Positions 1 to 64,000 of a DNA stretch of 64,000 nucleotides are shown in pieces. The DNA lies in assembly GCA_964432485.1 (NCBI GenBank), contig CAYSNP010000001.1, positions 22,043-86,042 of the forward strand. Reading direction: 5' to 3'. The notes under the pieces were generated by a model. The model saw nothing but the letters and a program-made list of their open reading frames with translations, did no database searches and was not told the DNA's origin. Source of the DNA: an uncultured Christensenellaceae bacterium. GTDB lineage: Bacteria > Bacillota > Clostridia > Christensenellales > DTU072. The position numbers and the translations under genes were made by a program. Positions within the stretch are counted from its first letter, which is position 1. Each line of letters begins with the position of its first letter.

Positions 1-750
1 GAGCTTGTTGACGAGCATACTGCGCTTGTATCCGTAATGCATATTTGCAACGAAACAGGAGCAGCTAATGATATTGCAGAGATTGTTAAGGTTGTAAAAA
101 GCATAAATAAAAATACTATTGTTCATAGCGACGGAGTACAAGCATTAGGAAAATTGGATATCAACTTAAAAGAGTTGGGCATAGATTTATATTCTATAAG
201 TGCCCATAAAATAAACGCACCCAAAGGTGTGGGCGCATTATTTGTTAAGGACGGAGTAAGGATATTTAACATTATGTACGGGGGAGGGCAAGAATATGGG
301 CTTAGGCCTTCTACCGAAAATGTGGCAGGCATTATGGCATTTGGCAGAGCTTGTCATTTGGCAATAGCAGAACGAGAGGAGGCAGTAAAGAAATATAGCG
401 CAATCAATCAAGCTATAAGGACTAAAGTACAAGAGGTTGATGCAGAAGTTCGCTTTATTTCAAACCAAGATTGCGTGCCGAATATTCTTACTTTTACCTC
501 TAAAAAGGTCAGGGGAGAAGTGTTGCTGCATGCGCTTAGCAAGCAAGATATATTCATTGGCACGGGCAGTGCTTGCTCATCTTCTAAGAAAACCGGCAGA
601 ATCCCTCAAGCGCTGGGACTGCAAGGGGAGTACCGTGACGGGATTGTGCGGCTAAGTTTTGGCAAGTTTAATACCTTAGACGAAGTTGCTTATTTTAATG
701 AAAAGTTTGAGGATATCTATTTGGAGCTTGCAGGCACTATCGGGAGATAA
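1..750 (+). CDS. cysteine desulfurase (NifS/IscS-type, class V aminotransferase); 5' end lies outside the window
   Basis: Frame 1 is open from base 1 (ELVDEHTALVSVMH...). PLP-lysine context SAHKINAPKGVG and active-site Cys loop GTGSACSS are present. It lies immediately upstream of thiI, as in Firmicute desulfurase-thiI pairs. Confidence 0.85.
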   Translation, partial: ELVDEHTALVSVMHICNETGAANDIAEIVKVVKSINKNTIVHSDGVQALGKLDINLKELGIDLYSISAHKINAPKGVGALFVKDGVRIFNIMYGGGQEYGLRPSTENVAGIMAFGRACHLAIAEREEAVKKYSAINQAIRTKVQEVDAEVRFISNQDCVPNILTFTSKKVRGEVLLHALSKQDIFIGTGSACSSSKKTGRIPQALGLQGEYRDGIVRLSFGKFNTLDEVAYFNEKFEDIYLELAGTIGR

Positions 751-751
751 T

Positions 752-1915
752 ATGAGCAGAACTATTGTGGTCAGATATGGAGAATTGTTTTTAAAAGGTG
801 CTAATAGGCACTTCTTTCAGTCGCTGCTACAAAGGAATATAGAAGCCGCCCTAAAACCTTTTTGCCATAAAATTATCAAGACCCAAAGCCGCATTTATAT
901 TGAAGATTTTGAGCTTAATGTGCAAGATGAGATAATAAATGCTCTTAGTTGTGTTTTTGGCATTTATAGCATAAGTGTTGCTATAAAAATACCTTCGAAA
1001 ATGCAACAGCTTAAGGAGGCTTGTTTAGCACATTCTCCTAAAGAAGGCAAGTTTAGGGTTTCGGTAAACAGAGCAGACCCAAAAATAAGCCAGCGTTCTA
1101 TGGATATAGCTGCCGATATTGGTGCATATATGCTTGCCAATACAGATAAGTTAAAAGTGGATTTATTTAATTTTGATTTTGAAGTCAAGGTAGATATGCG
1201 AGAAAACGGGTATTCGTATATATATTTTCACGATATACTTGCTCAAGGCGGCTTGCCCGTCGGCAGTTCAGGCAAAGGGTTACTGCTGCTTTCCGGCGGT
1301 ATTGACTCTCCCGTTGCAGGCTGGCTAATGGCAAAGCGCGGTATGCGCATATCCGCTGTTTACTTTCATAGCTTTCCTTATACCAGCGAGCTTGCCAAAC
1401 AAAAAGTGTTAGATTTAGCCGCTCTTATTAGCAAATATACTTTGCCGATTAGCGTATTTATTGTACCTTTTACCGAAATTCAGCAAGCTATCCGCACATC
1501 TTGTCCCGCTGATTATATGATTGCAATAATGCGTAGATTTATGGTAAGAATTGCGGAAAAGATTGCTAAAAATCAGGAAATAGGGGCTCTTATTACCGGT
1601 GAAAGTTTAGGGCAAGTAGCTTCCCAAACTTTAGAAAGTCTTACTTCTACCGGTGCAGTTACCAATTTGCCGATTTTTAGGCCGCTGATTGGGATGGACA
1701 AAACGGAAATAATTGCTTTGGCCAAAAAGATAGCTACTTTTGAAACCAGCATTTTACCTTATGAGGATTGTTGCACAATATTTGTGCCTAAAAATCCAAT
1801 AATCAGACCAAAAATTGAGGTAGTGGAAAAGATAGAGCAAGCGCTGGATATAGATGCTCTTATTACCAACGCCATTGAAAATGTTGAAATTGAAACTTGC
1901 GTTCATAACTGCTAA
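752..1915 (+). CDS. thiI: tRNA 4-thiouridine synthase / sulfurtransferase ThiI
   Basis: ATG at 752 gives MSRTIVVRYGELFLKGANR, a typical ThiI N-terminus. The THUMP-like middle and PP-loop SGGIDSPVA are present. The ORF-track start at 686 overlaps the upstream gene and is less likely. Confidence 0.9.
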   Translation: MSRTIVVRYGELFLKGANRHFFQSLLQRNIEAALKPFCHKIIKTQSRIYIEDFELNVQDEIINALSCVFGIYSISVAIKIPSKMQQLKEACLAHSPKEGKFRVSVNRADPKISQRSMDIAADIGAYMLANTDKLKVDLFNFDFEVKVDMRENGYSYIYFHDILAQGGLPVGSSGKGLLLLSGGIDSPVAGWLMAKRGMRISAVYFHSFPYTSELAKQKVLDLAALISKYTLPISVFIVPFTEIQQAIRTSCPADYMIAIMRRFMVRIAEKIAKNQEIGALITGESLGQVASQTLESLTSTGAVTNLPIFRPLIGMDKTEIIALAKKIATFETSILPYEDCCTIFVPKNPIIRPKIEVVEKIEQALDIDALITNAIENVEIETCVHNC

Positions 1916-4160
1916 GCAATACACTTTGCGCTGAGGTTTCTTCTATCCCGCCATATTCATTTTCTATTATCAGCCGATAGCGCACCAGCCCGGAATCTGC
2001 ATTTTGTTCATCAAAATATTCATAATGCCCTTCGTGTCCTTCTATTTGTGTAACTATCGTTTTAGTGTCAAGATATTCTTTAGCAATTTGGTATTTTTGT
2101 CCTCTTAAAGCAGTAAAAGAAACTTTTGGCACGCCGTCTACTAAGTTAACAGAAAAATCCTCAGGCATAGTTATATCATAAAGTGTAGAATATTCAAAGG
2201 GCGCATTTTTAATATCAAAATAAAATGCTTTAGAAAATCCTGCCGGAGTTTGAGGGCTGGCTAAAAAAAGTTCATCTTGAATATCTCTTGCTTTTAGGTC
2301 TATATCTAACATAACTATATTAGAAGGTATGCTAAAATCTTTGGGCTTGCTAGCAGTATATAAGTTTTCATAAACATACTTGCTAATTAAAGTAGGTATA
2401 GCGCCGCCTGTAAAGCTCTTAGGCAAACGACTTTCTGCCTTTTGCGTTAAATTGCCGCACCATACGCTTACCGTATGCGCAGTAGTATAGCTCATGCACC
2501 AAGCATCACTATTGAGTTCAGAGCCGCTATAGCCAACCGTGCCTGTCTTTGCCGCTACTTGATATCCCAAACTTGAAAGTTTTCTGGCAGTGCCGCTTGC
2601 TACTGCCCCCCTTAACATATCAGTCATTAAATATGCGACGGAAGGGGTAATTGCTTGCTTAAATGCAGAAGTATTTTCATAATGAAGCTCCCCGTTTGGT
2701 CCGTAAATGCGGCTAATAAAATTGACTGCCTTGTTTTTGCCCAAAGAAGCTAAAGTAGCATAAGCCTGAGTTATTTCTAGCGGAGTTACTCCATATTGCA
2801 TTCCGCCAAGCCCCAAAGCCAGATTATTATCGCCTTCCGTAAAGGAAAGTCCCATATCCGAAGCTACTTGCATACTATAGTTAAGTCCTAAATCATTTAA
2901 TAGTGCAACAGGTACGGAGTTTAAGGATTTTGACACAGCGGTACTTATATCCGTTCTACCGTAATAAGTGCCACGGTAATTTTTAGGGTTATAGCCGTTA
3001 TAAGACTTTGGCTCATCAATAACTATTGAGGCAGGAGTAATAAGGCCTTGCTCCAGCGCCGGCGTATAAGAAATAATAGGCTTAATGCAACTGCCGGGCT
3101 GCCGCCTAAGCAAAAATATATTATAGTCAAAATTGGCACTAAATGCACTGACTCCAAAGGTATTGTTATCCACCACCAAAATATAGCCCGGTATTTCTTG
3201 CCCTGTTTTTTCATTTTTCAATGCCGAAATAGCAATTGCTCTATCTGTGGACTGCTGCAAGCTCTTATCCATATAGGTATGGATAACAAAATTATTCTCA
3301 ATTAACGCCTTTTCTGTAATACCCAGTATCTTTGCGGCTTGCGCTATTGCTGCAATTGCATATTTTCCGCTATACTTATTATTTTCATCTAATACTGGTT
3401 TTTGATAAGAGTATTTTATAGCCGTATTGTAATCAGTGGCATTTATAAAATCGTTCTTTAGCATTACATTTAATGTTAAGCTCATCCTTTTTTGCGCATT
3501 ATCTAAGTTATTGAGTGGAGAATTACTGTTTGGGCTGCGTACGATTCCCGCAAGCATTGCTGCTTCTGCAATCTCTATATCTTTAGGTTCCTTATCAAAT
3601 AGCGTCTTGCAGGCTTTATCTATACCGTATATTCCGTTGCCAAAGTAAATTGCATTGAGATACATTTCTAATATAGCCTCTTTTTTATACTTCTTTTCGA
3701 TTTGGCGGGCAATCCGTACTTCTTTTAGCTTGCGCTCCAAGGTTTTCTTACTATCTAGCTGTGTATTTTTCGCCAGTTGCTGCGAAATTGTAGAAGCACC
3801 TTCTTTAATGCAACCTGCTTTGATATTGTGTACAAGCGCACCGCCAATCCTATAAAAATCAACCCCTTTATGCTTAAAGAAGCGCTTGTCTTCCAGTGCT
3901 ACAAATGCATTTACTATATTGGGGCTAATATCTTTGTATTCGGTATATTCATTTAGGCTGGAGTGATATAGGACTTCTTCCCCTTGAGAGTCCAGAACTT
4001 TTGCTTTAGCGCTGGGCGATTTTATTTTTTCGTCATTTAGCCCCGCTCCAAAAAATGTTTCCAAAAAGCTGATACTGCCCATTATGGCAATGATAATAAG
4101 TAAAAAGACAATTATATTTTTAATAGTTTTAGGCTTTCTTTTTTTTGCTTTTGATTTCAT
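1863..4160 (-). CDS. class A penicillin-binding protein (GT51 glycosyltransferase + transpeptidase, PBP1A family)
   Basis: N-terminal basic stretch plus TM helix. GT51 motifs EDKRFFKHKGVD and STISQQLAKN. Transpeptidase motifs SCIKP (SxxK) and KTGT. Extra C-terminal domain of about 140 aa. Confidence 0.9.
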   Translation of the reverse strand: MKSKAKKRKPKTIKNIIVFLLIIIAIMGSISFLETFFGAGLNDEKIKSPSAKAKVLDSQGEEVLYHSSLNEYTEYKDISPNIVNAFVALEDKRFFKHKGVDFYRIGGALVHNIKAGCIKEGASTISQQLAKNTQLDSKKTLERKLKEVRIARQIEKKYKKEAILEMYLNAIYFGNGIYGIDKACKTLFDKEPKDIEIAEAAMLAGIVRSPNSNSPLNNLDNAQKRMSLTLNVMLKNDFINATDYNTAIKYSYQKPVLDENNKYSGKYAIAAIAQAAKILGITEKALIENNFVIHTYMDKSLQQSTDRAIAISALKNEKTGQEIPGYILVVDNNTFGVSAFSANFDYNIFLLRRQPGSCIKPIISYTPALEQGLITPASIVIDEPKSYNGYNPKNYRGTYYGRTDISTAVSKSLNSVPVALLNDLGLNYSMQVASDMGLSFTEGDNNLALGLGGMQYGVTPLEITQAYATLASLGKNKAVNFISRIYGPNGELHYENTSAFKQAITPSVAYLMTDMLRGAVASGTARKLSSLGYQVAAKTGTVGYSGSELNSDAWCMSYTTAHTVSVWCGNLTQKAESRLPKSFTGGAIPTLISKYVYENLYTASKPKDFSIPSNIVMLDIDLKARDIQDELFLASPQTPAGFSKAFYFDIKNAPFEYSTLYDITMPEDFSVNLVDGVPKVSFTALRGQKYQIAKEYLDTKTIVTQIEGHEGHYEYFDEQNADSGLVRYRLIIENEYGGIEETSAQSVLLSSYERKFQFQHFQWRW

Positions 4161-4224
4161 CTCCTATAGTATTTAATCCTTAATGCGTAATATGTAAATA
4201 ATTTGCGTAAAGCTGCAGATATAC

Positions 4225-4254
4225 TTGAATTGCTCTTAGTTGGTAGTATATAAT
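4225..4254 (+). promoter_or_regulatory. putative sigma-A promoter of miaB (TTGAAT-N18-TATAAT), possibly giving a leaderless mRNA
   Basis: TTGAAT at 4225-4230 and TATAAT at 4249-4254. The ATG at 4262 follows after only 7 nt, and no Shine-Dalgarno is visible (TAATTAATAATATG). Confidence 0.4.
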
Positions 4255-4261
4255 TAATAAT

Positions 4262-5581
4262 ATGGAGAAGTTTTATAAAATCATCACTTATGGTTGTCAA
4301 ATGAACCTTCATGACTCTGAAAAGATTGCAGGTATGCTTGAGGACAAGGGCTATCTTGCAACTGCAGACGACAATAAGGCTGATATAATTGTCTTTAACA
4401 CTTGCTGTATCAGACATACTGCCGAGAGAAAAGCACTTGGCAACATATCAGCATATAAGCAATTCAAAGAAAGTAATCCAAAAATAATACTTGCTGTAGT
4501 TGGCTGTATGAGTCAGCAACCTGAAATTAATAAATTATTAACGGACTCTTATCCTTTTATAGATATTGTGCTTGGCACAGGCAACCTTGCTGCTTTTAGC
4601 AAGGCTATAGATGCTAAGTTAAGAGAAAACCTTAGAACTAGTTGGCGCAGGCTGGACGAAAAGCCTTTAATTGACGAAGGCTATCCGCTTGTCCGCACTA
4701 GCGGAGCGAATGCTTGGCTGGATATCACTTACGGTTGTAACAATTTTTGCTCTTATTGTATAGTGCCTTATGTCAGAGGCAGAGAAAGAAGCAGAGATGA
4801 CGGATTGATAGTAAAAGAAGCGGCCGCTCTTATAGCGCAAGGATATAAGGAAATTACTTTATTAGGTCAAAATGTGAATTCCTATTACTATAACGGAGTA
4901 GATTTTGCCGCTTTGCTTGAAAGGGTCGCTAAGCTGGACGGGGATTTTAGACTAAGATTCCTTACTTCTCATCCTAAAGACCTTTCGGAAAAAGTAGTTT
5001 GTGCTATTGCTTGCAGCGAAAAGATTTCTAAGTTCATTCATTTGCCTGTACAAGCAGGCAGCAATAAAGTTTTGGCAAGTATGAATCGAAAGTATACCAG
5101 AGAGCATTACCTATCACTAATAGAAATGATTAGAAACAAACTGCCTAAGGCAGGGATTACCACAGATATTATGGTGGGATTCCCCGGTGAACAAGATAAG
5201 GACTTCCAAGATACTCTTGATTTGGTGCGGCAAGCACGCTTTAGTTCGGCATTTACTTTTAAGTACAGCAGGCGCAAGGGGACAACTGCCGACCAAATGG
5301 AGCAGCAAGTACCTGAAGATGTTAAAAAGGCTAGGATAAGGGAGCTGATAAGCACGCAAAACCAAATTACGCTTGAGCTTAGTAAGGACTATATCGGAAA
5401 GACCGTTCGTGTGCTTGTAGAGGACAAAAGCTCTCGAGCTGCTGATACGCTTTGCGGCAGAGAAGATACCGGGAGATTAGTTAATATTGAGGATGCCGAT
5501 AGTCGCATAGGCGACTTTTGCAATGTGCTGATTACTCATACTAAAGCATCTTCTTTATGGGGGAGGGTAGCAAGTGAGTAA
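4262..5581 (+). CDS. miaB: tRNA-2-methylthio-N6-dimethylallyladenosine synthase MiaB (radical SAM methylthiotransferase)
   Basis: N-terminal KIITYGCQMN motif, radical-SAM cluster CNNFCSYCIVP, and a C-terminal TRAM-like end. Confidence 0.9.
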   Translation: MEKFYKIITYGCQMNLHDSEKIAGMLEDKGYLATADDNKADIIVFNTCCIRHTAERKALGNISAYKQFKESNPKIILAVVGCMSQQPEINKLLTDSYPFIDIVLGTGNLAAFSKAIDAKLRENLRTSWRRLDEKPLIDEGYPLVRTSGANAWLDITYGCNNFCSYCIVPYVRGRERSRDDGLIVKEAAALIAQGYKEITLLGQNVNSYYYNGVDFAALLERVAKLDGDFRLRFLTSHPKDLSEKVVCAIACSEKISKFIHLPVQAGSNKVLASMNRKYTREHYLSLIEMIRNKLPKAGITTDIMVGFPGEQDKDFQDTLDLVRQARFSSAFTFKYSRRKGTTADQMEQQVPEDVKKARIRELISTQNQITLELSKDYIGKTVRVLVEDKSSRAADTLCGREDTGRLVNIEDADSRIGDFCNVLITHTKASSLWGRVASE

Positions 5582-8204
5582 ATTATCACCAATGATGACT
5601 CATTACAAACAGCTTAAAAAGGACTATCCTGACACTATTATTTTTTATAGGTTAGGGGACTTTTACGAAATGTTTTTTGACGATGCGCTAATAGCTTCAG
5701 AACTGCTTGGGCTTACGCTAACCGGCAGAGATTGCGGACTGGAGCAAAGAGCGCCTATGTGCGGAGTGCCTTATCATGCGGCGGAAGGCTATATTGCCAA
5801 ACTGATTAATGCAGGGCAAAAAGTTGCAATTTGTGAGCAACTGACAGCCCCGGAAGACCAAAAAGGGCTTGTAGAGCGAGATGTGATTAAAGTAATTACC
5901 GCAGGCACTCTTACAGAAGAAAGTATGCTTGACGAGCGCGCCAACAACTACCTTGCTTGCGTATATCTTACCGATAAAGCGTATGCAATAGCCTGGTGCG
6001 ACATTTCAACGGGCGAATTTCAGGTGTTTGAGCAAAAGGGCAATGATTTTGCACAAATTGAGCAGCATCTTCTTAAAATCGAACCCAGTGAAATTATAGG
6101 CAACACCCTTTTTGCCGATAATAAGTTAAAGTTAGAGCTATTCAAAAGTGCGCATAATGTCTTTTTTCAGCAGTTTTACGATTATGCTTTTGATATAGAC
6201 AACGCCAAAGCAGCCATACTTACCCATACGGGAGCATATGACTTAAAGGTTTTTGGGCTGGAGGGCAAACCTATTGCCGCAGGATGCGCCGGAGCTTTGC
6301 TAGAGTATATTTATACCACGCAAAAGACAGCTATTGCGCATATCAATAATATTGTATACTTGAATCATAAAGACTATATGTTTTTGGATTACAATTGCAA
6401 GCGTAACTTAGAACTTACCCGTTCGATGTACGACAATAGCAAGCAAAACACCTTGCTTTGGGTACTTGATAACACTTATACCAGTATGGGCGCAAGAGAG
6501 CTTGTTAAGGTGATAGAAAATCCGCTGCTGGATTCTGATAAGATAAATAAGCGGCTTGACGCTGTGCAAGAGCTTATAGCATATGCTCCGCTTAGAGAAG
6601 AATTGGTGCTATATCTTAAAAAGATAAAAGATATAGAAAGAATGGCAAGCAAGATTGCTTTAGGCTCTGTTAAGCCCAGAGATTGCATAGCTATAGCGCA
6701 ATCTTTGGAGCAAATTCCAAAACTCAAGAAACTACTTTTCGGTTTTCGCTGTAGCTTACTTAATGCTTGTGCTGAAAATCTTAATTCTTTAGAGAATTTA
6801 TACAGTGAACTTTTTGCGGCAATTTGTATAGAGCCGCCTGCGCAAATAAGAGATGGCGGCTTTATTGCAAGCGGATATAACGAGTTGCTTGATGAGTATC
6901 GAGATGCACAAAATAAGGGCAAAAGTTGGATTGCGGAATACGAAGCTCAAGAACGTGAGCGCACCGGTATAAAGCTACTTAGAATCGGCTACAATAGGGT
7001 CTTTGGTTACTATTTAGAAATCCCCAATTCGCAACTGTCGCTTGCCCCTTATGCTTATCAGCGCAAGCAGACACTTTCTACCGGCGAGCGCTTTATAACT
7101 GAGGAGCTAAAAGCAGTTGAGGAGCGTATTTTGGGCGCAAGCGAAAAGGCTGTTGCCTTAGAGCTGGAATTGTTTAGCAACCTTATCAAAATCTTAAAAG
7201 GATATATTCAGCCGCTGCAAAGCAATGCTAAAATCATTGCTGCAATTGATGTGTTATGCTCATTTGCACAAGTGAGCATTCGTAACAATTACAGCAGGCC
7301 TACAATTAATAAAAAGGTTTCTGCAATAAATATCAAAAATGGCAGGCATCCCGTGCTAGAAGCGCTAATGGCAGAAAATGAATTTATTGCCAATGATACT
7401 TTTATAGATAAACAAGACCGCACCCATATTATTACGGGGCCGAATATGGCAGGCAAAAGTACATATATGCGACAAGTTGCGCTTATTACGCTTATGGCGC
7501 ATATAGGTTGTTTTGTCCCTGCAGATAAGGCGGAGATTGCATTGACGGATAAGATTTTTACTAGGGTAGGCGCAGGCGATAACCTTGCGCAAAGGCAAAG
7601 CACCTTTATGCTGGAAATGATAGAAGTGGCTAATATTCTCAATAACGCTACTCAAAAAAGTTTATTGATTTTAGACGAAATAGGACGAGGCACAAGCACC
7701 ATTGACGGACTATCTATTGCATGGGCTATTATGGAGTATATTACCGAAAAAATAAAGGGAAAGGCATTGCTTGCTACTCATTTTCATGAGCTTACCGAGC
7801 TGGAAAACTTTGCACCTCATGTAAAAAACTTTAGAATTCTGGTTAAAGAAGAAGGCGACGGAGTAGTTTTTCTTTACAAGATTAAGAGAGGGGGCACTAA
7901 CAAAAGTTTTGGTATCGAAGTTGCGGGACTTGCAGGAGTAAAAAGGCAAGTTATTCAAAGGGCAAAGGCAATTATGAACTCCTTGCTCCAATCGCATGAG
8001 TTTGGCGGCAATCTTAGAGAAAAGCTAAAAAATGCAGATGAAAATGAAGCAAGCAGCACAAGCGATTATAGCGATGATAAAAATATTTTGTTAGAAAATC
8101 TGTTAAACATAGTTGGGCAGGTAAAAATAGAGGATATAACACCTTTGGAAGCAGTATCAGCATTGGCGCAATTAAAAGCCTTGGCGGAAGGCAAAAATGG
8201 CTAA
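5574..8204 (+). CDS. mutS: DNA mismatch repair protein MutS
   Basis: GTG start preceded by GGGGGAGGG. N-terminus LSPMMTHYKQLK, Walker A GPNMAGKST, and DEIGRGTST. 876 aa. Confidence 0.97.
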   Translation: MSKLSPMMTHYKQLKKDYPDTIIFYRLGDFYEMFFDDALIASELLGLTLTGRDCGLEQRAPMCGVPYHAAEGYIAKLINAGQKVAICEQLTAPEDQKGLVERDVIKVITAGTLTEESMLDERANNYLACVYLTDKAYAIAWCDISTGEFQVFEQKGNDFAQIEQHLLKIEPSEIIGNTLFADNKLKLELFKSAHNVFFQQFYDYAFDIDNAKAAILTHTGAYDLKVFGLEGKPIAAGCAGALLEYIYTTQKTAIAHINNIVYLNHKDYMFLDYNCKRNLELTRSMYDNSKQNTLLWVLDNTYTSMGARELVKVIENPLLDSDKINKRLDAVQELIAYAPLREELVLYLKKIKDIERMASKIALGSVKPRDCIAIAQSLEQIPKLKKLLFGFRCSLLNACAENLNSLENLYSELFAAICIEPPAQIRDGGFIASGYNELLDEYRDAQNKGKSWIAEYEAQERERTGIKLLRIGYNRVFGYYLEIPNSQLSLAPYAYQRKQTLSTGERFITEELKAVEERILGASEKAVALELELFSNLIKILKGYIQPLQSNAKIIAAIDVLCSFAQVSIRNNYSRPTINKKVSAINIKNGRHPVLEALMAENEFIANDTFIDKQDRTHIITGPNMAGKSTYMRQVALITLMAHIGCFVPADKAEIALTDKIFTRVGAGDNLAQRQSTFMLEMIEVANILNNATQKSLLILDEIGRGTSTIDGLSIAWAIMEYITEKIKGKALLATHFHELTELENFAPHVKNFRILVKEEGDGVVFLYKIKRGGTNKSFGIEVAGLAGVKRQVIQRAKAIMNSLLQSHEFGGNLREKLKNADENEASSTSDYSDDKNILLENLLNIVGQVKIEDITPLEAVSALAQLKALAEGKNG

Positions 8205-10050
8205 AATAAACTTACTTGACAGCTCAATATTTAACTTACTTTCTGCCGGTGAAGTGGTGGAGAACCCTGCTTCTATTGTAAAAGAGCTAGTAGAAAACAG
8301 CATAGATGCGGGAGCTACCGAAATAAGCGTGAATATTTATGGCGGCGGCATAAAATCTATTGTTGTTACTGATAACGGAGTAGGGATAGAGCCCGATGAG
8401 TTGGAAAAAGCGGCATTGCCCCATGCTACAAGCAAAATTAAAGAAGCGCCAGATTTGCAAAGCATTGCAACTCTTGGATTTAGAGGAGAAGCCCTGCCCA
8501 GTATTGCCGCAGTATCCGAGTTGGAAATAAAATCCAAATATATAGATGCCGAGCATGCCAAAATGATAAAGATTAAAGGCGGCCAAATACTAGCTTCCCT
8601 TTCAACTTCTCTAGCTAAAGGCACTTCGGTAAAAGTCGGCAACTTATTCTTTAACACTCCTGCCCGCCTAAAGTTTTTAAAATCTCCGGGAGCGGAACAA
8701 GCGGCAATTACGCATACTTTAAAGAACTTGGCGCTTTCGCACCCTTTTATTGCATTTAGATATTTTCAAGAGGATAAAGAAGTTTTTTCCACTTACGGCA
8801 ATGGGCTGGAGGAAACGGCAAATATTATATATGGTAAAGAAATAGTAGGAAACTTAATTAAGATAGATATTGAGGATAGGGGAATATTTATACAAGGATA
8901 TATTAGCAGCCCAAAAATATTTAAGAATAATAAAAGGCAGCAAACGCTAATTATTAATTCCAGAGTACTATCTGCTCCGGAAGTGCAAGGTGCAATACAT
9001 AATGCTTATGCTCATAGATTAATGACTCGCTGCTACCCAATATATGTTTTGGATATTGTTATGCCATTTGACACCTTAGATGTAAATGTACATCCTCAAA
9101 AAGCAACTGTCAGGTTAGCCAATGCCCGCACCATTTGTTCTGTGGTTTATTATGCAGTAAAAAATGCTTTGGAGGAATATGAAAAGGCGCAAGTAGCACC
9201 TTTAACCTCTGCAAGCAACTTAAAAGCGGATGCTACTCAATTTATAAAAGAGCAAGTTGCCGCTGACAATGACAATGCAGAAAGCGTAATTCTTGACCAA
9301 AGCAGCAGCTTGCAAGACAGGCTCTTGAAAGCATATAAATACACTCCAAAGGAAAGCAATAGTAGCACTTTTGCACAAGAAAGGGCTGTCGGTATTGTTA
9401 GTGCCAAATCAAGCGACCCTTTGCTTGCGGCCAAGTTTAAAGAAAAAACTGCGCCCATTCAAGATGCTATGCATAGTCTGCCGCAAGATGCAACCTATAA
9501 AATCATAGGTCAAGCCTTTGACACTTATATTATAGTAGAAATGGGACAGGAGCTTATTTTTATTGACCAGCATGCAGCTCACGAGCGCATTATATTTGAT
9601 AGGATGCTTTCTGATTTTGCGCAAGGCGCTCCGTCACAACTGTTGCTTACTCCTTATATTTACAGTTGTCCATATGATGATATATCATATTTAACTGATT
9701 TTCTGCCTAATTTAGCTAAAGTTGGCTTTGAAATTGAGGAGTTTGGCGGCAATCATTTTAAAATTAGTGCAATACCTAATAATATTGTGGGCCTGGAGCT
9801 TACAGCATTTTTAGATAGCATACTAAAAGACAAATATTCCGACAGCAACGAGCTTTTAGAAGAATATATAGCCAAAAAAAGCTGTAAAGCGGCAATTAAA
9901 GGCGGCGATAGCCTAAATAAAGAGGAAATTGCCTATGTAATGGATTACTTTATAGCCAACTCTTTGCCAATGCATTGCCCTCATGGCAGACCTACCTTAA
10001 TTAAGTTTAAAAGAAAAGAATTAGAGGCCTTATTTGGCAGAATTAAATAA
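8197..10050 (+). CDS. mutL: DNA mismatch repair protein MutL
   Basis: GHKL ATPase motifs ELVENSIDAG and DNGVGI. The C-terminal dimerisation region carries QHAAHERI. The start overlaps the mutS stop by 8 nt. Confidence 0.95.
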   Translation: MAKINLLDSSIFNLLSAGEVVENPASIVKELVENSIDAGATEISVNIYGGGIKSIVVTDNGVGIEPDELEKAALPHATSKIKEAPDLQSIATLGFRGEALPSIAAVSELEIKSKYIDAEHAKMIKIKGGQILASLSTSLAKGTSVKVGNLFFNTPARLKFLKSPGAEQAAITHTLKNLALSHPFIAFRYFQEDKEVFSTYGNGLEETANIIYGKEIVGNLIKIDIEDRGIFIQGYISSPKIFKNNKRQQTLIINSRVLSAPEVQGAIHNAYAHRLMTRCYPIYVLDIVMPFDTLDVNVHPQKATVRLANARTICSVVYYAVKNALEEYEKAQVAPLTSASNLKADATQFIKEQVAADNDNAESVILDQSSSLQDRLLKAYKYTPKESNSSTFAQERAVGIVSAKSSDPLLAAKFKEKTAPIQDAMHSLPQDATYKIIGQAFDTYIIVEMGQELIFIDQHAAHERIIFDRMLSDFAQGAPSQLLLTPYIYSCPYDDISYLTDFLPNLAKVGFEIEEFGGNHFKISAIPNNIVGLELTAFLDSILKDKYSDSNELLEEYIAKKSCKAAIKGGDSLNKEEIAYVMDYFIANSLPMHCPHGRPTLIKFKRKELEALFGRIK

Positions 10051-10094
10051 TATAATTATAAAAATCAACCTAAAATAGAAGTATTAGGATAAGA

Positions 10095-11324
10095 ATGGAT
10101 ATAAATCAAGCACGCTTTTTAGTATTACAAGCCGAACAAGAAGCAAAAGACAGCTTTAGCACCATAGAGCAAATAGCATTATATAATCAAGAAAAAGTGC
10201 TGGAAGCATTTAGCAAAGCGAAAGTAGCTCAAAGGCATTTCTATCCCTCAACAGGTTATGGATATGATGATGCTTCTAGGCGCACCTTATCAGAAGTGTA
10301 TGCAAAATGCTTTAAGATAGAGGATGCATTAGTTTCACCGTTGATTTCAGGCGGTACAGGCGCTCTTTGCTTATCTTTATTTGGACTGTTGCGACCTTCT
10401 GACCTTATGCTATCTATTAGCGGCAAGCCTTATGAAACCCTTTCTAGGGTAATAAGCGGCTCTGGCACAGGCTCTTTGCAAGATTTTGGTATAAAATATC
10501 ACGAAATTGCTTTGGCTAATGGCGATTTTGATTTACAAGCAATATCAAAATATATTAAAGAAAATAAGGTAAAATTAGCTTATATACAACGCTCCAGAGG
10601 TTACGAGTTCCGAAGAGCATTAAGCGTAGAGCAAATAGGGCGTGTTTGCTCAATTATTAAGAAAATAGATCCAAATTGTATAGTTTTATGCGATAATTGC
10701 TATGGAGAGTTTACCGAATTATATGAGCCTAGCGAGGTTGGCGCAGACCTTATTATTGGCTCATTAATTAAAAATCCCGGTGGGGGGCTAGCGCCGACAG
10801 GCGGCTATGTAGCAGGTAAACTGGCATATATTGACGCAATTTCCGGCAAATTGACCGCTCCGTCAGTAGGGCGGGCTGTAGGTTCGTATGCGGCAAGCTA
10901 CCGACCATATTTTCAAGGGTTTTTTATGGCGCCTTCTACCGTAAGCTATGCCCTTAAAGGCAATGCTTTAGCTTCGTATATCTTTACCAAGTTAGGCTAT
11001 AATGTGCTTCCTCTGCCCGGCGAGATACCTCACGATATAGTTGTAGCAATTAAGTTTAATACCAAAGAAGAATTAATTGCATTTTGCCAATCTGTGCAAT
11101 ATGCCTCTCCGGTAGACGGTTTTGTTACAGCTTGCCCCGGACCAATGCCCGGATATAGTCATGAAGTAATTATGGCAGCAGGGACTTTTGTACAAGGCGG
11201 CTCATTGGAGCTTACCGCAGATGCTCCAATTAGAGAGCCATATATTGCATATCTGCAAGGCGGCCTAACCTATGAGCATATTAAAATTGCTCTTATAAAG
11301 ATATTGCAAAGTCTGGATAGATAA
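10095..11324 (+). CDS. YnbB-type PLP enzyme (methionine gamma-lyase / 'aluminium resistance' family)
   Basis: Motif HFYPSTGYGYDDASRRTLSEVYA and an overall length of 409 aa match the family usually found downstream of mutL in Firmicutes. Confidence 0.8.
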   Translation: MDINQARFLVLQAEQEAKDSFSTIEQIALYNQEKVLEAFSKAKVAQRHFYPSTGYGYDDASRRTLSEVYAKCFKIEDALVSPLISGGTGALCLSLFGLLRPSDLMLSISGKPYETLSRVISGSGTGSLQDFGIKYHEIALANGDFDLQAISKYIKENKVKLAYIQRSRGYEFRRALSVEQIGRVCSIIKKIDPNCIVLCDNCYGEFTELYEPSEVGADLIIGSLIKNPGGGLAPTGGYVAGKLAYIDAISGKLTAPSVGRAVGSYAASYRPYFQGFFMAPSTVSYALKGNALASYIFTKLGYNVLPLPGEIPHDIVVAIKFNTKEELIAFCQSVQYASPVDGFVTACPGPMPGYSHEVIMAAGTFVQGGSLELTADAPIREPYIAYLQGGLTYEHIKIALIKILQSLDR

Positions 11325-11453
11325 TAAGCCTTACAATAAGATATAATTACCTTTTAGCCCTATTTTGATAACAATACCCCCTATCTATTCGTTAAACCTG
11401 TATTTTGCGAATAGATTTATAACTTAAATTTCCTAGTACCCTATTCTGATTTC

Positions 11454-11561
11454 GTCTTTGCAGGGGACGCGTTAAGCAGGCTTGCCGGTGGCAAGTCTGT
11501 AGGGGGAGCCCACGAGCAAATGCGGGAGCATTGCGAGGGTATAATCAGTGAAGCAATCCAG
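11454..11561. repeat. family B copy 1 (108 bp)
   Basis: GTCTTTGCAGGGGACGCGTTAAGCAGGCTTGCCGGTGGCAAGTCTGTAGGGGGAGCCCACGAGCAAATGCGGGAGCATTGCGAGGGTATAATCAGTGAAGCAATCCAG. Confidence 0.9.
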
Positions 11562-11619
11562 TTCTAGAGCCTTAATCCCTATTTTCTCTTTTACATAAAG
11601 CAATCCAGGCCCCTAAAAA

Positions 11620-12075
11620 GTCATTGCGAGGCACGAAGCAATCCAGACTCCAGAGGGTTGCTCCCTGTTCTCCAGAGGCTTGCTCCTTATTTGCAGAGGC
11701 TTACTCCCTGCCCTACCAATCTCACCTTAACTTTTTGCCAAAGACAAAAAATCTCATTATGAGCCTCGCTCATAATATCATTTGCATAAGCAAATATAAC
11801 TTTGCGGCTTGTCCGCAAAATCTCATTGCACAGAGCCTTGCTCCCTTGTCTTTGCGAGGCACGAAGCAATCCAGACTCCAGAGGCTTTGCTCCCTGTTCT
11901 CCAGAGGCTTGCTCCTTGTTTGCAGAGGCTTCCTCCCTGCCCTACCAATCCCACCTTAACTTTTTGCCAAAGACAAAAAATCTCATTATGAGCCTCGCTC
12001 ATAATATCATTTGCATAAGCAAATATAACTTTGCGGCTTGTCCGCAAAATCTCATTGCACAGAGCCTTGCTCCTT
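11620..12075. repeat. family V, tandem pair 1 (two 228-bp units: 11620-11847 and 11848-12075)
   Basis: Each unit reads GTC(A/T)TTGCGAGGCACGAAGCAATCCAGACTCCAGAGG ... CCTTAAC, then four hairpins, then ATCTCATTGCACAGAGCCTTGCTCC. The period is exactly 228 bp. Confidence 0.9.
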
Positions 12076-12162
12076 ATTTTATTGTATTATGGTGAAGCTG
12101 TGCTTTGCGGGATTGATTGCTGGATTGCTTCGGCACTTTGTGCCTCGCAAAGACGTTAGAAA

Positions 12163-12270
12163 GTCATTGCAGGCGACGCGTTAAGCTGAGTTGCCAGTGG
12201 CAAGTCTGTAGGGGGAGCCCACGAGCAAATGCGGGAGCATTGCGAGGCTATAATCAGTAAAGCAATCCAG
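12163..12270. repeat. family B copy 2 (108 bp)
   Basis: Same order and length as copy 1, with about 8 substitutions. Confidence 0.9.
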
Positions 12271-12310
12271 CCCCAGAGCCCTACTCCTTGATTGCTGAGG
12301 CTTGCTCCTT

Positions 12311-12426
12311 GTTAAATTGCAGCAAACTCTCTAAATATCACCATATTGCTTTCGCACAAGAATAATTGTTCGTTATTACATTCAAATTGAATTTGCTTGT
12401 GTGCTCTGCACAAGAATAATTGTTCA
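12311..12426. repeat. family U module 1 (box - ATTCAAATTGAAT palindrome - box)
   Basis: GTTAAATTGCAGCAAACTCTCTAAATATCACCATATTGCTTT + box 12353-12372 + palindrome 12380-12392 + box 12407-12426. Confidence 0.9.
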
Positions 12427-12658
12427 AGTGCTTCTTTTTAATTTGAAATTCAGCAGTGCTTCGCGGGACTGGATTGCTTCGGCACTTTGTGCCTCGCAAA
12501 GACAAGCTGTGCTAGCGTATGCCCTAGATTGCTTTGTCGCGCTTGCTCCGCGCAATGACGATTTCCAATCCTTGTTGGTAATTATTTATGATGGAAAGCC
12601 CCTATTTCGTCTTTGCGAGCGACAGCGAAGCAATCCAGAGTTCGGAGGCCGGCTCCTT

Positions 12659-12776
12659 GTTAAATTGCAGCAAACTCTCTAAATATCACTATATTGCTTT
12701 CGAACAAGAATAATTGTCCGTAATCATATTCAAATTGAATTTGCTTAATTGCTTTCTGTACAAGAATGATTGTTCG
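12659..12776. repeat. family U module 2
   Basis: Same architecture as module 1; boxes at 12701-12720 and 12757-12776. Confidence 0.9.
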
Positions 12777-12912
12777 CAATCCAGACTCCAAAGGGTTGCT
12801 CCTTGTTCTCTAGAAGCTTTGCTTCTTGTTTTATTGCGTTATGGTGAGGCTATGCTTGCGTTTGCTCTGGTTTGCTTCGGCACTATCGTTCCTCGCAAAG
12901 ACGAGTTAGGAA

Positions 12913-13020
12913 GTCATTGCAGGCGGTGCGTTAAACAGGCTTGCCGGTGGCAAGTCTGTAGGGGGAGCCCGCGAGCAAATGCGGGAGCATTGCGAGGGTA
13001 TAATCAGTGAAGCAATCCAG
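12913..13020. repeat. family B copy 3 (108 bp)
   Basis: Preceded by the same CTGG(T/A)TTGCTTCGGCACTATCGTTCCTCGCAAAGACGAGTTAGGAA element as copy 4. Confidence 0.9.
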
Positions 13021-13060
13021 CCCCAGAGCCCTACTTCTTGATTGCTGAGGCTTGCTCCCT

Positions 13061-13176
13061 GTTAAGTGCAGCAAACTCTCTAAATATCACCATATTGCTT
13101 TTGCACAAGAAAAATTGTAAGTAATCACATTCAAATTGAATTTACTTAATTGCTTTTGCACAAGAATAATTGTTTG
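13061..13176. repeat. family U module 3
   Basis: Same architecture, with a 1-nt deletion (GTTAAGTGCAGC); boxes at 13102-13121 and 13157-13176. Confidence 0.9.
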
Positions 13177-13355
13177 AATACTTCTTTTTTAATCTGCAAT
13201 TTAGCAAGGCTAACGCTTGCTTTGGATTGCTTCGGCACTAATGTTCTTCGCAAAGCCGGTTTATAATACTTTTTTTTAAATATTTATGGTGCAATGCCCT
13301 AGTTCGTCTTTGCGAGCAGTAGCGAAGCAATCCAGATTCCAGAGGCTTGCTCCTT

Positions 13356-13472
13356 GTTAAGTTGTAGCAAACTCTCTAAATATCGCCATATTGCTTTCGT
13401 ACAATAATAATTGTTCGCAATCATATTCAAATTGAATTTGCTTAATTGCTTTTGCACAAGAATAATTGTTCA
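13356..13472. repeat. family U module 4
   Basis: Boxes at 13398-13417 and 13453-13472. Confidence 0.9.
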
Positions 13473-13562
13473 ATATCTCTTTTTTAATCTGTAATTAGGC
13501 AACGCTTACACTTATCCTGGATTGCTTCGGCACTATCGTTCCTCGCAAAGACGAGTTAGGAA

Positions 13563-13670
13563 GTCATTGCAGGCGGTGCGTTAAGCAGGCTTGCCGGTGG
13601 CAAGTCTGTAGGGGGAGCCCGCGAGCAAATGCGAGAGCATTGCGAGGGTATAATTAGCGAAGCAATCCAG
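13563..13670. repeat. family B copy 4 (108 bp)
   Basis: About 96% identical to copy 3 across 13517-13670 versus 12867-13020. Confidence 0.9.
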
Positions 13671-13691
13671 ACTCCAGAGGGTTGCTTCCTT

Positions 13692-14127
13692 GTCTTTGCG
13701 AGGCACGAAGCAATCCAGACTCCAGAGGGTTGCTCCCTGTTCTCCAGAGGCTTGCTCCTTATTTGCAGAGGCTTACTCCCTGCCCTACCAATCTCACCTT
13801 AACTTTTTGCCAAAGACAAAAAATCTCATTATGAGCCTCGCTCATAATATCATTTGCATAAGCAAATATAACTTTGCGGCTTGTCCGCAAAATCTCATTG
13901 CACAGAGCCTTGCTTTCTTGTCTTTGCGAGCGGTAGCGAAGCAATCCAGACTCCAGAGGGTTGCTCCCTGTTCTCCAGAGGCTTTGCTTCTTGCCCTACC
14001 AATCCCACCTTAACTTTTTGCCAAAGGCAAAAAATCTCATTATGAGCCCCGCTCATAATCTCATTTGCAAGGCAAATCTCACTTTGCAACTTGTTGCAAA
14101 ATCTCATTGCACAGAGCCTTGCTCCCC
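13692..14127. repeat. family V, tandem pair 2 (13692-13919, 228 bp; 13920-14127, 208 bp with a 20-bp internal deletion)
   Basis: 13692-13919 is nearly identical to 11620-11847. The fourth unit is the most diverged and carries compensatory stem changes. Confidence 0.9.
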
Positions 14128-14174
14128 GTCTTTTCGAGGCACGAAGCAATCCAGACTCCAGAGGGTTGCTCCCT

Positions 14175-14291
14175 GTTAAGTTGCAGCAAACTCTCTAAAT
14201 ATCACCATATTGCTTTCGCACAAGTATAATTGTCCGCAATCATATTCAAATTGACTTTGCTTAATTGCTTCTGCACAAGAATAATTGTTTG
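14175..14291. repeat. family U module 5
   Basis: Boxes at 14217-14236 and 14272-14291. Confidence 0.9.
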
Positions 14292-14967
14292 AATACTTCT
14301 TTTTTAATCTGCAATTCAGCAAGGCTAACGCTTGCCCTGGATTGCTTCGGCACTTTGTGCCTCGCAAAGACAAGCTGTGCTAGCGTATACCCTGGATTGC
14401 TTTGTCGCTTTCGCTCCGCGCAATGACGGTTTATAAACCTTTTCGGTTGTTTTTTAAGGTGCAATATCCCTATTTTGTCTTTGTGTGCGATAGCAAAACA
14501 AAGATATTTTGATTTATTCAAATTGAATTTGTTTAATTGCTTTCAACACAAGAATAATTGTTCGTAATCTAAACTCCAAAGGGTGCTGCCTGTTTTATTG
14601 TGTTTTGTGAAGATGTGCTTCGACTGGATTGCTCCCTATTTTATTGTGTTATGTGAAGCCCTGCTTGCGTGGGGTTGGATTTATAAACAAGGAGCAGTAC
14701 TAGCGCAGGTCCTTTTGCACAAGAATAATTGTTCAAGTGCTTCTTTTTAATTTGAAATTCAGCAGTGCTTCGCGGGACTGGATTGCTTCGGCACTTTGTG
14801 CCTCGCAAAGACAAGCTGTGCTAGCGTATGCCCTAGATTGCTTTGTCGCGCTTGCTCCGCGCAATGACGATTTCCAATCCTTGTTGGTAATTATTTATGA
14901 TGGAAAGCCCCTATTTCGTCTTTGCGAGCGACAGCGAAGCAATCCAGAGTTCGGAGGCCGGCTCCTT

Positions 14968-15085
14968 GTTAAGTAGCAGCAACCTCGCTAAATATCGCCA
15001 TATTGCTTTCGAACAAGAATAATTGTCCGTAATCATATTCAAATTGACTTTGCTTAATTGCTTTTTGCACAAGAATAATTGTTCG
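14968..15085. repeat. family U module 6
   Basis: Boxes at 15010-15029 and 15066-15085. A partial module (palindrome plus one box) lies at about 14513-14564. Confidence 0.9.
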
Positions 15086-15440
15086 AATGCTTCTTTATTT
15101 TATTGAGTTATGGTGAAGCTGTGCTTCGTGGGACTGGATTGCTTCGGCACGATACACGCTAAGGCGCGATGAAATGCACTTGCCATATGCAAGTGTTGAA
15201 ATACATTTATTGCATAAATGGTGCAATACACGCTAAAGCGTGGTGAAATACATTTGCTTTTGCAAATGATTAAGGTGAGATTTATAAACAAGGAGCAAGT
15301 GCTAGCGCAAGTCCTTCCGCACAAGAATAATTGTTCTCAATCCAGACTCCAAAGGGTTGCTCCCTATTTTATTGTATTATGTGAAGCCCTGCTTGCGTGG
15401 GGCTGGATTGCTTCACGATGTTTGCAAAGACAATATTATC

Positions 15441-15468
15441 TTGATTCCTTCCTGATTTGTGTTATAAT
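15441..15468 (+). promoter_or_regulatory. putative strong sigma-A promoter of the recombinase gene (TTGATT-N16-TGtTATAAT)
   Basis: TTGATT at 15441-15446, extended -10 TG at 15460-15461, and TATAAT at 15463-15468. The ATG at 15475 is the 7th nt after the hexamer, and there is no SD. Confidence 0.5.
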
Positions 15469-15474
15469 CAAAGT

Positions 15475-16530
15475 ATGGACAGCAATTACTTTAGCAATCT
15501 AAAAAGAGAGCAATATTTTAAGCTAAATGAGTTATTAAACTCCCTACCCTCTTTTTGCAGAATGTTTTTTATTGGTATTGAGGGGGGGACGGAGGTTCTT
15601 ACACGCTTGGGTTATGCTAGGGATTTAATGATTTTTTTTGATTTTTTAGTCAAAGAAATGCCTGACCTTGATAAGGGTAAAGTAGCTGATATTACTTTAG
15701 CTGATTTGGCAAAGGTGCAAGCTATACATATAGAGCGGTATTTAAGTTATCTTTCTTATTACACCTTTAATAATAAAAGGCTATCCAATGGCGAAAGGGC
15801 AAAGGCACGAAAACTAAGTGCAATTCGCTCCCTATTTAAGTACTTATATAATAAGGACTTATTGCCTGAAAATGTGTCTGAAAAGGTGCAAACCCCTAAA
15901 TTGCATAGCAAAGAAATTGTACGACTAAATGAAGCCGAAATAGTAACTATGCTTGACAATATTGATGAGACCGCTTTCCCCTCTGATAGGCAAAGGACAT
16001 ATAATAAACATACACGTATAAGAGATAATGCTATTATTACGCTAATGCTTACCACAGGTATAAGGATAAGCGAATGTGCGGGGCTGGATTTTCAAGATAT
16101 TGATTTAGAAAATCACTCTTTTATAGTGACACGCAAAGGCGGCAATAGAGCAATACTCTATTTTTCTAATGAAACAGCGCAAGCTCTTGAGGCATATTTT
16201 GATGAGCGTGAAGTTAAATTATCTTCTCTTGGCAAGTCTATTCAAGGTCCCCTATTCCTTTCTTTGCAAAACAAGCGTCTAAGCGTTAGAGCTATTCAAA
16301 ACATAGTTAAAAAGTATGCCACAATAAGCGCACCGCTTAAAGAGATTTCGCCCCATAAGCTAAGGAGTACTTATGGCACACAGCTATATCGCAGCACCAA
16401 AGATATATATGTAGTTGCAGAAGTGCTTGGGCATAAGGATATTAACACAACCAAAAAGCATTATGCCGCAATAAGCGAGGATATTAAAAGAGAAGCATCT
16501 AATAAAGTAATTCTGCGTAAACAAAAGTAA
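15475..16530 (+). CDS. tyrosine-type site-specific recombinase (XerC/XerD-like integrase family)
   Basis: Catalytic signature TGIRISE (Arg), HKLRSTYGT (H-x-x-R), and LGHKDINTTKKHY (His...Tyr). An N-terminal SAM-like core-binding region is present. ATG at 15475 is preferred over the TTG at 15457. Confidence 0.85.
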   Translation: MDSNYFSNLKREQYFKLNELLNSLPSFCRMFFIGIEGGTEVLTRLGYARDLMIFFDFLVKEMPDLDKGKVADITLADLAKVQAIHIERYLSYLSYYTFNNKRLSNGERAKARKLSAIRSLFKYLYNKDLLPENVSEKVQTPKLHSKEIVRLNEAEIVTMLDNIDETAFPSDRQRTYNKHTRIRDNAIITLMLTTGIRISECAGLDFQDIDLENHSFIVTRKGGNRAILYFSNETAQALEAYFDEREVKLSSLGKSIQGPLFLSLQNKRLSVRAIQNIVKKYATISAPLKEISPHKLRSTYGTQLYRSTKDIYVVAEVLGHKDINTTKKHYAAISEDIKREASNKVILRKQK

Positions 16531-16548
16531 ATATTTTTCACTTTTTTA

Positions 16549-16577
16549 TTGCATTTATATTTTCATTATGATAAACT
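16549..16577 (+). promoter_or_regulatory. putative lexA promoter (TTGCAT-N17-TAAACT with TG at -15/-14)
   Basis: TTGCAT at 16549-16554, TG at 16569-16570, and TAAACT at 16572-16577. Confidence 0.45.
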
Positions 16578-16583
16578 AAATAC

Positions 16584-16595
16584 GATTATTTGTTC
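16584..16595 (+). promoter_or_regulatory. possible degenerate LexA (Cheo-type) box GATTATTTGTTC
   Basis: It lies just downstream of the putative -10. It matches GAAC-N4-GTTC at the right half only, with 2 mismatches in the left half. Confidence 0.3.
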
Positions 16596-16619
16596 TTATT
16601 TTATAAGGAGGGTTATTTT

Positions 16620-17237
16620 ATGACAAAAAGATTGGAAATGAAGGAAAAGCTGCAAGATATATTGGATTTTATTATTCAATGGACAGAGCAAAACGGGTAT
16701 CCGCCTACCATTAGGGAGATTTGCGACGGATTGCAAATTAGTTCCACCTCTTCGGCGCATTACTATGTAAAAAAGCTGCAAAAGGCGGGGAAGCTGGCCA
16801 TTGATAAGAATAAATCCCGAGCTATCGGTATTTCCGCTAAGCAGTTGCAGCCTAAAGACACTGTCAAAGTGCCTTATATCGGCAGAGTCCCTGCCGGCGT
16901 GCCTCGGCTTGCTTTTAGTGATGATATGGAAGTTTTTTATTTGCCTAACGGACTTTTTAATGCCAAAGGCGAGCTTTTTATGTTGGATGTTATAGGTTCA
17001 AGCATGATAAATGATGGCATTTTAGACGGAGATAAAATTATTGTGCGAAGCCAAAATACCGCAAATAACGGTGAAATTGTTGTAGCAAGGATTGACGAGG
17101 AGAATTGTACGGTAAAACGCTTTTATAAAGAGGAAAATCAAATCAAATTAATGCCTGCAAATGACAATATGTTGCCTATTTATTCGCAAAATGTTATGAT
17201 ACTAGGAAAGGTCGTTGGGATATTGCGCAATATTTGA
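16620..17237 (+). CDS. lexA: LexA repressor (SOS regulator, S24 peptidase)
   Basis: AAGGAGG precedes the ATG at 16620. N-terminal wHTH (GYPPTIREICDGL), cleavage-site region GRVPAGVP, and Ser/Lys dyad contexts GSSM and VKRF. Confidence 0.95.
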   Translation: MTKRLEMKEKLQDILDFIIQWTEQNGYPPTIREICDGLQISSTSSAHYYVKKLQKAGKLAIDKNKSRAIGISAKQLQPKDTVKVPYIGRVPAGVPRLAFSDDMEVFYLPNGLFNAKGELFMLDVIGSSMINDGILDGDKIIVRSQNTANNGEIVVARIDEENCTVKRFYKEENQIKLMPANDNMLPIYSQNVMILGKVVGILRNI

Positions 17238-17299
17238 CTTTTTATCTTTTTTTTGTTATCATTTTGATATAAATATATATAACATAAGTTAAGGAAAAT

Positions 17300-18550
17300 A
17301 TGAATACTGCTGTTACTGATTTAATAAGAGTTCATGTAGATATTATTGTACTCAAAACCTTAGAGCAAGAAGACAGATACGGATTGGAAATACTTGCCGC
17401 TGTTACCGACGCCAGCGCCGCTAAATACGAAATAAAGCAGCCGACTCTGTACAATATCTTAAAAAGGTTAGAAAAACAAGGGCTGATAGAAAGCTACGAC
17501 GGGGAAGAATCTTTAGGCGCAAAACGCAAGTATTTTAAGCTGACCGCAGAAGGTAAAGAATATTTAGAAAACTATCAAAATGATTGGATTTACACTAGAA
17601 CCTTGCTTGATAGTCTTATAAGCAGCGAACAAATTGATTTGGAAAATTACACACCGCCTTTTGATGCTTCCGCCTTGCGCCCTTTGACTAAAAGGGCAAG
17701 GGTAGAAGAAGATGAGCCAGAAAGTGATGCTGAAGACCAAACAGAATTTGCTCCTAAGGAAAAAGAAAGAGTGCCTTTATTTGTGACCAAGCCCTATCTT
17801 GCCTCAGCGCCTCAAGCCGCTGAAGTGCTTGAAGAAGATAAAGAAAATCGAGATAAAGCAAGCCGAATGCTGTGTATAGGCAAATATGCGCCCAAGCCCG
17901 GCTATAAAATTACTGATGATAGTATTAAAAACCCTGCCACAAAGAGCAGAAATACTATTTTTCATAAAATCTTTACCGAATCTATGGAGAGATTCCACGA
18001 AAAGCCCAAAATGGTGAACATTCGCCCTAAAGCAATGCACTTTAATGATTTAGCTGTTGCATATAAGAATCAAGGGATAGCGCTTCAATCTTATAATTCT
18101 TTAGATAGGGTAGCTTTTTATAAGAATAACTTTATAATAATCAATAAAATAAAATTCATTGCCGCTATGCTGACTTTTTTAATCCTTGCAGCAGAGCTAG
18201 CCTTGCTTTACTTTTTTAATGATTACTTAACTTTACCGAGTTATGTATATCCTGCTATTGCTCTTGCGGCATTCCCCTATTTTCAAGCAATCCGTTATGC
18301 AGTTGCTCCCAAAGCTCGGCAACTTCTCAATTACAACTTCTATATTTCTGCATTAGCTTCGCTAATAATATTTTTCTTATGTATTAGTTTAAGCTCAATA
18401 CTGTTTATTGTATCTCCTGATTTGGGCGTAACATTTACAGACCCCCTATTTTACGCTCCTTGGCTGATACTATCCAACTTAGTGGTTTATCAGTTGATAT
18501 ACAGGCAACTTTTTGTATCCAAAAGATACCATTGCAAATCTGCAATATAA
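17300..18550 (+). CDS. PadR-family winged-helix regulator fused to a C-terminal polytopic membrane domain
   Basis: The N-terminus VDIIVLKTLEQEDRYGLEI...IKQPTLYNILKRLEKQGLIESY is PadR-like. An acidic linker follows, then about 4 predicted TM helices in the last roughly 140 aa. Confidence 0.75.
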   Translation: MNTAVTDLIRVHVDIIVLKTLEQEDRYGLEILAAVTDASAAKYEIKQPTLYNILKRLEKQGLIESYDGEESLGAKRKYFKLTAEGKEYLENYQNDWIYTRTLLDSLISSEQIDLENYTPPFDASALRPLTKRARVEEDEPESDAEDQTEFAPKEKERVPLFVTKPYLASAPQAAEVLEEDKENRDKASRMLCIGKYAPKPGYKITDDSIKNPATKSRNTIFHKIFTESMERFHEKPKMVNIRPKAMHFNDLAVAYKNQGIALQSYNSLDRVAFYKNNFIIINKIKFIAAMLTFLILAAELALLYFFNDYLTLPSYVYPAIALAAFPYFQAIRYAVAPKARQLLNYNFYISALASLIIFFLCISLSSILFIVSPDLGVTFTDPLFYAPWLILSNLVVYQLIYRQLFVSKRYHCKSAI

Positions 18551-18553
18551 GGC

Positions 18554-18712
18554 TTAATACGGTCCTTTGATATTGTTAGATGCTTGGTCAATTATTTCTT
18601 TAACTTGTGTAGAAATAGGCATTTTTTTTAATAATTGGCTATCATCTAAAGGTTTTTCTGCTATTTCGGCCTTTTTCTTTTTTTTGAACAATCTTTTAAT
18701 CACTTTTAGCAT
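18554..18712 (-). CDS. possible small protein (52 aa, basic N-terminus), below the ORF-track length cutoff
   Basis: ATG at 18712 lies 11 nt after the rnhA stop. Translation: MLKVIKRLFKKKKKAEIAEKPLDDSQLLKKMPISTQVKEIIDQASNNIKGPY. The SD is weak. Confidence 0.25.
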   Translation of the reverse strand: MLKVIKRLFKKKKKAEIAEKPLDDSQLLKKMPISTQVKEIIDQASNNIKGPY

Positions 18713-18723
18713 ATTCCAACCTA

Positions 18724-19158
18724 CTAATGCAACTTTTTAATTTCGTCTTTTGCCAGCTTGTCGCATTTGTTATTATATTCATTATCCGAATGCGCTTTTA
18801 CTTTAACAAAAGTCACCTTATGTTTTTGCACGATATCATAAAGAGGCTTCCAAATATCTGCATTTTTTCTATCATTTCCCTTATGCTTCCAATCCTTTAA
18901 GCGCCACTCATATATCCAACCTTTAATAAAGGGATTAAGGGCATAAGCGCTATCGCTATAAACAGTTACATTGCATTGCTCTTTTAATTGCGTAAGCCCG
19001 CTAAGTATAGCAAGCAGTTCCATTCGGTTATTGGTAGTATTATCATGCCCGCCGGAAATAATCTTTTCCTTATCTTTGTAAATAAGTATGGCTGCCCAAC
19101 CGCCTTTTCCCGGATTGCCGCTGCAAGCACCGTCTGTGTAAATATCCACCTTTTTCAC
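18724..19158 (-). CDS. rnhA: ribonuclease HI
   Basis: Motifs YTDGACSGNPGKGGWA, NNRMEL, DSAY and KAHSDNEYNNKCDKLA. The GTG at 19158 (GGAG 8 nt upstream, overlapping the proC stop in TAGTG) is favoured over the ATG at 19197 inside proC. Confidence 0.88.
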   Translation of the reverse strand: MKKVDIYTDGACSGNPGKGGWAAILIYKDKEKIISGGHDNTTNNRMELLAILSGLTQLKEQCNVTVYSDSAYALNPFIKGWIYEWRLKDWKHKGNDRKNADIWKPLYDIVQKHKVTFVKVKAHSDNEYNNKCDKLAKDEIKKLH

Positions 19159-19961
19159 TAACTGTTCTCCGAAAGGTCGGCGGAGCGCATTCTGCAAGCA
19201 TCAATACCTTCTATAAGTATCTCCTGCAGCCTTTTTTGCTTAAAAACTTGTACAGCTTCTATAGTGGTACCGCCTTTGCTGCAAACTTTTTCCACCATTA
19301 GGTCTAAAGGGATGCTAGAAAGTGCCGCAAACTTAGCGGAGCCAATTAGAGTTGCCGCCGCCATTTTTTTGCTTTCGTCTGCAGTTAGGCCGCCTTTACA
19401 GCCTGCTTTAATCATAGCATCCATAATCATATACACATAAGCAGGACCGCTGCCGCAAATACAAGTAAAAGCATCGAATTTTTCTTCTGTCAGCTCAATT
19501 ACTGCTCCGCAAGCGGATAAAATCTTTATTAAGTAATCTTTGTACTCTTTACCCATACCGTCAAAGCAAACAGCACTAATGCCTTCGCCAATAGCCGCAG
19601 GCGTATTGGGCATAATGCGGGCTATACCAACATTTTTATTGGCAAGTTTAGACTTTAAGCTATTAATTTTAACCCCTGCCATAATGCTGGCTAAGTTATT
19701 AATCCTTGCTGTGTCAAGGTCAGCAAGCACTTGAGTATAATTTTGCGGTTTAACTGCCAGCAAGACTATATCGGAAGAGTTTACAAGTTCATTTATATCT
19801 TTTGGGATATATATTTTTTTAGCTGCTAACTCTTGTCTTCGCTCGGCAGATATATCAAAAGCGCATATTTCAGCTGCGCTAAACTGCTTGCTGGCAAGCA
19901 TCCTATCTATTATTGTGCCTGCCATAACGCCGGCACCTATAAAGCCAATCTTAAATTTCAT
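19158..19961 (-). CDS. proC: pyrroline-5-carboxylate reductase
   Basis: ATG at 19961 is preceded by GGAGGG. Rossmann motif IGFIGAGVMAG and the ProC C-terminal motif GSGPAY...SKGGTT are present. Confidence 0.9.
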   Translation of the reverse strand: MKFKIGFIGAGVMAGTIIDRMLASKQFSAAEICAFDISAERRQELAAKKIYIPKDINELVNSSDIVLLAVKPQNYTQVLADLDTARINNLASIMAGVKINSLKSKLANKNVGIARIMPNTPAAIGEGISAVCFDGMGKEYKDYLIKILSACGAVIELTEEKFDAFTCICGSGPAYVYMIMDAMIKAGCKGGLTADESKKMAAATLIGSAKFAALSSIPLDLMVEKVCSKGGTTIEAVQVFKQKRLQEILIEGIDACRMRSADLSENS

Positions 19962-19978
19962 AAACCCTCCGTTAATGT

Positions 19979-20008
19979 TTGACATAGGGCAGTATTTTAA
20001 GTTATAAT
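19979..20008 (+). promoter_or_regulatory. near-consensus promoter for tRNA-Trp (TTGACA-N18-TATAAT)
   Basis: TTGACA at 19979-19984 and TATAAT at 20003-20008, 11 nt upstream of the tRNA 5' end. Confidence 0.6.
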
Positions 20009-20019
20009 ATTCGGGCTGA

Positions 20020-20094
20020 AGGGGAGTGGCTCAACGGTAGAGTAGTGGTCTCCAAAACCATTGGTTGCGTGTTCGAATCGCGTCTCCCCTGCCA
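20020..20094 (+). tRNA. trnW: tRNA-Trp (anticodon CCA), with encoded 3' CCA
   Basis: Manual cloverleaf: acceptor AGGGGAG/CTCCCCT, D arm GCTC/GAGT, anticodon stem GTGGT/ACCAT with loop CTCCAAA, T arm GCGTG-TTCGAAT-CGCGT, discriminator G, and CCA. Confidence 0.95.
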
Positions 20095-20102
20095 TAAAGC
20101 GT

Positions 20103-20126
20103 AAGGCGCATTTGCGCCTTTTTTGT
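20103..20126 (+). terminator. rho-independent terminator after tRNA-Trp
   Basis: AAGGCG-CATTTG-CGCCTT stem-loop followed by TTTTGTTT. Confidence 0.7.
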
Positions 20127-20145
20127 TTGGCGCACTTTTTGTTTG

Positions 20146-21567
20146 CTAAACTTTTATATCCCCGCCCTGCTTTAAGATATGAGCAGCTACAATAGGCTCA
20201 ATATACTTATTGATAAACTCATCCACCTGGCCGATGCTGCGCCCAATATACCTTTTAGCAGATAAAAGCTCCTCTATATTGCTATGGACAGCGGCAAAGG
20301 CATTGTCTTTTATAATCCTTTCTATTAAATCGTTATCTTTGCCTTCTTCTTTAACCCTTTTGCCTGCTTCCATAGAATGCAACCTTATTTGTTCGTGCAA
20401 CTTTTGCCTGTCACCGCCAGCCTTTACACATTGCATTAAGATATTTTCCGTTGCCATAAAGGGCAGCTCTTGCTCAATATGCTTTGCAATAATTTTTGGG
20501 TAAACTACCAATCCGCTTGTTACATTAAGCATAAGCTCCAAAATAGCATCAGCGGCTAAGAATGCTTGCCCCATAACTATCCTGCGGTTGGCAGAGTCGT
20601 CTAAGGTGCGCTCCAGCCATTGCGTACAAGCAGTTGCGGCGCAATTGGCAGGCAAAGAAATTAAGTAACGAGCAAGAGAACATATCCGCTCGGTACGCAT
20701 TGGATTGCGCTTATAAGCCATAGCGCTTGAGCCGATTTGGCTTTTTTCAAAAGGCTCTTCTAACTCTTTCATACTTTGCAAGATGCGTATATCGTTGCCA
20801 AACTTGGCAGCACTTTGAGCTAGCATACTTAACAGGCAAGTAATATTGTAGTCGTATTTGCGAGTATAAGTTTGTCCTGATACTGCAAATGCCTGCTTAA
20901 AACCCATTTTTTCTAGTATTTTTTGCTCTAAATGCACTACCTTTGTATGGTCGCCTTCAAACAGTTGCAGAAAACTTGCTTGCGTGCCGGTAGTGCCTTT
21001 TATGCCTCTTAGCTTAAAATTACTTATAAAATCAGCAATATTATAGTAGTCAAGCAAAAAGTCTTGCAGCCAAAGAGTAGCTCTTTTGCCTACTGTAATA
21101 AGTTGCGCAGGCTGCAAATGTGTAAAACCTAAAGTGGGCAAATCTTTATATTTTTTGGCAAACTTTGCAAGATTTGCCATAACGCTAACGATTTTCTCAT
21201 TAATTAAATTGAGAGCTTCATAATAAATAATAAGGTCAGCATTATCTGTAACAAAACAGCTGGTAGCACCTAAATGAATAATAGGTGCGGCCTTTGGGCA
21301 TTGTAAGGAAAGCGCATAAATATGCGCCATTACATCATGCCTGACAGCTTTTTCTCTCTCTTGCGCAGCTGCAAAATTGATATTGTCAAGATTGGCTGCA
21401 AGTTCGTCAATTTGTGCTTGTGATATATTTAGCCCCAGCTCTTTTTGCGCAGCAGCCAAAGCTAACCAAAGTCTTCTAAAAAGCCCTATTCTCTTTTTTT
21501 CAGAAAATAGCTCTGACATTTCTCTGCCGGCATACCTGGTAACTAAAGGATTAGCGTATATTTCCAT
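20146..21567 (-). CDS. purB: adenylosuccinate lyase
   Basis: Fumarate-lyase signature GSSAMAYKRNP and an N-terminus NPLVTRYAGREM typical of PurB. 473 aa. Confidence 0.95.
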   Translation of the reverse strand: MEIYANPLVTRYAGREMSELFSEKKRIGLFRRLWLALAAAQKELGLNISQAQIDELAANLDNINFAAAQEREKAVRHDVMAHIYALSLQCPKAAPIIHLGATSCFVTDNADLIIYYEALNLINEKIVSVMANLAKFAKKYKDLPTLGFTHLQPAQLITVGKRATLWLQDFLLDYYNIADFISNFKLRGIKGTTGTQASFLQLFEGDHTKVVHLEQKILEKMGFKQAFAVSGQTYTRKYDYNITCLLSMLAQSAAKFGNDIRILQSMKELEEPFEKSQIGSSAMAYKRNPMRTERICSLARYLISLPANCAATACTQWLERTLDDSANRRIVMGQAFLAADAILELMLNVTSGLVVYPKIIAKHIEQELPFMATENILMQCVKAGGDRQKLHEQIRLHSMEAGKRVKEEGKDNDLIERIIKDNAFAAVHSNIEELLSAKRYIGRSIGQVDEFINKYIEPIVAAHILKQGGDIKV

Positions 21568-21584
21568 TATTCCTCATCTTATAA

Positions 21585-21609
21585 TTAAAAACCACCTTGC
21601 GGTGGTTCA
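21585..21609 (-). terminator. rho-independent terminator after ispH/rpsA
   Basis: The minus strand reads GAACCACC-GCAA-GGTGGTTT followed by TTTAATT. Confidence 0.7.
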
Positions 21610-21614
21610 AATTC

Positions 21615-23951
21615 TTAATTATCTTCAAAGTCCGCAAGATTTAAGTCTTTGAATACATCGGCAAAAGTTGCACCGTTACTTTGCGAAACATATTGTCTGG
21701 GAATCTCTTCCTGCGCGTTGTCCTTTTTGCTGCCTTTGCCCTTTGTAGGCCTGCCTTTTTTGGTAACAACTTCGGCGGATTGAGTGTCTTCTTGAACTGT
21801 TTCGGCCTCTGCTTCTGCCACTTCTTCTTCAGGCAAAAGCTCCTTTATTGACAAAGTAATTTTATTATCTTCAAATCCAATAATCTTGGCTTCTATTTCG
21901 TCGCCCTCTTTAAGAGCTTCATTGGCATCCTTAATCCACTTGTGACCTATTTGACTGACATGTACCAGTCCGTCTACACCCGGTTCAATTTCCACAAAAG
22001 CACCGTAAGGTTTAATGCGCTCAACTCTGCCCTTTACTATGCTGCCTACCGGATATTTTTCCGCCGCAATCTCATAAGGTTGCTTCTGCAACTGCTTATA
22101 GCCTATGCTCACTTTATTATTAGCTCTGTCAATACGCAGCACCAAGAAGTCATAAGTTTGGTTAAGCTCCAAAACTTCTGCAGGACTATTGATTTTTGTC
22201 CAAGATAAATCACTGATATGAGCAAGACAATCAAATCCATTTACACTTACAAAAGCGCCAAAAGCAGAGAATCTTTTTACCTTGCCTTGCACTACGGTAT
22301 CCACATTAAGGTTGTCCCAAAACTCGTCCTCTTTTTCTTTCTTTTCTTGCTCTAATACTATCCTTTGGCTGGCAACTATCCTCTTAGGGTTAATGCGGCG
22401 TTTTTCTCCTTCCTCATCTTCCTGCACTTCTTTGGGGGGGAGCATCTTTAGTCGCAATGGCTTATTAAGATAATCGGCTAAATTTTTAACATACCCTATC
22501 TTAATTTGGCTTGCGGGTACAAAAATCGTATAACTTCCCAGCCTGCCAAGCAGTCCGCCTTTAATTTCTTTATAGCATGCTAAAGTAAATTCTTCCCCTT
22601 CCAGGATACCTTTAACTTTTTCGTCATCTATCTTAAGAGCATCGAAATCTTTTTTAGAAAGGTTAATAGCCTTTGACCTGCTATCTTGGGTCTTTGCAAT
22701 AATAATAACTTCTAAAATGTCGCCTGTCTGAAAATTCTCAGGATTATATTCACCTTCTAGCTCCACTTCGTCCTTATCGATAAAGCCGCTGTCATTCTTG
22801 CCGACAGCACCGCTTTCTATTGCTACTGAAATCCCGGAGGGGTCAGCACTTATTACTCTTACTTTTAATTTAGCGCCTTTTTTATAAGACTTGGGAGCAA
22901 ACTTCTTCATTCCTTCCGCCATTGTAAGCACTTCTTCTTTTTTAGCTTTAGGTTTGGCTAAAGGCTCGGGTTCTGCTTGTGCTACTACTTCTGGCACTTT
23001 AATAATTTTTTCAATAGACTCTTCTTCTTTTTGCGGTAATTCTGCAGTATTGTTTGCTTCTTCTTTTGTTTGAGCGGTTTCTTCCGCTTCCGGTTTGGGT
23101 TGAGTGTTAGGGTTAAGTTCGACCATCTTGTTTAGGACCTCCGTTATCAGTTCCTTAGGAACTGAAGCGCTGGATACTATGCCCAGCTTTGCAATATGTA
23201 TATTTTGCAACGATATTAAATCGTTTACATTCTCTATAAGATATACCTTGCTACTTTCTTTAGCGCAAATTTCCAACAATCTATTTGCATTGGAACTGCC
23301 TTTATCACCTACTATAATGGTAGTGTCGGCTTCCTGCGCTATTTGTTTTGCTTCGGTTTGTCTTTTAACAGTAGTATAGCAAATACTATCGAAGAAAACA
23401 ACCTTTTTGCAGGTATCTTTTGCATAAACGGTATATTTTTCTTTAAGATTACGGTAGTTTTCTATGTTAAAAGTAGTTTGCGCCACCCAAAATATATTTT
23501 CGCCTTCTATGCTCGCAAAATCCTGCTCATCTTGCACAATAAAGACTTTTTTCCCCCAGCCTGCAATGCCTTCAACTTCAGGATGCCCTTTATGCCCTAC
23601 AATTACAATAGTATAGCCTTTATCGCTATATTCATTAACCTTTTTATGAATCCTTTGAATATACTGGCAACTTGCATCAATTATCGTAGCCCTCCTATCT
23701 TGTAAAGCCTTGATAACTTGAGGCGAAACCCCATGAGCACGAGTAATAACTGTACTGCCCTTTGGTATAGCCTCTATATCCTTGATGCTTACTATCCCTT
23801 TGCTGCTTAACTTGCGAACTATCTCCTTATTGTGTATTAAATCCCCATAAGTATAGACTTTACCATATTCTTCACTAGCTTCCAATGCTAGCTGCAAAGC
23901 TCTGCTTACGCCTTGACAATAGCCTATATTTTGGGCTATTTTAATTTGCAT
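21615..23951 (-). CDS. ispH: bifunctional IspH (HMBPP reductase, LytB) / ribosomal protein S1-repeat fusion
   Basis: N-terminal ~280 aa are LytB-like (GYCQGVSRAL, HNKEIV). A Lys/Glu/Pro-rich linker follows, then four S1 domains (e.g. GKVKRFSAFGAFVSV, GRVERIKPYGAFVEI). It sits downstream of cmk, where rpsA normally lies. Confidence 0.9.
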   Translation of the reverse strand: MQIKIAQNIGYCQGVSRALQLALEASEEYGKVYTYGDLIHNKEIVRKLSSKGIVSIKDIEAIPKGSTVITRAHGVSPQVIKALQDRRATIIDASCQYIQRIHKKVNEYSDKGYTIVIVGHKGHPEVEGIAGWGKKVFIVQDEQDFASIEGENIFWVAQTTFNIENYRNLKEKYTVYAKDTCKKVVFFDSICYTTVKRQTEAKQIAQEADTTIIVGDKGSSNANRLLEICAKESSKVYLIENVNDLISLQNIHIAKLGIVSSASVPKELITEVLNKMVELNPNTQPKPEAEETAQTKEEANNTAELPQKEEESIEKIIKVPEVVAQAEPEPLAKPKAKKEEVLTMAEGMKKFAPKSYKKGAKLKVRVISADPSGISVAIESGAVGKNDSGFIDKDEVELEGEYNPENFQTGDILEVIIIAKTQDSRSKAINLSKKDFDALKIDDEKVKGILEGEEFTLACYKEIKGGLLGRLGSYTIFVPASQIKIGYVKNLADYLNKPLRLKMLPPKEVQEDEEGEKRRINPKRIVASQRIVLEQEKKEKEDEFWDNLNVDTVVQGKVKRFSAFGAFVSVNGFDCLAHISDLSWTKINSPAEVLELNQTYDFLVLRIDRANNKVSIGYKQLQKQPYEIAAEKYPVGSIVKGRVERIKPYGAFVEIEPGVDGLVHVSQIGHKWIKDANEALKEGDEIEAKIIGFEDNKITLSIKELLPEEEVAEAEAETVQEDTQSAEVVTKKGRPTKGKGSKKDNAQEEIPRQYVSQSNGATFADVFKDLNLADFEDN

Positions 23952-24601
23952 ATAATCTTATTAAACTCCCTTTTTGTTTGCTCAATACTCAAATGCGTTG
24001 TGTCTATAACTAAAGCATCTGCAGCGGCAACTAAAGGCGCAAAAGCTCTGGTGCTGTCTTGCTTATCTCGTGCTATTGTATCGGCTAATACCTGTTCATA
24101 ACTAAGCAAGCTGCCCTTTTCTACAAGTTCTAAATACCTTCGCCTTGCGCGCTCCTCAGGCTGAGCAGTTAAAAAAATCTTAACAGTAGCATTAGGCAAA
24201 ACAAATGAGCCAATATCCCTGCCGTCTAGTACGCAATCATTTTCGCTTGCAATTTTTTGCTGCAATTCTACCAATTTTAGCCGCACTTCACGAATTTTTG
24301 AAACTGTGGAAGCACCCATAGAAATATTATGTTCTCTTAAGTAGTCAGTTACATCTTTTTCGCAAATTATTACTCTTTGCGCTCCGTTATGATATTTTAT
24401 TTTTATATCTATATCATTGAGTATGCTAATGACATCTTTTTCGTTTTCAGGGTCAATCCCTTTGTTTATCACATACCACGCTACGCCTCTATACATAGCT
24501 CCCGTATCCAAATAAAGGATACCCAGCTCTTTTGCCATATACTTTGCAAAAGTGCTTTTGCCCGCTCCGCTTGGTCCGTCAATAGCTATATTCAGTTTCA
24601 T
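23936..24601 (-). CDS. cmk: cytidylate kinase
   Basis: P-loop IAIDGPSGAGKST and LDTGAMYR. Confidence 0.95.
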   Translation of the reverse strand: MKLNIAIDGPSGAGKSTFAKYMAKELGILYLDTGAMYRGVAWYVINKGIDPENEKDVISILNDIDIKIKYHNGAQRVIICEKDVTDYLREHNISMGASTVSKIREVRLKLVELQQKIASENDCVLDGRDIGSFVLPNATVKIFLTAQPEERARRRYLELVEKGSLLSYEQVLADTIARDKQDSTRAFAPLVAAADALVIDTTHLSIEQTKREFNKIICKLK

Positions 24602-25866
24602 TTTCTCTCCTCATCAGCCAAATTAATTCCTGCTAAGTAACCGGTAGAAAAAGCAATTTGCAAGTTATATCCTCCGGTTAGTGCATCAACATCGATTATT
24701 TCACCTGCAAAAGCTAAATTTCCAATAATCTTGCTGCGCATAGTAGAAGGATTTATTTCTCGTGTGTCCACTCCGCCGGCTGTAATTACCGCAGAATTAA
24801 TATCGGCCAGCCCTTTTATTTCAAAAGTAAGGCTCTTTAGCAGCTTTACTAACTGCATCCTTTCTTCTTTGGTTATTGCATTTACACTTTTTTCTGCATC
24901 TATATCGGATAAAGTAATTATAAACCCTATTAGTTTGCTTGGCAATAGCTCATGCAACGAATTCTTATACATTTTATTGCAAAACTTTTCAAAATCTCTA
25001 AGCAGTCTTGCATCTAAAGTGTTGTAATCAAGTGCGGGTTTAAGGTCTATTGCCAGCCTTAGTTCGTTTGAATCCAATCTATTAATATAGCTGCTAAGGG
25101 TAAGAATAATAGGCCCGCTTACGCCCTTATCAGTAAAAAGCATTTCCCCAAACTCTGATTTTATCGCTTTGCCATTTTGAGAATATACCGTAGCAAGCAC
25201 ATTTTTTAAGCTAAGCCCCTCTAAGGAAGGCAAATCTTTTAGTCTAAAAGTGTTTTTTGCACCCTTTGCGCTGCCCAGTTCAATACCGGTTAATGCAGCC
25301 ACAGGTCGCACTATTGTGTGCCCCAAACTTTTTGCAAGTGCATATCCGTCTCCGGTACTGCCGGTTGCCTTATAGCTACTGCCGCCCAACGCCAAAACAA
25401 ATTTGTCGGCAGTATAAACGCTCTTATTTGTGCATGCCTTACAAATCTTATTGTTGTCTGTCTCCAGCTTTTCGATTTTTTCGCAATATACAATTTTAAC
25501 GCCTACTCTTTTTAGCTCATTTTGCAATACTTTTATAATATCATTAGATTTTCCGCTAGCAGGAAAAACCCTGCCGCCTTGCTCTATTGCAAGCCGCACT
25601 CCAAGATTTTCAAAATAAGCTATAGTATCATGGTTCGAAAACTTATTAAATGCGGAAAATAAAAACTTTGGATTGGAGACAATATTGGCAAAAAACTCTT
25701 GCTTCTCGGCAATATTAGTAAGGTTACATCTGCCTTTACCTGTTATAAAGAGCTTTTTACCTAAACGCTCATTTTTTTCTATTAAAGTTACATCCAAGCC
25801 TGACTTTGCCGCTTCTATAGCGCAAATCATTCCCGATGCTCCGCCTCCGCATACAATAGCTTTCAA
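24598..25866 (-). CDS. HI0933/BaiN-family NAD(P)/FAD-dependent flavoprotein
   Basis: N-terminal dinucleotide motif VCGGGASGM...IEKNERLGKKLFITGKGRCNLTN is characteristic of this family. Confidence 0.85.
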   Translation of the reverse strand: MKAIVCGGGASGMICAIEAAKSGLDVTLIEKNERLGKKLFITGKGRCNLTNIAEKQEFFANIVSNPKFLFSAFNKFSNHDTIAYFENLGVRLAIEQGGRVFPASGKSNDIIKVLQNELKRVGVKIVYCEKIEKLETDNNKICKACTNKSVYTADKFVLALGGSSYKATGSTGDGYALAKSLGHTIVRPVAALTGIELGSAKGAKNTFRLKDLPSLEGLSLKNVLATVYSQNGKAIKSEFGEMLFTDKGVSGPIILTLSSYINRLDSNELRLAIDLKPALDYNTLDARLLRDFEKFCNKMYKNSLHELLPSKLIGFIITLSDIDAEKSVNAITKEERMQLVKLLKSLTFEIKGLADINSAVITAGGVDTREINPSTMRSKIIGNLAFAGEIIDVDALTGGYNLQIAFSTGYLAGINLADEERK

Positions 25867-25882
25867 TATTTATATCCTTTGA

Positions 25883-26647
25883 TTACAAAAAGTAAGTATC
25901 TTTCAATTTTGGCAAAGCGGCATAATCGGTATTGTCCATAGCCACGGGACTAATAGTTATATATCCCAGCCTATTCCAATTGGTGTCGCAATCTATGGGA
26001 TTGTCTTTATATAAGATTTGCTCACCTTTTAAGGTATAACTTACGACATTATCTTGCAGGCTTGAGTCAACTTCGTAATAGTCAGCGTACGCTTTTACCC
26101 CGATTGCAGTCACTTTTACCCCTTTAATATCATTGATATTGGGAGGAAAGTTTAAGTTAATGGGCACACAACCCTTGCAATCCTCATAAAGAACAGTCAA
26201 ATTATTTGCAATAAAATCACATGCTTTTCTTAAATCGCTTTCTAAAGTAAGCTCATCAAAAAAATAACCGCTTACAGCAAGCGACGGTATCCTAAGCAGG
26301 CAACCTTCAATTGCAGCATGCACCGTGCCCGAATAAAAGACATCGGTACCTATGTTGGGGCGATTGTTTATTCCGCTAATTATTAAATCCGGCGGCTCTT
26401 TTAGCAACTCCCTTACCGCAACTTTAACGCAATCTGCGGGAGTACCTTCAACAGAATAACATTCCCATGGAGGGTTGGGGATTTTCTTGACATATATAGG
26501 ACGGTAAAAAGTTAAGGAGTGACTAAAGCCGCTACAACAAAAACGAGGGGCTACCATAACAACAATATGCTCTTTATGCAGCCTTTCGGCCAGTATATTT
26601 ATCCCTTCAGATTTATATCCATCATCATTTACAATTAATATTCTCAT
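25883..26647 (-). CDS. surE: 5'/3'-nucleotidase SurE
   Basis: MRILIVNDDGYKSEGI N-terminus and GINNRPNIG. Confidence 0.9.
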   Translation of the reverse strand: MRILIVNDDGYKSEGINILAERLHKEHIVVMVAPRFCCSGFSHSLTFYRPIYVKKIPNPPWECYSVEGTPADCVKVAVRELLKEPPDLIISGINNRPNIGTDVFYSGTVHAAIEGCLLRIPSLAVSGYFFDELTLESDLRKACDFIANNLTVLYEDCKGCVPINLNFPPNINDIKGVKVTAIGVKAYADYYEVDSSLQDNVVSYTLKGEQILYKDNPIDCDTNWNRLGYITISPVAMDNTDYAALPKLKDTYFL

Positions 26648-28048
26648 TTAGACAGGATGTATATTGTGCTCTTGGTCCATAAGAGTAGCGTCTACTCCAT
26701 AGTCTCGGGCTTGTCTCCATTTGAAGTAATCCAGCGCCACTTGAGGAAACATAGCATAAGTGAGCACATCTTCTTCCTTAATATAGTATTGTTTGATTTC
26801 TGATTTTAATTTATCATATTCTTTAGGTATTAAATCTGCAGGTCTGCCTGTAACCAACTCATTAGCGGAAAGCCCGATTTTATCCAGCAAATCTTGACTT
26901 ACAGGAGTTAAAAGAGCACCATATTCGCCACGCACTAAAGATTTGAACTCTTTAGTAACCAGCTTATATCTTTCGCCAGACAGCACATTTAGCACAGCTT
27001 GAATGCCTACGATTTGGCTGCTGGGAGTAACCAGCGGCGGATATCCGACATCTTTGCGCACTTGCGGCACTTCATTCATAACTTCCAGATAGCGTTCAAG
27101 CGAACCTTGCTTTTCTAATTGAGAAATCAAATTGCTAATCATTCCGCCGGGAACTTGATAAATTAGCGCATTTACATCAGTTGTCATAACTTTATCGCTA
27201 ATATAACCCTCTTTTTTTAGCCTAGCGGCAACGCTTTCAAAATGCTGTGCTACCGGAAACATCTCTGCTAAGCTCAAGCCAGTATCATATTGTGTATCAG
27301 CTAAGGAAGCCACTAAAGATTCGGTGGAAGGTTGGCTAGTGCCATTTCCAAAAGGCGATAAAGCGGTATCAATAATTCCTGCGCCTGCTTCAATTGCTTT
27401 AAGATAAACCATTGCGCCTGTCCCGGCAGTATTGTGTGTATGGACATGAATTGGCAAGTCAATCTTGCTTTTAATTGCTTTTACCAGCTCATAGGCAGGA
27501 TAAGGCAGCAGCAAATTAGCCATATCCTTAATGCAAATAATATCTGCTCCCATTTTCTGCAACGATTGAGCAAGACCAACAAAGTACTCAATATTATGGA
27601 TAGGGCTTATCGTATAGCAAAAAGCGGCTTCGCATATTCCTCCATATTTTTTAATAGATGTAATGGATTGTTCCAAATTCCTTAAATCGTTTAATGCATC
27701 AAATACCCTAACTATATCTATACCGTTATCTAGAGCCTTTTTTACAAACATATCTACAACATCATCGGAGTAATGTTTGTATCCAAGCAAATTTTGTCCT
27801 CGCAAAAGCATTTGTAATTTAGTTTTTGGCAATGCTTTCCGCAAAGCCTTTAGCCTGTCCCAAGGGTCTTCATTCAAATAGCGTATAGCAGTATCAAAGG
27901 TAGCACCACCCCAGCATTCCAAAGAATGATAGCCTATCTTATCCAGTTTTTCTGCAATAGGCAACATATCTTCCAGCCGCATTCTGGTAGCCGCTTGAGA
28001 TTGATGCGCATCTCTTAAGATAGTTTCTGTAATTTTTATTTTTGCCAT
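26648..28048 (-). CDS. oxaloacetate decarboxylase alpha / transcarboxylase 5S-type carboxyltransferase (no biotinyl domain)
   Basis: ITETILRDAHQSQAATRM, HVHTHNTAGTG. At 466 aa it ends before any AMKM biotin domain. Confidence 0.85.
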   Translation of the reverse strand: MAKIKITETILRDAHQSQAATRMRLEDMLPIAEKLDKIGYHSLECWGGATFDTAIRYLNEDPWDRLKALRKALPKTKLQMLLRGQNLLGYKHYSDDVVDMFVKKALDNGIDIVRVFDALNDLRNLEQSITSIKKYGGICEAAFCYTISPIHNIEYFVGLAQSLQKMGADIICIKDMANLLLPYPAYELVKAIKSKIDLPIHVHTHNTAGTGAMVYLKAIEAGAGIIDTALSPFGNGTSQPSTESLVASLADTQYDTGLSLAEMFPVAQHFESVAARLKKEGYISDKVMTTDVNALIYQVPGGMISNLISQLEKQGSLERYLEVMNEVPQVRKDVGYPPLVTPSSQIVGIQAVLNVLSGERYKLVTKEFKSLVRGEYGALLTPVSQDLLDKIGLSANELVTGRPADLIPKEYDKLKSEIKQYYIKEEDVLTYAMFPQVALDYFKWRQARDYGVDATLMDQEHNIHPV

Positions 28049-28062
28049 TTCCTTCTCCTTGC

Positions 28063-29250
28063 CTAACCAAACATAGCAAGTAATACGCCTGCCGCTACTG
28101 CCGAGCCTATCACTCCTGCCACATTAGGGCCCATTGCATGCATTAATAGGTAATTGTTTGGATCCTCTTTAGCCCCAACATCTTGAGCAACTCTTGCCGC
28201 CATAGGTACAGCAGATACACCCGCCGCACCAATCAGCGGGTTAATCTTGCCGCCTGATAGCTTATACATCAGCTTGCCAAGCAGCACGCCTCCCGCAGTC
28301 CCCATACTAAATGCAAATACGCCAAGTATAAGTATCAAAATGGTATTAAGTTGTAGAAAAGCAGGTGCATAAGCCTTAGCCCCAACTGCAATGCCTAAGA
28401 AAATTGTGACAATATTAATTAACTCATTTTTAGCAGTATTAGTTAAGCGGGGAACAACACCGGATTCTTTCATAAGATTGCCCAGCATTAACATTCCTAT
28501 CAAAGGCAAAGCCGCAGGCAACACAATGCCGGTAACTGCAGTAGTGACAATTGGAAAAAGCACCTTTTCTTTTTTTGAAACTGCACGCAATTGTTCCATT
28601 TTAACAAGTCTTTCTTTCTTTGTAGTTAAAGCTCTCATAATTGGCGGCTGAATAACAGGCACAAGCGCCATATATGAGTATGCGGCAATGGCTATTGCCG
28701 GTAAAAGCTCGGAAGCAAGTTTGCTTGTCAAATAAATGGCGGTAGGACCGTCAGCGCCGCCGATAATTGCAATGCTAGCCGCCTGTTTATCGATAAAACC
28801 TAAAAATAATGCGCCAAAGAAAGTAATAAAAATGCCAAATTGTGCGGCTGCTCCAAGCAATAGACTTTTAGGATTGGCAATTAAAGGTCCAAAATCGGTC
28901 ATAGCCCCTATCCCCAGAAATATTAAAGGCGGAAAAATAACAAGCTCCACGCCCATATAAAAGTAGGTAAACAGTCCTCCCGCAGTACCGGGGGAGTGAG
29001 GAGCAAATAAAATATTATATGCTCCGGGAATATTGACTAAAAACATACCAAATGCTATTGCTAATAGTAGATTGGGCTCAAACTTCTTTACTATGGCAAG
29101 ATAAATTAATAGGCAGGCAATGCCTATCATTATAAGTAGCCCCCATATACCTAAATAATAATTGTCAGCTTGAACTTGAGCGGTAAATCCTGTGCTTTCC
29201 CATAATTTTTTAAGTGACTCTAATAAAGTTGCGCAAATATAATTACTCAT
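28063..29250 (-). CDS. Na+-translocating decarboxylase beta subunit (OadB/MmdB/GcdB family)
   Basis: Polytopic membrane protein with family motifs IIGGADGPT and NLMKESGV. Confidence 0.9.
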
Positions 29251-29260
29251 ATCTAAATCT

Positions 29261-29647
29261 TTAATTAATAATAGCCAGCGTTTCTCCGGTTTCTACATTA
29301 GCGCCGGCTTGCACCTTTAGTAATAAAGTACCGTCAATAGGAGCGGCAATATCATTTTCCATCTTCATAGCTTCAATTACAAGGACAGCTTCTCCTTTCT
29401 TTACCTTATCCCCGTTAGCTTTTAAGATTTTTAATACAACACCGGGGAATGGTGCTTCAACTTTTTCCCCGTCTTGCCCGCTGCCGCTAGCAACACTTGC
29501 TTTTGTGTCTACAATTGGTCTTGGCGGCTCTTGTACAATTGGCTTTGTCTCTACTGCTTGGGGTTGAGGTGCAGGCGTGCTAGGCTGCATCTCCTCAATT
29601 GCTACCTCATACTCTTGACCATTGACATATACTTTAAAGTTACGCAT
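29261..29647 (-). CDS. biotin carboxyl carrier subunit (MmdC/GcdC-like)
   Basis: Pro/Ala-rich linker and biotinylation motif VIEAMKMEN. Confidence 0.85.
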
Positions 29648-29985
29648 TATTGTCCTCCGGATGAAATTCTTCTAACTGATCTAACTACAAAATTTGCTTT
29701 GGGGATATGCTCGCCGCTATCCTCCAGCATAGCATATACTGCCGCAATAGCGGCAATAAGCTCTAAATTATTCTCATTTAGCCCACTATCTATAAGACTA
29801 TTCTCATTCTTTGCGATTTTTAGCTTATTTTTGGGTATTTTTTTTGAAGTATTGTTAAGTTTAGAAATCAAGCTGATTACTACAACTAAAACATATAGCA
29901 TTATAAAAGTAATGCCCATCCCTATCAGCGTAGTAAGAGACCCCAGATTGATAATACTATTAAAATCCATTGCTGCAAAACCCAT
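29647..29985 (-). CDS. small membrane subunit of the decarboxylase (OadG/MmdD-like)
   Basis: One N-terminal TM helix, small size (112 aa), and its position between the carboxyltransferase and BCCP genes. Confidence 0.5.
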   Translation of the reverse strand: MGFAAMDFNSIINLGSLTTLIGMGITFIMLYVLVVVISLISKLNNTSKKIPKNKLKIAKNENSLIDSGLNENNLELIAAIAAVYAMLEDSGEHIPKANFVVRSVRRISSGGQ

Positions 29986-29994
29986 ACCTAGCCT

Positions 29995-31398
29995 CTAACG
30001 CACTAAAGCTGTCAATATACTTGCAACATAAGGCCTAAGCAGGGCAGGTTCTACTATATTGTCAATAAAACCCTCTTTGCCTGCCAAAAATGGATTGCCT
30101 TCTCTGGATTTATAATACTCAATTAATTTTGCCCTTGCTGCCACAGGGTCTTTTGATTCTTCAATTGTAGTAGCATTGGCAACGCTAACTGCAACTTCGG
30201 CGGTAATGGGGATAATTGTACTTTGCGCAAAAGCCAAAACATAGTCAAACCCAATGGACTTTGAGCAAAGAGCAGTATATGCGTACCCTATGGCGCTACC
30301 TGTAACAACAGCTATTTTTGCAATGTCGGATAAGGCAACAGCTTCCGCAAGCTCTGCACTTGCAATAGAAATACCGCCTAACTCTGCATCTAAATTACTT
30401 TCTATACCGTTACAATCAATTAAGGTAACCAAAGGTATATGATAGGCTTGCAAAAAGGCTATAAACTTTTTAATTTTAGCTATTCCTGCTTTATTTAGCT
30501 TATTTTCTTTGCCGTAAGCATTAGTTTGTACTATCCCTACCGCAATTGAATTAATGCTTGTAAGGGCAACTTTGATATCAGTCGCAAAATCAGCAAAAAG
30601 CTCTAAATATTTTTTATCGTCACAAAGAGCTTCTAAAAGCAAGCTTGGCGATATTTGTTTGTTTAATTCAGGTGACACCCTGTTAGGGTCATCTTCATTT
30701 TCTATAATCGGCTTTTGAATATAGTCAAACAGCAATGCAAGTTTGTCCCTAACTTCGCCTGCTTCTTTATAGGCAAAAGTGCAAACGCTGTTATTTTTGC
30801 AATGTGCGGACAAACCAAGTACATCTTTGCTATTTTTATTGTTGTCGGAGGCTGTGGAGGCTACCATTGGCGGCGCATAAGATAAAACGCAATCTTTGCC
30901 CATAAACACAATATCAGCAGTAAGCGCATAAGTGCTTATTAGCCCTACCGCTACCCCTTTTATTATAGCAATATGAGGTACTTTTCGTTTTAGATTGGAG
31001 ACTTTTGCAATAATGCTGCCATAACCCTCCAACACTCCTAACCCTTCGCCCAGCCGAGCGCCAATACTGTCTATTATAGAAATAAGCGGAGTATTTGTTT
31101 TTTCAGCTCTGTCTATGGCTTTTGCAATTTTTTCAGCATGTGCTTTGCCAAGGCTTCCGCCTAAAACCTGAGCATTTTGCGCAATTATTGTAACAGGGTA
31201 ATCCTTGATTGAGGCATACCCTGTAATTACGCCTTCTCCCAGCGCATCTTGCTCATCCAAATAAGATTGACCTGCCATAAAGACATTTGCTTGTACAAAT
31301 GATTGTTGGTCGGCAATTTCAGCAATAAAGGCACGAATTTCCCTAGTTGCTTTTTCAATTTTACTTTCTTTATCACGGAGTATGCCTAGTCCGCTCAT
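29995..31398 (-). CDS. acyl-CoA carboxyltransferase (methylmalonyl-/glutaconyl-CoA decarboxylase alpha, 12S-type)
   Basis: Two-lobed carboxyltransferase pattern (AQNAQVLGGSLGKAHAEKIAKAI; GGISIASAELAEAV...VVTGSAIGYAY). It is divergent and short at 467 aa. Confidence 0.8.
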   Translation of the reverse strand: MSGLGILRDKESKIEKATREIRAFIAEIADQQSFVQANVFMAGQSYLDEQDALGEGVITGYASIKDYPVTIIAQNAQVLGGSLGKAHAEKIAKAIDRAEKTNTPLISIIDSIGARLGEGLGVLEGYGSIIAKVSNLKRKVPHIAIIKGVAVGLISTYALTADIVFMGKDCVLSYAPPMVASTASDNNKNSKDVLGLSAHCKNNSVCTFAYKEAGEVRDKLALLFDYIQKPIIENEDDPNRVSPELNKQISPSLLLEALCDDKKYLELFADFATDIKVALTSINSIAVGIVQTNAYGKENKLNKAGIAKIKKFIAFLQAYHIPLVTLIDCNGIESNLDAELGGISIASAELAEAVALSDIAKIAVVTGSAIGYAYTALCSKSIGFDYVLAFAQSTIIPITAEVAVSVANATTIEESKDPVAARAKLIEYYKSREGNPFLAGKEGFIDNIVEPALLRPYVASILTALVR

Positions 31399-31570
31399 TC
31401 TATACCTCCATGTCTTTATCTTAGGAGTTTGGCTTGAGAATAGCCAAATTTACAACAAATACCATTATATACCAAATCCAATATTAAATCAAGAATAAAA
31501 GCAATCAAAAACAAATTAAAAGATGACTAAAATTAAATGATACAACAATAAAAAATAAAATCTAAAAATA

Positions 31571-32308
31571 CTAAATCTTCTTTAGATATTCAATTTCATA
31601 TTCATTCAAAAAGCGTGCGCTGCCCCTGGAGAGCCCGCCTAAACGCAGCTCGCCTATGCTGATACGATTTAAGAATACAACATTTTTTTGTATAGCTTCA
31701 AACATACGCTTGATTTGCCGGTTTTTGCCTTGTGTTATTGTGACCTCATAGGTAGCCAAGCCGTTTTTGCTTTCAGTATGCTTGATTTTACACCTATTAA
31801 GCTGTTTGCCATCCAACACAATACCTCTTTTAAGTTTGTCAATTTCCGTACTGCTTAGTTCGCCCTCGATTCTAACAACATAAGTTTTAGGGATTTCAAA
31901 GACGGGATGAGTTAGCTTGTGAGCAAGCTCCCCGTCATTGGTCAACAAAAGCAAGCCTTGCGAGTCATAATCCAGTCTACCTACAGGAAAAATTCTCTTT
32001 TCGGTGATATGAATATAATCCATTACGGTTCTTCGTCCCTTTTCGTCCTTTAGGCTTACTACACAACCTTTTGGTTTATTAAGCATTATATAGACTAGAT
32101 TTGTTTCAGGCTTTACCTTTATACCGTCTACCGTAACAGTATCGTTATCAGCATTGACTTTAACAGATAAAGATTGCACAGGCTTGCCATTTAGCTTTAC
32201 TCGCCCTTCTAGAATTATCTTATCAGCTTCTCTTCTGGAGGCTACTCCGGAGTCAGCTAAATATTTATTTATCCTAATATGAGGATCACCATTTCTTGAT
32301 AATGTCAT
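31571..32308 (-). CDS. pseudouridine synthase, RsuA/RluB family
   Basis: S4 domain (INKYLADSGVASRREADKII) and catalytic motif GRLDYDSQGLLLLTNDG. Confidence 0.85.
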   Translation of the reverse strand: MTLSRNGDPHIRINKYLADSGVASRREADKIILEGRVKLNGKPVQSLSVKVNADNDTVTVDGIKVKPETNLVYIMLNKPKGCVVSLKDEKGRRTVMDYIHITEKRIFPVGRLDYDSQGLLLLTNDGELAHKLTHPVFEIPKTYVVRIEGELSSTEIDKLKRGIVLDGKQLNRCKIKHTESKNGLATYEVTITQGKNRQIKRMFEAIQKNVVFLNRISIGELRLGGLSRGSARFLNEYEIEYLKKI

Positions 32309-33425
32309 TAAAATGGTCTAAAACTCCTTTTTCCTTTATATCACTCATTGTATAAAGTTTTTTGGTAAAAATCAAGTTATTATCAATATAGATTTCTATT
32401 GTCCCTACGGAGTTTTCTTTTTTATGAGGGGCGGCAATGTAGTCAGGCAGCTTTAGCTTAGCGCTAATTGTCTCGGTGTCGTCTTTTCTTATTGGTATGT
32501 TCACTTCTTCATATAAACATAAGCCCATACGAGAGCAAGTCCCGTCTTTAATATTTATGCCGCAAATACTTTGATGCGGCAAGGCAATTTTCTTTATAAA
32601 ATAACTTTGATGTGCCTTATCCATAAGTTGCATACTGCGCTCAAACATTGCAGGAACATTGAGCAGCACGCACACAAGCTGCATTCCGTCCCTTTGGCTG
32701 GAAGCAATAAAGCATCTGCCCGCTTTTTTTGTAAACCCTGTTTTTATACCGTTGCTGTCTTTATAAAGTTTAAGTATTTTATTTTTATTAGAAAGGTATC
32801 TTACTCCGCCATTTATGCCGGTGATTTTTACATTTTGAGTTGCTACAATTGAACGAAAATCCTTGTTGCGCATACCGCAGCACGAAATTACTGCAAGGTC
32901 ATAGGCACTGGTATAATGATTGTCATTATGCAGCCCGTGCGGATTGGTAAAATGGGTATCTTTTAGCTGCAACTCCTTTGCCTTATCATTCATTAGCGCA
33001 ACAAAACTCTCTAGGTTGCCTGCCACAGCTATAGCTACCGCTACTGCCGCATCGTTGCCGCTAGAGAGCATTAGCCCATAACAAAGTTCTCTTAAAGTCA
33101 GCTTTTCGCCAGCCTGCAAATAAATACTGCTGCCTTCTATGCCAACCGCTTCTTTAGGTATAGTGACAACCTTATTCAAGTTGCCTTTTTCTACAGCTAC
33201 AAGCAAAGTCATTGCCTTAGTGGTGCTTGCCATAGGCAAGCGGCAATGGATATTGGCTCCCTCAAGCACTCTTAGGCTTTCAGCTTCCATAACAATTTCA
33301 GCAGAACCTGCCGCACATGCTGGTGGCATATTTACATTAAATATGGTAAAAGTAAGTATTGCAACTAAAAAAATTGCTATTTTTTTAAGATGCTTTTTAT
33401 CCCTGATTGCAATATATCCAACCAT
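32286..33425 (-). CDS. D-alanyl-D-alanine carboxypeptidase (S11, DacB/PBP5-like)
   Basis: Signal/anchor sequence plus the SxxK (ASTTK), SxN (SSGND) and KTG (KTGFT) motifs. Confidence 0.85.
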   Translation of the reverse strand: MVGYIAIRDKKHLKKIAIFLVAILTFTIFNVNMPPACAAGSAEIVMEAESLRVLEGANIHCRLPMASTTKAMTLLVAVEKGNLNKVVTIPKEAVGIEGSSIYLQAGEKLTLRELCYGLMLSSGNDAAVAVAIAVAGNLESFVALMNDKAKELQLKDTHFTNPHGLHNDNHYTSAYDLAVISCCGMRNKDFRSIVATQNVKITGINGGVRYLSNKNKILKLYKDSNGIKTGFTKKAGRCFIASSQRDGMQLVCVLLNVPAMFERSMQLMDKAHQSYFIKKIALPHQSICGINIKDGTCSRMGLCLYEEVNIPIRKDDTETISAKLKLPDYIAAPHKKENSVGTIEIYIDNNLIFTKKLYTMSDIKEKGVLDHFNDIIKKW

Positions 33426-33733
33426 TTATCTGTATTGTCTCCTTTAGGTTTTACAATTGAAGCTCCTTCGCTTGAAACTACCAAAAAGCCAATTGGCATA
33501 AGGCTGACTCCGCCGCCTATGCCGGCAAAAGGGTCAGAGGGCTCGCTTACTTCTTTTTTGCTCCCTATTTCTCCCCCGCCTGTTAAAAACCCAAAGCAGA
33601 CTTTAGTAATTGGCACAATTGTGATATTGTCAGCTGTAACAATAGGTTTGCCGACTATTGCGTCCACATCCACTAAGCTGCGCAATTTCTCTATAGTGCT
33701 CGATAACATTTCGTTAATGCTATTTATGCTCAT
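33377..33733 (-). CDS. ytfJ: sporulation protein YtfJ/GerW family
   Basis: IVGKPI...ITIVPITKVCFGFLTGGGE and its size (118 aa) match the family. The + strand ORF 33390..33740 is its antisense shadow. Confidence 0.8.
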   Translation of the reverse strand: MSINSINEMLSSTIEKLRSLVDVDAIVGKPIVTADNITIVPITKVCFGFLTGGGEIGSKKEVSEPSDPFAGIGGGVSLMPIGFLVVSSEGASIVKPKGDNTDKWLDILQSGIKSILKK

Positions 33734-34265
33734 AACCTAACCTCTGTTTTTTTAGTATCTTATATAAGGTCAAAAATATAACAAAAAGCGTAACAGAAAA
33801 TCTGATTTCACTTTGAATAAATAGCTTATTTGCGGTATACTCAGGAATAATTGTATGGCTTGCCTTTCCTTTTGGAAAAGGCAAAGCAGTCTCTAGCAAA
33901 GTCAAAAAAATATCAGTTGTTTTCAAAAGCAGCGCAGTTCGCATTGCATTTTCTTTATCGCCAAAATATATAAGGATATGGGCATAATTTAACGGAATAA
34001 ATCTTACAATACTTTTTAAATCCTGCATATTTAGCCCTAGTTCGGTATCCATATTGATATTTTGCAACTCTTGCTTGGTGTTGCCTTGCATATCCACTAT
34101 ATCGCCATTTTGAACAGCAAGCACATATTCGGGCGGCAGTTTGCCGATTTTTAATGAAAAAGAAAAAGAAAACTTGTAATCAGATATATAAAAGCGCAAT
34201 TGTGTATTAAATGGCGCAAATAAAATCAGCGTAACGCCAAATGCAATTATTAAAGCTGTTATCAT
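33720..34265 (-). CDS. YtfI-like (DUF2953) sporulation-associated protein
   Basis: N-terminal TM helix, and position immediately upstream of ytfJ as in Bacillus ytfI-ytfJ. The assignment rests on synteny and size. Confidence 0.5.
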   Translation of the reverse strand: MITALIIAFGVTLILFAPFNTQLRFYISDYKFSFSFSLKIGKLPPEYVLAVQNGDIVDMQGNTKQELQNINMDTELGLNMQDLKSIVRFIPLNYAHILIYFGDKENAMRTALLLKTTDIFLTLLETALPFPKGKASHTIIPEYTANKLFIQSEIRFSVTLFVIFLTLYKILKKQRLGYEHK

Positions 34266-34310
34266 AAGAATAGTATTTAGGAAATAAAATAAATAATTCT
34301 AATTTAGCTG

Positions 34311-35021
34311 TTATTCTATAACAATAAAGTCCTCATCTTTAAGAAAATCCGGTATTTCGGTGTTAATATTATCAAGAGTGTCGCTAGCAACCTCTTGTTT
34401 TGCTTGTTGCTGCTCAACCTCAATATCCGCTGCTATATTTGTTTCTTCAATCTGTCTGGGGCGGAACAACATATCGGATTCTTGATAGTATTTGTCAAAG
34501 TTATTCCTTATTTCGCTAAGCAAGTATTCCTTATCCGGCAACTCGTCTAAAGATTCCAACCCAAACTTACGCAAAAACTCCTCTGTTGTTCCCAGCAATA
34601 GCGGTCTGCCTAAAGTTTCCTTCCTGCCTATAACTTCTATCAATCCCAGCTTTTGAAGCACCGTGCAAGCATAATCAGGGTCTACCCCTCTAATTGATTC
34701 AATGTCCGCTCTGGTAACAGGCTGCTGATAAGCCACAATGGCAAGCACCTCCAGCAAAGTTTTTGAAAGAGCCTTTTCCTTAATTGGTGTAAGTATATCG
34801 GCAATTTCTTCTCCATATTGCGGATTGGTTTGAAATTGGTATTTATCGTTGTACTTAATTAATAATATCCCGCTATTGCCGGCATATTGGTAGCTTAACT
34901 CCGCAAGCGCTTTTTCTATATCTACTTCGGTATAATCCTCTGCAAAATATTGTAAAAGATAGCCAATTTTTAGCCCTTGCCCGCTGGCAAACAGCAGAGA
35001 TTCAATTTTATTCTTCAACAT
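34311..35021 (-). CDS. scpB: segregation and condensation protein B
   Basis: N-terminus IESLLFASGQGL, two wHTH repeats (LEVLAIVAYQQPVTRADIESIRGV), and an acidic tail. ATG at 35021 is preferred. Confidence 0.9.
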   Translation of the reverse strand: MLKNKIESLLFASGQGLKIGYLLQYFAEDYTEVDIEKALAELSYQYAGNSGILLIKYNDKYQFQTNPQYGEEIADILTPIKEKALSKTLLEVLAIVAYQQPVTRADIESIRGVDPDYACTVLQKLGLIEVIGRKETLGRPLLLGTTEEFLRKFGLESLDELPDKEYLLSEIRNNFDKYYQESDMLFRPRQIEETNIAADIEVEQQQAKQEVASDTLDNINTEIPDFLKDEDFIVIE

Positions 35022-35814
35022 CAGCAAGCAACTCCTCAATATCTACATAGCTGTATTGGTCGCCCTTAGGGTTGTGAAATAGCAATATATCCCCTTGGGT
35101 GTCTTGTTCAAATGTTGCAATTTGGCGTTTTACTACTTCAAGCAAAGCTAAAAACATAGTGATAACTTCAGCTTTAGAAAAAGAAGAGGCAAAAAGGGTA
35201 AAAAAGCTAATTTGCTTTTCAGAACGGATAAGGTCAATAATAGTTTTTATGCTATCTACTATTGTATAAGTTTCTTTTATTATTGTTTTTGGTGCAGGCT
35301 CATCTTTAGAACGGTATTCAAGCTTTTCAAGTATACTTTTGAAAGCGTTGATTAGCTTATCCAAATTAAAGTCGGTAACTACGAACCTATAGTCATCCTC
35401 GCTAAACTTTGGCTCTCGATAAAAGCGCCAAAGTATTTCTAAATTAGCCAGCTTTTCCGCCGACTCCTTGAATAGCTTGTAATTTTCCAGCTGAATTACC
35501 AGCCGCTGTTGTGCGCTTAGCGCATCCTCTTCTTGCTCAAAAATATCTATTCGGGGCAGCATAGAGCCTGATTTAGCTTCTAAGAGCGTAGCGGCAAAAA
35601 CTAAGAATTCGCTTAAATATTCGTAGTCAGTTTGCTGCAATTGCTCCACATATTGTAAGTATTGTTCGGTAATATCCGAAATAAAAATATCTTTAATGTT
35701 TATTTTCGCATCCTTAATCATATCCAAAATAACATCTAGCGGTTTAGGAGAATCAAGCACTTCAAGCTGATAACTTATATCGCCAATGGAATTGTTAAAG
35801 ACAAGCTGTTTCAT
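35008..35814 (-). CDS. scpA: segregation and condensation protein A (kleisin)
   Basis: FSGPLDLLL-like N-terminus (PKPLDVILDMI), a C-terminal winged helix, and the scpA-scpB pairing. Confidence 0.9.
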   Translation of the reverse strand: MKQLVFNNSIGDISYQLEVLDSPKPLDVILDMIKDAKINIKDIFISDITEQYLQYVEQLQQTDYEYLSEFLVFAATLLEAKSGSMLPRIDIFEQEEDALSAQQRLVIQLENYKLFKESAEKLANLEILWRFYREPKFSEDDYRFVVTDFNLDKLINAFKSILEKLEYRSKDEPAPKTIIKETYTIVDSIKTIIDLIRSEKQISFFTLFASSFSKAEVITMFLALLEVVKRQIATFEQDTQGDILLFHNPKGDQYSYVDIEELLADVEE

Positions 35815-36528
35815 TTAAGCCCCTATTCCCGCAGCATTAAGCGTAATAATTATCAATTTATATATCAAATTGAATATATGCTGAAAAATATCCAAAAATT
35901 GCAGCCCAAAAGAAGAAAATATCCTGCCCAAAATTATTAGTCCAATCAGCACATGCAGCCCGTATTTATACATAAATACTGCATATCTGTTGCCCGGTTT
36001 TAAATACATGCTGAGCAAGCGAAATCCGTCCAAAGGATAAATAGGCAACATATTAAAAAACGCTAAAATAAAATTGATAAGAATGGCATATAAAATAAAA
36101 TTGAAAACTAATTGCTTAAAAAGATACACCGCTGAGGTGCCTGCAGTAGAGGTTAAAATAGGAGCAAGCAAATACAGCAGTAGCAAAAAGATACCGCCTA
36201 ATATAATATTAGTCACAACGCCGGCGGCGGAAACCCAAATCATTCCTTTACGATAATTCCTAAAATTGTTTGGATTAATCGGAACAGGTCTAGCCCAACC
36301 AAATCCCACAAGCAGCAACAGCCCCAATCCCAGCAAATCAAAATGAGCAACAGGATTTAAGGTTAGTCTCCCAGCCAACTTTGCAGTATCATCGCCAAAC
36401 TTTAGTGCCACATACCCATGTGCCACTTCATGAAAAATAATTGCAATAAGTGCAGCAAGTACAACTGCTAAAAGCAAAACCAACATTTCAGATAAATTGT
36501 CTGTTGCCCTTAAAATACTAAATATCAT
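35815..36528 (-). CDS. M50-family (site-2 protease type) membrane metalloprotease
   Basis: HEVAHG zinc motif and NMLPIYPLDG motif within a polytopic membrane protein. Confidence 0.8.
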   Translation of the reverse strand: MIFSILRATDNLSEMLVLLLAVVLAALIAIIFHEVAHGYVALKFGDDTAKLAGRLTLNPVAHFDLLGLGLLLLVGFGWARPVPINPNNFRNYRKGMIWVSAAGVVTNIILGGIFLLLLYLLAPILTSTAGTSAVYLFKQLVFNFILYAILINFILAFFNMLPIYPLDGFRLLSMYLKPGNRYAVFMYKYGLHVLIGLIILGRIFSSFGLQFLDIFQHIFNLIYKLIIITLNAAGIGA

Positions 36529-36625
36529 GTATACCTCATAATGCAGCTTAACTGATGCTCTTTTTTCTTTTAATTACTAATTATTATAACATTTGCGCTT
36601 TGTTTTAGTCAAGCACAGCCCAAAC

Positions 36626-38161
36626 TTATAGGTCTACCATATTGTTTAAGCGTAAAAATAATTTTGCAGTAGCAATAGCATCGTAAGCTGCTCTGTGCGC
36701 TATATGATTTTGTATATTAAACTCCTCAATTAAGGTAGCCAGTTTATAATCTTTAGACTTTATTTTTAATCTTGCCAAGTTTAGCGTATCGATAATATCA
36801 TTATCGAATACATATCCCAGCGGCTTAGAGTACTTATCCAAAAATGTCATATCAAAAGCTATATTGTGTCCAATAAGTGTAGCGCCTCTGGTGAATTTGA
36901 AAAAATCCGCAATTATTAAATCTATAGTTGGCGCATTTTTTAAATCTTTGTCGGTTATACCGGTCAAGTTAACAATTTCTTTGCTAAGAGGCTTGTTAAT
37001 TTTAATAAAGGAGTTAAATTGCTCCACAATTTTACCGTCTTTAATCTTTACCGCTCCCAACTCAATTGGCTCTGCCCCTTCGCTGATGTAAAGGCCGGTA
37101 GTTTCAAAGTCAAATACCACATACTCTATTGTATCCGCAACAGGTGCGGAAAGGATATCAAATATTTCGGCTTGCTCTTGTTCTATGTAAGGCTGAGGGG
37201 TTATTGTCTGATATTCTTCCGGTGCATCCTTGTAATGCAAATCCTTTTTTAGCTTATCAAAATCAACGCTGCAATAGCTTAGCTTATTGGCAATCATAGA
37301 GTTAGCACGCTCATAAATGCTGAATTTAATGTTGCCGGAAGCTATAATGATTTCATTTTCCTCCAACTCGGCTAATTTATCAAGCTCTTGCTCCCTTCTT
37401 GGAAAAACCGTAACATTGATAGCATCAGTAGTATCGTCCAAAATAAGAGTAAAGAACGGCTTGCCCGAACTTTTAGCTTGTTTTTGCATTATAGATTTAA
37501 CTTTTCCGCAAATCACCACATCTGAAGAAGGCTTGAGTTTAGCATTTTTAATATAAATGGGAGCTTTAGCAATGACCCCGGGCAAAATGCTCTCTTTTAC
37601 CTCAGCTTCAATTAGCCCAAGCATTTGCTTAGTGGACTTATTTTGCGGCTCTAAAGTTTCTTCTATTAGGGTATCATCTACTATAAGTTCACATTCCACG
37701 CTTTCCATAAATTCATGCTCAAGATAAGCTGTAACTTTGTCGGCAAATTGATTGCTTTCGCAAAAATTGTAAATATAGCGCGGCATTCGAACGCGAATGG
37801 TAATTGTGTTTTTATTGATGTCAATGTCTATAAAATCTTTTGAAACCTTTTGAGTAAGGATATTAAACTCATCATAAATATATACAAGCAAGGTTCGTAA
37901 AACTATATCTTCATCGGTTATAGTTTTTTTATATTTTATAGTTAGTAAGGGAAGCTCCGAAGGCAATATCTCTAAAGCAAATTGGTATAAACGCTCCTTA
38001 AACTCAGCATTTACCATTTTTTTATAGTCATAGCTGTTTACCAGTAAAGTAATAACAAAGGATTGCTCCGCCAACTCCGCTTTATGTACCTTAAAAATAC
38101 GCTCATTTGCTTGCAGCTTAGCATTTAACCTTTCTATAAAGCCGCTTTGTACTTGTATCAT
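36626..38161 (-). CDS. PolC-like N-terminal domain + OB fold + DEDDh 3'-5' exonuclease, without a polymerase core
   Basis: Exo I VVFDFETTGL, Exo II IGHNIAFDMTFL, Exo III HRAAYDAIA. An upstream OB-like segment VICGKVKSIMQKQAKSSGKPFFTLILDDTTDAINVTVFPR is present. 511 aa. Confidence 0.8.
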   Translation of the reverse strand: MIQVQSGFIERLNAKLQANERIFKVHKAELAEQSFVITLLVNSYDYKKMVNAEFKERLYQFALEILPSELPLLTIKYKKTITDEDIVLRTLLVYIYDEFNILTQKVSKDFIDIDINKNTITIRVRMPRYIYNFCESNQFADKVTAYLEHEFMESVECELIVDDTLIEETLEPQNKSTKQMLGLIEAEVKESILPGVIAKAPIYIKNAKLKPSSDVVICGKVKSIMQKQAKSSGKPFFTLILDDTTDAINVTVFPRREQELDKLAELEENEIIIASGNIKFSIYERANSMIANKLSYCSVDFDKLKKDLHYKDAPEEYQTITPQPYIEQEQAEIFDILSAPVADTIEYVVFDFETTGLYISEGAEPIELGAVKIKDGKIVEQFNSFIKINKPLSKEIVNLTGITDKDLKNAPTIDLIIADFFKFTRGATLIGHNIAFDMTFLDKYSKPLGYVFDNDIIDTLNLARLKIKSKDYKLATLIEEFNIQNHIAHRAAYDAIATAKLFLRLNNMVDL

Positions 38162-39180
38162 TTAGCAATTTTCTCCAAAAGTGCTTTTATTTCCTCTAGA
38201 ATTTGATTGTTTTCCACAGTTTTGTAAGGCTTGCCCTTTAGAAAAATAACACTCCTTTCTTTGCCTGCCGCTACTCCAAAATCAGCGTCCTTACCTTCGC
38301 CTATACCATTTACTATACACCCCATTACTGCAATTTTCAATGGAATAGTCAGCTTTTGGGCAAGAGCATCAATTTCTTGTGCCAAATATTCTATATCAAC
38401 AGTACAACGGGCACAAGTCGGACAAGCTATAATTTCTGCAAAATCCTGCTCTTTGCCTGCAGCCCGTAAAATGGATTTGGCAATCTCAACTTCCTTTATT
38501 GGGTTGCCGGCAATAGAAACTCTAATAGTATCCCCTATCCCATCAGCTAACAGCGCACCAATGGCAATGGCGCTCTTAATAGCCGCAAACTCACCATAGC
38601 CTGACTCCGTTAGCCCTATATGCAAAGGATAGCGGCTTAGCTTGTCTAAGTGTCTGTTAGCTTCGATAGTTTGCAGCACATTAGAGCTTTTTACAGCAAG
38701 CACAATATTATCATAGCCTAAATCCTCTATCAGCTTTGCACAATCTGCAGTCAACTGTGCTAACTTAGAGGGGGAATTGTGCCCTTTTACACTGCCTTTG
38801 TTTACCCCTACTCTAATAGGAATATTGTAGTCTTTTGCGCAAGCTACAATTTGCGCTATGGTGCGCTTGCTCATATTGCCCGGGTTAATCCTAATTTTAT
38901 GAAGCCCTTTTTTTATTCCTTCTATAGCCAAATCTGCACTACTAAAATGAAAATCCCCAATTATAGGAACATTAACACCTTTTATAATGGAGGGGATAGC
39001 TTGCACACTTTGCAGGTCAGGGACAGCAATGCGCACAAGCAAAGCGCCCGCATGCTCCAAAGCATTAATTTGCGCAATTGTAGAGGCGGCATCAGCAGTA
39101 AGGGTATTGGTCATAGATTGAATAGCTATACGATTGCCCCCGCCTATTTGCGCTTTTCCTATGTTTACAACCTTTTTCAT
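38158..39180 (-). CDS. ispG: 4-hydroxy-3-methylbut-2-en-1-yl diphosphate synthase IspG (GcpE)
   Basis: IQSMTNT, RINPGN, and the C-terminal Fe-S cysteines CPTCARC...GCIVNGIGE. Confidence 0.95.
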   Translation of the reverse strand: MKKVVNIGKAQIGGGNRIAIQSMTNTLTADAASTIAQINALEHAGALLVRIAVPDLQSVQAIPSIIKGVNVPIIGDFHFSSADLAIEGIKKGLHKIRINPGNMSKRTIAQIVACAKDYNIPIRVGVNKGSVKGHNSPSKLAQLTADCAKLIEDLGYDNIVLAVKSSNVLQTIEANRHLDKLSRYPLHIGLTESGYGEFAAIKSAIAIGALLADGIGDTIRVSIAGNPIKEVEIAKSILRAAGKEQDFAEIIACPTCARCTVDIEYLAQEIDALAQKLTIPLKIAVMGCIVNGIGEGKDADFGVAAGKERSVIFLKGKPYKTVENNQILEEIKALLEKIAK

Positions 39181-40298
39181 AACTTATTCAAAAGCAATTG
39201 ATAAACATCCGCCAATAGGGCAAACCCAATTAACAAAATAAATCCCGCAAAATGGATAATACCCTCCACCTTTGGATTAATAGGCTTACCTCTTATCCAT
39301 TCGATTATTACAAAAACCATCCTTGCACCATCTAAAGCAGGCAAAGGCAGCAAATTCATTACTGCAAGGTTGGCAGAAATAATCATAACAATATAGATAA
39401 TCATTGCAAACCCTGATTTGGTGGCATCCGCCATAATACTAATAACTGTAATAGGTCCGCCTGCAGAACTCAGCCCAATAGAGCCGGTAATAAGCCCGGC
39501 TAAAGCGGCAAGTATCTTATACACTATAAAGAATCCAAAGGAAAATGACCTTGCAAATGACAAAAAGAAATTTAGCTTAACAGGCGCAATGCTACTGATA
39601 AATCCATAGCCGTAATTGGTAACAACCTCGCCTTGCTCATCATAAATCAAGTTGCCTTGCTCATCCCTGGGAGTATAATTGGACTTGTTTGCAACTACTT
39701 TTACAATTTTACCGTCACGCAACAAAGTAAACTCTGCGCTATCGTCAGTACTTTTAATTAGGCGGGATATATCGCCTGCATCCATTACATTCATTTGTTT
39801 ACCATTTACTTTAAGGATAACATCTCCTTCCTGCAACTGGCTGTGCACAGCGGCATAGCTATCTTCGTACAAGGAGTGCACCGAAGGCAAAAGCTGCCCA
39901 TAAAAAGTAAAAAATAAGGTGATAATAACTAAGGCAAAAACAAAGTTCATAAAAGCGCCGGAAAACAATACAACCAGCCTTTTCCAAGGTGCTTGCTTAT
40001 TAAAAGCAGTAGGCGATTGTTTATCTTCGTCTTCGCCTTCAAAATTGCAAAAACCGCCAAGCGGGATTGGACGAATTGAAAAAACCTCTCCTGTTTTTGC
40101 ATTGACTTTTCTGTAAATAGGCGGTCCGAAACCTATGCCGAACTCCTCTACCTTAAATCCCAGTTTTTTGCCTGCTACATAGTGCCCAAGCTCATGGATT
40201 ACCACCATAACCATTAAAAAGAAAAGGGCTACTAATATATGCCACAGCGTAGACAATACAGATGCAAAGGTGATAGCCATTGTAAAATTAAAACTCAA
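39177..40298 (-). CDS. rseP: RIP zinc metalloprotease RseP/RasP (M50 with PDZ domain)
   Basis: HELGHY, a central PDZ-like segment, and NLLPLPALDG. Confidence 0.9.
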   Translation of the reverse strand: MSFNFTMAITFASVLSTLWHILVALFFLMVMVVIHELGHYVAGKKLGFKVEEFGIGFGPPIYRKVNAKTGEVFSIRPIPLGGFCNFEGEDEDKQSPTAFNKQAPWKRLVVLFSGAFMNFVFALVIITLFFTFYGQLLPSVHSLYEDSYAAVHSQLQEGDVILKVNGKQMNVMDAGDISRLIKSTDDSAEFTLLRDGKIVKVVANKSNYTPRDEQGNLIYDEQGEVVTNYGYGFISSIAPVKLNFFLSFARSFSFGFFIVYKILAALAGLITGSIGLSSAGGPITVISIMADATKSGFAMIIYIVMIISANLAVMNLLPLPALDGARMVFVIIEWIRGKPINPKVEGIIHFAGFILLIGFALLADVYQLLLNKL

Positions 40299-41407
40299 TC
40301 TATCAATCCTCCAAGGTTTGATTTCTTTATAGTATATTCCCTCACAGCCTTATCAATACTAAAGATATCTTGCAGCACCCCAATAATGCAATTGTCAAAA
40401 TGTTCTAATGCTTTTTCTATATAGTAAGGTATATCATAAAATCCAACAGCATTAGCAAGATATGCTTGCACCATTACTTCATTTGCGGCATTAAGTACAA
40501 CTGCTTGAGCTTCAGTCCCTAACGCTACCCGTTTAGCAATTTCTAAGCAAGGGAATTTCTCTTGCTCAATTTCAAAGAATTGCAGCTTGCCAATCTTGTC
40601 AAAATCAAGCCGCTCTATATCAGAATAAGCAATATCAGGATAAGTTAGCGCATAAGCTATCGGAATACGCATATCCGGAGTGCTTAACCCTGCAATAATA
40701 CTATTGTCTGCAAGCTGCAACATAGAATGTATAATGCTTTCTCTATGCCCTATTACCTCTATATTGTCAATGCCGAACAAGCGCTTAGCCTCAATTATTT
40801 CCATCCCTTTATTCATAAGCGTAGCGCTGTCTATGGTAACTTTTTTTCCCATTTTCCAAACAGGATGCAAAAGTGCATCTGCGGCCTTTTTTTCTGCTAT
40901 TTCCGCTTTAGATGAGTCCCTAAATGCGCCTCCCGAAGCTGTCAAGATTATTTTGGCAACTTGCTTAGCGCTTTGCCCTTGCAAGCATCTAAAAATAGCG
41001 GAGTGTTCGCTATCTATAGGAATTATCATACTGCTACCTTGCGTTTTTGCCTTTTGTAGGAATTGCCAGCCGCAAATTATACTTTCCTTATTAGCGGTAG
41101 CAAGCACAGCCCCGGCCTTTAGTGCAGCAATGGACGGCAAAAGTCCTGCCAGCCCCGATATACCGTTTACCACAATATCGCAACTTGTGTAAGTTTGCTC
41201 TTTTGCTAAATGTTCAAGAGGCAAAAAGGCAGTTTTGGCATACACTTGTTTTGCCCCAAAGTACTGTTTTTGCTTAGCAAGCAATTTTGTATTAGAATAG
41301 CCGGATAATAATACTACTTCAAATTGATGCCCTAATTTTGAAATTACATCCAGAGCTTGAGTGCCAATTGAGCCTGTAGAGCCCAATATGGCTACCTTTT
41401 TACGCAT
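40295..41407 (-). CDS. dxr: 1-deoxy-D-xylulose 5-phosphate reductoisomerase
   Basis: ILGSTGSIGTQALDV, PIDSEHSAIF, and NAANEV. Confidence 0.95.
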   Translation of the reverse strand: MRKKVAILGSTGSIGTQALDVISKLGHQFEVVLLSGYSNTKLLAKQKQYFGAKQVYAKTAFLPLEHLAKEQTYTSCDIVVNGISGLAGLLPSIAALKAGAVLATANKESIICGWQFLQKAKTQGSSMIIPIDSEHSAIFRCLQGQSAKQVAKIILTASGGAFRDSSKAEIAEKKAADALLHPVWKMGKKVTIDSATLMNKGMEIIEAKRLFGIDNIEVIGHRESIIHSMLQLADNSIIAGLSTPDMRIPIAYALTYPDIAYSDIERLDFDKIGKLQFFEIEQEKFPCLEIAKRVALGTEAQAVVLNAANEVMVQAYLANAVGFYDIPYYIEKALEHFDNCIIGVLQDIFSIDKAVREYTIKKSNLGGLID

Positions 41408-42242
41408 ATCCGTATACCAAAACCATATAAGTAGTAATAAATATCATGGAAAACAAAACAGAATCCAGCCTATCCATTACACCGCCATGCGAACGCAATG
41501 CGCCTGAATAATCTTTTATCCCAACTTCTCTTTTTATCTTACTAGCCCCAAGGTCGCCTAATTCTGCAAATAGTGCGCTACATAATCCAAGCAGCGCATA
41601 AGTGAGCGAAGGATTGTTCATAATAGTGCCAAAGCGAAAAACAACATGGGAAGGAAAATTGCCTACTTCGAATATTTTATACATTACCCAAGCACCAAAC
41701 GCTCCGCCTAATAAGCCCGTAATGCTGCCGGAAATTGTTTTTTTAGGACTGATTTTAGGATATATTTTAGGGCCTTTCATAAGTGAGCCGCCAAAGTAAG
41801 CAAAGACATCGCACCCTATTGCTCCTCCTACTGCAAGCAAAATTGGCAACATTCCATATTCCATAAACAAAAACAGCATTACCACAAACATTAAACAAGG
41901 ATAATAAGCTAAAAATAAGGTGGTCATAAAATCGCTGAAATTGCGCTTGTTATCAAAAACATACCATAAAAAAGAAATTAAAAAAGTTAAAAGCAAAGTA
42001 AGAATCAAGCCGGAAAGCGAATAAAAGTACATCATTGGATAAGCGGCTACAATAATCAGAATAAGCGGATAAGCTATGGGCTTATGCCCTGCTTTTCTAA
42101 TTGCGTTATATATTTCTCTTGTGCAAAAAACGCTTAATATAATAATTGTTAAACTAATAATTGGAGGCCAAAGTTTGGATAAGGCTATTAGGCATAGCAA
42201 AAGCGAAAACATTATTAAGCCCATTACAATTTTACTTTTCAT
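41400..42242 (-). CDS. cdsA: phosphatidate cytidylyltransferase
   Basis: Polytopic membrane protein with the CdsA signature SKIKREVGIKDYSGALRSHGGVMDRLDS. Confidence 0.9.
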   Translation of the reverse strand: MKSKIVMGLIMFSLLLCLIALSKLWPPIISLTIIILSVFCTREIYNAIRKAGHKPIAYPLILIIVAAYPMMYFYSLSGLILTLLLTFLISFLWYVFDNKRNFSDFMTTLFLAYYPCLMFVVMLFLFMEYGMLPILLAVGGAIGCDVFAYFGGSLMKGPKIYPKISPKKTISGSITGLLGGAFGAWVMYKIFEVGNFPSHVVFRFGTIMNNPSLTYALLGLCSALFAELGDLGASKIKREVGIKDYSGALRSHGGVMDRLDSVLFSMIFITTYMVLVYGYA

Positions 42243-42925
42243 AATTTACCGTAGTTCCTTTTAACTTTAGGATAGCTCTTTACAATATTATCTATATCCT
42301 GCGCACTAAAGTCAGGCCAAAACTTTTCCATAAACACTAACTCAGAATAGGCAGACTGCAATAACATAAAATTGGATAGCCTCTTGTGCCCCCCGTATCT
42401 AATCACAATATCAGGGTCGGGTATATCTGTAGTATATAACTTAGCTTGCAAATCATCATAGCCAAAATCCTTATTGGGGAATTGAGCGGCACAAGCCTTG
42501 CAAGCATCAGCAATCTCTTGCCTGCTGCCATAATCTATGGCAAAAGTAGCCTGCATAGCGTTCAAGCTCTTAGTTTGCTCTTCCGCTTGTTGCATAATTT
42601 CAATTAAAGGCGCTATAAGTCTGTCTTTTTTGCCAATAAACTTAATTTTAATGTTGTTGCTACTCGCATAAGGCAGTATACTCTTGTCTAGGCAAGAGTG
42701 CATAATTTCTTGTAAAGATTGTATTTCGGCAGGTTCTCTGTCAAAATTTTCTGTGCTTAAAGCATAAAAAGTCAGGTAAGGAATATTGTATTCGCATACC
42801 TTTGAAAGTAAAGGAATTATCCTTTTAGCTCCCTCTCTATGGCCATCGCTTCGTTCAAATCCGTGTGCAAGAGCCCATCTGCCATTGCCATCGGGGATAA
42901 TTGCCAAGTGTTTTATATTAGACAC
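42239..42925 (-). CDS. uppS: isoprenyl transferase (undecaprenyl diphosphate synthase)
   Basis: HLAIIPDGNGRWA, and RYGGHKRLSNFMLLQSAYSELVF. Confidence 0.95.
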   Translation of the reverse strand: MSNIKHLAIIPDGNGRWALAHGFERSDGHREGAKRIIPLLSKVCEYNIPYLTFYALSTENFDREPAEIQSLQEIMHSCLDKSILPYASSNNIKIKFIGKKDRLIAPLIEIMQQAEEQTKSLNAMQATFAIDYGSRQEIADACKACAAQFPNKDFGYDDLQAKLYTTDIPDPDIVIRYGGHKRLSNFMLLQSAYSELVFMEKFWPDFSAQDIDNIVKSYPKVKRNYGKL

Positions 42926-43493
42926 TCATTATTTCCTTTTCTTTATCAGCAGAGATTTTATCTATCTTTGTAATAAAACCGTTAACCCTGTCATCAACTT
43001 CTTTTTCATATAAAAACAGGTCATCTTCTGTAATAGAACTGTCTTTCTTAGCTTTTCTAAGCTGCGCATTAATCTCCCTACGTTCATTGCGCACCGATAC
43101 TTTGATTTTTTCCGCTAAGGTGGCAACTTCTTTTACAAGCATCTTGCGCCTTTCTTCTGTCAATTCGGGGAAAATCAGCCTTATTACTTTACCGTCATTA
43201 TTGGGCATTATGCCTATATTGGCATCTATAATCGCTTTTTCTACATTTTTTAATGCACTAGTGTCCCAAACAGAAACCATTAACACCCTAGCTTCAGGTA
43301 CTGTAATATTAGCCATTTGATACAGCGGCGTCATTGTCCCGTAATAATTGACTTCAATACCGTTCAAAAGGTGAGGATTTGCCCTCCCTGCTCTCATTTT
43401 AAGCAGTTCAGCTACAAAGGCATCGATAGATTTAGTAATATTGTCTTCAAAAATCTCAAATAATAGTGCTACTTCTTCGTTTTGTATTTGCAT
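42918..43493 (-). CDS. frr: ribosome recycling factor
   Basis: MRAGRANPHLLNGIEVNYYG, and LTEERRKMLVK. Confidence 0.95.
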   Translation of the reverse strand: MQIQNEEVALLFEIFEDNITKSIDAFVAELLKMRAGRANPHLLNGIEVNYYGTMTPLYQMANITVPEARVLMVSVWDTSALKNVEKAIIDANIGIMPNNDGKVIRLIFPELTEERRKMLVKEVATLAEKIKVSVRNERREINAQLRKAKKDSSITEDDLFLYEKEVDDRVNGFITKIDKISADKEKEIMSV

Positions 43494-43556
43494 AAATCAC
43501 CTCGCTTGCATTAATCATAACATATTAGCTTCAAGGTTTCAATCTTTTGGCTATCT

Positions 43557-44264
43557 TTAACTGATAACCGTGCCGGTAGGCTTGCCAAGCACAACATCAA
43601 TAATGCTGCTTTCGCCATTAAGACCAAAAGCAATAATAGGTATATTATTTTCCATGCAAAGGCTTACAGCAGTAGTGTCCATAGCAGATAATTTTTTTGT
43701 AATGAAATCAAGGTGTGAGATTTTATCTATCTTTTTTGCACCTGTATTGACTACGGGGTCAGAATCATACACCCCATCCACATTTTTAGCAAGCAGCAGC
43801 ACTTCAGCATGAATTTCGGTAGCTCTAAGTGCAGCCCCGGTATCTGTAGAAAAATATGGGTTGCCTGTACCGCAGGCAAATATTACTACCCGCCCTTTTT
43901 CAAGATGTCTTAACGCTTTTCTTAAAATATATGGCTCGGCAACTCTGGTGATAGTAAGTGCGGTTTGAACTCTGGTAGGTATTTCTATACTTTCTAAGGC
44001 GTCTTGCAAAGCTAAAGCATTGATAATAGTCGCTAACATACCCATATGGTCGGCAGTAGTCCTATCCATTTTAGCAGGAGCATTTCTGCCCCGCCAAAAG
44101 TTGCCGCCGCCTATTACTATGCCTATTTCAACTCCCAGCTCTCTCAATGTCTTAATTTGAGCTATTACTTTTTCAATCCTTTCATAGCTGATACCAAACT
44201 TATCTTTACCGCTTAGCGCTTCGCCGCTTAATTTAATTAATACCCTTTTGTACTTAGGTGTCAT
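43557..44264 (-). CDS. pyrH: UMP kinase
   Basis: [21 protein letters not shown], and [11 protein letters not shown]. Confidence 0.95.
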
Positions 44265-44276
44265 ATCTCTCTCCTT

Positions 44277-44306
44277 AAAAAAAGAGACGCAATAAATATG
44301 CGTCTC
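44277..44306 (-). terminator. rho-independent terminator after tsf
   Basis: The minus strand reads GAGACGCA-TATTTAT-TGCGTCTC followed by TTTTTTT. Confidence 0.7.
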
Positions 44307-44311
44307 GTCTT

Positions 44312-44980
44312 TTAGTCAGCCTTCATTTTGGCGACCTGCTCATTGATTTCATCAGCAAAGTCATCCTTTCTTTTCGCTAGCCCTTCTCCCATTTCATATC
44401 TTACGAATCGTCTTACAGATATTTTTTCGCCTATAACCATAATAGATTCGTTGATTAGCTGCAAAACAGTCTTGGCAGAATCTTTAACAAAAGGCTGCTC
44501 AAGCAAGCACACTTCCTTGTAATATTTTTCAACTCTACCTTCTACCATTTTTTCTATAATCTTTTCGGGCTTGGGATTGGGCTCATTAAGAGCTTGAGCT
44601 CGCAGTATATGCTTTTCTCTTTCGACTTCCTCTTGAGGCACTTCTTCTTTAGCAATATAGCTGGGCTTGCTGGCAGCAATTTGCAAAGCTAAATCATGTA
44701 CAAGCGTCCGAAATGCATCTCCTCTTGCTACAAAGTCAGTTTCGCAATTGACTTCTATCAGAACCCCAATCTTTCCTCCCATATGAATATAAGCGTCTAC
44801 AATACCTTGGCTAGCTACACGGTCAGCCTTTTTTGCCGCTTTAGCTATACCTTTTTCCCTAAGATACAATACCGCTTTGTCCATATCCCCATCAGTTTCT
44901 TGTAAGGCCTTTTTGCAATCCATTAGTCCTACGCCTGTACTTAGCCTTAATTTTTGCACATCTTGTGCTGTAAATGACAT
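44312..44980 (-). CDS. tsf: translation elongation factor Ts (short form)
   Basis: [22 protein letters not shown]-like N-terminus, and [10 protein letters not shown]. Confidence 0.95.
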
Positions 44981-44990
44981 ATAGCTCCTC

Positions 44991-45764
44991 CTACTCTTTA
45001 TCCTCGTCTTTAACTTCTACATTGTAATCTACTTCGAAGTTTACTTCTTCCTCTTCTTCATCCACATGTTGCAGTCCTTGTACGCCTTCTTTAGCTTCAA
45101 TGACCGCATCAGCAATAATAGAGGCTATTAATTTGATTGCTCTAATGGCATCATCATTGCCGGGTATTACATAATCAACTTCCTCCGGGTCACAATTGGT
45201 ATCTACCAGTCCCACAATCGGAATGCCCAATTTGCGTGCTTCCTTAACTGCAATATGTTCTGCTTTTAAGTCCACTACAAACAAAGCGCCGGGCAAATTG
45301 CGCATATTTTTAATGCCGCCTAAATTGCGCTCCAGCGTATCCCTTTCTGCTTTTATCTTTATTACCTCTTTTTTAGGGAGATAATCAAACTCGCCCATAA
45401 TCTCTTGCTGATTGAGCCTATTTAGCTTGTCAATTCTACTGCGAATGGTGTGAAAATTGGTAAGAGTGCCGCCCAGCCAACGATGACTGATATAAAACAT
45501 CCCGCAGCGCTCTGCCTCTTGCTGAATAGCCTCTTTAGCTTGTTTTTTCCTGCCCACAAAAAGCACGCTTTCGCCCTCTTTGACAATATCACGAATAAAA
45601 GCGTATGCTTCTTCGATTAGCCCTACCGTAAGTTGCAGGTCTATAATATGGATATCGTTGCGTGCATCAAAAATGTACTTTGCCATTTTCGGATTCCACC
45701 GTTTAGTTTGATGCCCAAAGTGCACGCCTGCTTCGAGCAACTGTTTCATTGAAATTACTGCCAT
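44991..45764 (-). CDS. rpsB: 30S ribosomal protein S2
   Basis: [19 protein letters not shown], and an acidic C-terminal tail. Confidence 0.97.
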
Positions 45765-45849
45765 TGTCTACCTCCTGTTTTTTCCTCCCTGCGCCGCTTT
45801 CGCATAAAAAATGCGCAACAGTTTTAGCACAGGTGCGAATTCCTTGACT

Positions 45850-45878
45850 ATATTAGCATAATGAAAAAGATTTTGCAA
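45850..45878 (-). promoter_or_regulatory. putative rpsB promoter (TTGCAA-N17-TAATAT on the minus strand)
   Basis: -35 at 45873-45878 and -10 at 45850-45855 (minus-strand reading), leaving a leader of about 85 nt before the GGAGG of rpsB. Confidence 0.45.
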
Positions 45879-45906
45879 ACAAATAGCAACTTTTTCTTAT
45901 ACGCTG

Positions 45907-46215
45907 TTAAATTTCTATAGGTGCCTCTTCTTCCAGCATTTTTTGAAATTCTTCAAAAACAGCTTCGGCAATACGCTGATTTTCAACCGGAGTAAACGTA
46001 TCATTGCCTTCGGCGTCTTCTCCTAATAGAAACGGTATTAAGTCCCCTTCCTCTTGGTTTTCAAAAGGCTCTACCGGCTCTAATAAAATATACCAATTGC
46101 CTTGAAAATCTAAGGTTGCCACCTCAAAGAAATCTATTTCAGCTCCGTCTTCGTCTATTAGTGTTATAATCTCGTCTTCAATGATATTTATATCATTCTT
46201 TTCTTTTTTTGCCAT
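45907..46215 (-). CDS. DUF1292 protein (YrzB-like)
   Basis: Small acidic protein with ITLIDEDGAEIDFFEVATLDFQGNWYILLEP. It sits next to ruvX, as in Bacillus yrrK-yrzB. Confidence 0.8.
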   Translation of the reverse strand: MAKKEKNDINIIEDEIITLIDEDGAEIDFFEVATLDFQGNWYILLEPVEPFENQEEGDLIPFLLGEDAEGNDTFTPVENQRIAEAVFEEFQKMLEEEAPIEI

Positions 46216-46231
46216 AACACGCCTCCTAACT

Positions 46232-46657
46232 CTAAATCTTATTGCCTAGTTTATCCAGATAGCTTTGCAAAATAATTGTTGCGGCTACCTTGTCTATTAT
46301 TTTTTTTCGCTTTTCTCTTTTTACATCAGCGGCAAGAAGAGCCCGCTCTGCGCTTGCGGTAGTTAAGCGCTCATCCCAATAAGCAATTTTTGCATTGGTA
46401 TAGGCTTGCAACTTTTCTCCAAACTCATAGCTTGCTTTGGCAGAAGCTCCTATTGAGCCATCCATATTTAGCGGCAGACCGATAACAATAGTAGCGCAAT
46501 CCTTTTCTTTAGCAAGACTTGCCAAACTTAACATATCTTTTTGCTCATCTTGCGTACGCTCAAATGTTTGATAGCCCGATGCAATTATGCCCATTATATC
46601 GCTTAGCGCTATGCCTATCCTTATTTTGCCCAAATCTAGGGCCATTACCCTACCCAT
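46232..46657 (-). CDS. ruvX: putative pre-16S rRNA nuclease / Holliday-junction-resolvase-like YqgF (RuvX)
   Basis: MGRVMALDLGKIRIGIALSD N-terminus, and DERLTT. Confidence 0.9.
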   Translation of the reverse strand: MGRVMALDLGKIRIGIALSDIMGIIASGYQTFERTQDEQKDMLSLASLAKEKDCATIVIGLPLNMDGSIGASAKASYEFGEKLQAYTNAKIAYWDERLTTASAERALLAADVKREKRKKIIDKVAATIILQSYLDKLGNKI

Positions 46658-46738
46658 TTTATCCTTTCAGGCATACTTGCTCTCTTATTATTTTAACAAA
46701 TTGAGCAAAATTATGCAATACAAAATTGTTTTTATCTC

Positions 46739-48448
46739 TTATCCTTCAATAGCATTAAGCAAAGCTTCGGGATTGTCATATAACTTGCGGTAAAAAATAA
46801 GCATTAAGATAATATTTATCAATAAACAAGCTCCAAAGAAGGATAGCCCTGACGCTACTAAGGATATACCTCCTACAAATGCAAAAATCGAGCCCAAAAT
46901 CATATAAAGCATCCCTAACAACAGAATTGTCAATGTGGGTTTGAGCGATTTTTTATTATTCTTAGTAAGCTCAGTAATATTTTTCCAATTTAAGTTAGGG
47001 TTTTTAAGGTCATTTTGTAGTGATAAACAAGAAGAAGCCATGCTTACGGTAATTAAGGTGGCAAAGACCCCCAACCCAAACAAAATATTAAAATCATTTC
47101 TTATTATAAATGTTATTGTAACCAAAAAAACAGCAATAAAGTTCTGCAAAAGTGCTAAATACAACTTACCGTCCACTAATTGCTTTGCGCTAATTGGCAA
47201 AGATTTTAAGACAAGCAAATGCTTGCCTTCTCTGGAAAAGCCCACCATAGATATAACATTGGTAGCATTGATTAACAGGCTGGAAATATATAAAGTAAAG
47301 CCTGCTGAGAATAAAATACTTTTGTCTACCAAGCCGTCATCGCTGCCCATCCCAAAATTAAAAGAGCCTAATAGTAGCACCATTAGCGGAGCCATAACAA
47401 TACCCATTATGCTTTGCATAAAGAGCATTGGCACATTAATTAAGGTTTTTATCTCTTTTTTTAGAAAGGACAATGCAAAAGTGCGCTGATTGTTTTCGGT
47501 AATTTTGATCTTTTCTTTTGCTGATCCCGCACCTTCAATGATTGTTTTAATGCTTCGGGAGTAAAAAACAGATGATAGCAACACCGCTACTGCCAATCCG
47601 CTAATATTTATAGCCAAATATAAGAAAGTTTTTGCCAGGATTTTTTCTCCAAGCATTGCATCTACTGCCGGTGCATTGTATATAAAAATCTTTTTAAGAT
47701 TCTTCATCCCGTTAACAAGTCCGGCAGGCAGCGTGAAACTCCCTTCTTCGGAAACGGAAAAACCGCCCATAAAAGAGCCTAATGCGCCAAAATAAAGACC
47801 CATTATGCCTATAAATATTGCGCTTACAACAATGCTTTGCAGTAGCGGATTCCTTTTAAGCACTTTAACTACCTGCATTACTGGTATAGAAATAAAAGTA
47901 ATAATTAGTAGAGGCATCATAGGCGCTGCCAAAATACAGAGCAGTCCAACGAAAATGAACTCTGCTCCAAGCGCTACTCCATTAGAAAGCATTGCAATGC
48001 CATAAGTGGCAAAAGAAATAAGTAAAAAGTATGCGCTAATCACAAACTCTGCAATATACGCCATAGAAAATTTAGCTAAAAATATAGATTTATGAGCAAT
48101 AGGCAAGGTAGACAACAAGCTGTTATCTTTAGAAAAATAGAGATAGCCCATAACCGCGCTAATCCCAAAAAAGAACACTACAAGCTGACTCATAACAATA
48201 AGCAGCATCAAAAACTCGTTTTGCAAGCCCATTTCTAAAGAAGCTATTGAGCCTCCAAGCACAAACATTACTAAGTACGAACTAAGCAGTATTATTAAGA
48301 AAGCAATGCCTATTACTGTTAAGATTTTTGTAGCTTTGCTTTTTTTCTTTGCGCTGTCGCTTCTTTTAAAGCCAAAAAAAGTACCTGTCCTTAGCTTATC
48401 CTTAATAAGAATCTTTAAAAGCGCAGAATATCCCTTAATCGATTGCAT
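46739..48448 (-). CDS. polytopic ABC-exporter permease (putative ABC exporter family)
   Basis: At least 10 predicted TM helices. It is translationally coupled to the upstream ATPase. The ATG at 48448 is preceded by AAGGTGGGGG. Confidence 0.7.
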   Translation of the reverse strand: MQSIKGYSALLKILIKDKLRTGTFFGFKRSDSAKKKSKATKILTVIGIAFLIILLSSYLVMFVLGGSIASLEMGLQNEFLMLLIVMSQLVVFFFGISAVMGYLYFSKDNSLLSTLPIAHKSIFLAKFSMAYIAEFVISAYFLLISFATYGIAMLSNGVALGAEFIFVGLLCILAAPMMPLLIITFISIPVMQVVKVLKRNPLLQSIVVSAIFIGIMGLYFGALGSFMGGFSVSEEGSFTLPAGLVNGMKNLKKIFIYNAPAVDAMLGEKILAKTFLYLAINISGLAVAVLLSSVFYSRSIKTIIEGAGSAKEKIKITENNQRTFALSFLKKEIKTLINVPMLFMQSIMGIVMAPLMVLLLGSFNFGMGSDDGLVDKSILFSAGFTLYISSLLINATNVISMVGFSREGKHLLVLKSLPISAKQLVDGKLYLALLQNFIAVFLVTITFIIRNDFNILFGLGVFATLITVSMASSCLSLQNDLKNPNLNWKNITELTKNNKKSLKPTLTILLLGMLYMILGSIFAFVGGISLVASGLSFFGACLLINIILMLIFYRKLYDNPEALLNAIEG

Positions 48449-49178
48449 TATTGCCCCCACCTTTAGTAATGCTAAGGAAAATCTCCTCTAACGATACCTC
48501 GCTCCTCTTTTCCTTTAATTCCTCAATAGAAAAATCAGTAATTAGCTTACCTTTATCAATAATCATTATACGGGAGCATACTTTTTCCACCACTTCCAGC
48601 ACATGAGAGGAAAAGAAAACAACTTTGCCACGCTTAACATATTCGTTCATTACCTGTTTTAGCATAAAAGAGGATTGCGGGTCAAGCCCTGTCATTGGCT
48701 CATCCAAAATAAAGACTTCGGGCTCGTGCACTAAGGCACTTATTACGCTGATTTTTTGTTTCATACCATGGCTGTACTTGCTGATTTGCAAACCAAGTTT
48801 ATCTTGCATATCAAACATTTCACCGTAATGAGCAATCCGTGCTTTTCTGTCTTCGCTGGACACGCCAAAAATATCGCATATAAAATTGATATATTCAAAT
48901 CCGGTGAGTCCGTCATAAATAACATGCTCATCAGGCACATACCCTATCATTTGTTTGACAGCAATGGGGTTATCGGCCAAATTGATACCGCACACATTTA
49001 TGCTGCCTTCGTTATAAGGCAATATCCCCGTGATACACTTAATGGTAGTGGACTTCCCCGCACCGTTAGGGCCAAGAAACCCAATAATCTCGCCGCCATT
49101 GGCTACAAATGAAATATCATCTACCGCTTTAGTCGTGCTGCCGCCATAGCTTTTGCTTAAATTGGATACTCTTATCAT
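48435..49178 (-). CDS. ABC transporter ATP-binding protein
   Basis: Walker A GPNGAGKST, signature-like YSHGMKQK, and Walker B VFILDEP. Confidence 0.9.
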   Translation of the reverse strand: MIRVSNLSKSYGGSTTKAVDDISFVANGGEIIGFLGPNGAGKSTTIKCITGILPYNEGSINVCGINLADNPIAVKQMIGYVPDEHVIYDGLTGFEYINFICDIFGVSSEDRKARIAHYGEMFDMQDKLGLQISKYSHGMKQKISVISALVHEPEVFILDEPMTGLDPQSSFMLKQVMNEYVKRGKVVFFSSHVLEVVEKVCSRIMIIDKGKLITDFSIEELKEKRSEVSLEEIFLSITKGGGNNAID

Positions 49179-49187
49179 AACTCACCT

Positions 49188-49727
49188 TTAATAATTTTTT
49201 GCCAGTACCTCAAAGAACGCTTTGGGATGTTTGCAAACAGGGCAAAGGTCAGGAGCTTCTTTACCTGTATGAAAATGGCCGCAATTAGAGCATTTCCAAA
49301 CAACTTCAGCTTCCTTCTTAAAGACTGTACCTTCCTCAATATTTTTGGCAAGTGTGCAATAGCGTTCCTCATGCTCTTTTTCGATTCTGGCTACACCTTC
49401 AAAGGCATCTGCCAATTCGGTAAACCCTTCCTCTCTGGCATCTGCAGCAAATCTGGCATACATATCCGACCATTCGTATTTTTCCCCGCTGGCGGCAAGT
49501 AAAAGATTCTTATAAGTGTCAAAACTATTTTCGCCCAGTGCCTTAAACCATAGTTTAGCATGCTCTTTTTCGTTTAATGCGGTTTCTTGAAAAATATTAG
49601 CTATTTGCACATATCCTTCTTTTTTTGCTTTTGAAGAATAATATTCATATTTGTTTCGTGCCTGACTTTCGCCGGAAAATGCTTCCCATAAATTCTTTTC
49701 CGTTTTAGTTCCTTTTAAGTCTTTCAT
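49188..49727 (-). CDS. rbr: rubrerythrin
   Basis: Ferritin-like diiron ExxH repeats (EKEHAKL, EKEHEER) and a C-terminal rubredoxin-like CSNCGH...CPVCKHP. Confidence 0.9.
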
Positions 49728-49728
49728 T

Positions 49729-51009
49729 TTAATTCTCCTTTTTTATAGACTTTTTAATTTTTATATTTGCCTCTTGTCCGTTTTGGCTGGGGGTGTAAAA
49801 GATTTGGTCTGCTACTTTATCGGGAAGATACTGTTGCTGCACCCAACCGCCAAAATTGTGAGGGTATTTGTAACCTTGTACATCTTTATTATAATGATTA
49901 TCTCTTAAATGTAAAGGTACGGGAGCTTCATATTTTTCTACCGCTTCCGCCGCTTTGCCAAGTGCAACGACAACGCTATTGGATTTTGGTGCTAAACTCA
50001 CATAAATAATGGCTTGAGATAGCGGAATAGCACCCTCAGGCAATCCAATCCGCTCATATGCCAGCATTGCAGAGGTAGCAATTGTAAGCGCATTGGGGTC
50101 AGCCAGCCCAACATCTTCAGCAGAATGCACTACCAGCCTGCGAAAAATAAGCATTGGATCACATCCCGCTTTAATTAGCCTTTGGCTGTAATAAAGTGCG
50201 GCATCGGCATCGCTGCCTCTTAAACTTTTGCAAAATGCGCTTAATATATCGTAATAGTTATCTTGGTCAATACTAAGCGCCCTTTTTTGAGCTGCCTGTT
50301 CTGCGGCTTGCTTGTTTATAACTACTGTACCTTGCGCATTTTTTTCTGCACTGGTAACAGAAAGCTCCAAAACATTATAAGCCATGCGCATATCGCCAGA
50401 AGCAACCCAAGCTATATGCTGTAGCGCACCTGCCTCAAGCTCAATATTATAATGCCCTATTCCATTTTCTTTATCGGCAAGGGCACGGTTTAACCCTATT
50501 AGAATTTCGCTTTCACTAAGTTTATTAAATTCAAAAATGCGGCATCTGCTTACAAAAGCATTGGTCATAGAAACATATGGATTTTCTGTAGTGGTGCCAA
50601 TAAAGATTATTTCGCCTTTTTCAATGGCGGATAGCACGCTGTCAGACTGCGCCTTGCTCCATCTATGACATTCGTCTAAAATCAAAAAGGTCTTTTTGCC
50701 ATATAATTGCAAGTCTTGCTGCGCTTGCTTGATAACAGCTTTTGCATCTGCAACGCCAGAAGATACCGCATTAAGATATACACTATTTGCATTGCTTGAA
50801 GAGGCTATAATCCCCGCTAAGGTAGACTTGCCCGAGCCCGGAGGACCAAAAAATATACAGCTACCTAAATTATCTACTTTTATAGCTTTTAACAATAAGG
50901 AGTTATGAGAAATCAGGTGCGTTTGACCAATAAAATCTTCTATTTTCTTTGGACGCATCCTATCCGCCAGCGGAGCATGCTTTTTTTCTAAATAAGCAAA
51001 TAAATCCAT
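49729..51009 (-). CDS. rarA: replication-associated recombination protein A (RarA/MgsA AAA+ ATPase)
   Basis: [20 protein letters not shown], Walker [18 protein letters not shown], and [11 protein letters not shown]. Confidence 0.9.
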
Positions 51010-51073
51010 ATGATACCAATGTTACCATTATTTGGTTTTTTTGTCAATGAAACACCATAGCTGTGCGTCCCTT

Positions 51074-51787
51074 TTAGCAGCCGACATCCTTATAGCCAAT
51101 CAGCTCTTTTATCACCTCTCCTGCCAGCATTAAACCTGCTGTCCCCGTAACAAAAGCGGCGCTTCCGATTATTCTTTCATTTGCATTGCCGCTTTTTATA
51201 GGCTGCTCTTTTGAATAAATTACTTTTAGCTTTTCAATACCGTTTTGCGTGCAAAGTTTACGCATTGCCTTTGCCAAAGGGCAAACTTTAGTGTTATAAA
51301 TATCGTCTGCTACAAATGCGTCGGCTTGCAGTCTGTTACCTGCTCCCATACAGCTGATAATAGGAATGCTTTCAGCTTGAGCCCTTTTTATAAGCTCAAT
51401 TTTACAGAAAATAGTGTCAATTGCATCTACAATATAATTATATTGAGAAAAATCAAAGCTGTCAGCAGTTTGTAAGGTATAGAATAAGTTATATTTACTT
51501 ACTTTGCATTCAGGATTGATATCAAGTATCCTTTGTGCAACAATATCTACTTTTGCCTTGCCTATTGTAGCATGGGTTGCACTGAGTTGCCTATTGATAT
51601 TTGATATAGTATAAACATCTCCGTCGACAATAGAGATTGCTCCTATACCGCTACGTGCAAGCGCATCTGCCGCATAGCTCCCTACTCCCCCCAGTCCAAA
51701 TATGGCAACATTGCTGCGAGCAAGTAAATCCAGCGCTTCTTTACCAATGATTGTCTGTAATCTAGAAAACTTTGTATCTTTATTCAT
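51074..51787 (-). CDS. tcdA: tRNA threonylcarbamoyladenosine dehydratase (TcdA/CsdL, ThiF family)
   Basis: FSRLQTIIGKEALDLL...VAIFGLGGVGSYAADALARSGIG...VDGDVYTISNINRQ. The start is uncertain (51787 or 51808). Confidence 0.85.
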   Translation of the reverse strand: MNKDTKFSRLQTIIGKEALDLLARSNVAIFGLGGVGSYAADALARSGIGAISIVDGDVYTISNINRQLSATHATIGKAKVDIVAQRILDINPECKVSKYNLFYTLQTADSFDFSQYNYIVDAIDTIFCKIELIKRAQAESIPIISCMGAGNRLQADAFVADDIYNTKVCPLAKAMRKLCTQNGIEKLKVIYSKEQPIKSGNANERIIGSAAFVTGTAGLMLAGEVIKELIGYKDVGC

Positions 51788-51915
51788 TACTATTATTTTA
51801 ACCTTCATGCAAACTTAATGCAAGCAGATTTTACAGCGGTGTTAGTTTAGCTTATAATTTTGCCAAATTAGTATATGATAAATGATAGTGATAATAATTT
51901 ACCAATGGGAGAATT

Positions 51916-54900
51916 ATGGAATACCTTTATTTGCTTTTAGCTTTGGTAGGCTTAGCCTTTGTTTTAATGATACTCTCCAATAAAAGAGAAAATATTGAAA
52001 AAATACAAATGCGCACCCTTTCTGAGGAGGACTTTGCTGCCGGAATCAGAGCTAAAGCAAGAGATTTTAGAAGTCTTTCGCATGGGAGAGGTGTAAACAT
52101 TTTTGCGCTTTCTCACCAAATCAATAAGGCTATTCAAAGCATTAACAGAAAGAATAATGCAAATCGTCCGCTTTTTGAACATGAAAGATGGCTATATGAG
52201 AACTACTATTTAGTGCGCAGATATATGGCGGCGCATCATAATAGAAGTTTTAACAGGCTGCCTAATTCCAATCAGCAAATCCGAATATTAGAATTTGCAC
52301 GGTTTATTGTGGCTAACAGTACGGAAAACCTAACACAAGAACGGGTGCTTGCCGCCATTAAAATGATAAATAATGAAACATCGCTGTACCTTAACGAAAT
52401 AATGAATTTTAAAAAAGCTATTACTTATGCGCTAATCGAACAAATATATATATTGAGCGAAAGAGTCATTTACCATAACAAAATGGCTCGGCAAGCCAAT
52501 AAAAAGCTGTTTAAGGGAGAGCACTTACGCAGCGATATTTATGCCCATTACGCCTTAAAGAATCCTCGTTTAAGCGCAGCCGCTCATTCAGAGCTGCTAA
52601 AAATGGGCGTGGAGTCCAAAAGCATAGACTACAATTACAGCCTTTCTATATTGGAAAGCACCAAAATGGCAAAAAGCCTTTTTAAGTCCTTAATGCATAT
52701 CAACAGCTTATTTAATGAGGATGTGCTAATCAATCATTTGAATATTTCAAAAGTGCTTAATAAAGATGACCAATATGCCAATATGAGTTTGGACACTAAA
52801 AAGAATTACCTATCAATAATTGAAAGAATAAGTTCTAAACTTAATGTCAGCGAACTGCTAACTGCTAATAAACTGATAGAATTGGCAAGATATAACGATA
52901 TTTATTTTGGCGAAATCCTTTCCGGTCACCCTAAGCGATTGTACTGCTTTATAAAGAATAATAAGCTTGTTAAAATTAAGGTCAGGCCAAGTTTTAGAAA
53001 CGAATGTGTTTATATAACAGCTTTAAGCGTTTTGGCTCTTGCTGCTGCTTTTGGGTTTGGCTGGCTTTACCGCAGCGTATGGTTAGGGCTGCTTAGCCTA
53101 GTACCTATTTTCTTTATAGCAGAAAAGCTCATAAATGCCGTATTGTCCGCCATTGTCAATTCCAGAAATATCCCAAGTATGAACTATACCTCTATCCCCA
53201 ACGAGTGCAATACCTTAATTGTAATTTCGCAATTTATTGGCGATAGAGCGCAGCTTGAGGAAGCACTTGCTCACTTGCGAGCAGTTAAGGAAAGTAATAA
53301 TGATAAAAATATACAAACTTCTTTATTAATAGATTTTAAGAGCAGCAAAAAGGAAATTGACCCTCAAGACTCAATTCTGCTAGAAATGTTAAGACAATTT
53401 GAAGGTGAGGCGGGCTTTAATATCTTTGTGCGAAAACGCTCTAAAATTGGTGATAAATATGCAGGCTGGGAAAGAAAACGAGGGGCAATAATGGCGCTTG
53501 CCCGCTATTTGGTTACCGGTGATTCCAAAGATTTCTTTTATGTTTGCAATCGCAATGCGCCTTCGCCTAAGTATATCATAGTATTAGATGATGACAATGT
53601 AATGCTCCCCGGTGCGGCAAAGGAGCTTATTAACTTAATAGCTCACCCCGGTAATGCCGGCTATGATTTAATAGCCACCAGAAGCAAGTTCAATTTGTAT
53701 TCAATCAAGACTCCCTTTTCTCGGCGTTTTTTGGCGGAAAGCGGGGTAGAAGCATATCCTAATTACAGCTCGCTTTACTTTAACTTATTTAAGAAAGACA
53801 TTTTTTGCGGCAAAGGGATTTTTCGGCTAAAGGAGTTTTATAATAAATTAGACGGTATCTTCCCATCCAATAAGATATTGAGCCACGACATTATAGAAGG
53901 TGCAATATTGTCAACAGCAAGCACTTCCTTTATTTATGAAAATGCACCTAAGAACTTTGTTTCAGAAAAAGAGCGCAGAACCCGTTGGGCAAGAGGCGAC
54001 ATAGAACTGCTGCCCTTTATTTTATGCAAATGGAATAACGATGAAAAAGATATTTACAAGTCAGAAATCAGCCCTTTTTATAAGTTTATAATAATAAAAA
54101 ATGCACTTAATATTCTTTTGCCTGCCTTTGTACTGGCTATCGTAATCCTCTTTTTTGTCAATCCTTCAATTTGGCTGCTTGCAGGAATTACCGTCCTTTC
54201 TGCACTTGTAATTGATTGGATAACTGCTTTGCGCAGAGCCAAGGACGGAATAAGGCTAAGATATATCCTGCTGCAAATATGGACCAGCGCATACTTAACT
54301 GCAGAAATGCTGTTATTGCTGCCTTTTGAAGCCTACCATGGCATTAAAACCTTTATAGTTACAGCAGTAAAAATGATAAAAAAAGGCAATTTGCTGGAAT
54401 GGAAAACTTATTATTCTTCTCAAAAAGCCTCTGGATTTTTGAAATTTGTTACTTTAACCGCCCCTTCTATGCCTATAATGTTAATAGTTGCTATTATTTT
54501 AACTTTGCTGCGTGTAAATATAGCCGCATTAGCAATTTTTACCCTTTTATCATACTTGTATTTGCCTTTACTATATTTGCTTGGCCTAGAAAAAGCGGAA
54601 AGGAGCTTAACTGAAAAAGATAAAAAGCTACTGGGCGATTATGCTGTCAAAACATATAATTATTTTAAGTTTATGAATAACAATATGGATTTGATTGCAG
54701 ATAATTTACAGCTAAAACCTTATAAAGGAACATCGGAAACAACTTCTCCCACTAATATCGGATATAGCTTGCTTGCCGAAGTTTGCGCATATTATCTTAA
54801 ACTAAACGAATTGGAAAATGTAATAGACAATATTGAAAAAACCTTAAACAAAATTACTGTACTGCAAAAATGGAATGGCAACCTATACAATTGGTACTAT

Positions 54901-57900
54901 GTAAAGAATGGCGAGGTTGCGCAAAAGTTTGTATCCAGCGTAGATAGCGGCAACCTAGTAGCGTCATTGATAGTTGTAACAGAGTTCTTAAAAGAACATA
55001 ATGCTTCAATGCTTGCAAAAAAGGCTCAAACCATTATAGATAATACTAATTTAAGCAGTTTGTATGACAATACTGCCAATCTATTTTATTTAGGTTACTA
55101 CCCTAATGAAAATCGATTTGAAGGAGCGTATGACTTGCTGGCTTCCGAGTCCCGCCTGCTAAGTTTAATATATATTGCTTATGGCGGGTCTATTGCACAT
55201 TATAGAGAATTGACTCGTGACTATACCCCTATTCGGGGCAACACCCTGTATTCTTGGTCCGGCACTGCATTTGAATACTTAATGCCCTCGCTGTTTATTA
55301 AACCGCCTCCGTATTCGTTACTCGACCATTCCTGCAGGAATGCGGTAAGCGCACAAAAAAAGGTAAGAAAGAAGCGTACTTGGGGCATAAGCGAAAGCGG
55401 ATATTACAGCTTTGATGAGGACTTAAAATATCAATATAAAGCCTTTGGCGTCAATGATTTATCACTTGATATAGATAAAAATGAAGTGGTGCTTTCTCCA
55501 TACAGCAGCTTTTTAGCATTGGATATTTCACCCCGCAGCGTAATTAAAAACCTAAAAAGGCTGCAAAAAGCCGGGGCTTACGGCGAATATGGATTTTATG
55601 AATCTATAGATTTTATTAATAAAAAGCAAATTGTATCTTCATTTATGACCCATCATCAAGGGATGATAATTGCATCCTTAGCAAACTTTTTGACCGCTGG
55701 CGCTATTGAAAAATTAATGTTAAGGAATCCTAAGATAGAGGGAATAAAAATTCTGCTGTCGGAACGAACCAGCCAACAAGTGTACAGACGCAAGCAAAAA
55801 GATAAAAAGATACAAGCTAAAAGGGACAATTCTAAGTTTAGCGAAAGCTATATGCACCTAAAAGATAAGCTATACAGCGGCGGGCTTTCTAACGGTACAA
55901 TTACGGGCTTTTATGATAGCAATGGCAATAGTTTTCTAAAATATCAAGATATCTTTATTAATAAGTTTAGAGCGGATTATCAATCAGTATATGGTGGAGT
56001 CTTTTACATTAAGCAAAACAACAAACTGTACTCTCCCACTTATTACCCTTTAGCAGGCGATAAAGAAAATTATGTTTTTACAGTAAACAGCGATAGTATT
56101 AATTATGCCAATACCAAAGATAAGGTATCCTTGGATATTGCAATAGACGACGATTTTAATGCAGAGGTAAAACGGTTGACACTTGGTACTAATAACCAAA
56201 ATCCTACCGTGTACTTTTTTGAAGAATTGGCAGTAAGCAAAGCAGAAGAGCACGAAGCACACCAAACCTTTTGCAATATGTTTATTAGCACAAGCATTGA
56301 TAAAGAAAAAAATGTGGTCTTAGTGCACCGTAAAGCAAGAGGGAAGAAAGGCGATATTTATATAGCTTATATAATAAGGGGACTAAAAGACTTAGAAATA
56401 GAGACCAATCGGTTTAACTTTATTGGCCGCAAAAGAGAGGAGCATACCCCCGCTTTTATTTTTGATAAGCATATCAAATACAATTCGGAAGGAGATGTGC
56501 TAGAGCCTTGTATTGGCTTTGCCGGCAAATTCAAAAAGCGTGAAGGTGCGGGATACAAGTGCGAAATTATCAAGATAGTTGACGAAAACAAAGATAGCTT
56601 ACTCAATTTGATAGACTTGATACCTTCAGATTTTTATGAGTATGCACTTGAGAAATCTACTCAATTTATCTTTCATAAACAGGCCGGAGCTCTTGCCGCT
56701 TCATTGTTGTACAAGCCTTATTCCAAAGAGGCCCTAAGATTTGTTATGGAAAACGACCTTCTAAAGGAGTTTATTGAGCTAACCGACTTCAAAAAGACAA
56801 TACTGTTTTATTTTAACGATATAGAAGATACCGAAAAGCTGTTAACGCTATGCTCAATAATCAACAGCTTGTATTTATTTAACATTAAGGTCAGACCTAT
56901 TATAATTTATAAGGAGTCTTTTGATAAAAATATTAAAGAGCATATTGAGGAAAAATTAAAAAGATACTTTATAATTAATTATAAATTAATTGAATCAAAT
57001 GAGGAAAAAAGCTATATAGCAGAGTTTGCTTTTATTACGCTAAACGAGAATCTTGCTATAAATGAAAGTGTTTTTATAGATAAAAGACGCCAAAGTTTGC
57101 CTAATCAAGCGGCAAAAGTTGAAAAAGACAAAGAACATTGGGGCTTAGAATCCGGAGTCGGCAGTTTTGATGCGGAAGGCAACTATATTATAGATAATAC
57201 AAGGACAACGGACTTGCCATACTCAAATATTGTAGCAGGCAGATATGGGGGCTTTGTAATTACAGAAAATGGCGGCGGTTTTACCTACTTTGAAAACAGC
57301 AGAGAAAATAAAGTTACCCGCTTTGAAAATGACCCAATTAAAGATATAGCTTATGAACAGTTGCTTTTATGCTCAGACGACAATTTTAGACTTAATTGCA
57401 GCTCGCACCATACTATAGTTACTCATAACTTAGGCAGCACAGTTTTTGCAACTAAATTGAATGAATTGCAAATAAACAGCGAGTTTTATATTATTGAAGA
57501 GGGCAAAGTTAAAGTAATAGAGGTCTCTGCCCGTCAAAAAAATATGGATAACTTATGCTTTTCGTATATTATTGATTGCGCTTTAGGGTGGAAGCATGAA
57601 GATACTTTTCTGTACACATATTTTGAAGAAGATATCCTTAAAGTGATAAACCTTAAAAACTCACAAAGCGTATATATTAAAATCATTGGCAGCAATACAA
57701 CCGTCAATTATAATGAAAATAAAGCACTGCCCAATCTTTTAATTAAAATTGATAAGCCTTTATCTCAAAACAAGTTTTATATTGTTATGTCAAGCAGGCT
57801 TGAGAACATTTTGGAGCTATCTGCTGAAAAAATTGATTATAAAAAAGAAGAAGGACTACAGTATTATAAAAATCTGTCTAATATAGAACTATCCAGCAAT

Positions 57901-59331
57901 ATTATATCAGCAAACTTGCTAATTAATAACTATTTGCTGTACCAAGTTATCTCCAGCAGAATGAATGCCAAAAGCGGATATTACCAAATAGGCGGAGCAA
58001 CCGGCTTTAGAGACCAGCTGCAAGATGCTCTTGCTTTGCTTCATTCAAATCCCGACAGATGCAAAGAGCAAATACTATATCATGCCGCACGCCAATATAA
58101 AGAAGGTGATGTAATGCATTGGTGGCATCATGAAAAGTATGGAGTGCGTACCAGAATAAGTGATGATAAACTCTTTTTGCCTTATGCGGTTGCAGAGTAT
58201 ATAGACTCCACGCAAGACTACTCAATTTTAGAGGAAAAATTGCCTTACCTTGACTCTCCCACCTTACAAGCTAATGAACACGACAGATTTGAGAATCCGC
58301 CTTATACTAAGGAAGCGTTTTCCTTGCATGAGCATTGCTTGCAAGCAATAAATAATGCACTAAAGTTTGGCGAACACAACCTTTTGCAAATGGGGGCAGG
58401 CGATTGGAATGACGGTATGGATTACCTTGCAGAAAAAGGCATTGGCGAAAGTGTACTTTTAACAATGTTTGCTTACGATACAATTATGAAATATAAGGAA
58501 TTGTGCAAGGATGCTACCCGTATAGAACTGGCCAATATTGCAGGCAGGCTACAAAAAGCGGTTGAAGCTCACGCTTTTGAAGGGGACCACTATATGCGTG
58601 CATATTCGGATGACGGCAAATGGTATGGCACAATAAACTCTGATGAGCTAAAAATTGACCTTGCGGTACAAAGCTATGCTGTATTGAGCAAAATTGCTCA
58701 ACCCGACAGAGCAAAATCCGCTATGGATAGCGCCGGCATGCACCTTGTAGATAGAGAAGCAGGCATTATAAAGCTGCTTGCTCCACCCTTAAATAAGCAA
58801 AGATATATAGGCTATATCTCGTCATATCCTGAAGGCGTAAGAGAAAATGGAGGGCAATATACTCATGCTGCTATTTGGTATCTGCTTGCATTGCTACAAT
58901 TGGGAAAACAAGATGAAGCCTTTGAACTTTTTCAAATGATAAATCCAATTGAAAAGAACCGCAATGCCTTTTGGTCAAGTAAATATTTAGGCGAACCTTA
59001 TGTATTGAGCGGGGACGTATATGCAGGCAAAGACAATGCCGGCAGAATGGGCTGGAGTTGGTATACAGGCAGCGCAGCTTGGGCATATCGCCTATTAGTA
59101 GAAGGTTTTCTTGGCTTAAAGCGCAAAGGAGAGGAGCTAGTAATTGACCCCAGTTTGCCAAACGCATTAAATAATGCTATTGTGAATTATAAATATAAAG
59201 ATGCAAAATATACAATAACTTATAAGAAAGCCAATGCATATAAGTTGTATTTTGACGGTATAGAAATTAGCAAAGGGAAAAGGATACCTTTACATGCTAT
59301 AAAAGGTGCGGAAATTACTTGTGAATGCTAA
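51916..59331 (+). CDS. cyclic beta-1,2-glucan synthase-like giant protein (membrane GT84-type glycosyltransferase + (alpha/alpha)6 glucan-processing domain + GH94 phosphorylase-like C-terminus)
   Basis: 2471 aa. TM helices at the N-terminus and flanking the GT region. DxD context IIVLDDDNVM, and ERRTRWARGDIE. Middle domain TTSPTNIGYSLL, WGISESGYY. C-terminal GH94-like GGATGFRDQLQD, GAGDWNDGMD, GGQYTHAAIW, and WYTGSAAWAY. Confidence 0.8.
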   Translation: MEYLYLLLALVGLAFVLMILSNKRENIEKIQMRTLSEEDFAAGIRAKARDFRSLSHGRGVNIFALSHQINKAIQSINRKNNANRPLFEHERWLYENYYLVRRYMAAHHNRSFNRLPNSNQQIRILEFARFIVANSTENLTQERVLAAIKMINNETSLYLNEIMNFKKAITYALIEQIYILSERVIYHNKMARQANKKLFKGEHLRSDIYAHYALKNPRLSAAAHSELLKMGVESKSIDYNYSLSILESTKMAKSLFKSLMHINSLFNEDVLINHLNISKVLNKDDQYANMSLDTKKNYLSIIERISSKLNVSELLTANKLIELARYNDIYFGEILSGHPKRLYCFIKNNKLVKIKVRPSFRNECVYITALSVLALAAAFGFGWLYRSVWLGLLSLVPIFFIAEKLINAVLSAIVNSRNIPSMNYTSIPNECNTLIVISQFIGDRAQLEEALAHLRAVKESNNDKNIQTSLLIDFKSSKKEIDPQDSILLEMLRQFEGEAGFNIFVRKRSKIGDKYAGWERKRGAIMALARYLVTGDSKDFFYVCNRNAPSPKYIIVLDDDNVMLPGAAKELINLIAHPGNAGYDLIATRSKFNLYSIKTPFSRRFLAESGVEAYPNYSSLYFNLFKKDIFCGKGIFRLKEFYNKLDGIFPSNKILSHDIIEGAILSTASTSFIYENAPKNFVSEKERRTRWARGDIELLPFILCKWNNDEKDIYKSEISPFYKFIIIKNALNILLPAFVLAIVILFFVNPSIWLLAGITVLSALVIDWITALRRAKDGIRLRYILLQIWTSAYLTAEMLLLLPFEAYHGIKTFIVTAVKMIKKGNLLEWKTYYSSQKASGFLKFVTLTAPSMPIMLIVAIILTLLRVNIAALAIFTLLSYLYLPLLYLLGLEKAERSLTEKDKKLLGDYAVKTYNYFKFMNNNMDLIADNLQLKPYKGTSETTSPTNIGYSLLAEVCAYYLKLNELENVIDNIEKTLNKITVLQKWNGNLYNWYYVKNGEVAQKFVSSVDSGNLVASLIVVTEFLKEHNASMLAKKAQTIIDNTNLSSLYDNTANLFYLGYYPNENRFEGAYDLLASESRLLSLIYIAYGGSIAHYRELTRDYTPIRGNTLYSWSGTAFEYLMPSLFIKPPPYSLLDHSCRNAVSAQKKVRKKRTWGISESGYYSFDEDLKYQYKAFGVNDLSLDIDKNEVVLSPYSSFLALDISPRSVIKNLKRLQKAGAYGEYGFYESIDFINKKQIVSSFMTHHQGMIIASLANFLTAGAIEKLMLRNPKIEGIKILLSERTSQQVYRRKQKDKKIQAKRDNSKFSESYMHLKDKLYSGGLSNGTITGFYDSNGNSFLKYQDIFINKFRADYQSVYGGVFYIKQNNKLYSPTYYPLAGDKENYVFTVNSDSINYANTKDKVSLDIAIDDDFNAEVKRLTLGTNNQNPTVYFFEELAVSKAEEHEAHQTFCNMFISTSIDKEKNVVLVHRKARGKKGDIYIAYIIRGLKDLEIETNRFNFIGRKREEHTPAFIFDKHIKYNSEGDVLEPCIGFAGKFKKREGAGYKCEIIKIVDENKDSLLNLIDLIPSDFYEYALEKSTQFIFHKQAGALAASLLYKPYSKEALRFVMENDLLKEFIELTDFKKTILFYFNDIEDTEKLLTLCSIINSLYLFNIKVRPIIIYKESFDKNIKEHIEEKLKRYFIINYKLIESNEEKSYIAEFAFITLNENLAINESVFIDKRRQSLPNQAAKVEKDKEHWGLESGVGSFDAEGNYIIDNTRTTDLPYSNIVAGRYGGFVITENGGGFTYFENSRENKVTRFENDPIKDIAYEQLLLCSDDNFRLNCSSHHTIVTHNLGSTVFATKLNELQINSEFYIIEEGKVKVIEVSARQKNMDNLCFSYIIDCALGWKHEDTFLYTYFEEDILKVINLKNSQSVYIKIIGSNTTVNYNENKALPNLLIKIDKPLSQNKFYIVMSSRLENILELSAEKIDYKKEEGLQYYKNLSNIELSSNIISANLLINNYLLYQVISSRMNAKSGYYQIGGATGFRDQLQDALALLHSNPDRCKEQILYHAARQYKEGDVMHWWHHEKYGVRTRISDDKLFLPYAVAEYIDSTQDYSILEEKLPYLDSPTLQANEHDRFENPPYTKEAFSLHEHCLQAINNALKFGEHNLLQMGAGDWNDGMDYLAEKGIGESVLLTMFAYDTIMKYKELCKDATRIELANIAGRLQKAVEAHAFEGDHYMRAYSDDGKWYGTINSDELKIDLAVQSYAVLSKIAQPDRAKSAMDSAGMHLVDREAGIIKLLAPPLNKQRYIGYISSYPEGVRENGGQYTHAAIWYLLALLQLGKQDEAFELFQMINPIEKNRNAFWSSKYLGEPYVLSGDVYAGKDNAGRMGWSWYTGSAAWAYRLLVEGFLGLKRKGEELVIDPSLPNALNNAIVNYKYKDAKYTITYKKANAYKLYFDGIEISKGKRIPLHAIKGAEITCEC

Positions 59332-59467
59332 AGAGTCTTATCAATTAGCTTAGATTTTAGAATTATCTTATGTTTTTATCTAAAATCAATTAAGAGAGCT
59401 CTGGCTTTGCTTACTCATTTATTATTTTTATGGTATAATAATTATATCTTATTTTTAAGAGGCTAAT

Positions 59468-60778
59468 ATGGGTACTAAAGTAAAACTTGCAATAGCATGT
59501 CTGGCTAGAAAAACTTTTGATTATATAGCGGCACAAGAGCTTTACAGCAAGGCATTGCTTAACTTAGAAAAAATTGCAGACTTGCAAATTTATCCGTCAA
59601 AAGAAATCATATATTTACCAGAGCAAGCCATTGCGGCAGGCGAATATTTTGCATCAGCAAATGTAGATGGGGTAATATTGTTTAGCGGCACTTTTCATCT
59701 TGGGCATTTAGCATTGGAAATAAAAAAGAAAACTGATAAGCCAATATTGCTTTGGGCTCCTGAGGAGTTGCCTTATGACGGAGGCAAAATTCGTTTGAAT
59801 TCGGTTTGTGGAATTAATCTTGATGCCAGCAACTTATATAAAGCAGGCTATTATGATTATACTTATTCTATTGGTGACAGCATTGATTTGGATTGGATAA
59901 ATGCTATAAAAGCACAAAATGCTATTGCTAAAGCCGCAATTGCCATAGCCGGCTATCGAGCTGACGGGTTTTTTAATTTGGATGTAAATGAGCTTGCCCT
60001 ATACAAAACTTTTGGCTGTTTGATTGACCATTATGAATTGTCGGAAATATACAATAGCACTCCCAGTAATGAATTAATCCTGCAATATAAACAAAAGATA
60101 ACTAGTAGCTTTGAGTTAAACATATCTCAAGAGAAGCTAGAAAAGACTGCTGTTCTTTGTGCTAAGTTTGTTCATTTTTTCAAAGAAAAAGGTATCACCG
60201 CATTGGCATTGCGCTGTTGGCCGGAGTTTGCAAGGGATTTTGGCATTGCCCCATGTGCGGCAATGAGCGTATTGCAGGCAGAGGGATATATTATAAGCTG
60301 CGAAGGGGATATAGATTGCACTCTTACTATGATTGCTCATCGGGCAATGGGTGAGGGCGCACCGTATATAGCTGATATTTCGCAAGCGGATTTAACCGAT
60401 AACAGCGTGCTGTTATGGCATTGCGGAGCAGCTCCCTTATGCCATGCTAATACTGCTCAAGGCTGTTCGCTGGAAAGCTACCATGCGGGCGGCGCAGGAG
60501 TTACCGCTGATTTTGTATTAAAGGAAGGACAAATCAACCTAGCCCGCCTTGATAGTGTTAACGGCAAATATAGGCTGTTTTGCGCAAACGGTACTGCAAT
60601 TAATTGTCAAAGAAAACTAAAAGGCACTTATGCCAAAGCTGTTTTAGAAGAAGAGCTGCCATTGCTGCTTGATAAAATTATTTATAATGGACTGGCGCAC
60701 CATGTTTCGGTTGCCTATGGCGATTATAGCGCTGCATTTAAGATATTAGCGCGCAATCTTAGCATTGAAATACTTTAA
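59468..60778 (+). CDS. L-fucose/L-arabinose isomerase-family sugar isomerase
   Basis: 436 aa with family-like segments LNSVCGINLDASNL, CWPEF, and IISCEGDIDCTLTM. Assigned by pattern similarity only. Confidence 0.6.
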   Translation: MGTKVKLAIACLARKTFDYIAAQELYSKALLNLEKIADLQIYPSKEIIYLPEQAIAAGEYFASANVDGVILFSGTFHLGHLALEIKKKTDKPILLWAPEELPYDGGKIRLNSVCGINLDASNLYKAGYYDYTYSIGDSIDLDWINAIKAQNAIAKAAIAIAGYRADGFFNLDVNELALYKTFGCLIDHYELSEIYNSTPSNELILQYKQKITSSFELNISQEKLEKTAVLCAKFVHFFKEKGITALALRCWPEFARDFGIAPCAAMSVLQAEGYIISCEGDIDCTLTMIAHRAMGEGAPYIADISQADLTDNSVLLWHCGAAPLCHANTAQGCSLESYHAGGAGVTADFVLKEGQINLARLDSVNGKYRLFCANGTAINCQRKLKGTYAKAVLEEELPLLLDKIIYNGLAHHVSVAYGDYSAAFKILARNLSIEIL

Positions 60779-60789
60779 AAGGTATACCT

Positions 60790-61887
60790 ATGGATTTTAG
60801 CTTTAATTTACCTGTAATAATTAAATATGGCAATAGTGCACTTGCTGATATTGCAAAAGCGCATACCAAACAAAATCTCTTTATTATGGCAAGCGACAGC
60901 GTATACAAAACGGGTATACTCAAGAATATCCCTACTTTATTTCAACCGAATAAGTATATGTTTTATACGCACATTACGCCTAATCCTGATATTAAAGAGT
61001 TGCTTGCAACTTTTGCAATAGCTAAAGATTTTGGTGCTGACTTGCTACTAGCAATAGGCGGTGGCAGCGTACTTGACGCTGCTAAATGCATAGCGGTAAT
61101 GCTGGCTAACAATGGCGAAATTGCCGCTTGCAAGTCTGACTCTATGCAAAATCCCCCTACCCCATTAATTTGCGCCCCTACCACTTCAGGCACCGGGAGC
61201 GAAGTTACCAATGTATCGGTTATTACTGACAATCGAGAGAAAAGACCTTATGTAAGCAATGCTCTATGGCCAAAATATGCATGCATAGTGCCTAAATTAT
61301 CTTATTCAATGCCAAGAAAAGTTGCCGCCGAAACGGGATGGGATGCTTTTTGCCATGCCTTTGAAGCCTATTGGTCTAAAGGCTCAAACCCATTTAGTGA
61401 TACCTTAGCCAAAAGCGCTATTAAGCTAATCCTTCAAAATATAGAGGATTCCGCTAACAGCAGCATAGAGCAAGCCCGAGATAATATGTCCTATGCCAGT
61501 TTGCTTGCAGGGATGGCTTTTTCTCAAACCCGTACCACAGCGCCCCATGCGGTCAGCTTCTTGCTTACCTCTGTGTATGGCTTGTCGCACGGAAGGGCTT
61601 GCGCTATTACTTTGCCGGGATTTCTGGATTATTGCAATGGCTATTGGGACAAAAAGCAAAAGCAATTGCTGGATTATCTAGGGTTTTTGAACTTTACTGA
61701 TTTCAAAGACAACTTGCTCTTTAAGCTGGAGCAGACAGGTATGCCTATAAAGTTATCTCAAGTGGGGCTAGCTAAGGAAGATATCCCTCTGCTTGCTCAA
61801 GAAGGCATTAAGCATTCCATTGCTCATCAAATGCCCCGCACAATTACAGCCCCTAGTTTGCAAAAAGTTCTGGAAAGTTTGCTTTAG
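60790..61887 (+). CDS. iron-containing (group III) alcohol dehydrogenase
   Basis: GGGSVLDAAK, PTTSGTGSEVT, and metal-binding His contexts DAFCHAFEAYWS and APHAVS. Confidence 0.85.
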   Translation: MDFSFNLPVIIKYGNSALADIAKAHTKQNLFIMASDSVYKTGILKNIPTLFQPNKYMFYTHITPNPDIKELLATFAIAKDFGADLLLAIGGGSVLDAAKCIAVMLANNGEIAACKSDSMQNPPTPLICAPTTSGTGSEVTNVSVITDNREKRPYVSNALWPKYACIVPKLSYSMPRKVAAETGWDAFCHAFEAYWSKGSNPFSDTLAKSAIKLILQNIEDSANSSIEQARDNMSYASLLAGMAFSQTRTTAPHAVSFLLTSVYGLSHGRACAITLPGFLDYCNGYWDKKQKQLLDYLGFLNFTDFKDNLLFKLEQTGMPIKLSQVGLAKEDIPLLAQEGIKHSIAHQMPRTITAPSLQKVLESLL

Positions 61888-61970
61888 CGGCAGTTGCCTT
61901 GCAATCTTTTACTATTGACAAGTATAGTTTTATACTTTATTATTAATATAGATTATTATTGGAGTATATA

Positions 61971-63983
61971 ATGAATTTTAGCCTAAAAGACGGAGTCCTT
62001 ACTTTCAAAGGCGCAACCGTTTTTTGCCACACTGATAAGACTCCGTTTATTATACTTAATGATACTGAGTACAAATATAAGAGCTGGAGAGGCTCTCTTA
62101 AAGTAAAAAGCAGAATAAAAAGTCAGTTTCCTTTAACAAGCCTAGAATATATTAATAAAGATAGTAAAATTATACTTAAATTTTCCAGTAAGGAACTTTT
62201 TGTTGATTTAGAATTAACTCAAGATAACAACATCTTAAAAATTATGCCTATAAAATATAGCAAAGGGTTTAGTGTGCAATTTAATTTTACTGCTGCTACC
62301 GATGAGCATTTGTTTGGGTTGGGCGAACGCTTTCTAAAATTAAACTTAAAAGGGGAAGTGGTTGAAAATACCGTTAGCGAACATACCAGCTTAGCCCCTA
62401 TTTTGGCAAAAGCGTATCCGTTTTTGCAAAAACTGGGAGTTAAAGCTAAAGCTAACTTTGCCGATATTAAAACATATTGCCCTATTCCTGTATTTACTTC
62501 CAGCAAGCTGTATACCTTGTATGTTGATTCTTCCGACTATGGGATATTTGATTTTAGCCTACCTGAATTAACTTCGGTAACCTTTGAACAAATGCCTAAA
62601 GCAATCTATTATATAGCGGGACAAGACTATGCGCAACTCTCTTATGGCTTGCAAAAAGTGCTCCCCTCTGCGCAATACCTGCCCGATTGGGTGCACAACG
62701 GAATGATACTTGGTATAAAAGGTAGCTTAGATGAGGCGGTAACTAAAGCTATTGCCGCAAAAAAAGGGGGTATTGCGGTATCGGGGATTTGGTGCGAAAA
62801 TTGGAGCGGCTATAAGCAAACTATTGCAGGCAGACAAGTATATTGGAACTGGGAATACGATAAAGAGCTTTATCCAAACTTGCCTGAAAAAATAAAAGAG
62901 CTTGAGCAAGAAGGGATAAACTTTTTGGCTTATAACAATCCATATTTGCTAAAAGATGCCCCTATGTATAATGATTTTAAGGCAAAAGGTTACTTAATTA
63001 AAAATAACAAAGGTGAGGTTTACCATATTAAGACAACTACCTTTCAAGCAGGGATGATTGACCTTTCCAATCCTGCGGCTTTTGATTATACCAAAAATAT
63101 GATAATACAAAATTTTATCAATATAGGTATAAAGGGCTGGATGGCTGACTTTGGCGAATATCTACCTCACGATAGCGTATTGCATTCCGGCAATGCAAAA
63201 CAAATGCATAATTCTTGGCCTGTACTTTGGGCTCGCTGTAACCGTGAAGCTATTGAGCAAAGCGGCAAAGCCGATGTTTTTTTCTTTTCCCGCTCTGGCT
63301 ATGCGGGTATTGGTGCTTATTCGCCCATTTTATGGAATGGCGACCAACATACTGATTATTCTGCTGATTACGGTATGGCCAGCGTATTGCCTGCAACCTT
63401 ATCTCTTGCAATGAGCGGAGTCCCTTTGTGTCATAGCGATATTGCAGGCTTTATCACCTTTGGCAAGCTGACAAGAGATAAAGCACTTTGGATACGCTGG
63501 CTACAAATGAGCGCTTTTTCTCCTCTAATGCGCTCGCACGCCACCCCTAGGCCTGATGCCAATGTACAATTTGATTTTGATGCTGAAATTATTGCTCAAA
63601 CTGCTTTATTTACTAATATACATAAATTGCTTGCACCTTATTTACAGCATATAATAAAAAATGAAGCTGGCATAGGTATACCTGCAATAAGACCTATTTT
63701 TTATAATTATCCGCAAGAAGCGGAGCTTTACGGCAAGGAGCTTAGCTATATGCTGGGCGCAGACCTATTTGTAGCTCCCTCTTTTACCACCAATAGTAAA
63801 ATAGGACAGCTTGTTCTGCCTAAAGACAATTGGGTATGCCTCTTTTCGGGGAAAGATGCTGACAAATGCTCCTTTTCAACTGATAAGATAGCGGTTCTAT
63901 ATAGAAAAGAAAGTGTTTTTGCTAACACTTTTGCAACTGTAACAAAATATATTAACAATTTTAACGGAGAGAAAAATGGATAA
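61971..63983 (+). CDS. GH31 alpha-glycosidase of the YihQ (sulfoquinovosidase-like) subfamily
   Basis: GGAG lies 6 nt before the ATG at 61971. Nucleophile context GIKGWMADFGEYLP, acid/base WNGDQ. There is long gapless similarity to my recollection of E. coli YihQ (LPDW..GIW..WSG...WNW...YP, FLAYNNPY, SLAMSG..HSDI.G). Confidence 0.88.
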   Translation: MNFSLKDGVLTFKGATVFCHTDKTPFIILNDTEYKYKSWRGSLKVKSRIKSQFPLTSLEYINKDSKIILKFSSKELFVDLELTQDNNILKIMPIKYSKGFSVQFNFTAATDEHLFGLGERFLKLNLKGEVVENTVSEHTSLAPILAKAYPFLQKLGVKAKANFADIKTYCPIPVFTSSKLYTLYVDSSDYGIFDFSLPELTSVTFEQMPKAIYYIAGQDYAQLSYGLQKVLPSAQYLPDWVHNGMILGIKGSLDEAVTKAIAAKKGGIAVSGIWCENWSGYKQTIAGRQVYWNWEYDKELYPNLPEKIKELEQEGINFLAYNNPYLLKDAPMYNDFKAKGYLIKNNKGEVYHIKTTTFQAGMIDLSNPAAFDYTKNMIIQNFINIGIKGWMADFGEYLPHDSVLHSGNAKQMHNSWPVLWARCNREAIEQSGKADVFFFSRSGYAGIGAYSPILWNGDQHTDYSADYGMASVLPATLSLAMSGVPLCHSDIAGFITFGKLTRDKALWIRWLQMSAFSPLMRSHATPRPDANVQFDFDAEIIAQTALFTNIHKLLAPYLQHIIKNEAGIGIPAIRPIFYNYPQEAELYGKELSYMLGADLFVAPSFTTNSKIGQLVLPKDNWVCLFSGKDADKCSFSTDKIAVLYRKESVFANTFATVTKYINNFNGEKNG

Positions 63984-64000
63984 ACCTTTGAAATTAGATG

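Follow-up and report, generated by a model that had tools for sequence, protein, structure and literature searches.

The 64-kb window analyzed here (the whole stretch of DNA under study, 64,000 nucleotides), from the chromosome of a Christensenellales-like Bacillota, contains a mosaic repeat island (11417..15440). We consider this island likely to be a NIME/BIME-like array that has an Ssn-related hairpin as its scaffold and is independent of the neighboring Xer-like recombinase. The island lies between an ynbB-like gene (PF06838) ending at 11324 and a xer-like gene whose ATG is at 15475. When coverage by stop-to-stop ORFs (110 aa or longer) was evaluated over the whole window, uncovered stretches of at least 250 bp were confined to 11325-15444, bearing out the ORF-free interval described in the first-pass annotation; 11417-15440 is the sole long non-coding stretch in the 64 kb, all repeat families are restricted to it and it has no protein-coding content. 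The repeat island proposed in that annotation was thus found, although the first ~90 bp of the interval (11325..11416, plus strand) are a leader 3' of ynbB conserved in the syntenic island-free relatives L122 and L123, with an inverted repeat ATCTATTCG-N15-CGAATAGAT at 11383-11416; the island proper therefore covers ~11417-15440.

The modules of the island are delimited by a hairpin termed H, an imperfect hairpin of 27-36 nt found in both orientations with the structure GTC-[ATTGC-GA-variable stem-loop-GAA-GCAAT]-CCAG. H reads GTC[A/T]TTGCGAG-loop-CGAAGCAATCCAG and is present in ~27 copies, 13 on each strand, with 55% GC, whereas the modules in between are 8-250 bp long, have 39% GC and all share one orientation; the recurrent families are U, V, S, T, K and a hairpin train G. 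For the box CGAAGCAATCCAG, 27 matches were counted in the window (1.4 expected), 26 of them inside the island and 13 per strand, in agreement with the more than 20 copies claimed earlier. There is no other H within the 60 kb of flanking chromosome, thus dispersal is seen only in a related metagenomic organism and not in this genome. The four 108-nt copies of family B, all located as described (plus strand, 11454..11561, 12163..12270, 12913..13020 and 13563..13670), read as canonical H elements into which 71 nt have been inserted after GTCATTGC (GTC[A/T]TTGC), with a repeat of CATTGC at either end.

Reading along the island (plus strand unless indicated), the first B is followed by a partial H with the right box only (11596..11608), a short 27-nt H (11620..11646), V unit 1 (11647..11847, three 22-bp repeats at 11648-11710 and a hairpin train), another short H (11848..11874) and V unit 2 (11875..12076), in tandem with unit 1 (97%). 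A T module (TTTATTGTATTATGGTGAAGC..., 12064..12119, repeat family D10, with further copies at 14580-14635, 14626-14681, 15085-15140 and 15354-15409) and a 35-nt full hairpin H (12120..12154, minus) precede the second B; then come U unit 1 (12271..12468, flanked as [H> U <H]), a 35-nt H (12469..12503, minus), the H variant v (GTCATTGCGCGGAGC...ACAAAGCAATCTAG, 12524..12559, minus), the AT-rich 49-bp spacer S (12560..12608, 100% identical to 14869-14917), a 30-nt H (12609..12638), U unit 2 with a 22-bp repeat and a T module (12639..12866) and a 36-nt H (12867..12902, minus). The third B is followed by U unit 3 (13021..13221), a degenerate 36-nt H (13222..13257, minus), a 30-nt H (13306..13335), U unit 4 (13336..13516) and a 36-nt H (13517..13552, minus).

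After the fourth B lie a short H (13692..13718), V unit 3 (13719..13919, 100% identical to V unit 1 over 196 bp), a 30-nt H (13920..13949), the diverged V unit 4 (13950..14127, 89-91%), a short H (14128..14154), U unit 5 (14155..14336), a 35-nt H (14337..14371, minus), a second variant v (14392..14427, minus) and a degenerate H (GTCTTTGTGTGCGATAGCAAAACAAAG, 14477..14503). A block composed of a partial U, two T modules, a K module (from 14680) and a U tail (14504..14777) encloses a partial H (14624-14636, minus) and leads to a 35-nt H (14778..14812, minus), a third variant v (14833..14868, minus), the second S spacer (14869..14917), a 30-nt H (14918..14947), U unit 6 with a T module (14948..15133) and a partial H with the right box only (15134..15150, minus). 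The last segments are the G module (15151..15280), in which four hairpins with UGAAAU-type linkers between them were recognized by inspection of the sequence (fold z-score -3.0; an 86% identical copy is present in L143), a stretch holding a K module, a U-box remnant and a T module (15281..15402), and a degenerate H (15403..15431, minus). As had been noted, this last H ends about 10 bp before the -35 of the recombinase gene (TTGATT at 15441); the xer promoter itself, outside the island (15441..15477, plus), is TTGATT-16-TATAAT with a TG, the ATG lying 7 nt past the -10, a layout likewise conserved in L122 and L123.

Repeat analysis recovered both tandem pairs of the V family, with a period of 229 and 2.0 copies at 97% (11620-12073) for the first and 13692-14127 for the second, as well as six U copies of 116 nt plus one partial copy; the 18-mer U box GCACAAGAATAATTGTTC occurs 15 times, always on the plus strand, vs 0.13 expected by chance. 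The counts given for both families in the first-pass annotation are thereby sustained, and the 1-nt indel between copies (13061 versus 14175) is visible in the sequence. Three composite units recur, [H> U <H], tandem [H> 22-mers V] and [<H 20 bp <H S H>]. Growth by duplication shows in blocks of 300 bp (98% identity) and 239 bp (99%) as well as in the V tandem (97%), and growth by insertion in the interrupted B copies; the segments 12407-12706 and 14716-15015 (family D8) are duplicates at 98%.

Short-read assemblers could place blocks of 240-300 bp that are 98-100% identical in the wrong order, and the Logan short-read contig, 100% identical to window positions 95-11498, breaks within the first repeat, as would be expected if repeats had been expanded or mis-joined. 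We find such an artefact hardly credible, however, as the island begins at the same base and with the same first module in three independent assemblies, two of which (L367 and L368) run on into it, L367 covering 2.6 kb of comparable mosaic; similar arrays are found at other loci in another metagenome, and most copies are 5-25% different, which argues against collapsed identical repeats.

The comparison of the ynbB-xer interval suggested earlier showed that in L367 and L368, with flanks ~95% identical, the island occupies the same site and its modules are ordered differently. In relatives whose Xer is 75-77% identical, ynbB-xer-lexA lacks the island, the ynbB-xer spacer being 230-277 bp long, and the left leader and the xer promoter are kept. 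The difference in module order between strains is compatible with a tyrosine-recombinase substrate array (integron-like or Xer-dependent), in which the adjacent Xer-like enzyme would insert, delete and shuffle modules, as are the start of its gene 44 bp past the last H and the U box itself, whose 15 copies in one orientation have an 8-6-8-like dyad geometry (the dyad GAACAA-N6-TTGTTC inside it would be one candidate Xer site). We regard this proposal of the first-pass annotation as very improbable, since xer-lexA-padR synteny, promoter and leaderless start alike, is conserved in relatives lacking the island and any of its modules, and the Xer protein scores 62 bits against an integron-integrase model with a cut-off of 265. 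Moreover, Xer-like homologues abound (7728 proteins at E<=1e-40), those named among the 120 matches listed being from Clostridia/Bacillota, and the island has neither an attC-like R''/L''-L'/R' organisation nor cassette ORFs. The adjacency to Xer/LexA is a coincidental synteny: xer and lexA are neighbors with their own conserved promoter and no functional tie to the array.

At three non-syntenic loci of metagenome Ga0265293 there are further copies of modules B, V, U, T and G (75-96% identity), with neighboring genes for a surface protein of >3404 aa, for a GH88 and for pdxS plus a methyltransferase; no recombinase was found near them within the fetched contigs, which also speaks against the recombinase reading. 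In one of these arrays an IS5-like element is inserted into an H. The resemblance to BOX/REP/MITE nests noted initially thus holds; as to an ordinary MITE pile-up, modules scattered without a recombinase were indeed found, in the related organism and not within this genome, but the locus is not invariant.

H itself is a pan-bacterial REP-like hairpin. Exact-pattern scans returned at least 120 stretches each in genome, metagenome and viral collections; the titled matches, among those listed, include Pseudomonadota, Bacteroidota, Chloroflexota and Patescibacteria, and none of the 120 H-bearing genome stretches listed has a Bacillota, Clostridia or Firmicutes title. H fits Weinberg's 'GUCCY hairpin' (the Ssn-related motif), being a variant of that widespread hairpin, and shares the GTCATT...AATCCAG flanks with the Neisseria NTS/dRS3 repeat. 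The published SRM search pattern HGTCWYN(0-2)YYVSBRH... has no match in the window and hence in no H copy, because the stem of H is ATTGC and not ATTCCC. In Neisseria the NTS/dRS3 hairpin is bound as ssDNA by SsnA, a 94-aa GIY-YIG nuclease which cuts a few nucleotides upstream of the hairpin and acts on DNA but not on RNA; the GTC upstream of the palindrome matters for cleavage and the C just after it is the most critical base for binding (PMC11893778). Both determinants are retained in H, with GTC 5' of the palindrome and C directly 3'. Many island copies are short and have weak DNA folds (-3.1 to -3.5 kcal/mol, z ~0 to -1) compared with NTS (-8.9 kcal/mol, z -4.3).

A tblastn search of 2.67 Mb of H-bearing loci detected seven single-domain GIY-YIG (Ssn-like) genes of ~95 aa; the L075 product matched PF01541 when checked against Pfam. 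A ATTGCGAG..CGAAGCAAT hairpin lies at most 150 bp from five of the seven, on both sides ([H> gene <H]) in three by automated count and in a fourth, L142, by eye, an arrangement that corresponds to the NTS-ssnA-NTS described by Chenal et al. 2025 (PMC11893778). This small gene is the only recurrent neighbor of H found in those loci, a result that weighs against H being a classical REP moved by a RAYT (IS200/IS605-like Y1 transposase) or an IS110-family target instead of an Ssn motif. Such an origin would account for the REPIN-like inverted H doublets, 20-60 bp apart, seen in many genomes and for the BIME-style alternating orientations with fixed linkers in the island; it seems improbable, given that no RAYT or other transposase is among the annotated window ORFs and that H, unlike classical REPs, has no GTAG/CTAC head and carries the NTS-type GTC...C signature. 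No GIY-YIG gene was found in the 64-kb window by regex, tblastn (E >0.6) or Pfam analysis of most larger ORFs, and Ssn proteins are distributed mostly in Gram-negatives (Chenal et al., PMC11893778). That the Ssn nuclease of this organism reads these H hairpins is a tentative proposal, to which we give slightly less than an even chance.

The architecture of the island also parallels the Neisseria NIME arrays, in which dRS3 inverted repeats flank 50-150-bp RS families, with a GC wave of 55.8% vs 45.2%, and which are syntenic yet strain-variable, with opportunistic IS insertions (PMC1797815); the lineage-specific, AT-richer island modules are in the role of the Neisseria 'RS elements'.

The modules could alternatively be putative transcribed structured RNAs (the hairpin trains of minus-strand V and plus-strand G, and perhaps B), forming a cluster of Gut-1-type small RNA genes. 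The Rfam scan proposed earlier did give full-length matches of the V minus strand to Gut-1 (RF01706) in four copies, among them 11746-11828 in unit 1, 13818-13900 in unit 3 and the best one, 14029-14109 in unit 4 (39.3 bits, E 1.5e-5), but none reaches the gathering score of 50, and the homologous copies in L143 and L129 gave no Gut-1 detection at E<=0.1. Gut-1 seeds have the same design, hairpins parted by GUGAAAU or GUGAUAU linkers; on the V minus strand, hairpins are followed by T runs in the manner of terminators, and the modules fold better than shuffled sequences (z -3.0 to -4.4), although hairpins are equally expected of DNA-level elements. Two pairs of hairpin 1 change via G-U intermediates; however, covariation is little, the term being unfavourable (+0.72, from 5 distinct sequences), and promoter-like sites show no excess (7 vs 7.5 expected). 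An RNA function would moreover leave unexplained H, the dominant element of the array, with its link to a DNase inactive on RNA, and we judge it rather unlikely.

Within the NIME/BIME-like reading, the array probably arose in a formerly plain 100-200-bp spacer and would have grown through H-bounded units inserting into hairpins already present or next to them, as well as by local segmental duplication and unequal recombination, and its reshuffling between strains may be ongoing. The H hairpins could persist merely as selfish DNA; most likely, an Ssn-type single-strand nuclease whose gene lies elsewhere in the genome would use them as its sites, in which case single-strand cleavage and recombination would be concentrated in the array.

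The genes surrounding the island, the mosaic repeat array at 11417-15440, form a compact core chromosome, comprising thiI, a class A PBP, a miaB-like gene, mutS, mutL, a ynbB-like PLP enzyme, xer, lexA and padR, as well as rnhA, proC, purB, ispH-S1, cmk and surE, on through frr, pyrH, tsf and rpsB. Between the end of the ynbB-like gene (11324) and the ATG of the xer-like gene (15475) there are 4.15 kb with no credible gene. When stop-to-stop ORFs of at least 110 aa were considered, all of the uncovered stretches of at least 250 bp in the 64 kb were located in this ynbB-xer interval, which bears out the first-pass annotation in its claim that the interval is gene-free. The annotated ORFs of the window include no transposase, phage gene or GIY-YIG gene, and the sole Rfam match at gathering thresholds was a tRNA at 20020. 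A decayed gene was ruled out by the 1-nt indels between copies, the strain-variable order of the modules and the lack of protein-level similarity in tblastn, and a CRISPR-like array by the irregular spacing and by would-be spacers that are repeated among themselves. Elsewhere in the window, a 2471-aa protein (51916-59331) combines glucoamylase-like, GH94 supersandwich and GH94 catalytic domains, as in a cyclic beta-1,2-glucan synthase or phosphorylase-like enzyme.

The array is organized around H, a short imperfect hairpin repeat with 13 copies on each strand; 26 of the 27 window matches to its box lie inside the interval (1.4 expected). The box of module U was found 15 times and a 22-mer 16 times, with 0.13 occurrences expected for each. 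Module V has a period of 229, its tandem copies being 97% identical; B (108 nt) and U (116 nt) are present in 4 and 6 copies. Box counts against chance expectation and the comparison of copies thus confirm that the repeat families named earlier are real, highly non-random and restricted to the interval. Cutting the island at the H copies leaves segments of 8-252 bp, which fall into families of a single orientation: the six U copies each stand as [H> U <H], that is, between two H copies in opposite orientation; the four V copies form a tandem [H> 22-mers V]; a 20-bp linker and the 49-bp S spacer are arranged as [<H 20 <H S H>]; and T, K and G are further families. Blastn of the island against plasmid and phage collections gave no match, and scans of viral collections returned three single matches to the U box and none to the core of B; a phage origin is not indicated. 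In the literature searched, strings of island sequence were matched by primers alone, by chance.

Within the U box lies a dyad, GAACAA-N6-TTGTTC (extended form TTGCACAA-GAATAA-TTGTTCAA), present at 15 sites between 12354 and 15336. There are two dyads per U unit, about 55 bp apart and flanking the palindrome ATTCAAATTGAAT, and from this iteron-like layout the dyad could be a candidate protein-binding site. A LexA box was ruled out, the spacing here being GAAC-N10-GTTC and not the N4 of the LexA boxes of Gram-positives.

H reads GTC[A/T]TTGCGAG, followed by a variable part and by CGAAGCAATCCAG, and occurs in forms of 27, 30, 35/36 and 108 nt. As ssDNA the 35-nt form has a predicted fold of -6.7 kcal/mol (z -2.3), in which a GA/GAA internal loop separates a TTGC/GCAA stem from the distal stem GGCAC/GTGCC; in the forms of 27-30 nt the boxes persist with little structure (-3.1 to -3.5 kcal/mol, no better than shuffles). 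The 108-nt form, B, is a canonical H with 71 nt extra after GTCATTGC and with CATTGC at both ends of the insert, and would have originated by insertion into H. The flanks of H are directional: GTC stands directly 5' of the palindrome and C directly 3' in 22 of the 23 full copies listed, the sole exception being that at 13222-13257, which has GGC. The loops of H copies from other phyla are most often 5 nt long (84 of 167 copies), giving G-CGNAG-C, which we take to be the very stable DNA mini-hairpin d(GCGNAGC); such a match would fit recognition of H at the DNA rather than the RNA level.

Flanks of this kind are critical in the NTS of Neisseria (CGTCATTCCCGCGMAVGCGGGAATCYRG, with the dRS3 repeat within it), a hairpin that is bound as ssDNA by SsnA, a GIY-YIG nuclease of 94 aa, and cut a few nt upstream; the critical bases are the GTC before and the C after the palindrome, the identity of the loop does not matter, and motifs of this sort typically stand on either side of ssn genes, as in NTS-ssnA-NTS (PMC11893778). 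Ssn was characterised in 2025, mainly in Gram-negative bacteria, and Chenal et al. 2025 likened Ssn/NTS to RAYT/REP/BIME (PMC11893778). H resembles the Ssn-related motif (SRM) of these authors in its directional GTC 5' flank and the C 3' of its palindrome, in a loop tolerant of length variation and insertions, and in forming [hairpin> ssn <hairpin] arrangements in other genomes. It differs from the SRM in that the published degenerate pattern, HGTCWYN(0-2)YYVSBRHN(0-5)WNVSBRGN(0-2)RNCYNB, had 0 matches on either strand of the window and that no ssn gene lies within these 64 kb. The outer flanks GTCATT...AATCCAG are identical in H and NTS and the sharing is limited to them, the core being ATTGC-GA...GAA-GCAAT in H and ATTCCC-N8-GGGAAT in the dRS3 of Neisseria.

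H was also compared with the GUCCY hairpin, a short structure that has GUC on one side and CY on the other and near which genes for COG2827 URI endonucleases may be in excess (Weinberg et al. 2010, PMC2864571). Both have these flanks, which in H read GTC-[ATTGC..GCAAT]-CC, occur frequently as inverted pairs and are associated with COG2827 (URI/GIY-YIG); the GUCCY motif has no Rfam model. However, it was described as a candidate RNA, from Bacteroidetes and Proteobacteria (PMC2864571, Additional file 1), and the rows compared from its alignment have other stems (GCUCCAAGCU, AUCCUGAUCU).

Since the stem of H differs from that of NTS and H does not match the SRM pattern, its link to Ssn genes was assessed directly. 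Exact-pattern scans detected H in at least 120 stretches each in species-representative genomes, JGI metagenomes and IMG/VR viral contigs, in the JGI metagenomes even with the rarer GTCTTTGCGAG variant alone; on the IMG/VR contigs (L244-L363, at least 120 stretches) the pattern often appears as inverted doublets. Among the matches listed, titles were mostly of Pseudomonadota, Bradyrhizobium above all, together with Bacteroidota, Chloroflexota, Patescibacteria, Melainabacteria, Spirochaetes, Helicobacter, Legionella and Rickettsiales, and none was of Bacillota. In 2.67 Mb of H-bearing loci, tblastn revealed 7 Ssn-like genes of about 95 aa, the product of one of which (locus L075) matches PF01541 in Pfam. 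The ATTGCGAG..CGAAGCAAT hairpin lies at most 150 bp away from 5 of these 7 genes, all in other organisms, and stands on both sides, as [H> gene <H], in 3 of 7 (4 of 7 by eye). Given 1-2 H copies per 8-kb locus, this adjacency is by our informal estimate far above chance. H thus belongs to the widespread class of hairpins that flank Ssn-like genes and, through this association, can be regarded as an Ssn-related variant in function, one that stands outside the SRM as defined by the published pattern.

This GIY-YIG link emerged solely from the targeted motif and tblastn search; clustering of the ORFs at most 300 bp from H across 120 loci yielded no recurrent family, and no Y1 (IS200/IS605-like) transposase was seen among the annotated window ORFs or the recurrent neighbours of H. 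At three loci (L142 770-800, L180 2242-2300 and L214 140-170) the upstream H is close enough to the Ssn-like gene for the stop-to-stop ORF to read through the right box of H, giving peptides that start with RSNPV or RGNPV, so that H may overlap there the translation start region of the gene. On a low-GC metagenome contig (L231 60-450), six tandem units of about 57 bp with one H each (TTTGACATTGTATTAGA-CTGGATTGCTTCG..CTCGCAAAGAC-GGAAAG...) adjoin a MutS-like gene.

Homologues of the Xer-like protein number in the thousands, and among the matches listed the closest with a name is that of a Christensenellales MAG (75% identity). In this relative, L122, and in a second one, L123 (77% Xer identity), the order mutS-mutL-(miaA)-ynbB-xer-lexA-padR is kept, ynbB and xer are only 230-277 bp apart, and an exact-pattern search found none of the island modules; the left leader, inverted repeat included (window 11383-11416), and the xer promoter, with the ATG 7 nt past the -10, are both retained. 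The inverted repeat, ATCTATTCG-N15-CGAATAGAT, stands directly downstream of ynbB and is conserved in these relatives, whose Xer is 75-77% identical (L122 9863-9896, L123 1249-1282). As it lacks a T run, it may serve for regulation or protein binding and not as a terminator. The xer-like gene is apparently leaderless, with a good sigma-70-type promoter (TTGATT-16-TATAAT, extended TG) that ends 7 nt before the ATG and no ribosome-binding site, a layout conserved at window 15441-15477, L122 9968-10003 and L123 1426-1461. In L122 miaA lies between mutL and ynbB (7638-8531); in the window these two genes are 44 bp apart (10050-10095), with no miaA there.

Closer strains do carry the array. Loci L367 (ENA) and L368 (JGI) are about 95% identical to the window over mutL/ynbB up to 11583 and have the same left junction; past 11583 they carry the same module families in another order, L367 reading 'B H U <H H> U <H S H> U ...' and the window 'B H H W V H W V T <H B H U ...'. 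A Logan short-read contig reproduces window 95-11498 identically and ends within the first repeat. At least three data sets thus bear out the island at this site, on which ground an assembly artefact was rejected, and the island is dynamic. The comparison of the ynbB-xer interval proposed by the first-pass annotation therefore uncovers a rearrangement between close strains and the absence of the array from the more distant relatives L122 and L123.

A k-mer comparison also detected three contigs of metagenome Ga0265293 (L143, L129 and L170) on which B, V, U, T and G recur with 75-96% identity. Their neighbours are mutually unrelated, namely a surface protein of more than 3404 aa, GH88, and pdxS with a methyltransferase, and none of the three contigs has a recombinase. 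Exact patterns for the U box, the junction of H and the 22-mer, and the core of B had no match across all fetched loci. The suggestion of a MITE-like dispersal is thus supported for the related metagenomic organism, whose modules occupy unrelated loci, whereas within the window H and the modules are confined to the island. On L143 an IS5-like element (10930-11828; two overlapping ORFs, 10968-11414 and 11399-11803; ends GGGTTGTAGCGAAATG/CATTTCGCTACAAC) sits inside an H, between GTCATT and ATTGCGCGG, with ATT apparently duplicated. The same contig has at 10440-10640 at least five different short hairpins with a fixed linker, UACAUAAUG (fold z-score -4.4), a train that adjoins the H array downstream of the surface-protein gene.

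These loci also bear on the proposal that the island, lying beside xer, is a substrate array for the recombinase. This reading is not upheld: xer-lexA occurs without the array in L122 and L123, and arrays occur without a recombinase on L143, L129 and L170. An integron, in which the array would be linked to a recombinase across relatives, was rejected on the same loci and on model scores (TIGR02249, 62 bits against a cut-off of 265; NF011946, 37 against 435). Since the best matches of Xer are XerS/XerC/XerD-like and its scores are far under the integron-integrase cut-offs, the position of the island next to xer-lexA is coincidental synteny, and the array is independent of Xer.

Two of the modules, V on the minus strand and G on the plus strand, are hairpin trains with UGAGAU, UGAUAU or UGAAAU linkers, and both fold better than shuffled sequence (z-scores -3.0 to -3.8). 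Their design is that of Gut-1 (RF01706): V consists of three hairpins, with four UGA[G/U]AU linkers between and around them, and aligns along the full length of the model, and G has UGAAAU linkers. The V copies scored 39.3, 32.6, 32.6 and 19.1 bits, below the gathering score of 50, and the scan at gathering level had no Gut-1 match; Rfam on the related loci gave nothing at an E of at most 0.1, and covariation in V is weak. Unlike Gut-1, the motif forms here a single module, delimited by H, within a mosaic of DNA repeats, and the published Gut-1 alignment file has no H boxes. We consider the similarity architectural and sub-threshold, a lead that may place the orphan hairpin train of the Gut-1 type in a genomic context.

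As a whole, the island was compared with the NIMEs, mosaic arrays of Neisseria in which RS elements of 50-150 bp, from more than 100 families, lie between dRS3 inverted repeats in long clustered arrays that are syntenic, strain-variable and subject to opportunistic IS insertion, and which were stated to be unseen outside Neisseria (Bentley 2007, PMC1797815). In both (Parkhill 2000; Bentley 2007, PMC1797815) a GC-richer inverted repeat of 20-36 bp, in both orientations, bounds AT-richer families of short repeats, here segments of 8-252 bp with U six times, V four times, S, T and K, and there of roughly 50-150 bp (19-214 bp). The GC wave is also found in both, 55% in H against 39% in the inter-H segments (window 0.39) and 55.8% against 45.2% in Neisseria, as are the syntenic site with variable copy number and order, here with the left junction shared by L367 and L368, the opportunistic IS insertion, and the outer flanks of the hairpin. 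The differences, besides the hairpin core, are a host from a Gram-positive-type Clostridia lineage, modules unrelated in sequence, two of them hairpin trains, one array in 64 kb against hundreds of NTS copies, often by surface-protein genes, and a partner nuclease that is putative here and SsnA in Neisseria. The NIME description fits the island in every point save the hairpin sequence and the host.

The BIMEs of E. coli (REP clusters) and REPIN/RAYT are similar to the island in their imperfect palindromes of alternating orientation, fixed linker motifs and mosaic structure. Both are thought to derive from a domesticated nuclease or transposase that acts on single strands. They differ from the island in their hairpin signature and in relying on a HUH Y1 transposase instead of a GIY-YIG nuclease, and the linkers of BIMEs are far shorter than the 180-250-bp U and V modules.

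Judged from its sequence, the island would best be classed as a NIME/BIME-like mosaic on a new Ssn-related (GUCCY) hairpin variant in a Bacillota lineage. An Ssn-type nuclease encoded elsewhere in the genome would read H as ssDNA, the [H> X <H] units may be gene-less derivatives of [H> ssn <H], and the array would grow through unequal recombination and through insertions within hairpins; any effect that it has would be on single-strand cleavage and recombination nearby. A bolder idea, which we hold to be improbable, is that Ssn GIY-YIG nucleases drive a distinct class of ssDNA-based mobile elements, of which the H-X-H units ([H> U <H], or B inside H) would be non-autonomous derivatives of [H> ssn <H] and such arrays the nests, with the hairpin-train RNA motifs (Gut-1) as cargo or filler. 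If true, Ssn-driven elements would have MITE-like offspring, and orphan motifs of the Gut-1 type would not be free-standing sRNA genes.

Read as a NIME/BIME-like mosaic, the island adds a new phylum and a new hairpin type to a system that was characterised only recently; it does not represent a novel kind of system. For annotation, this reading accounts for the 4-kb 'gene desert' beside lexA, in which the spurious ORFs should not be called. The near-identical strain pair with different arrays is tractable for working out how such arrays grow. Moreover, the ATTGCGAG...CGAAGCAAT variant escapes the SRM pattern in the window yet flanks Ssn-like genes elsewhere, thus censuses of Ssn-related repeats may be underestimates. 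Our results suggest that a directional GTC...C hairpin scaffold with strain-variable short modules is present also in a gut/anaerobe-type lineage of Clostridia.

Follow-up and report, generated by a model that had tools for sequence, protein, structure and literature searches.

Within the window, the 64-kb stretch of DNA analysed here, a Met-gamma-lyase-family gene (10095-11324) and a Xer-like recombinase gene (15457-16530) are separated by a mosaic cluster of repeats that contains no long open reading frames supported as genes and that ends in the inverted termini GTCTTTGCAGG... and ...TGCAAAGAC (Table 1). No homologues of the open reading frames spanning its units were found among 5.8 billion proteins, no promoter-like site was found on its minus strand, and a search of the other 60 kb of the window found no copy of its modules. 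In the relatives L002 and L003 the corresponding spacer is merely 230-280 bp long and has no such region, and the cluster is therefore a lineage-specific pile-up of modules. A phage origin was rejected, since neither phage records nor viral contigs showed any similarity, and so was a plasmid origin, for which the plasmid collection gave one 40-nt match only, to the bracket module.

The cluster is tiled by approximately 30 copies of this bracket module in both orientations (for example 11848-11874, 13692-13718 and, inverted, 12469-12503). A further recurring component is the V unit, made up of a bracket module, three 22-nt repeats, an array of four hairpins, and a tail. An earlier note had described the V unit as a repeat of 228 bp; Tandem Repeats Finder confirms a period of 229 bp. 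All four V arrays run antisense to the genes on either side. A diverged sister, the K array, is reversed relative to V and consists of five hairpins (CACGC.., CACTTGC.., CATTTAT.., CACGC.., and CATTTGC..), joined by (G/A/T)TGAAAT(A/G) linkers and followed by a terminal ATTAAGGTGAGAT.

Table 1. Positions of the repeat cluster, its modules and hairpins, and the Gut-1 matches within the window
Feature	Position	Strand	Description
Mosaic repeat cluster	11454..15431	.	3,978 bp; no long ORF with support as a gene
V units 1 and 2	11620..12073	-	Tandem repeat, period 229 bp; Tandem Repeats Finder, 97% matches; family D2
Bracket ("TIR-like") module, example	11620..11646	+	GTCATTGCGAGGCACGAAGCAATCCAG; family D5
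22-nt tandem repeat in V unit 1	11648..11710	.	CTCCAGAGGCTTGCTCCCTGTT, 2.9 copies; also at 11876-11939 and 13720-13782
Hairpin H1, V unit 1	11732..11750	-	Plus-strand letters TTTTTG/CAAAAA; minus-strand reading UUUUUGUC-UUU-GGCAAAAA, one G.U pair
Hairpin H2, V unit 1	11756..11776	-	ATTATGAGC-CTC-GCTCATAAT; perfect 9-bp stem, 3-nt loop
Hairpin H3, V unit 1	11780..11795	-	ATTTGC-ATAA-GCAAAT; loop hypervariable
Hairpin H4, V unit 1	11801..11819	-	TTTGCGG-CTTGT-CCGCAAA
Four-hairpin array, V unit 2	11961..12048	-	Identical to V unit 1 array
Four-hairpin array, V unit 3	13804..13891	-	Identical to V unit 1 array
Four-hairpin array, V unit 4	14015..14100	-	The copy nearest to the family consensus
K array	15154..15282	+	Diverged sister of V, opposite orientation; R1 match 15199-15281, E 2e-3
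Gut-1 (RF01706), best Rfam match	14029..14109	-	39.3 bits; model positions 1-77 of 77
Gut-1, below threshold	11746..11828	-	32.6 bits, E 1e-3
Gut-1, below threshold	13818..13900	-	32.6 bits, E 1e-3

Folding of the hairpin array

The four hairpins that the earlier note had proposed for V unit 1 all lie at the positions that it gave, they recur unchanged in V units 2 and 3, and the predicted fold of the array beats its shuffles on either strand (z -4.8 to -6.8). The minimum free energy structure consisted of exactly these four hairpins on both strands, with RNA or DNA parameters, and all four were retained when the entire 229-nt unit was folded. As RNA, the plus strand folded at -23.5 kcal/mol (z -4.77) and the minus strand at -36.0 kcal/mol (z -5.67), the minus-strand fold being stronger because its stems are lengthened by G.U pairs; the DNA folds of the two strands gave z-scores of -6.15 and -6.84, and in each of these comparisons none of the 200 shuffles was as good. 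The features described for the diverged fourth unit were also found as claimed: its H1 reads TTTTTGCC-AAA-GGCAAAAA, with the stem that is the consensus of the family (TTTTTGCC/GGCAAAAA), its H2 loop is CCC, and its H4 is TTTGCAA-CTTG-TTGCAAA. In addition, its H3 loop is AAG.

Runs of at least three adjacent hairpins occur eight times in the 64-kb window, and seven of the eight are located between 11.7 and 15.3 kb. Coding potential was rejected, given the missing homologues and a hairpin period that is not a multiple of three. A CRISPR array, in which a constant repeat alternates with variable spacers of about 30 nt, was considered and rejected: in these arrays it is the 5-9-nt linker that stays constant and the hairpin that varies, with a period of only 18-27 nt.

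Relationship to Gut-1 and dispersal across contigs

The only Rfam family with a match in the cluster at E < 0.8 was Gut-1. Every match found here scored below the curated gathering score of 50 bits, including those of the metagenome copies (36-37.5 bits), yet on the minus strand the model aligned end to end, with every pair canonical, both in the window and at loci L013 and L014. H4, H3, and H2 align with the three Gut-1 hairpins, UGAGAU linkers fall opposite GUGAAAU, and the linkers CAAUGAGAU, GUGAGAU, and AUGAGAU align with UGAAAU of the model. Judged from its sequence and predicted pairing, the V array is a divergent relative of this orphan motif, below the Rfam gathering score. Gut-1 was described as a free-standing non-coding RNA, found in human gut samples only, with three hairpins and GUGAAAU linkers, and was classed by its discoverers as non-coding rather than cis-regulatory RNA (Weinberg et al. 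2010, PMC2864571). Its published seed contains variable hairpins, GUGAAAU/GUGAUAU linkers, and neighbouring inverted arrays. Nothing relevant was found in the literature searched for follow-up work on Gut-1 or for the bracket-module sequence.

V copies numbered 21 in total, 17 of them on 12 metagenome contigs, and were 91-100% identical to the consensus (0-9% diverged). The repeats alone are shared between these contigs and the window. Genes beside the arrays encode HCP, EF-Tu, MnmG, MnmA, PfkB, GH88, nucleoside hydrolase, and others. On related contigs the arrays adjoin the sister arrays K and M, and inverted modules of the form GTCWTTGCGAG..GAAGCAATCCAG bracket the payload arrays as well as the entire cluster. 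Among arrays that started 6-50 nt past a stop codon, 7 had the sense (Gut-1) orientation and 2-3 were antisense, a difference that was not significant (p ~0.1). Exact patterns scanned twice against 185,579 species representatives gave no match; these repeats are absent from reference genomes because they break short-read assemblies. Extension of the source contig by way of the genes at its ends yielded short contigs only.

Stem pairing, covariation, and strand specificity

Of the stem cells in the 21 V arrays, 99.5% are paired, compared with 43-49% when the partners were slid by 1-3 columns. The minor-allele fraction was 0.208 in loops, 0.068 in linkers, and 0.024 in stems, approximately nine-fold lower than in loops. 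Twenty-three of the 29 pairs were invariant, and two varied on both sides, in one event. The exchange in H4 to which the earlier note had drawn attention is a real double compensatory change that keeps the pairing, and, read in the direction of the note, it includes a 1-nt deletion that takes the loop from 5 to 4 nt. The note's polarity, from GG to AA, has to be reversed. AA/TT is the state of 17 of the 21 copies and thus of the family consensus (TTTGCAA/TTGCAAA), so that V unit 4 carries the ancestral state and units 1 to 3 the derived GG/CC. An intermediate, GG/TT, was present in L004b and pairs, through G.U, on the minus strand only.

These results bear in two ways on the suggestion that selection has acted on structure rather than on primary sequence. 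Pairing has been maintained, as was proposed, but the stems are conserved in sequence as well. Pairing is well above the slid-partner control, and one both-sided event occurs within V; since the copies are just 0-9% diverged, the covariation within V amounts to this single event. Wider backing for the structure would come only from the K arrays and Gut-1, in which the stems differ in sequence while complementarity appears to be kept. Homologous hairpins of V and K differ by at least five compensatory pairs, in an alignment that is not structure-exact, and a compensatory difference is also found inside K (CATTTAC/GTAAATG versus CATTTAT/ATAAATG). Some loops are flipped between copies, from CAAG to CTTG or the reverse (L014 and L015a) and between TGT and ACA (L007 versus L009a), evidence that these hairpins undergo events at the DNA level.

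Loop composition was strand-specific. On the Gut-1 (minus) strand, the H2 loops of the family were almost exclusively purine: of their 63 nucleotides, 3 were T and 0 were C. Of 46 hairpins in M arrays, 34 had a loop of the form G..A and none had T..C. G.U mismatches exceeded A.C mismatches on the Gut-1 strand by 7 to 1 in V and M together; with K included the tally was about 8 to 5 and not significant. GNA and GNNA loops are exceptionally stable in single-stranded DNA mini-hairpins, and the loop asymmetry is therefore no proof of RNA. The data fit RNA and single-stranded DNA alike and cannot separate them, and DNA-level palindrome correction is also compatible.

Proposed role and comparison with known repeat systems

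The explanation preferred here, with about even confidence, is that the V array is a module of a lineage-specific family of interspersed intergenic mosaic repeats that resembles REP/BIME, BOX, or NIME elements, with hairpins that act in single-stranded form, probably as RNA. Read on the minus strand, the array consists of short hairpins in series with single-stranded linkers, (A/G)UGA(U/G)AU, that hardly vary; its stems are likewise preserved, whereas its loops vary freely. In related genomes, V, K, and M arrays are bracketed by inverted GTCWTTGCGAG..GAAGCAATCCAG and strewn among housekeeping genes, and duplication and recombination of modules may have produced the 4-kb pile-up within an otherwise 0.25-kb spacer. 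The hairpins would matter in the single-stranded form of the Gut-1 strand, most probably as RNA made by read-through from an upstream gene, and a stable run of hairpins could, as in REP elements, block exonucleases or end transcripts. In favour of this explanation are the likeness to Gut-1, the dispersal of the copies, the empty site in relatives, the bracketed arrangement of modules, the contrast between stems and loops, the compensatory changes, the strand-specific loops, and the positions after stop codons. Against it count the search for a promoter-like site that came back empty on the minus strand, the antisense orientation of the V arrays and the opposite one of K in the window, the sense bias and the G.U tally that fall short of significance, the conservation of stems in primary sequence, and the Gut-1 scores below threshold. 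The cluster in the window may itself be an amplified, possibly functionless, set of copies.

Among the alternatives, the one that fares best, though it is considered doubtful, is that the hairpins are single-stranded DNA structures serving repeat propagation, either through HUH/Y1 recognition (as in REP/RAYT, IS200/IS605, or miniature PATE elements) or as structures of the lagging-strand template. Copies are dispersed, intergenic, and in any orientation relative to genes, their presence varies among relatives, and their stems are nearly pure Watson-Crick and fold as DNA equally well on both strands. The loop flips would be DNA-level events at extruded hairpins, the loops are strand-specific, with G..A in the M arrays, and GNA and GNNA loops make very stable DNA mini-hairpins, and the constant short linker before each hairpin may be compared with the GTAG before REP hairpins. 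However, scans of the flanking ORFs revealed no Y1/RAYT gene, either in the window or at any locus, and the termini of the window's cluster and those of the L008 and L014 elements showed no direct repeat, the mark of a target-site duplication. The sole transposase near the arrays (L005) belongs to an IS5-like DDE element that was rejected as the parent transposon: its 17-bp ends are unrelated, and it has simply inserted into a bracket module. Array orientation was also independent of the majority gene strand, a proxy for the direction of replication (6 versus 5).

It is unlikely that each array is a small RNA gene in its own right, belonging to the Gut-1 family, with linkers that would form a multivalent protein platform or sponge in the manner of CsrB/RsmZ. 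Neither a promoter nor a clean terminator bounds a unit, and the units sit inside a mosaic of other repeats, in tandem or inverted payloads, directly past stop codons. The likeness to a motif that its discoverers regarded as a non-coding RNA speaks for this reading. The conserved linkers and strand-specific loops would suit such a platform, but the linker is a different one in each of the three array types. Similarly, G.U pairing of the H4 intermediate is confined to the Gut-1 strand, but the overall asymmetry between G.U and A.C is not significant.

That the hairpins are functionless, being selfish or junk palindromes kept by template switching (quasi-palindrome correction), gene conversion, and the youth of the copies, is improbable as well. 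The near-identity of the copies and the large share of invariant pairs speak for it, the loop flips and multi-nucleotide loop changes suggest template switching, and the double change in H4 could be a single templated event. Correction alone, however, would let stems drift through compensatory states at about the rate of the loops, which is not what the roughly nine-fold contrast between them indicates. Moreover, linkers are likewise conserved, loops are strand-biased, and the hairpin design is still shared by V, K, M, and Gut-1, which lie much further apart.

Very little probability attaches to the hairpins being double-stranded protein sites, whether operators, Xer-like recombinase sites, or integron attC-like sites: a tyrosine recombinase gene begins 26 bp past the cluster and inverted repeats abound in it, but this recombinase is a conserved housekeeping Xer-like gene with thousands of 55-60% identical homologues that keeps the same neighbours in relatives without the cluster, arrays elsewhere do not adjoin recombinases, and four different palindromes with free central bases and strand-biased loops are unlike the sites of one dimeric protein. 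The integron or Xer-site idea was rejected on the protein itself, which failed the integron-integrase model TIGR02249 (62 bits against a cut-off of 265) and had its best partial matches to XerS, XerC, and XerD.

Gut-1 has been an orphan motif since 2010, represented by human-gut metagenome fragments only and with no proposed function. The window and the related contigs provide the first genomic setting for a Gut-1-like array, a Christensenellales-like clostridial chromosome, in which the array behaves as one module of a mosaic repeat, interspersed and bracketed, that also includes two sister types of array; its loops follow rules specific to the strand. They also supply material for tests of RNA against single-stranded DNA, in the form of defined strands, linkers, and filled versus empty sites. 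A further reading, for which the chances appear slim, is that Gut-1, V, K, and M constitute an unrecognised class of bacterial element, in which interchangeable mini-hairpins would present a constant single-stranded linker (UGAKAU, GUGAAAUA, or UACAUAAUG) repeatedly and serve as a multivalent platform for a dedicated RNA- or single-stranded-DNA-binding protein. The platform would either titrate that protein, in the role of decoy or sponge, or give a new mobilisation system that depends on hairpins its handle. If so, hypervariable loops would be tolerated or even diversified.

Among described systems, Gut-1 resembles the V array in its chains of short hairpins with a near-constant purine-rich linker, (A/G)UGA(U/G)AU here and GUGAAAU/GUGAUAU there, in stems that change between copies yet remain complementary, and in being derived from uncultivated bacteria only. 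The V array differs in having four hairpins and a conserved GTTAAGGTGG tail instead of three hairpins, and in belonging, as one module beside its sisters K and M, to a mosaic repeat that is interspersed and bracketed.

MITEs can also contain arrays of internal palindromes, as in Chunjie of Geobacter. Small non-coding units, about 260-520 bp long, in which terminal inverted repeats of some 30-45 bp enclose hairpins are found here as well (for example L014 1419-1900), the terminal repeats being GTCWTTGCGAG..GAAGCAATCCAG and its inverse. These ends often abut with a fixed spacer of about 10 nt and can therefore be read equally as internal palindromes, and in contrast to MITEs neither a target-site duplication nor a parent IS with matching ends was found. 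NIMEs, which are RS units flanked by dRS3 inverted repeats in Neisseria, and the BOX elements of pneumococci share with the cluster payloads of 50-150 bp, every one of them set between copies of a short conserved inverted repeat, a stringing of these payloads into kilobase arrays where the spacer is free of genes, and modules whose order, number, and orientation change from copy to copy. In sequence they are not similar to the cluster; the payloads here are regular hairpin arrays, and they have no tie to phage integration or to surface-antigen loci.

REP/BIME elements of Enterobacteria and Pseudomonas are short intergenic palindromes that often lie past stop codons, form mosaic clusters, and are targets of insertion sequences. 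Their hairpins are of about 15 bp, whereas those described here are of 5-9 bp, with several distinct hairpins chained by a constant linker, in a clostridial host lineage. The linkers here are TGA(T/G)AT, GTGAAATA, or TACATAATG rather than GTAG, and the scanned flanking ORFs include no RAYT gene. The likeness would lie in dispersed intergenic palindromes, mosaic clusters, variable copy number, alternating orientation, and use as an IS insertion target; the window contains a single cluster, and the dispersal is that of arrays beside housekeeping genes on the 12 metagenome contigs. Motifs of the Gut-1 type might be reframed as REP/BIME-like repeats instead of classical small RNA genes.

Hairpin arrays and their variation

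A census of hairpins with stems of 5 bp or more and loops of 3-7 nt recovered the four-hairpin array (H1-H4) that the earlier note had described in the V repeat units: in V1 at exactly the positions it had given, in V2 and V3 as the identical run, and in V4, the unit it called most diverged, as a variant run. Seven of the eight runs of at least three adjacent hairpins in the 64-kb window fell within 11.7-15.3 kb. On either strand the predicted fold of the 101-nt segment was precisely the four stem-loops. RNA folds gave -23.5 kcal/mol (z = -4.77) for the plus strand and -36.0 kcal/mol (z = -5.67) for the minus strand, the latter being stronger because G.U pairs lengthen three stems; DNA folds gave z-scores of -6.15 and -6.84. 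The four hairpins persisted when the whole 229-nt unit was folded. The array is real, and chance is ruled out.

In an alignment of 21 V arrays, four from the window and 17 from contigs, 23 of the 29 core stem pairs were invariant, and 99.5% of stem cells were paired, versus 43-49% when partners were slid by 1-3 columns. The mean minor-allele fraction rose from 0.024 in stems to 0.068 in linkers and 0.208 in loops. The only change on both sides of a stem involved the two inner pairs of H4, which were AA/TT in 17 copies including V4, GG/CC in V1-V3, and GG/TT in one copy (L004b). The last forms two G.U pairs, but only on the strand corresponding to Gut-1 (Rfam RF01706; minus strand for V1-V4). 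The double change reported in the earlier note was therefore confirmed, but its polarity was reversed, GG/CC being the derived state. Pairing was also kept through G.U on the Gut-1 strand in H1 of V1-V3, H1 of L010, and H2 of L013a, and was broken in H2 of L004a and H4 of L011. With the M arrays (described below) included, G.U outnumbered A.C mismatches 7 to 1 on this strand; adding the K arrays (four more A.C, one more G.U) brought the tally to about 8 to 5, which was not significant.

Deeper comparisons within K, between V and K, and among M types do show apparent compensation. The K3 stem was CATTTAC/GTAAATG in the contigs and CATTTAT/ATAAATG in the window, all three pair differences between V-H1 and K4 were compensated, as was the single one between V-H3 and K3, and M hairpin types differed by compensated transitions (for example CCACC/GGTGG and CCGCC/GGCGG, or TTGCC/GGCAA and TCGCC/GGCGA). 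Overall, selection on structure, as proposed in the earlier note, was partly supported.

Array types, brackets and distribution

Three types of array were found, written here in the Gut-1 orientation. V arrays (four copies in the window) have the linker (A/G)TGA(T/G)AT and hairpins TTTGCAA.., ATTTG.., ATTATGAGC.. and TTTTTGCC.., then GTTAAGGTGG. K arrays have the linker (A/G)TGAAAT(A/G) and hairpins CACGC.., CACTTGC.., CATTTAC.. and CATTTGCG.., then ATTAAGGTG; in the window, the K array has five hairpins with (G/A/T)TGAAAT linkers, is oriented opposite to V, and has the predicted promoter of an Xer-like gene about 160 bp downstream. M arrays, absent from the window, are tandem 23-27-nt units of a constant TACATAATG linker and a mini-hairpin; an array has 4-9 hairpins, of a few kinds (CCACC, CCGCC, TTGCC, TCGCC, CATTGC, TCAATGC). 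A covariance model from V arrays also found K arrays on the same strand (E = 1e-4 to 1e-2), and MAFFT aligned the linkers and part of the stems, indicating that V and K are diverged homologues.

Every payload array sat between inverted copies of a bracket, GTCWTTGCGAG..(variable)..GAAGCAATCCAG, and back-to-back brackets were about 10 nt apart. Payloads occurred in both orientations relative to the short and long bracket versions. Some units were inverted-bracket elements; others, like those in the window, were repeated head to tail in tandem. An intergenic palindrome (..CGCGAGCGCAACGAAGCAATCCA-loop-CTGGATTGCTTCGTCGCTTACGCTCCTCGCAATGAC) on Methylocystis rosea plasmids matched one bracket module of the window (CTGGATTGCTTTGTCGC..CTCCGCGCAATGAC) at 92.5% identity over 40 nt. 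The bracket motif appears to be common to a clostridial lineage and an alphaproteobacterium; a literature search with bracket-motif sequence strings found nothing.

Searching 185,579 reference genomes for exact patterns gave no match, nor did phage records or viral contigs contain any match to the repeats. When JGI metagenomes were scanned with the H2 pattern, its loop left free, 12 contigs (L004-L015) came up, with GC content of about 40%, similar to the window, and with the repeats as the only sequence shared with it. The repeats occupied small intergenic patches adjoining ordinary genes, including those for hybrid-cluster protein, EF-Tu, MnmG, MnmA, PfkB kinase, GH88, nucleoside hydrolase, phosphoribosyltransferase, and thioesterase. 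This scatter is the pattern expected for an interspersed repeat. In L005, an IS5-like insertion sequence (two overlapping ORFs with HTH_Tnp_4 and DDE_Tnp_4 domains; 17-bp ends AG(G/A)GTTGTAGCGAAATG) lay within a bracket module (GTCATT/IS/ATTGCGCGG) with ATT duplicated; the repeats are thus targets for IS insertion, which also holds for REP elements. L012 also carried a c-di-GMP-I riboswitch unrelated to its arrays.

Positions of repeats and neighbouring features in the window and in other contigs
Feature	Sequence	Positions	Strand	Detail
V1 array	window	11732-11819	-	
V2 array	window	11961-12048	-	
V3 array	window	13804-13891	-	
V4 array	window	14015-14100	-	
Gut-1 match	window	14029-14109	-	39.3 bits, E 2e-5
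Gut-1 match	window	11746-11828	-	32.6 bits, E 1e-3
Gut-1 match	window	13818-13900	-	32.6 bits, E 1e-3
K array	window	15154-15282	+	
M array	L005	10457-10636		
M array	L006	2761-2896		
M array	L008	14208-14341		
M arrays	L012	7221-7349, 7790-7897		
M array	L014	1746-1856		
M array	L015	1065-1171		
Repeat cluster	window	11454-15431		3,978 bp
Predicted Xer-like gene promoter	window	15441-15468		
D7 units	window	12333-15336		twelve copies
D3 modules	window	11388-11561, 12097-12270, 12847-13020, 13497-13670		174 nt
Bracket module	window	14391-14430		
M. rosea plasmid palindrome	L018	2455-2540		
IS5-like element	L005	10941-11833		
c-di-GMP-I riboswitch	L012	12801-12890	-	63.9 bits, above gathering score
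mutL to Met-gamma-lyase region	L002	5800-9770		miaA present
mutL to Met-gamma-lyase region	window	8197-11324		without miaA
Very long ORF	window	51916-59331	+	2,471 aa

The repeat cluster and its neighbourhood

The cluster that is home to the hairpins contained no credible genes and was flanked upstream by miaB, mutS, mutL, and a Met-gamma-lyase-family gene, and downstream by genes for an Xer-like tyrosine recombinase, lexA, and a padR-family gene. Roughly a dozen repeat families, present in both orientations, form this mosaic, and none of them was found elsewhere in the 64-kb window. In the two closest relatives (L002 and L003, 75-77% identity) the same genes were only 230-280 bp apart, without repeats, indicating that the cluster is an expansion specific to this lineage, set among conserved housekeeping genes; in L002, miaA lay between mutL and the Met-gamma-lyase-family gene. 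Judging from its homologues, the recombinase is without specific link to the cluster, since thousands of these are known at 55-60% identity, annotated from Christensenellales and other Clostridia, and the same genes adjoin in relatives that have no repeats.

The module order within the 4 kb is as assembled; a short-read (Logan) contig from the same sample, L001, ended at about 11498, some 175 nt past the Met-gamma-lyase-family gene and within the first repeat module. Assemblies break at the repeats, which is probably why reference genomes lack them. Family D7, a 39-nt unit with GCACAAGAATAATTGT in it, was another abundant component and formed part of modules of 116-173 bp (D1, D4). The D3 module resembled the long version of the bracket, carried in each copy a 10-bp hairpin (CAGGCTTGCC-GGT-GGCAAGTCTG) and a GGGTATAAT box, and was conserved in L006 and L014.

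Strand signals, function and known families

On the Gut-1 strand, H2 loops contained no C and three T among 63 nucleotides. M hairpin loops were G..A (GNNA or GNA) in 34 of 46 cases and the complementary T..C in none of the 46. Arrays were co-oriented at all ten metagenome loci with at least two arrays, the window, with four V one way and K the other, being the exception. These signals favour a functional form that is single-stranded and comes from one strand in particular, with RNA and single-stranded DNA fitting alike. Array orientation showed no tendency to follow the strand carrying most genes (6 versus 5). Sense arrays started 6-50 nt past a stop codon in seven cases (L008, L012, L015, L009, L013 twice, L014) versus two or three antisense (L006, L007, window), which is only a trend (p ~0.1).

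The element is a modular interspersed repeat in which stems and linkers are conserved, loops are free, and loop composition is strand-specific. The hairpin chain of the Gut-1 strand may act in single-stranded form, most likely as RNA made by read-through from upstream genes, where a run of stable hairpins would, in the manner of REP elements, impede exonucleases or end transcripts, and the 4-kb cluster may be an amplified by-product of bracket-bracket recombination; the chances of this reading as a whole are put at about even. Single-stranded DNA hairpins serving a hairpin-dependent transposase, which would match the loop composition equally well, are unlikely, and a stand-alone sponge sRNA, also single-stranded, is less likely again beside the arrays that follow stop codons. 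About as improbable, or slightly more so, are functionless palindromes maintained by template switching and recent copying: two loop differences were exact reverse complements (CAAG and CTTG in H4, L014 and L015a; TGT and ACA in H1, L007 versus L009a) and are loop flips, DNA-level events, but loop composition is strand-specific. Duplex sites for a protein or recombinase, set against the same strand signals, are very improbable.

Scanned permissively against Rfam, the cluster matched a single family, Gut-1, on the minus strand, and metagenome copies scored 37.5 bits (L013) and 36.2 bits (L014). Because the gathering score of 50 was missed, the V array is treated as a divergent relative of Gut-1 and not a member. 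The alignments spanned the whole model with H4, H3, and H2 as its three hairpins and no non-canonical pairs, and the V linkers UGAGAU/UGAUAU aligned to the GUGAAAU of Gut-1. The Gut-1 seed alignment has the same design; it includes GUGAUAU linkers, and next to the arrays are inverted ones whose linkers read AUAUCAC. Gut-1 was described, from human-gut metagenomes only, as a probable ncRNA, not of the cis-regulatory kind, with 43 representatives and without proposed function (Weinberg et al. 2010, PMC2864571); a literature search for follow-up on Gut-1 found no later work. The feature is a variant of an already known, uncharacterised kind, and the main value of the analysis is that Gut-1-type motifs gain genomic context and become open to testable reinterpretation as interspersed mosaic repeats. 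The element has no GTAG and no RAYT was seen, which sets it apart from REPs in the specific sense, and neither a target-site duplication nor a parent IS was found, which sets it apart from MITEs. In anatomy and distribution, the wider element would seem to work like the REP/BIME, NIME, or BOX mosaics.

Follow-up and report, generated by a model that had tools for sequence, protein, structure and literature searches.

The window, the whole 64,000-nucleotide stretch of DNA that was analysed, carries a long non-coding array between a ynbB-type gene and the genes for a tyrosine recombinase and LexA:

10095..11324, + strand: ynbB-type gene (Met_gamma_lyase family), left neighbour of the array
11383..11416, no strand: dif-like palindrome ATCTATTCGTTAAA-CCTGTA-TTTTGCGAATAGAT, left border of the array
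11450..15430, no strand: whole non-coding mosaic array, about 4 kb; homology to the short spacer of relatives breaks off near 11449 and returns near 15432
15441..15468, + strand: promoter-like site TTGATT-16-TATAAT for the recombinase gene, 3' of the array, kept in relatives
15475..16530, + strand: XerS-like tyrosine recombinase gene, 351 aa
16583..16596, no strand: likely LexA operator CGATTATTTGTTCT (predicted), N4 spacing, just past the lexA promoter
16620..17237, + strand: lexA

The array has a GC content of 43% (39% for the window) and contains no conserved open reading frame. It is a patchwork of at least six repeat families, and the 20-bp boxes described below are one recurring piece of it. 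Interpretation as a set of promoters was rejected, as 11 promoter-like sites were found in the array and 12.6 are expected. An integron cassette array was rejected as well: the best model score of the recombinase is XerS-like (the integron integrase model yields 62 bits, with a cut-off of 265), and neither an attC-type GTTRRRY core nor open reading frames are present.

An earlier note had claimed 15 co-oriented 20-bp boxes at 12353-15337, and this count is borne out. Searching the 64-kb window for YGMACAAGAATAATTGTYYR with up to two mismatches returned 14 matches, all on the + strand and all within 12353-15337, where 0.01 matches are expected in shuffled sequence and none of 100 shuffles reached 14. 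The fifteenth copy (13102-13121, TGCACAAGAAAAATTGTAAG) was recognized separately and has one mismatch within the 14-nt core. The rest of the window contains no further copy, and comparison of the box 18-mer with 185,579 species genomes gave single chance matches only. The boxes and the palindromes associated with them are the following:

12353..12372, + strand: box 1, first of a pair, CGCACAAGAATAATTGTTCG
12407..12426, + strand: box 2, second of the pair, left edge of the segment duplicated at 14716, TGCACAAGAATAATTGTTCA
12701..12720, + strand: box 3, CGAACAAGAATAATTGTCCG
12757..12776, + strand: box 4, TGTACAAGAATGATTGTTCG, with CAATCCAG immediately 3'
13102..13121, + strand: box 5, most degenerate copy
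13157..13176, + strand: box 6, TGCACAAGAATAATTGTTTG
13398..13417, + strand: box 7, CGTACAATAATAATTGTTCG
13453..13472, + strand: box 8, sequence as box 2
14217..14236, + strand: box 9, CGCACAAGTATAATTGTCCG
14272..14291, + strand: box 10, sequence as box 6
14545..14564, + strand: box 11, palindrome 5' but no first box, AACACAAGAATAATTGTTCG
14716..14735, + strand: box 12, solo, with GGTCCTTT as a third kind of left flank
15010..15029, + strand: box 13, sequence as box 3
15066..15085, + strand: box 14, best dif-like match (16/22 arm positions), TGCACAAGAATAATTGTTCG
15318..15337, + strand: box 15, solo, in the frame aGTCCTTCCGC-box core-TCTCAATCCAG, the outer frame of the short R units
12380..12392, no strand: palindrome ATTCAAATTGAAT, boxes 1/2
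12728..12740, no strand: palindrome, boxes 3/4
13129..13141, no strand: palindrome, boxes 5/6
13425..13437, no strand: palindrome, boxes 7/8
14244..14256, no strand: palindrome variant ATTCAAATTGACT, boxes 9/10
14516..14528, no strand: palindrome 5' of box 11
15037..15049, no strand: palindrome variant, boxes 13/14

The paired layout described in the earlier note was also recovered, and the sequences it quoted as best copies (12701, 15010 and 12353) are correct, as is its placement of lexA downstream, after the recombinase gene. Six pairs are present, with start-to-start distances of 54-56 nt and the arrangement box - 7 nt - ATTCAAATTGAAT - 14 to 16 nt - box; the palindrome ends in GACT in two copies. 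All other spacings range from 171 to 764 nt, and the boxes at 14545, 14716 and 15318 stand alone. Across 31 copies from two species, all of them co-oriented, box positions 4-17 form the invariant core ACAAGAATAATTGT and the three outer bases on each side (positions 1-3 and 18-20) are the variable part. In each pair, the 55-nt leader 5' of the first box matches that box in its degree of conservation. A stable hairpin was rejected for the box, as its outer base pairs show no covariation and its DNA fold energy (-1.3 to -2.0 kcal/mol) has a z-score near 0; as RNA, the box-bearing modules fold weakly (z -0.4 to -2.9). Since the box forms no stable hairpin, a protein recognizing it would most likely do so in duplex DNA.

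The remainder of the array is built from short inverted repeats, designated R units, and from longer hairpin modules:

11620..11646, + strand: R unit GTCATTGCGAGGCACGAAGCAATCCAG, flanks as in neisserial NTS
11848..11874, + strand: R unit
12120..12154, - strand: R unit, left arm of hairpin module A
12469..12503, - strand: R unit, left arm of module A'
12524..12559, - strand: R unit, GTCATTGCGCGG variant
12609..12638, + strand: R unit, right arm of module A'
13306..13335, + strand: R unit, right arm of module A''
13517..13552, - strand: R unit, left arm of module A
13692..13718, + strand: R unit
13920..13949, + strand: R unit
14337..14371, - strand: R unit
14392..14427, - strand: R unit, GTCATTGCGCGG variant
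14778..14812, - strand: R unit, left arm of module A'
14833..14868, - strand: R unit
14918..14947, + strand: R unit, right arm of module A'
15403..15431, - strand: degenerate R unit, right edge of the array, kept in the sister species
12120..12270, + strand: long hairpin module A, 151 nt, closed by inverted CTGGATTGCTT/AAGCAATCCAG
12867-13020 and 13517-13670: further copies of module A; partial copy at 11440-11561
12469..12638, + strand: long hairpin module A', 170 nt; further copy at 14778-14947, truncated copy at 14337-14501
13222-13335: module A'', related to A'
11620..12087, - strand: two tandem C modules, 229-nt period, four hairpins each, UGAGAUU-type linkers
13692..14150, - strand: two more C modules, including the best Gut-1 match
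15141..15295, + strand: G module, a string of hairpins joined by UGAAAU-type linkers, opposite in orientation to the C modules

The 16 R units follow the scheme (C)GTCWTTGC...GCAATCCAG on both strands and read ATTGC-N10 to N19-GCAAT; their stems are AT-richer than those of NTS and, by fold computation, weak. This type of unit is widespread, occurring in at least 120 viral contigs and in the flanks of unrelated bacterial sequences. The ends of the A-type modules are inverted over 12-27 bp, and neither target duplications nor a parent element that would mark them as MITEs were found.

Different flanks are joined at the boxes. Three to five classes of left flank and four classes of right flank meet there in many combinations, and the homology between 12407-12776 and 14716-15085 begins at the left edge of a box and stops at the right edge of a box. 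Such joints do not discriminate between site-specific and short-homology recombination.

The array was found in this species and a sister species only. Comparison of the window with the sister-species loci L064 and L102 revealed an array at the equivalent locus, with flanks 94% and 90% identical and a different order and number of modules, and a second array elsewhere, 5' of a gene for a giant surface-type protein of more than 3400 amino acids with InlB B-repeats. This second array contains an IS5-like insertion and a single box, and no dif-like site lies nearby. A module profile search matched only the sister-species loci, with none in the remaining 60 kb of the window and none in six relatives. 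The relatives L001, L002 and L107 have kept the order ynbB-recombinase-lexA-PadR with short spacers and no boxes; in relatives, whose recombinase is 60-77% identical, the boxless spacer into which the array is inserted in the window measures about 200-280 bp. Because these genes are retained with a short, boxless spacer, the array does not belong to a conserved recombinase/lexA circuit; judged from these genome comparisons, it is lineage-specific.

With a probability of roughly 55%, the boxes are best explained as the 14-bp core that is conserved in one repeat family of a lineage-specific, non-coding intergenic mosaic that resembles the intergenic mosaic elements known from Neisseria (NIMEs) and grows and reshuffles by short-repeat recombination. 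Recombination would take place between short direct repeats, namely the boxes, the R units and other short shared strings, and could involve slippage, short-homology events or a site-specific enzyme supplied in trans. The boxes would owe their strict co-orientation to this duplicative history. The box itself probably derives from the short R units of the array, whose flanks CGTCATT...AATCCAG are those of the neisserial NTS/dRS3 repeat and whose outer frame surrounds box 15.

In NIMEs, which are composed of dRS3 repeats (consensus ATTCCC-N8-GGGAAT) and RS elements, short dyad repeats flank many repeat families of about 50-150 bp that are clustered in long arrays; these are syntenic between genomes and variable in number and length, and a comparative paper of 2007 had not seen such arrays outside Neisseria (PMC1797815). 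The array described here likewise alternates dyad 20-bp repeats and short hairpin units with families of 35-250 bp over kilobases of non-coding DNA. Its position is syntenic and its repeat number and order differ between the window and L064 and L102; other elements insert, as does the IS in the second array of the sister species, and one sister-species array adjoins the gene for a giant surface-type protein. Unlike in Neisseria, the host is a Firmicute (Christensenellales-type), the neighbours of the array are housekeeping genes, and one array only was seen in 64 kb, compared with hundreds of copies genome-wide for NIMEs. The repeats differ too, with ATTGC-N10-GCAAT units and a box ACAA-N6-TTGT in place of ATTCCC-N8-GGGAAT; all 31 boxes share one orientation, which is not strictly the case for dRS3 and NTS in arrays.

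The R units provide a further link to Neisseria. NTS (CGTCATTCCCGCGMAVGCGGGAATCYRG) belongs to the Ssn-related motifs, targets of the SsnA GIY-YIG single-strand DNA nucleases, in which a 20-50-nt inverted repeat is flanked by HGTCWY on the 5' side and RNCYNB on the 3' side (PMC11893778). All 16 R units carry NTS outer flanks around a 20-bp inverted-repeat core and follow both flank rules. The boxes, unlike NTS, form no stable hairpins and fit the NTS frame in one or two copies only (approximately, box 15). The full published degenerate Ssn pattern has no match in the window, and no ssn gene (cd10448 GIY-YIG) was detected among the window ORFs scanned. Modular, strain-variable extragenic combinations of short imperfect palindromes and linker motifs are also typical of the enterobacterial REP/BIME and the pneumococcal BOX elements. 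The array shares this architecture; in contrast to those elements, its modules are much longer and more diverse, and no RAYT-type transposase was seen.

A rival reading gives the boxes a more active part. They might be the core sites at which a tyrosine recombinase acts, the adjacent XerS-like enzyme being the simplest candidate, and box-to-box site-specific recombination would then move, duplicate and delete small non-coding segments beside the dif-like site, as in a cassette array or an IMEX. In Xer/dif-type sites, which IMEX and plasmid dif modules exploit, two inverted arms of about 11 bp surround a centre of 6-8 bp. A box and its flanks form a partial 11-6-11 dyad, as in CTTTCGCACAA-GAATAA-TTGTTCGCAAT, in which the inner 4 bp are always symmetric and 5-9 of 11 positions match overall (8/11 in first-of-pair boxes). 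The asymmetric 6-bp centre is conserved in every copy and gives direction, as expected of sites that recombine mutually, and the duplicated segments have boxes as their bounds. When aligned in the same register, box and dif-like arms are similar, at best in 16/22 positions, a score reached by only 2 of 59,906 background positions, and boxes rank 3rd, 6th, 7th and 8th among 64,000 positions scored with the dif profile; in absolute terms, the similarity is low (7.5 bits, against 40.9 bits at the true site). The array has the dif-like site on one side and the single XerS-like gene on the other, an arrangement reminiscent of the adjacent xerS and difSL of streptococci (PMC5357621). However, the centres of the box (GAATAA) and of the dif-like site (CCTGTA) have nothing in common, in contrast to known dif-exploiting elements (PMC5357621); coding cargo and a pseudo-dif at the right end of the array are absent, and box pairs at 54-56 bp are too short for excised circles. 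Boxes are missing from relatives with the same recombinase, and the second array of the sister species has its single box with no dif-like site nearby. Recombinase sites of this kind are a doubtful alternative. The fuller scenario, in which the boxes would be working XerS-like core sites and the array an Xer-driven store of non-coding segments beside the chromosomal dif, built from NTS-like units, appears distinctly unlikely; if true, it would represent a gene-free integron-like or IMEX-like platform in a Firmicute.

It is also conceivable, though improbable, that the array consists of clustered genes for small structured RNAs (A-type and Gut-1-like), in which the box-palindrome-box modules serve as shared regulatory regions and the boxes as operators or RNA motifs. 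Folding of the A, C and G modules is far more stable than that of shuffled sequence (z -4.3, -4.9 and -2.4; -59.4 kcal/mol for module A) and shows a strand preference, and the box modules are AT-rich, poorly folding and dyad-rich, as expected of regulatory DNA. The C modules are hairpin strings with UGA(G/A)AU linkers, match Gut-1 RNA (RF01706) in layout and strand signal (minus strand, E 2.3e-5), carry terminator-like hairpins on the minus strand and have one or two compensatory pairs in a hairpin. Nevertheless, all four score below the Rfam gathering cut-off of 50 (39.3, 32.6, 32.6 and 19.1 bits), with the sister loci lower still, and membership in Gut-1, which would concern the C modules and not the boxes, was rejected. 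The A-type modules show no compensatory changes, promoter-like sites are not enriched, modules of opposite orientation are interleaved, and related species lack the modules, which is unusual for regulatory RNAs. What speaks against the preferred mosaic reading is the leader, as conserved as the box, together with the inter-box palindrome, for which this reading gives no account; the box-bearing module may thus be some other functional unit, for example a regulatory region or a site of nucleoprotein assembly.

The earlier note had compared the outer box ends CGAAC/GTTCG with LexA half-sites and had linked the array to lexA. Some copies do end in this way, yet these are the least conserved box positions, and the invariant core has no LexA meaning; the relatives keep recombinase and lexA and lack the array. 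Directly 5' of lexA, the clade's own conserved dyads (CGATTATTTGTTC in the window, L001 and L002, CGAATATCTGTTCG in L107 and GCAAACTTTTGTTTGC in L108) all have N4 and not N10 spacing. Membership in the Cheo box family was rejected on the 10-bp distance between unconserved outer half-sites, and CGAACNNNNGTTCG with at most one mismatch has no match in the window (none of at least 9/10). Operators in promoter regions were rejected too, as the array has no conserved ORF and the recombinase promoter lies 3' of it. A last variant, very remote in our assessment, would make the array a titration device whose boxes are bound by LexA, at the offset GAAT-N4-GTTC, or by a different regulator, for instance the PadR-type protein encoded nearby. 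This offset dyad is present in 8 of the 15 boxes (GAATAATTGTTC in seven, GAATGATTGTTC in one) and matches GAAC-N4-GTTC at 7/8 positions; the GAAT half-site recurs in the lexA operator of L107, and lexA lies 1.3 kb from the array. Against it, box positions 16-19 vary (GTTC, GTCC, GTTT, GTAA) while the LexA-irrelevant ACAAG is invariant, an 8/10 match to CGAAC-N4-GTTCG is expected by chance about once per 2.4 kb (binomial estimate), no gene follows the boxes, and the array is absent from relatives with the same lexA. The PadR consensus, ATGT-N8-ACAT, does not fit the boxes. LexA is an unlikely partner, and in practice the boxes should not be counted as SOS boxes. The case that the earlier note had opposed to its own proposal, among other points a box internal to a dispersed MITE and SOS boxes of N4 spacing only, largely applies: the box lies inside a modular repeat with a second locus in the sister species. 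The LexA part of the note is not supported. Its looser idea of a titrating or recombinase-binding array may persist in altered form, as different flanks are joined at the boxes and the boxes have a partial 11-6-11 dyad that weakly resembles the neighbouring dif-like site; an iteron set finds no support, as a rep gene among the window ORFs and regular phasing are both absent.

Until now, kilobase-long non-coding mosaics of such a kind have been described in detail essentially in Neisseria alone. A comparable array with NTS-flanked units in an uncultured gut-type Clostridia lineage suggests a more general bacterial route to fast-changing intergenic DNA and offers another system, far removed from Neisseria, in which the role of such arrays, and any action of Ssn-type nucleases or recombinases on them, can be studied. 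As a by-product, the dif-like palindrome, the sole such site in the window, combines arms conserved in six species with a 6-bp centre that varies among them and together with the recombinase gene is a candidate for a dif/Xer module with a single recombinase, conserved across Christensenellales-type genomes.

A search with the degenerate 20-mer YGMACAAGAATAATTGTYYR, allowing at most two mismatches, returned 14 matches between 12353 and 15337, all on the plus strand, where 0.01 is expected in shuffled sequence; a more degenerate fifteenth box lies at 13102-13121. Six pairs, spaced 54-56 nt from start to start, enclose a 13-nt palindrome (ATTCAAATTGAAT) and three boxes are solitary, which bears out the 15 co-oriented boxes, mostly paired about 54 bp apart around a palindrome, described in the earlier note. 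No copy was found elsewhere in the 64-kb window and no tandem 55-nt period was detected by TRF. The box sequence given in that note was accurate apart from one point: its CGAAC...GTTCG ends arise from the outer triplets, which vary, and the invariant portion is a 14-nt core (ACAAGAATAATTGT). Across 31 copies from the window species and a sister species, 11 of 434 core cells deviate, the TT directly upstream is invariant and a C five bases downstream is present in 29 copies. The box is not uniquely conserved: the 55-nt leader that precedes each pair varies just as little. A hairpin reading was rejected: covariation of the outer positions does not exceed the level expected from base frequencies, positions 3 and 18 are hardly ever complementary, the unstable fold as single-stranded DNA (-1.3 to -2.0 kcal/mol) is not better than that of shuffles and the whole box-palindrome-box module has a weak RNA fold, so the box is not a maintained hairpin. 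There is no promoter signal either.

The boxes sit in a 4.1-kb stretch without a credible gene, with miaB, mutS and mutL upstream. It is made up of a mosaic of repeats from different families, a real feature that is unusual for a compact bacterial genome.

Features of the array and its surroundings (window positions unless a contig is named)
10095-11324: ynbB-type gene, left neighbour of the array
11620-12087, minus strand: hairpin string
11620-15431, both strands: 16 R units (short inverted-repeat units), (C)GTCWTTGC...GCAATCCAG
13692-14150, minus strand: hairpin string
15141-15295, plus strand: hairpin string
15475-16530: tyrosine recombinase gene, right of the array, followed by lexA and a PadR-type gene
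L027 (sister-species contig Ga0265293_10005762) 10100-12419: second array, into which an IS5-like DDE transposase element bounded by GRGTTGTAGCGAAATG has inserted
L027 10440-10660: hairpin string
A, A' and A'': long hairpins (110-170 nt) whose closing ends are inverted CTGGATTGCTT/AAGCAATCCAG
B: box-palindrome-box with the conserved 55-nt leader
C, minus strand: 229 nt, four hairpins with a conserved linker between them
G: hairpin string related to C, in the opposite orientation
D: 'TTTTATTGTRTTATGGTGAAGC' module
22-nt tandem units: a further repeat family of the array

None of these families recurs in the remaining 60 kb of the window, which is ordinary housekeeping DNA; transposase genes are absent from it, as are further SOS genes. 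Searched by BLAST, the array matched nothing in the plasmid and phage collections, a spurious 93-aa box-spanning ORF, used as a protein query for arrays hidden in miscalled genes, found nothing, and the repeat strings returned primer coincidences only from the literature. As an array, the box 18-mer is absent from 185,579 species-representative genomes, in which 21 scattered, chance-like single matches fall in unrelated phyla; viral contigs gave 3 chance matches. A 17-mer of the box matched 80 metagenomic loci, and the genuine relatives among them (3) all come from one sample, Ga0265293. Small conserved peptide genes were dismissed since the possible ATG-initiated frames of the D modules are interrupted by stops and frameshifts between copies. 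On gene content and spacing, integron and centromere-like readings were rejected, and so was the iteron set proposed earlier. The 22-nt units (CTCCAGAGGCTTGCTCCCTGTT) occur in 2.9 copies each at 11648-11710, 11876-11939 and 13720-13782; their reverse complement carries AAGGAG, and the plus strand is thus rich in anti-Shine-Dalgarno-like CUCC strings.

Orthologues of the recombinase number thousands in Clostridia, the closest named ones being from Christensenellales; exact-sequence look-ups with the window protein gave no match. The order mutS-mutL-miaA-ynbB-recombinase-lexA-PadR is mostly kept in species with a 55-77% identical recombinase, the exceptions being L109, which has no downstream lexA and PadR, and the rearranged L110. 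The miaA (IPPT) gene lies between mutL and ynbB in L001, L107, L108 and L109 and is missing there in the window, where mutL (end 10050) is followed by ynbB (start 10095). On relatives' contigs with ynbB ahead of the recombinase gene, the two are about 200-280 bp apart (760 bp in L108), and none of the contigs with a 55-77% identical recombinase contains a box. In alignments with these relatives, the extra DNA runs from about 11450 to about 15430. In the sister species, found in metagenome Ga0265293, DNA identity to the window is 94% and 90% for the flanking genes, and an array occupies the same locus; its module order diverges from the second module on, and the contigs break inside it. The relative orientation of all modules is unchanged in both species, which led to the rejection of invertible switches or a shufflon. 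The second array of this species, on the same contig, combines modules C, A, D and G with a single fused box and the IS5-like insertion, and lies upstream of a gene whose product exceeds 3400 aa and carries InlB B-repeat / Listeria-Bacteroides repeat domains; the window has no counterpart of this gene. Absence from relatives, reordering in the sister species and a second locus together indicate that the array is young and fast-changing, is independent of the recombinase-lexA pair and can occupy more than one locus.

What sets the box apart is its recurrence in different contexts, with at least four classes of left flank and four of right flank in many combinations. The homology between 12407-12776 and 14716-15085 is bounded precisely by the left edge of one box and the right edge of a second, with 100% identity over about 258 nt and about 92% beyond. 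These observations mark the boxes as places where segments are joined; other joints in the array show shorter shared strings, such as GCAATC. By themselves the box joints fit either a dedicated recombinase or short-homology or slippage events.

Comparable mosaics have been described as neisserial intergenic mosaic elements (NIMEs), long non-coding arrays that interleave dRS3/NTS repeats with 50-150-bp repeats of more than 100 families; they are syntenic between strains, vary in repeat number and length, acquire IS elements, cluster near surface-protein genes and were stated in 2007 to be absent outside Neisseria (PMC1797815). The present array is alike on every point tested, namely placement at the same locus, varied order and, for the sister species' second array, IS insertion and a surface-type gene neighbour. 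The NTS, a 28-nt repeat (CGTCATTCCCGCGMAVGCGGGAATCYRG), includes the 20-bp dRS3 repeat and, when single-stranded, is a substrate that the GIY-YIG nuclease SsnA cuts (PMC11893778). Its outer flanks are the same as those of the R units, e.g. CGTCTTTGCGAGGCACAAAGTGCCGAAGCAATCCAG or GTCATTGCGAGGCACGAAGCAATCCAG, and the R units, whose stems are weak, follow the published NTS flank rules HGTCWY...RNCYNB (PMC11893778); the full published degenerate NTS-type pattern has no match in the window. R-type units are widespread: the pattern TCATTGCGAG-N6-20-GAAGCAATC matched at least 120 viral contigs, several of them more than once, and its filler sequences recur; published alignments show R-type units in flanking parts of termite-gut and Desulfococcus sequences as well. 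No GIY-YIG ORF was found near R-type units in the stretches of the viral loci (L111-L190) examined. Box 15 (aGTCCTTCCGC-ACAAGAATAATTGT-TCTCAATCCAG) and box 4 (...TTGTTCGCAATCCAG) share the outer frame of the R units, and from this by-eye alignment the box is plausibly a strand-fixed derivative of the R-unit family. The best-supported reading of the array is that of a NIME-like intergenic mosaic, which would expand and reshuffle via recombination at its short repeats, the boxes being one class of joint.

At curated thresholds Rfam identified only tRNA-Trp in the window, and a relaxed search added only sub-threshold matches to Gut-1 RNA (best 39.3 bits, E 2.3e-5). These matches fall in the hairpin strings, which consist of three to seven hairpins with differing stems and a constant linker between them, UGAGAUU or UGAAAU in the window and CATTATGTAC in the sister species. 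Gut-1 is not known from outside human-gut metagenomes. No structured-RNA covariation was found in the long hairpin modules. A cluster of small-RNA genes with regulatory boxes is an improbable description of the array. The earlier note likened the ends of the boxes to LexA half-sites at the wrong spacing and suggested a comparison with the organism's own LexA box. Upstream of lexA, the window, L001, L002, L107 and L108 have Cheo-type dyads with normal four-base spacing. CGATTATTTGTTC, common to the window, L001 and L002, lies immediately downstream of a good lexA promoter. These dyads are likely LexA operators, with weak or variant left half-sites (GATT, GAAT, AAAC).

Candidate LexA operators and dif-like palindromes
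Window 16583-16596: candidate LexA operator, CGATTATTTGTTCT
L107 ~7090-7103: candidate LexA operator, CGAATATCTGTTCG
L108 ~7157-7172: candidate LexA operator, GCAAACTTTTGTTTGC
Window 11383-11416: dif-like palindrome, 34 bp, just left of the array, ATCTATTCGTTAAA-CCTGTA-TTTTGCGAATAGAT
L001 9864-9897; L002 ~1246-1279; L107 5901-5934; L108 5742-5775; L109 5861-5894; L110 3245-3278: dif-like palindromes of relatives

No CGAAC-N4-GTTCG with one mismatch or less occurs in the window. Eight boxes do hold an offset GAAT-N4-GTTC; it matches only 8 of 10 positions of the full consensus, a quality expected by chance about once per 2.4 kb (binomial estimate), and its GTTC half belongs to the variable portion of the box. 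With N4 operators, a chance-level offset dyad and relatives that have the same lexA and lack the array, LexA is an unlikely partner of the boxes, though it may bind a subset of them, and their service as a decoy for LexA or another regulator is very improbable. The array is not an SOS-box array, and any protein partner of the boxes is putative. A somewhat better, still doubtful, alternative to the NIME-like mosaic is that the boxes are Xer core sites. Of the models, XerS fits the recombinase best, over its entire length and at 179.8 bits, short of the equivalog cut-off of 267 bits, and the nearest solved structures are XerD, XerA and XerH. The box and its flanks form a partial 11-6-11 dyad whose arms match those of the dif-like site in the same register at up to 16 of 22 positions, a value reached by 2 of 59,906 background positions. 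Against this, the box scores 7.5 bits for the dif-like profile, compared with 40.9 for the dif-like site, and the two centres have nothing in common.

The dif-like site occurs once in the window, and all relatives examined carry one near their XerS-like recombinase gene. Six species have nearly the same 14-bp arms (ATCTATTCGCAAAA), around a 6-bp centre that is different in almost all of them. In the rearranged L110 the site lies away from ynbB, yet 2.7 kb from the recombinase gene, and is therefore not simply a ynbB terminator. As in streptococcal xerS/difSL, the site adjoins a single recombinase, here of 351 aa, and its arms ATTCGCAAAA / TTTTGCGAAT resemble the difSL arms TTTCCGAAAA / TTTTCTTGAAA (PMC5357621). 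The 34-bp palindrome is thus a candidate for the dif site of a Xer system with a single recombinase in Christensenellales-type Clostridia. A near-perfect lone arm (ATTTATTCGCAAAA, 13/14) lies at 17178-17191 inside the lexA 3' end, with no partner arm, and the enlarged spacer of L108 holds two extra single arms (CTATTCGTAAAA). Co-oriented gene runs converge at about 18550-18724 (near 18.6 kb), some 7 kb right of the dif-like site, a convergence kept in L001 and L107, and diverge at about 51808-51916 (near 51.9 kb); GC skew, considered as a marker of a possible replication terminus here, simply tracks gene orientation, with maximum and minimum both within 35 kb. The ORF at 51916-59331 (2471 aa) has two kinds of domain in the C-terminal half, glycoside hydrolase 94 (cellobiose/cyclic-glucan phosphorylase-type) and glucoamylase-like, and its first ~1100 residues are free of annotation.
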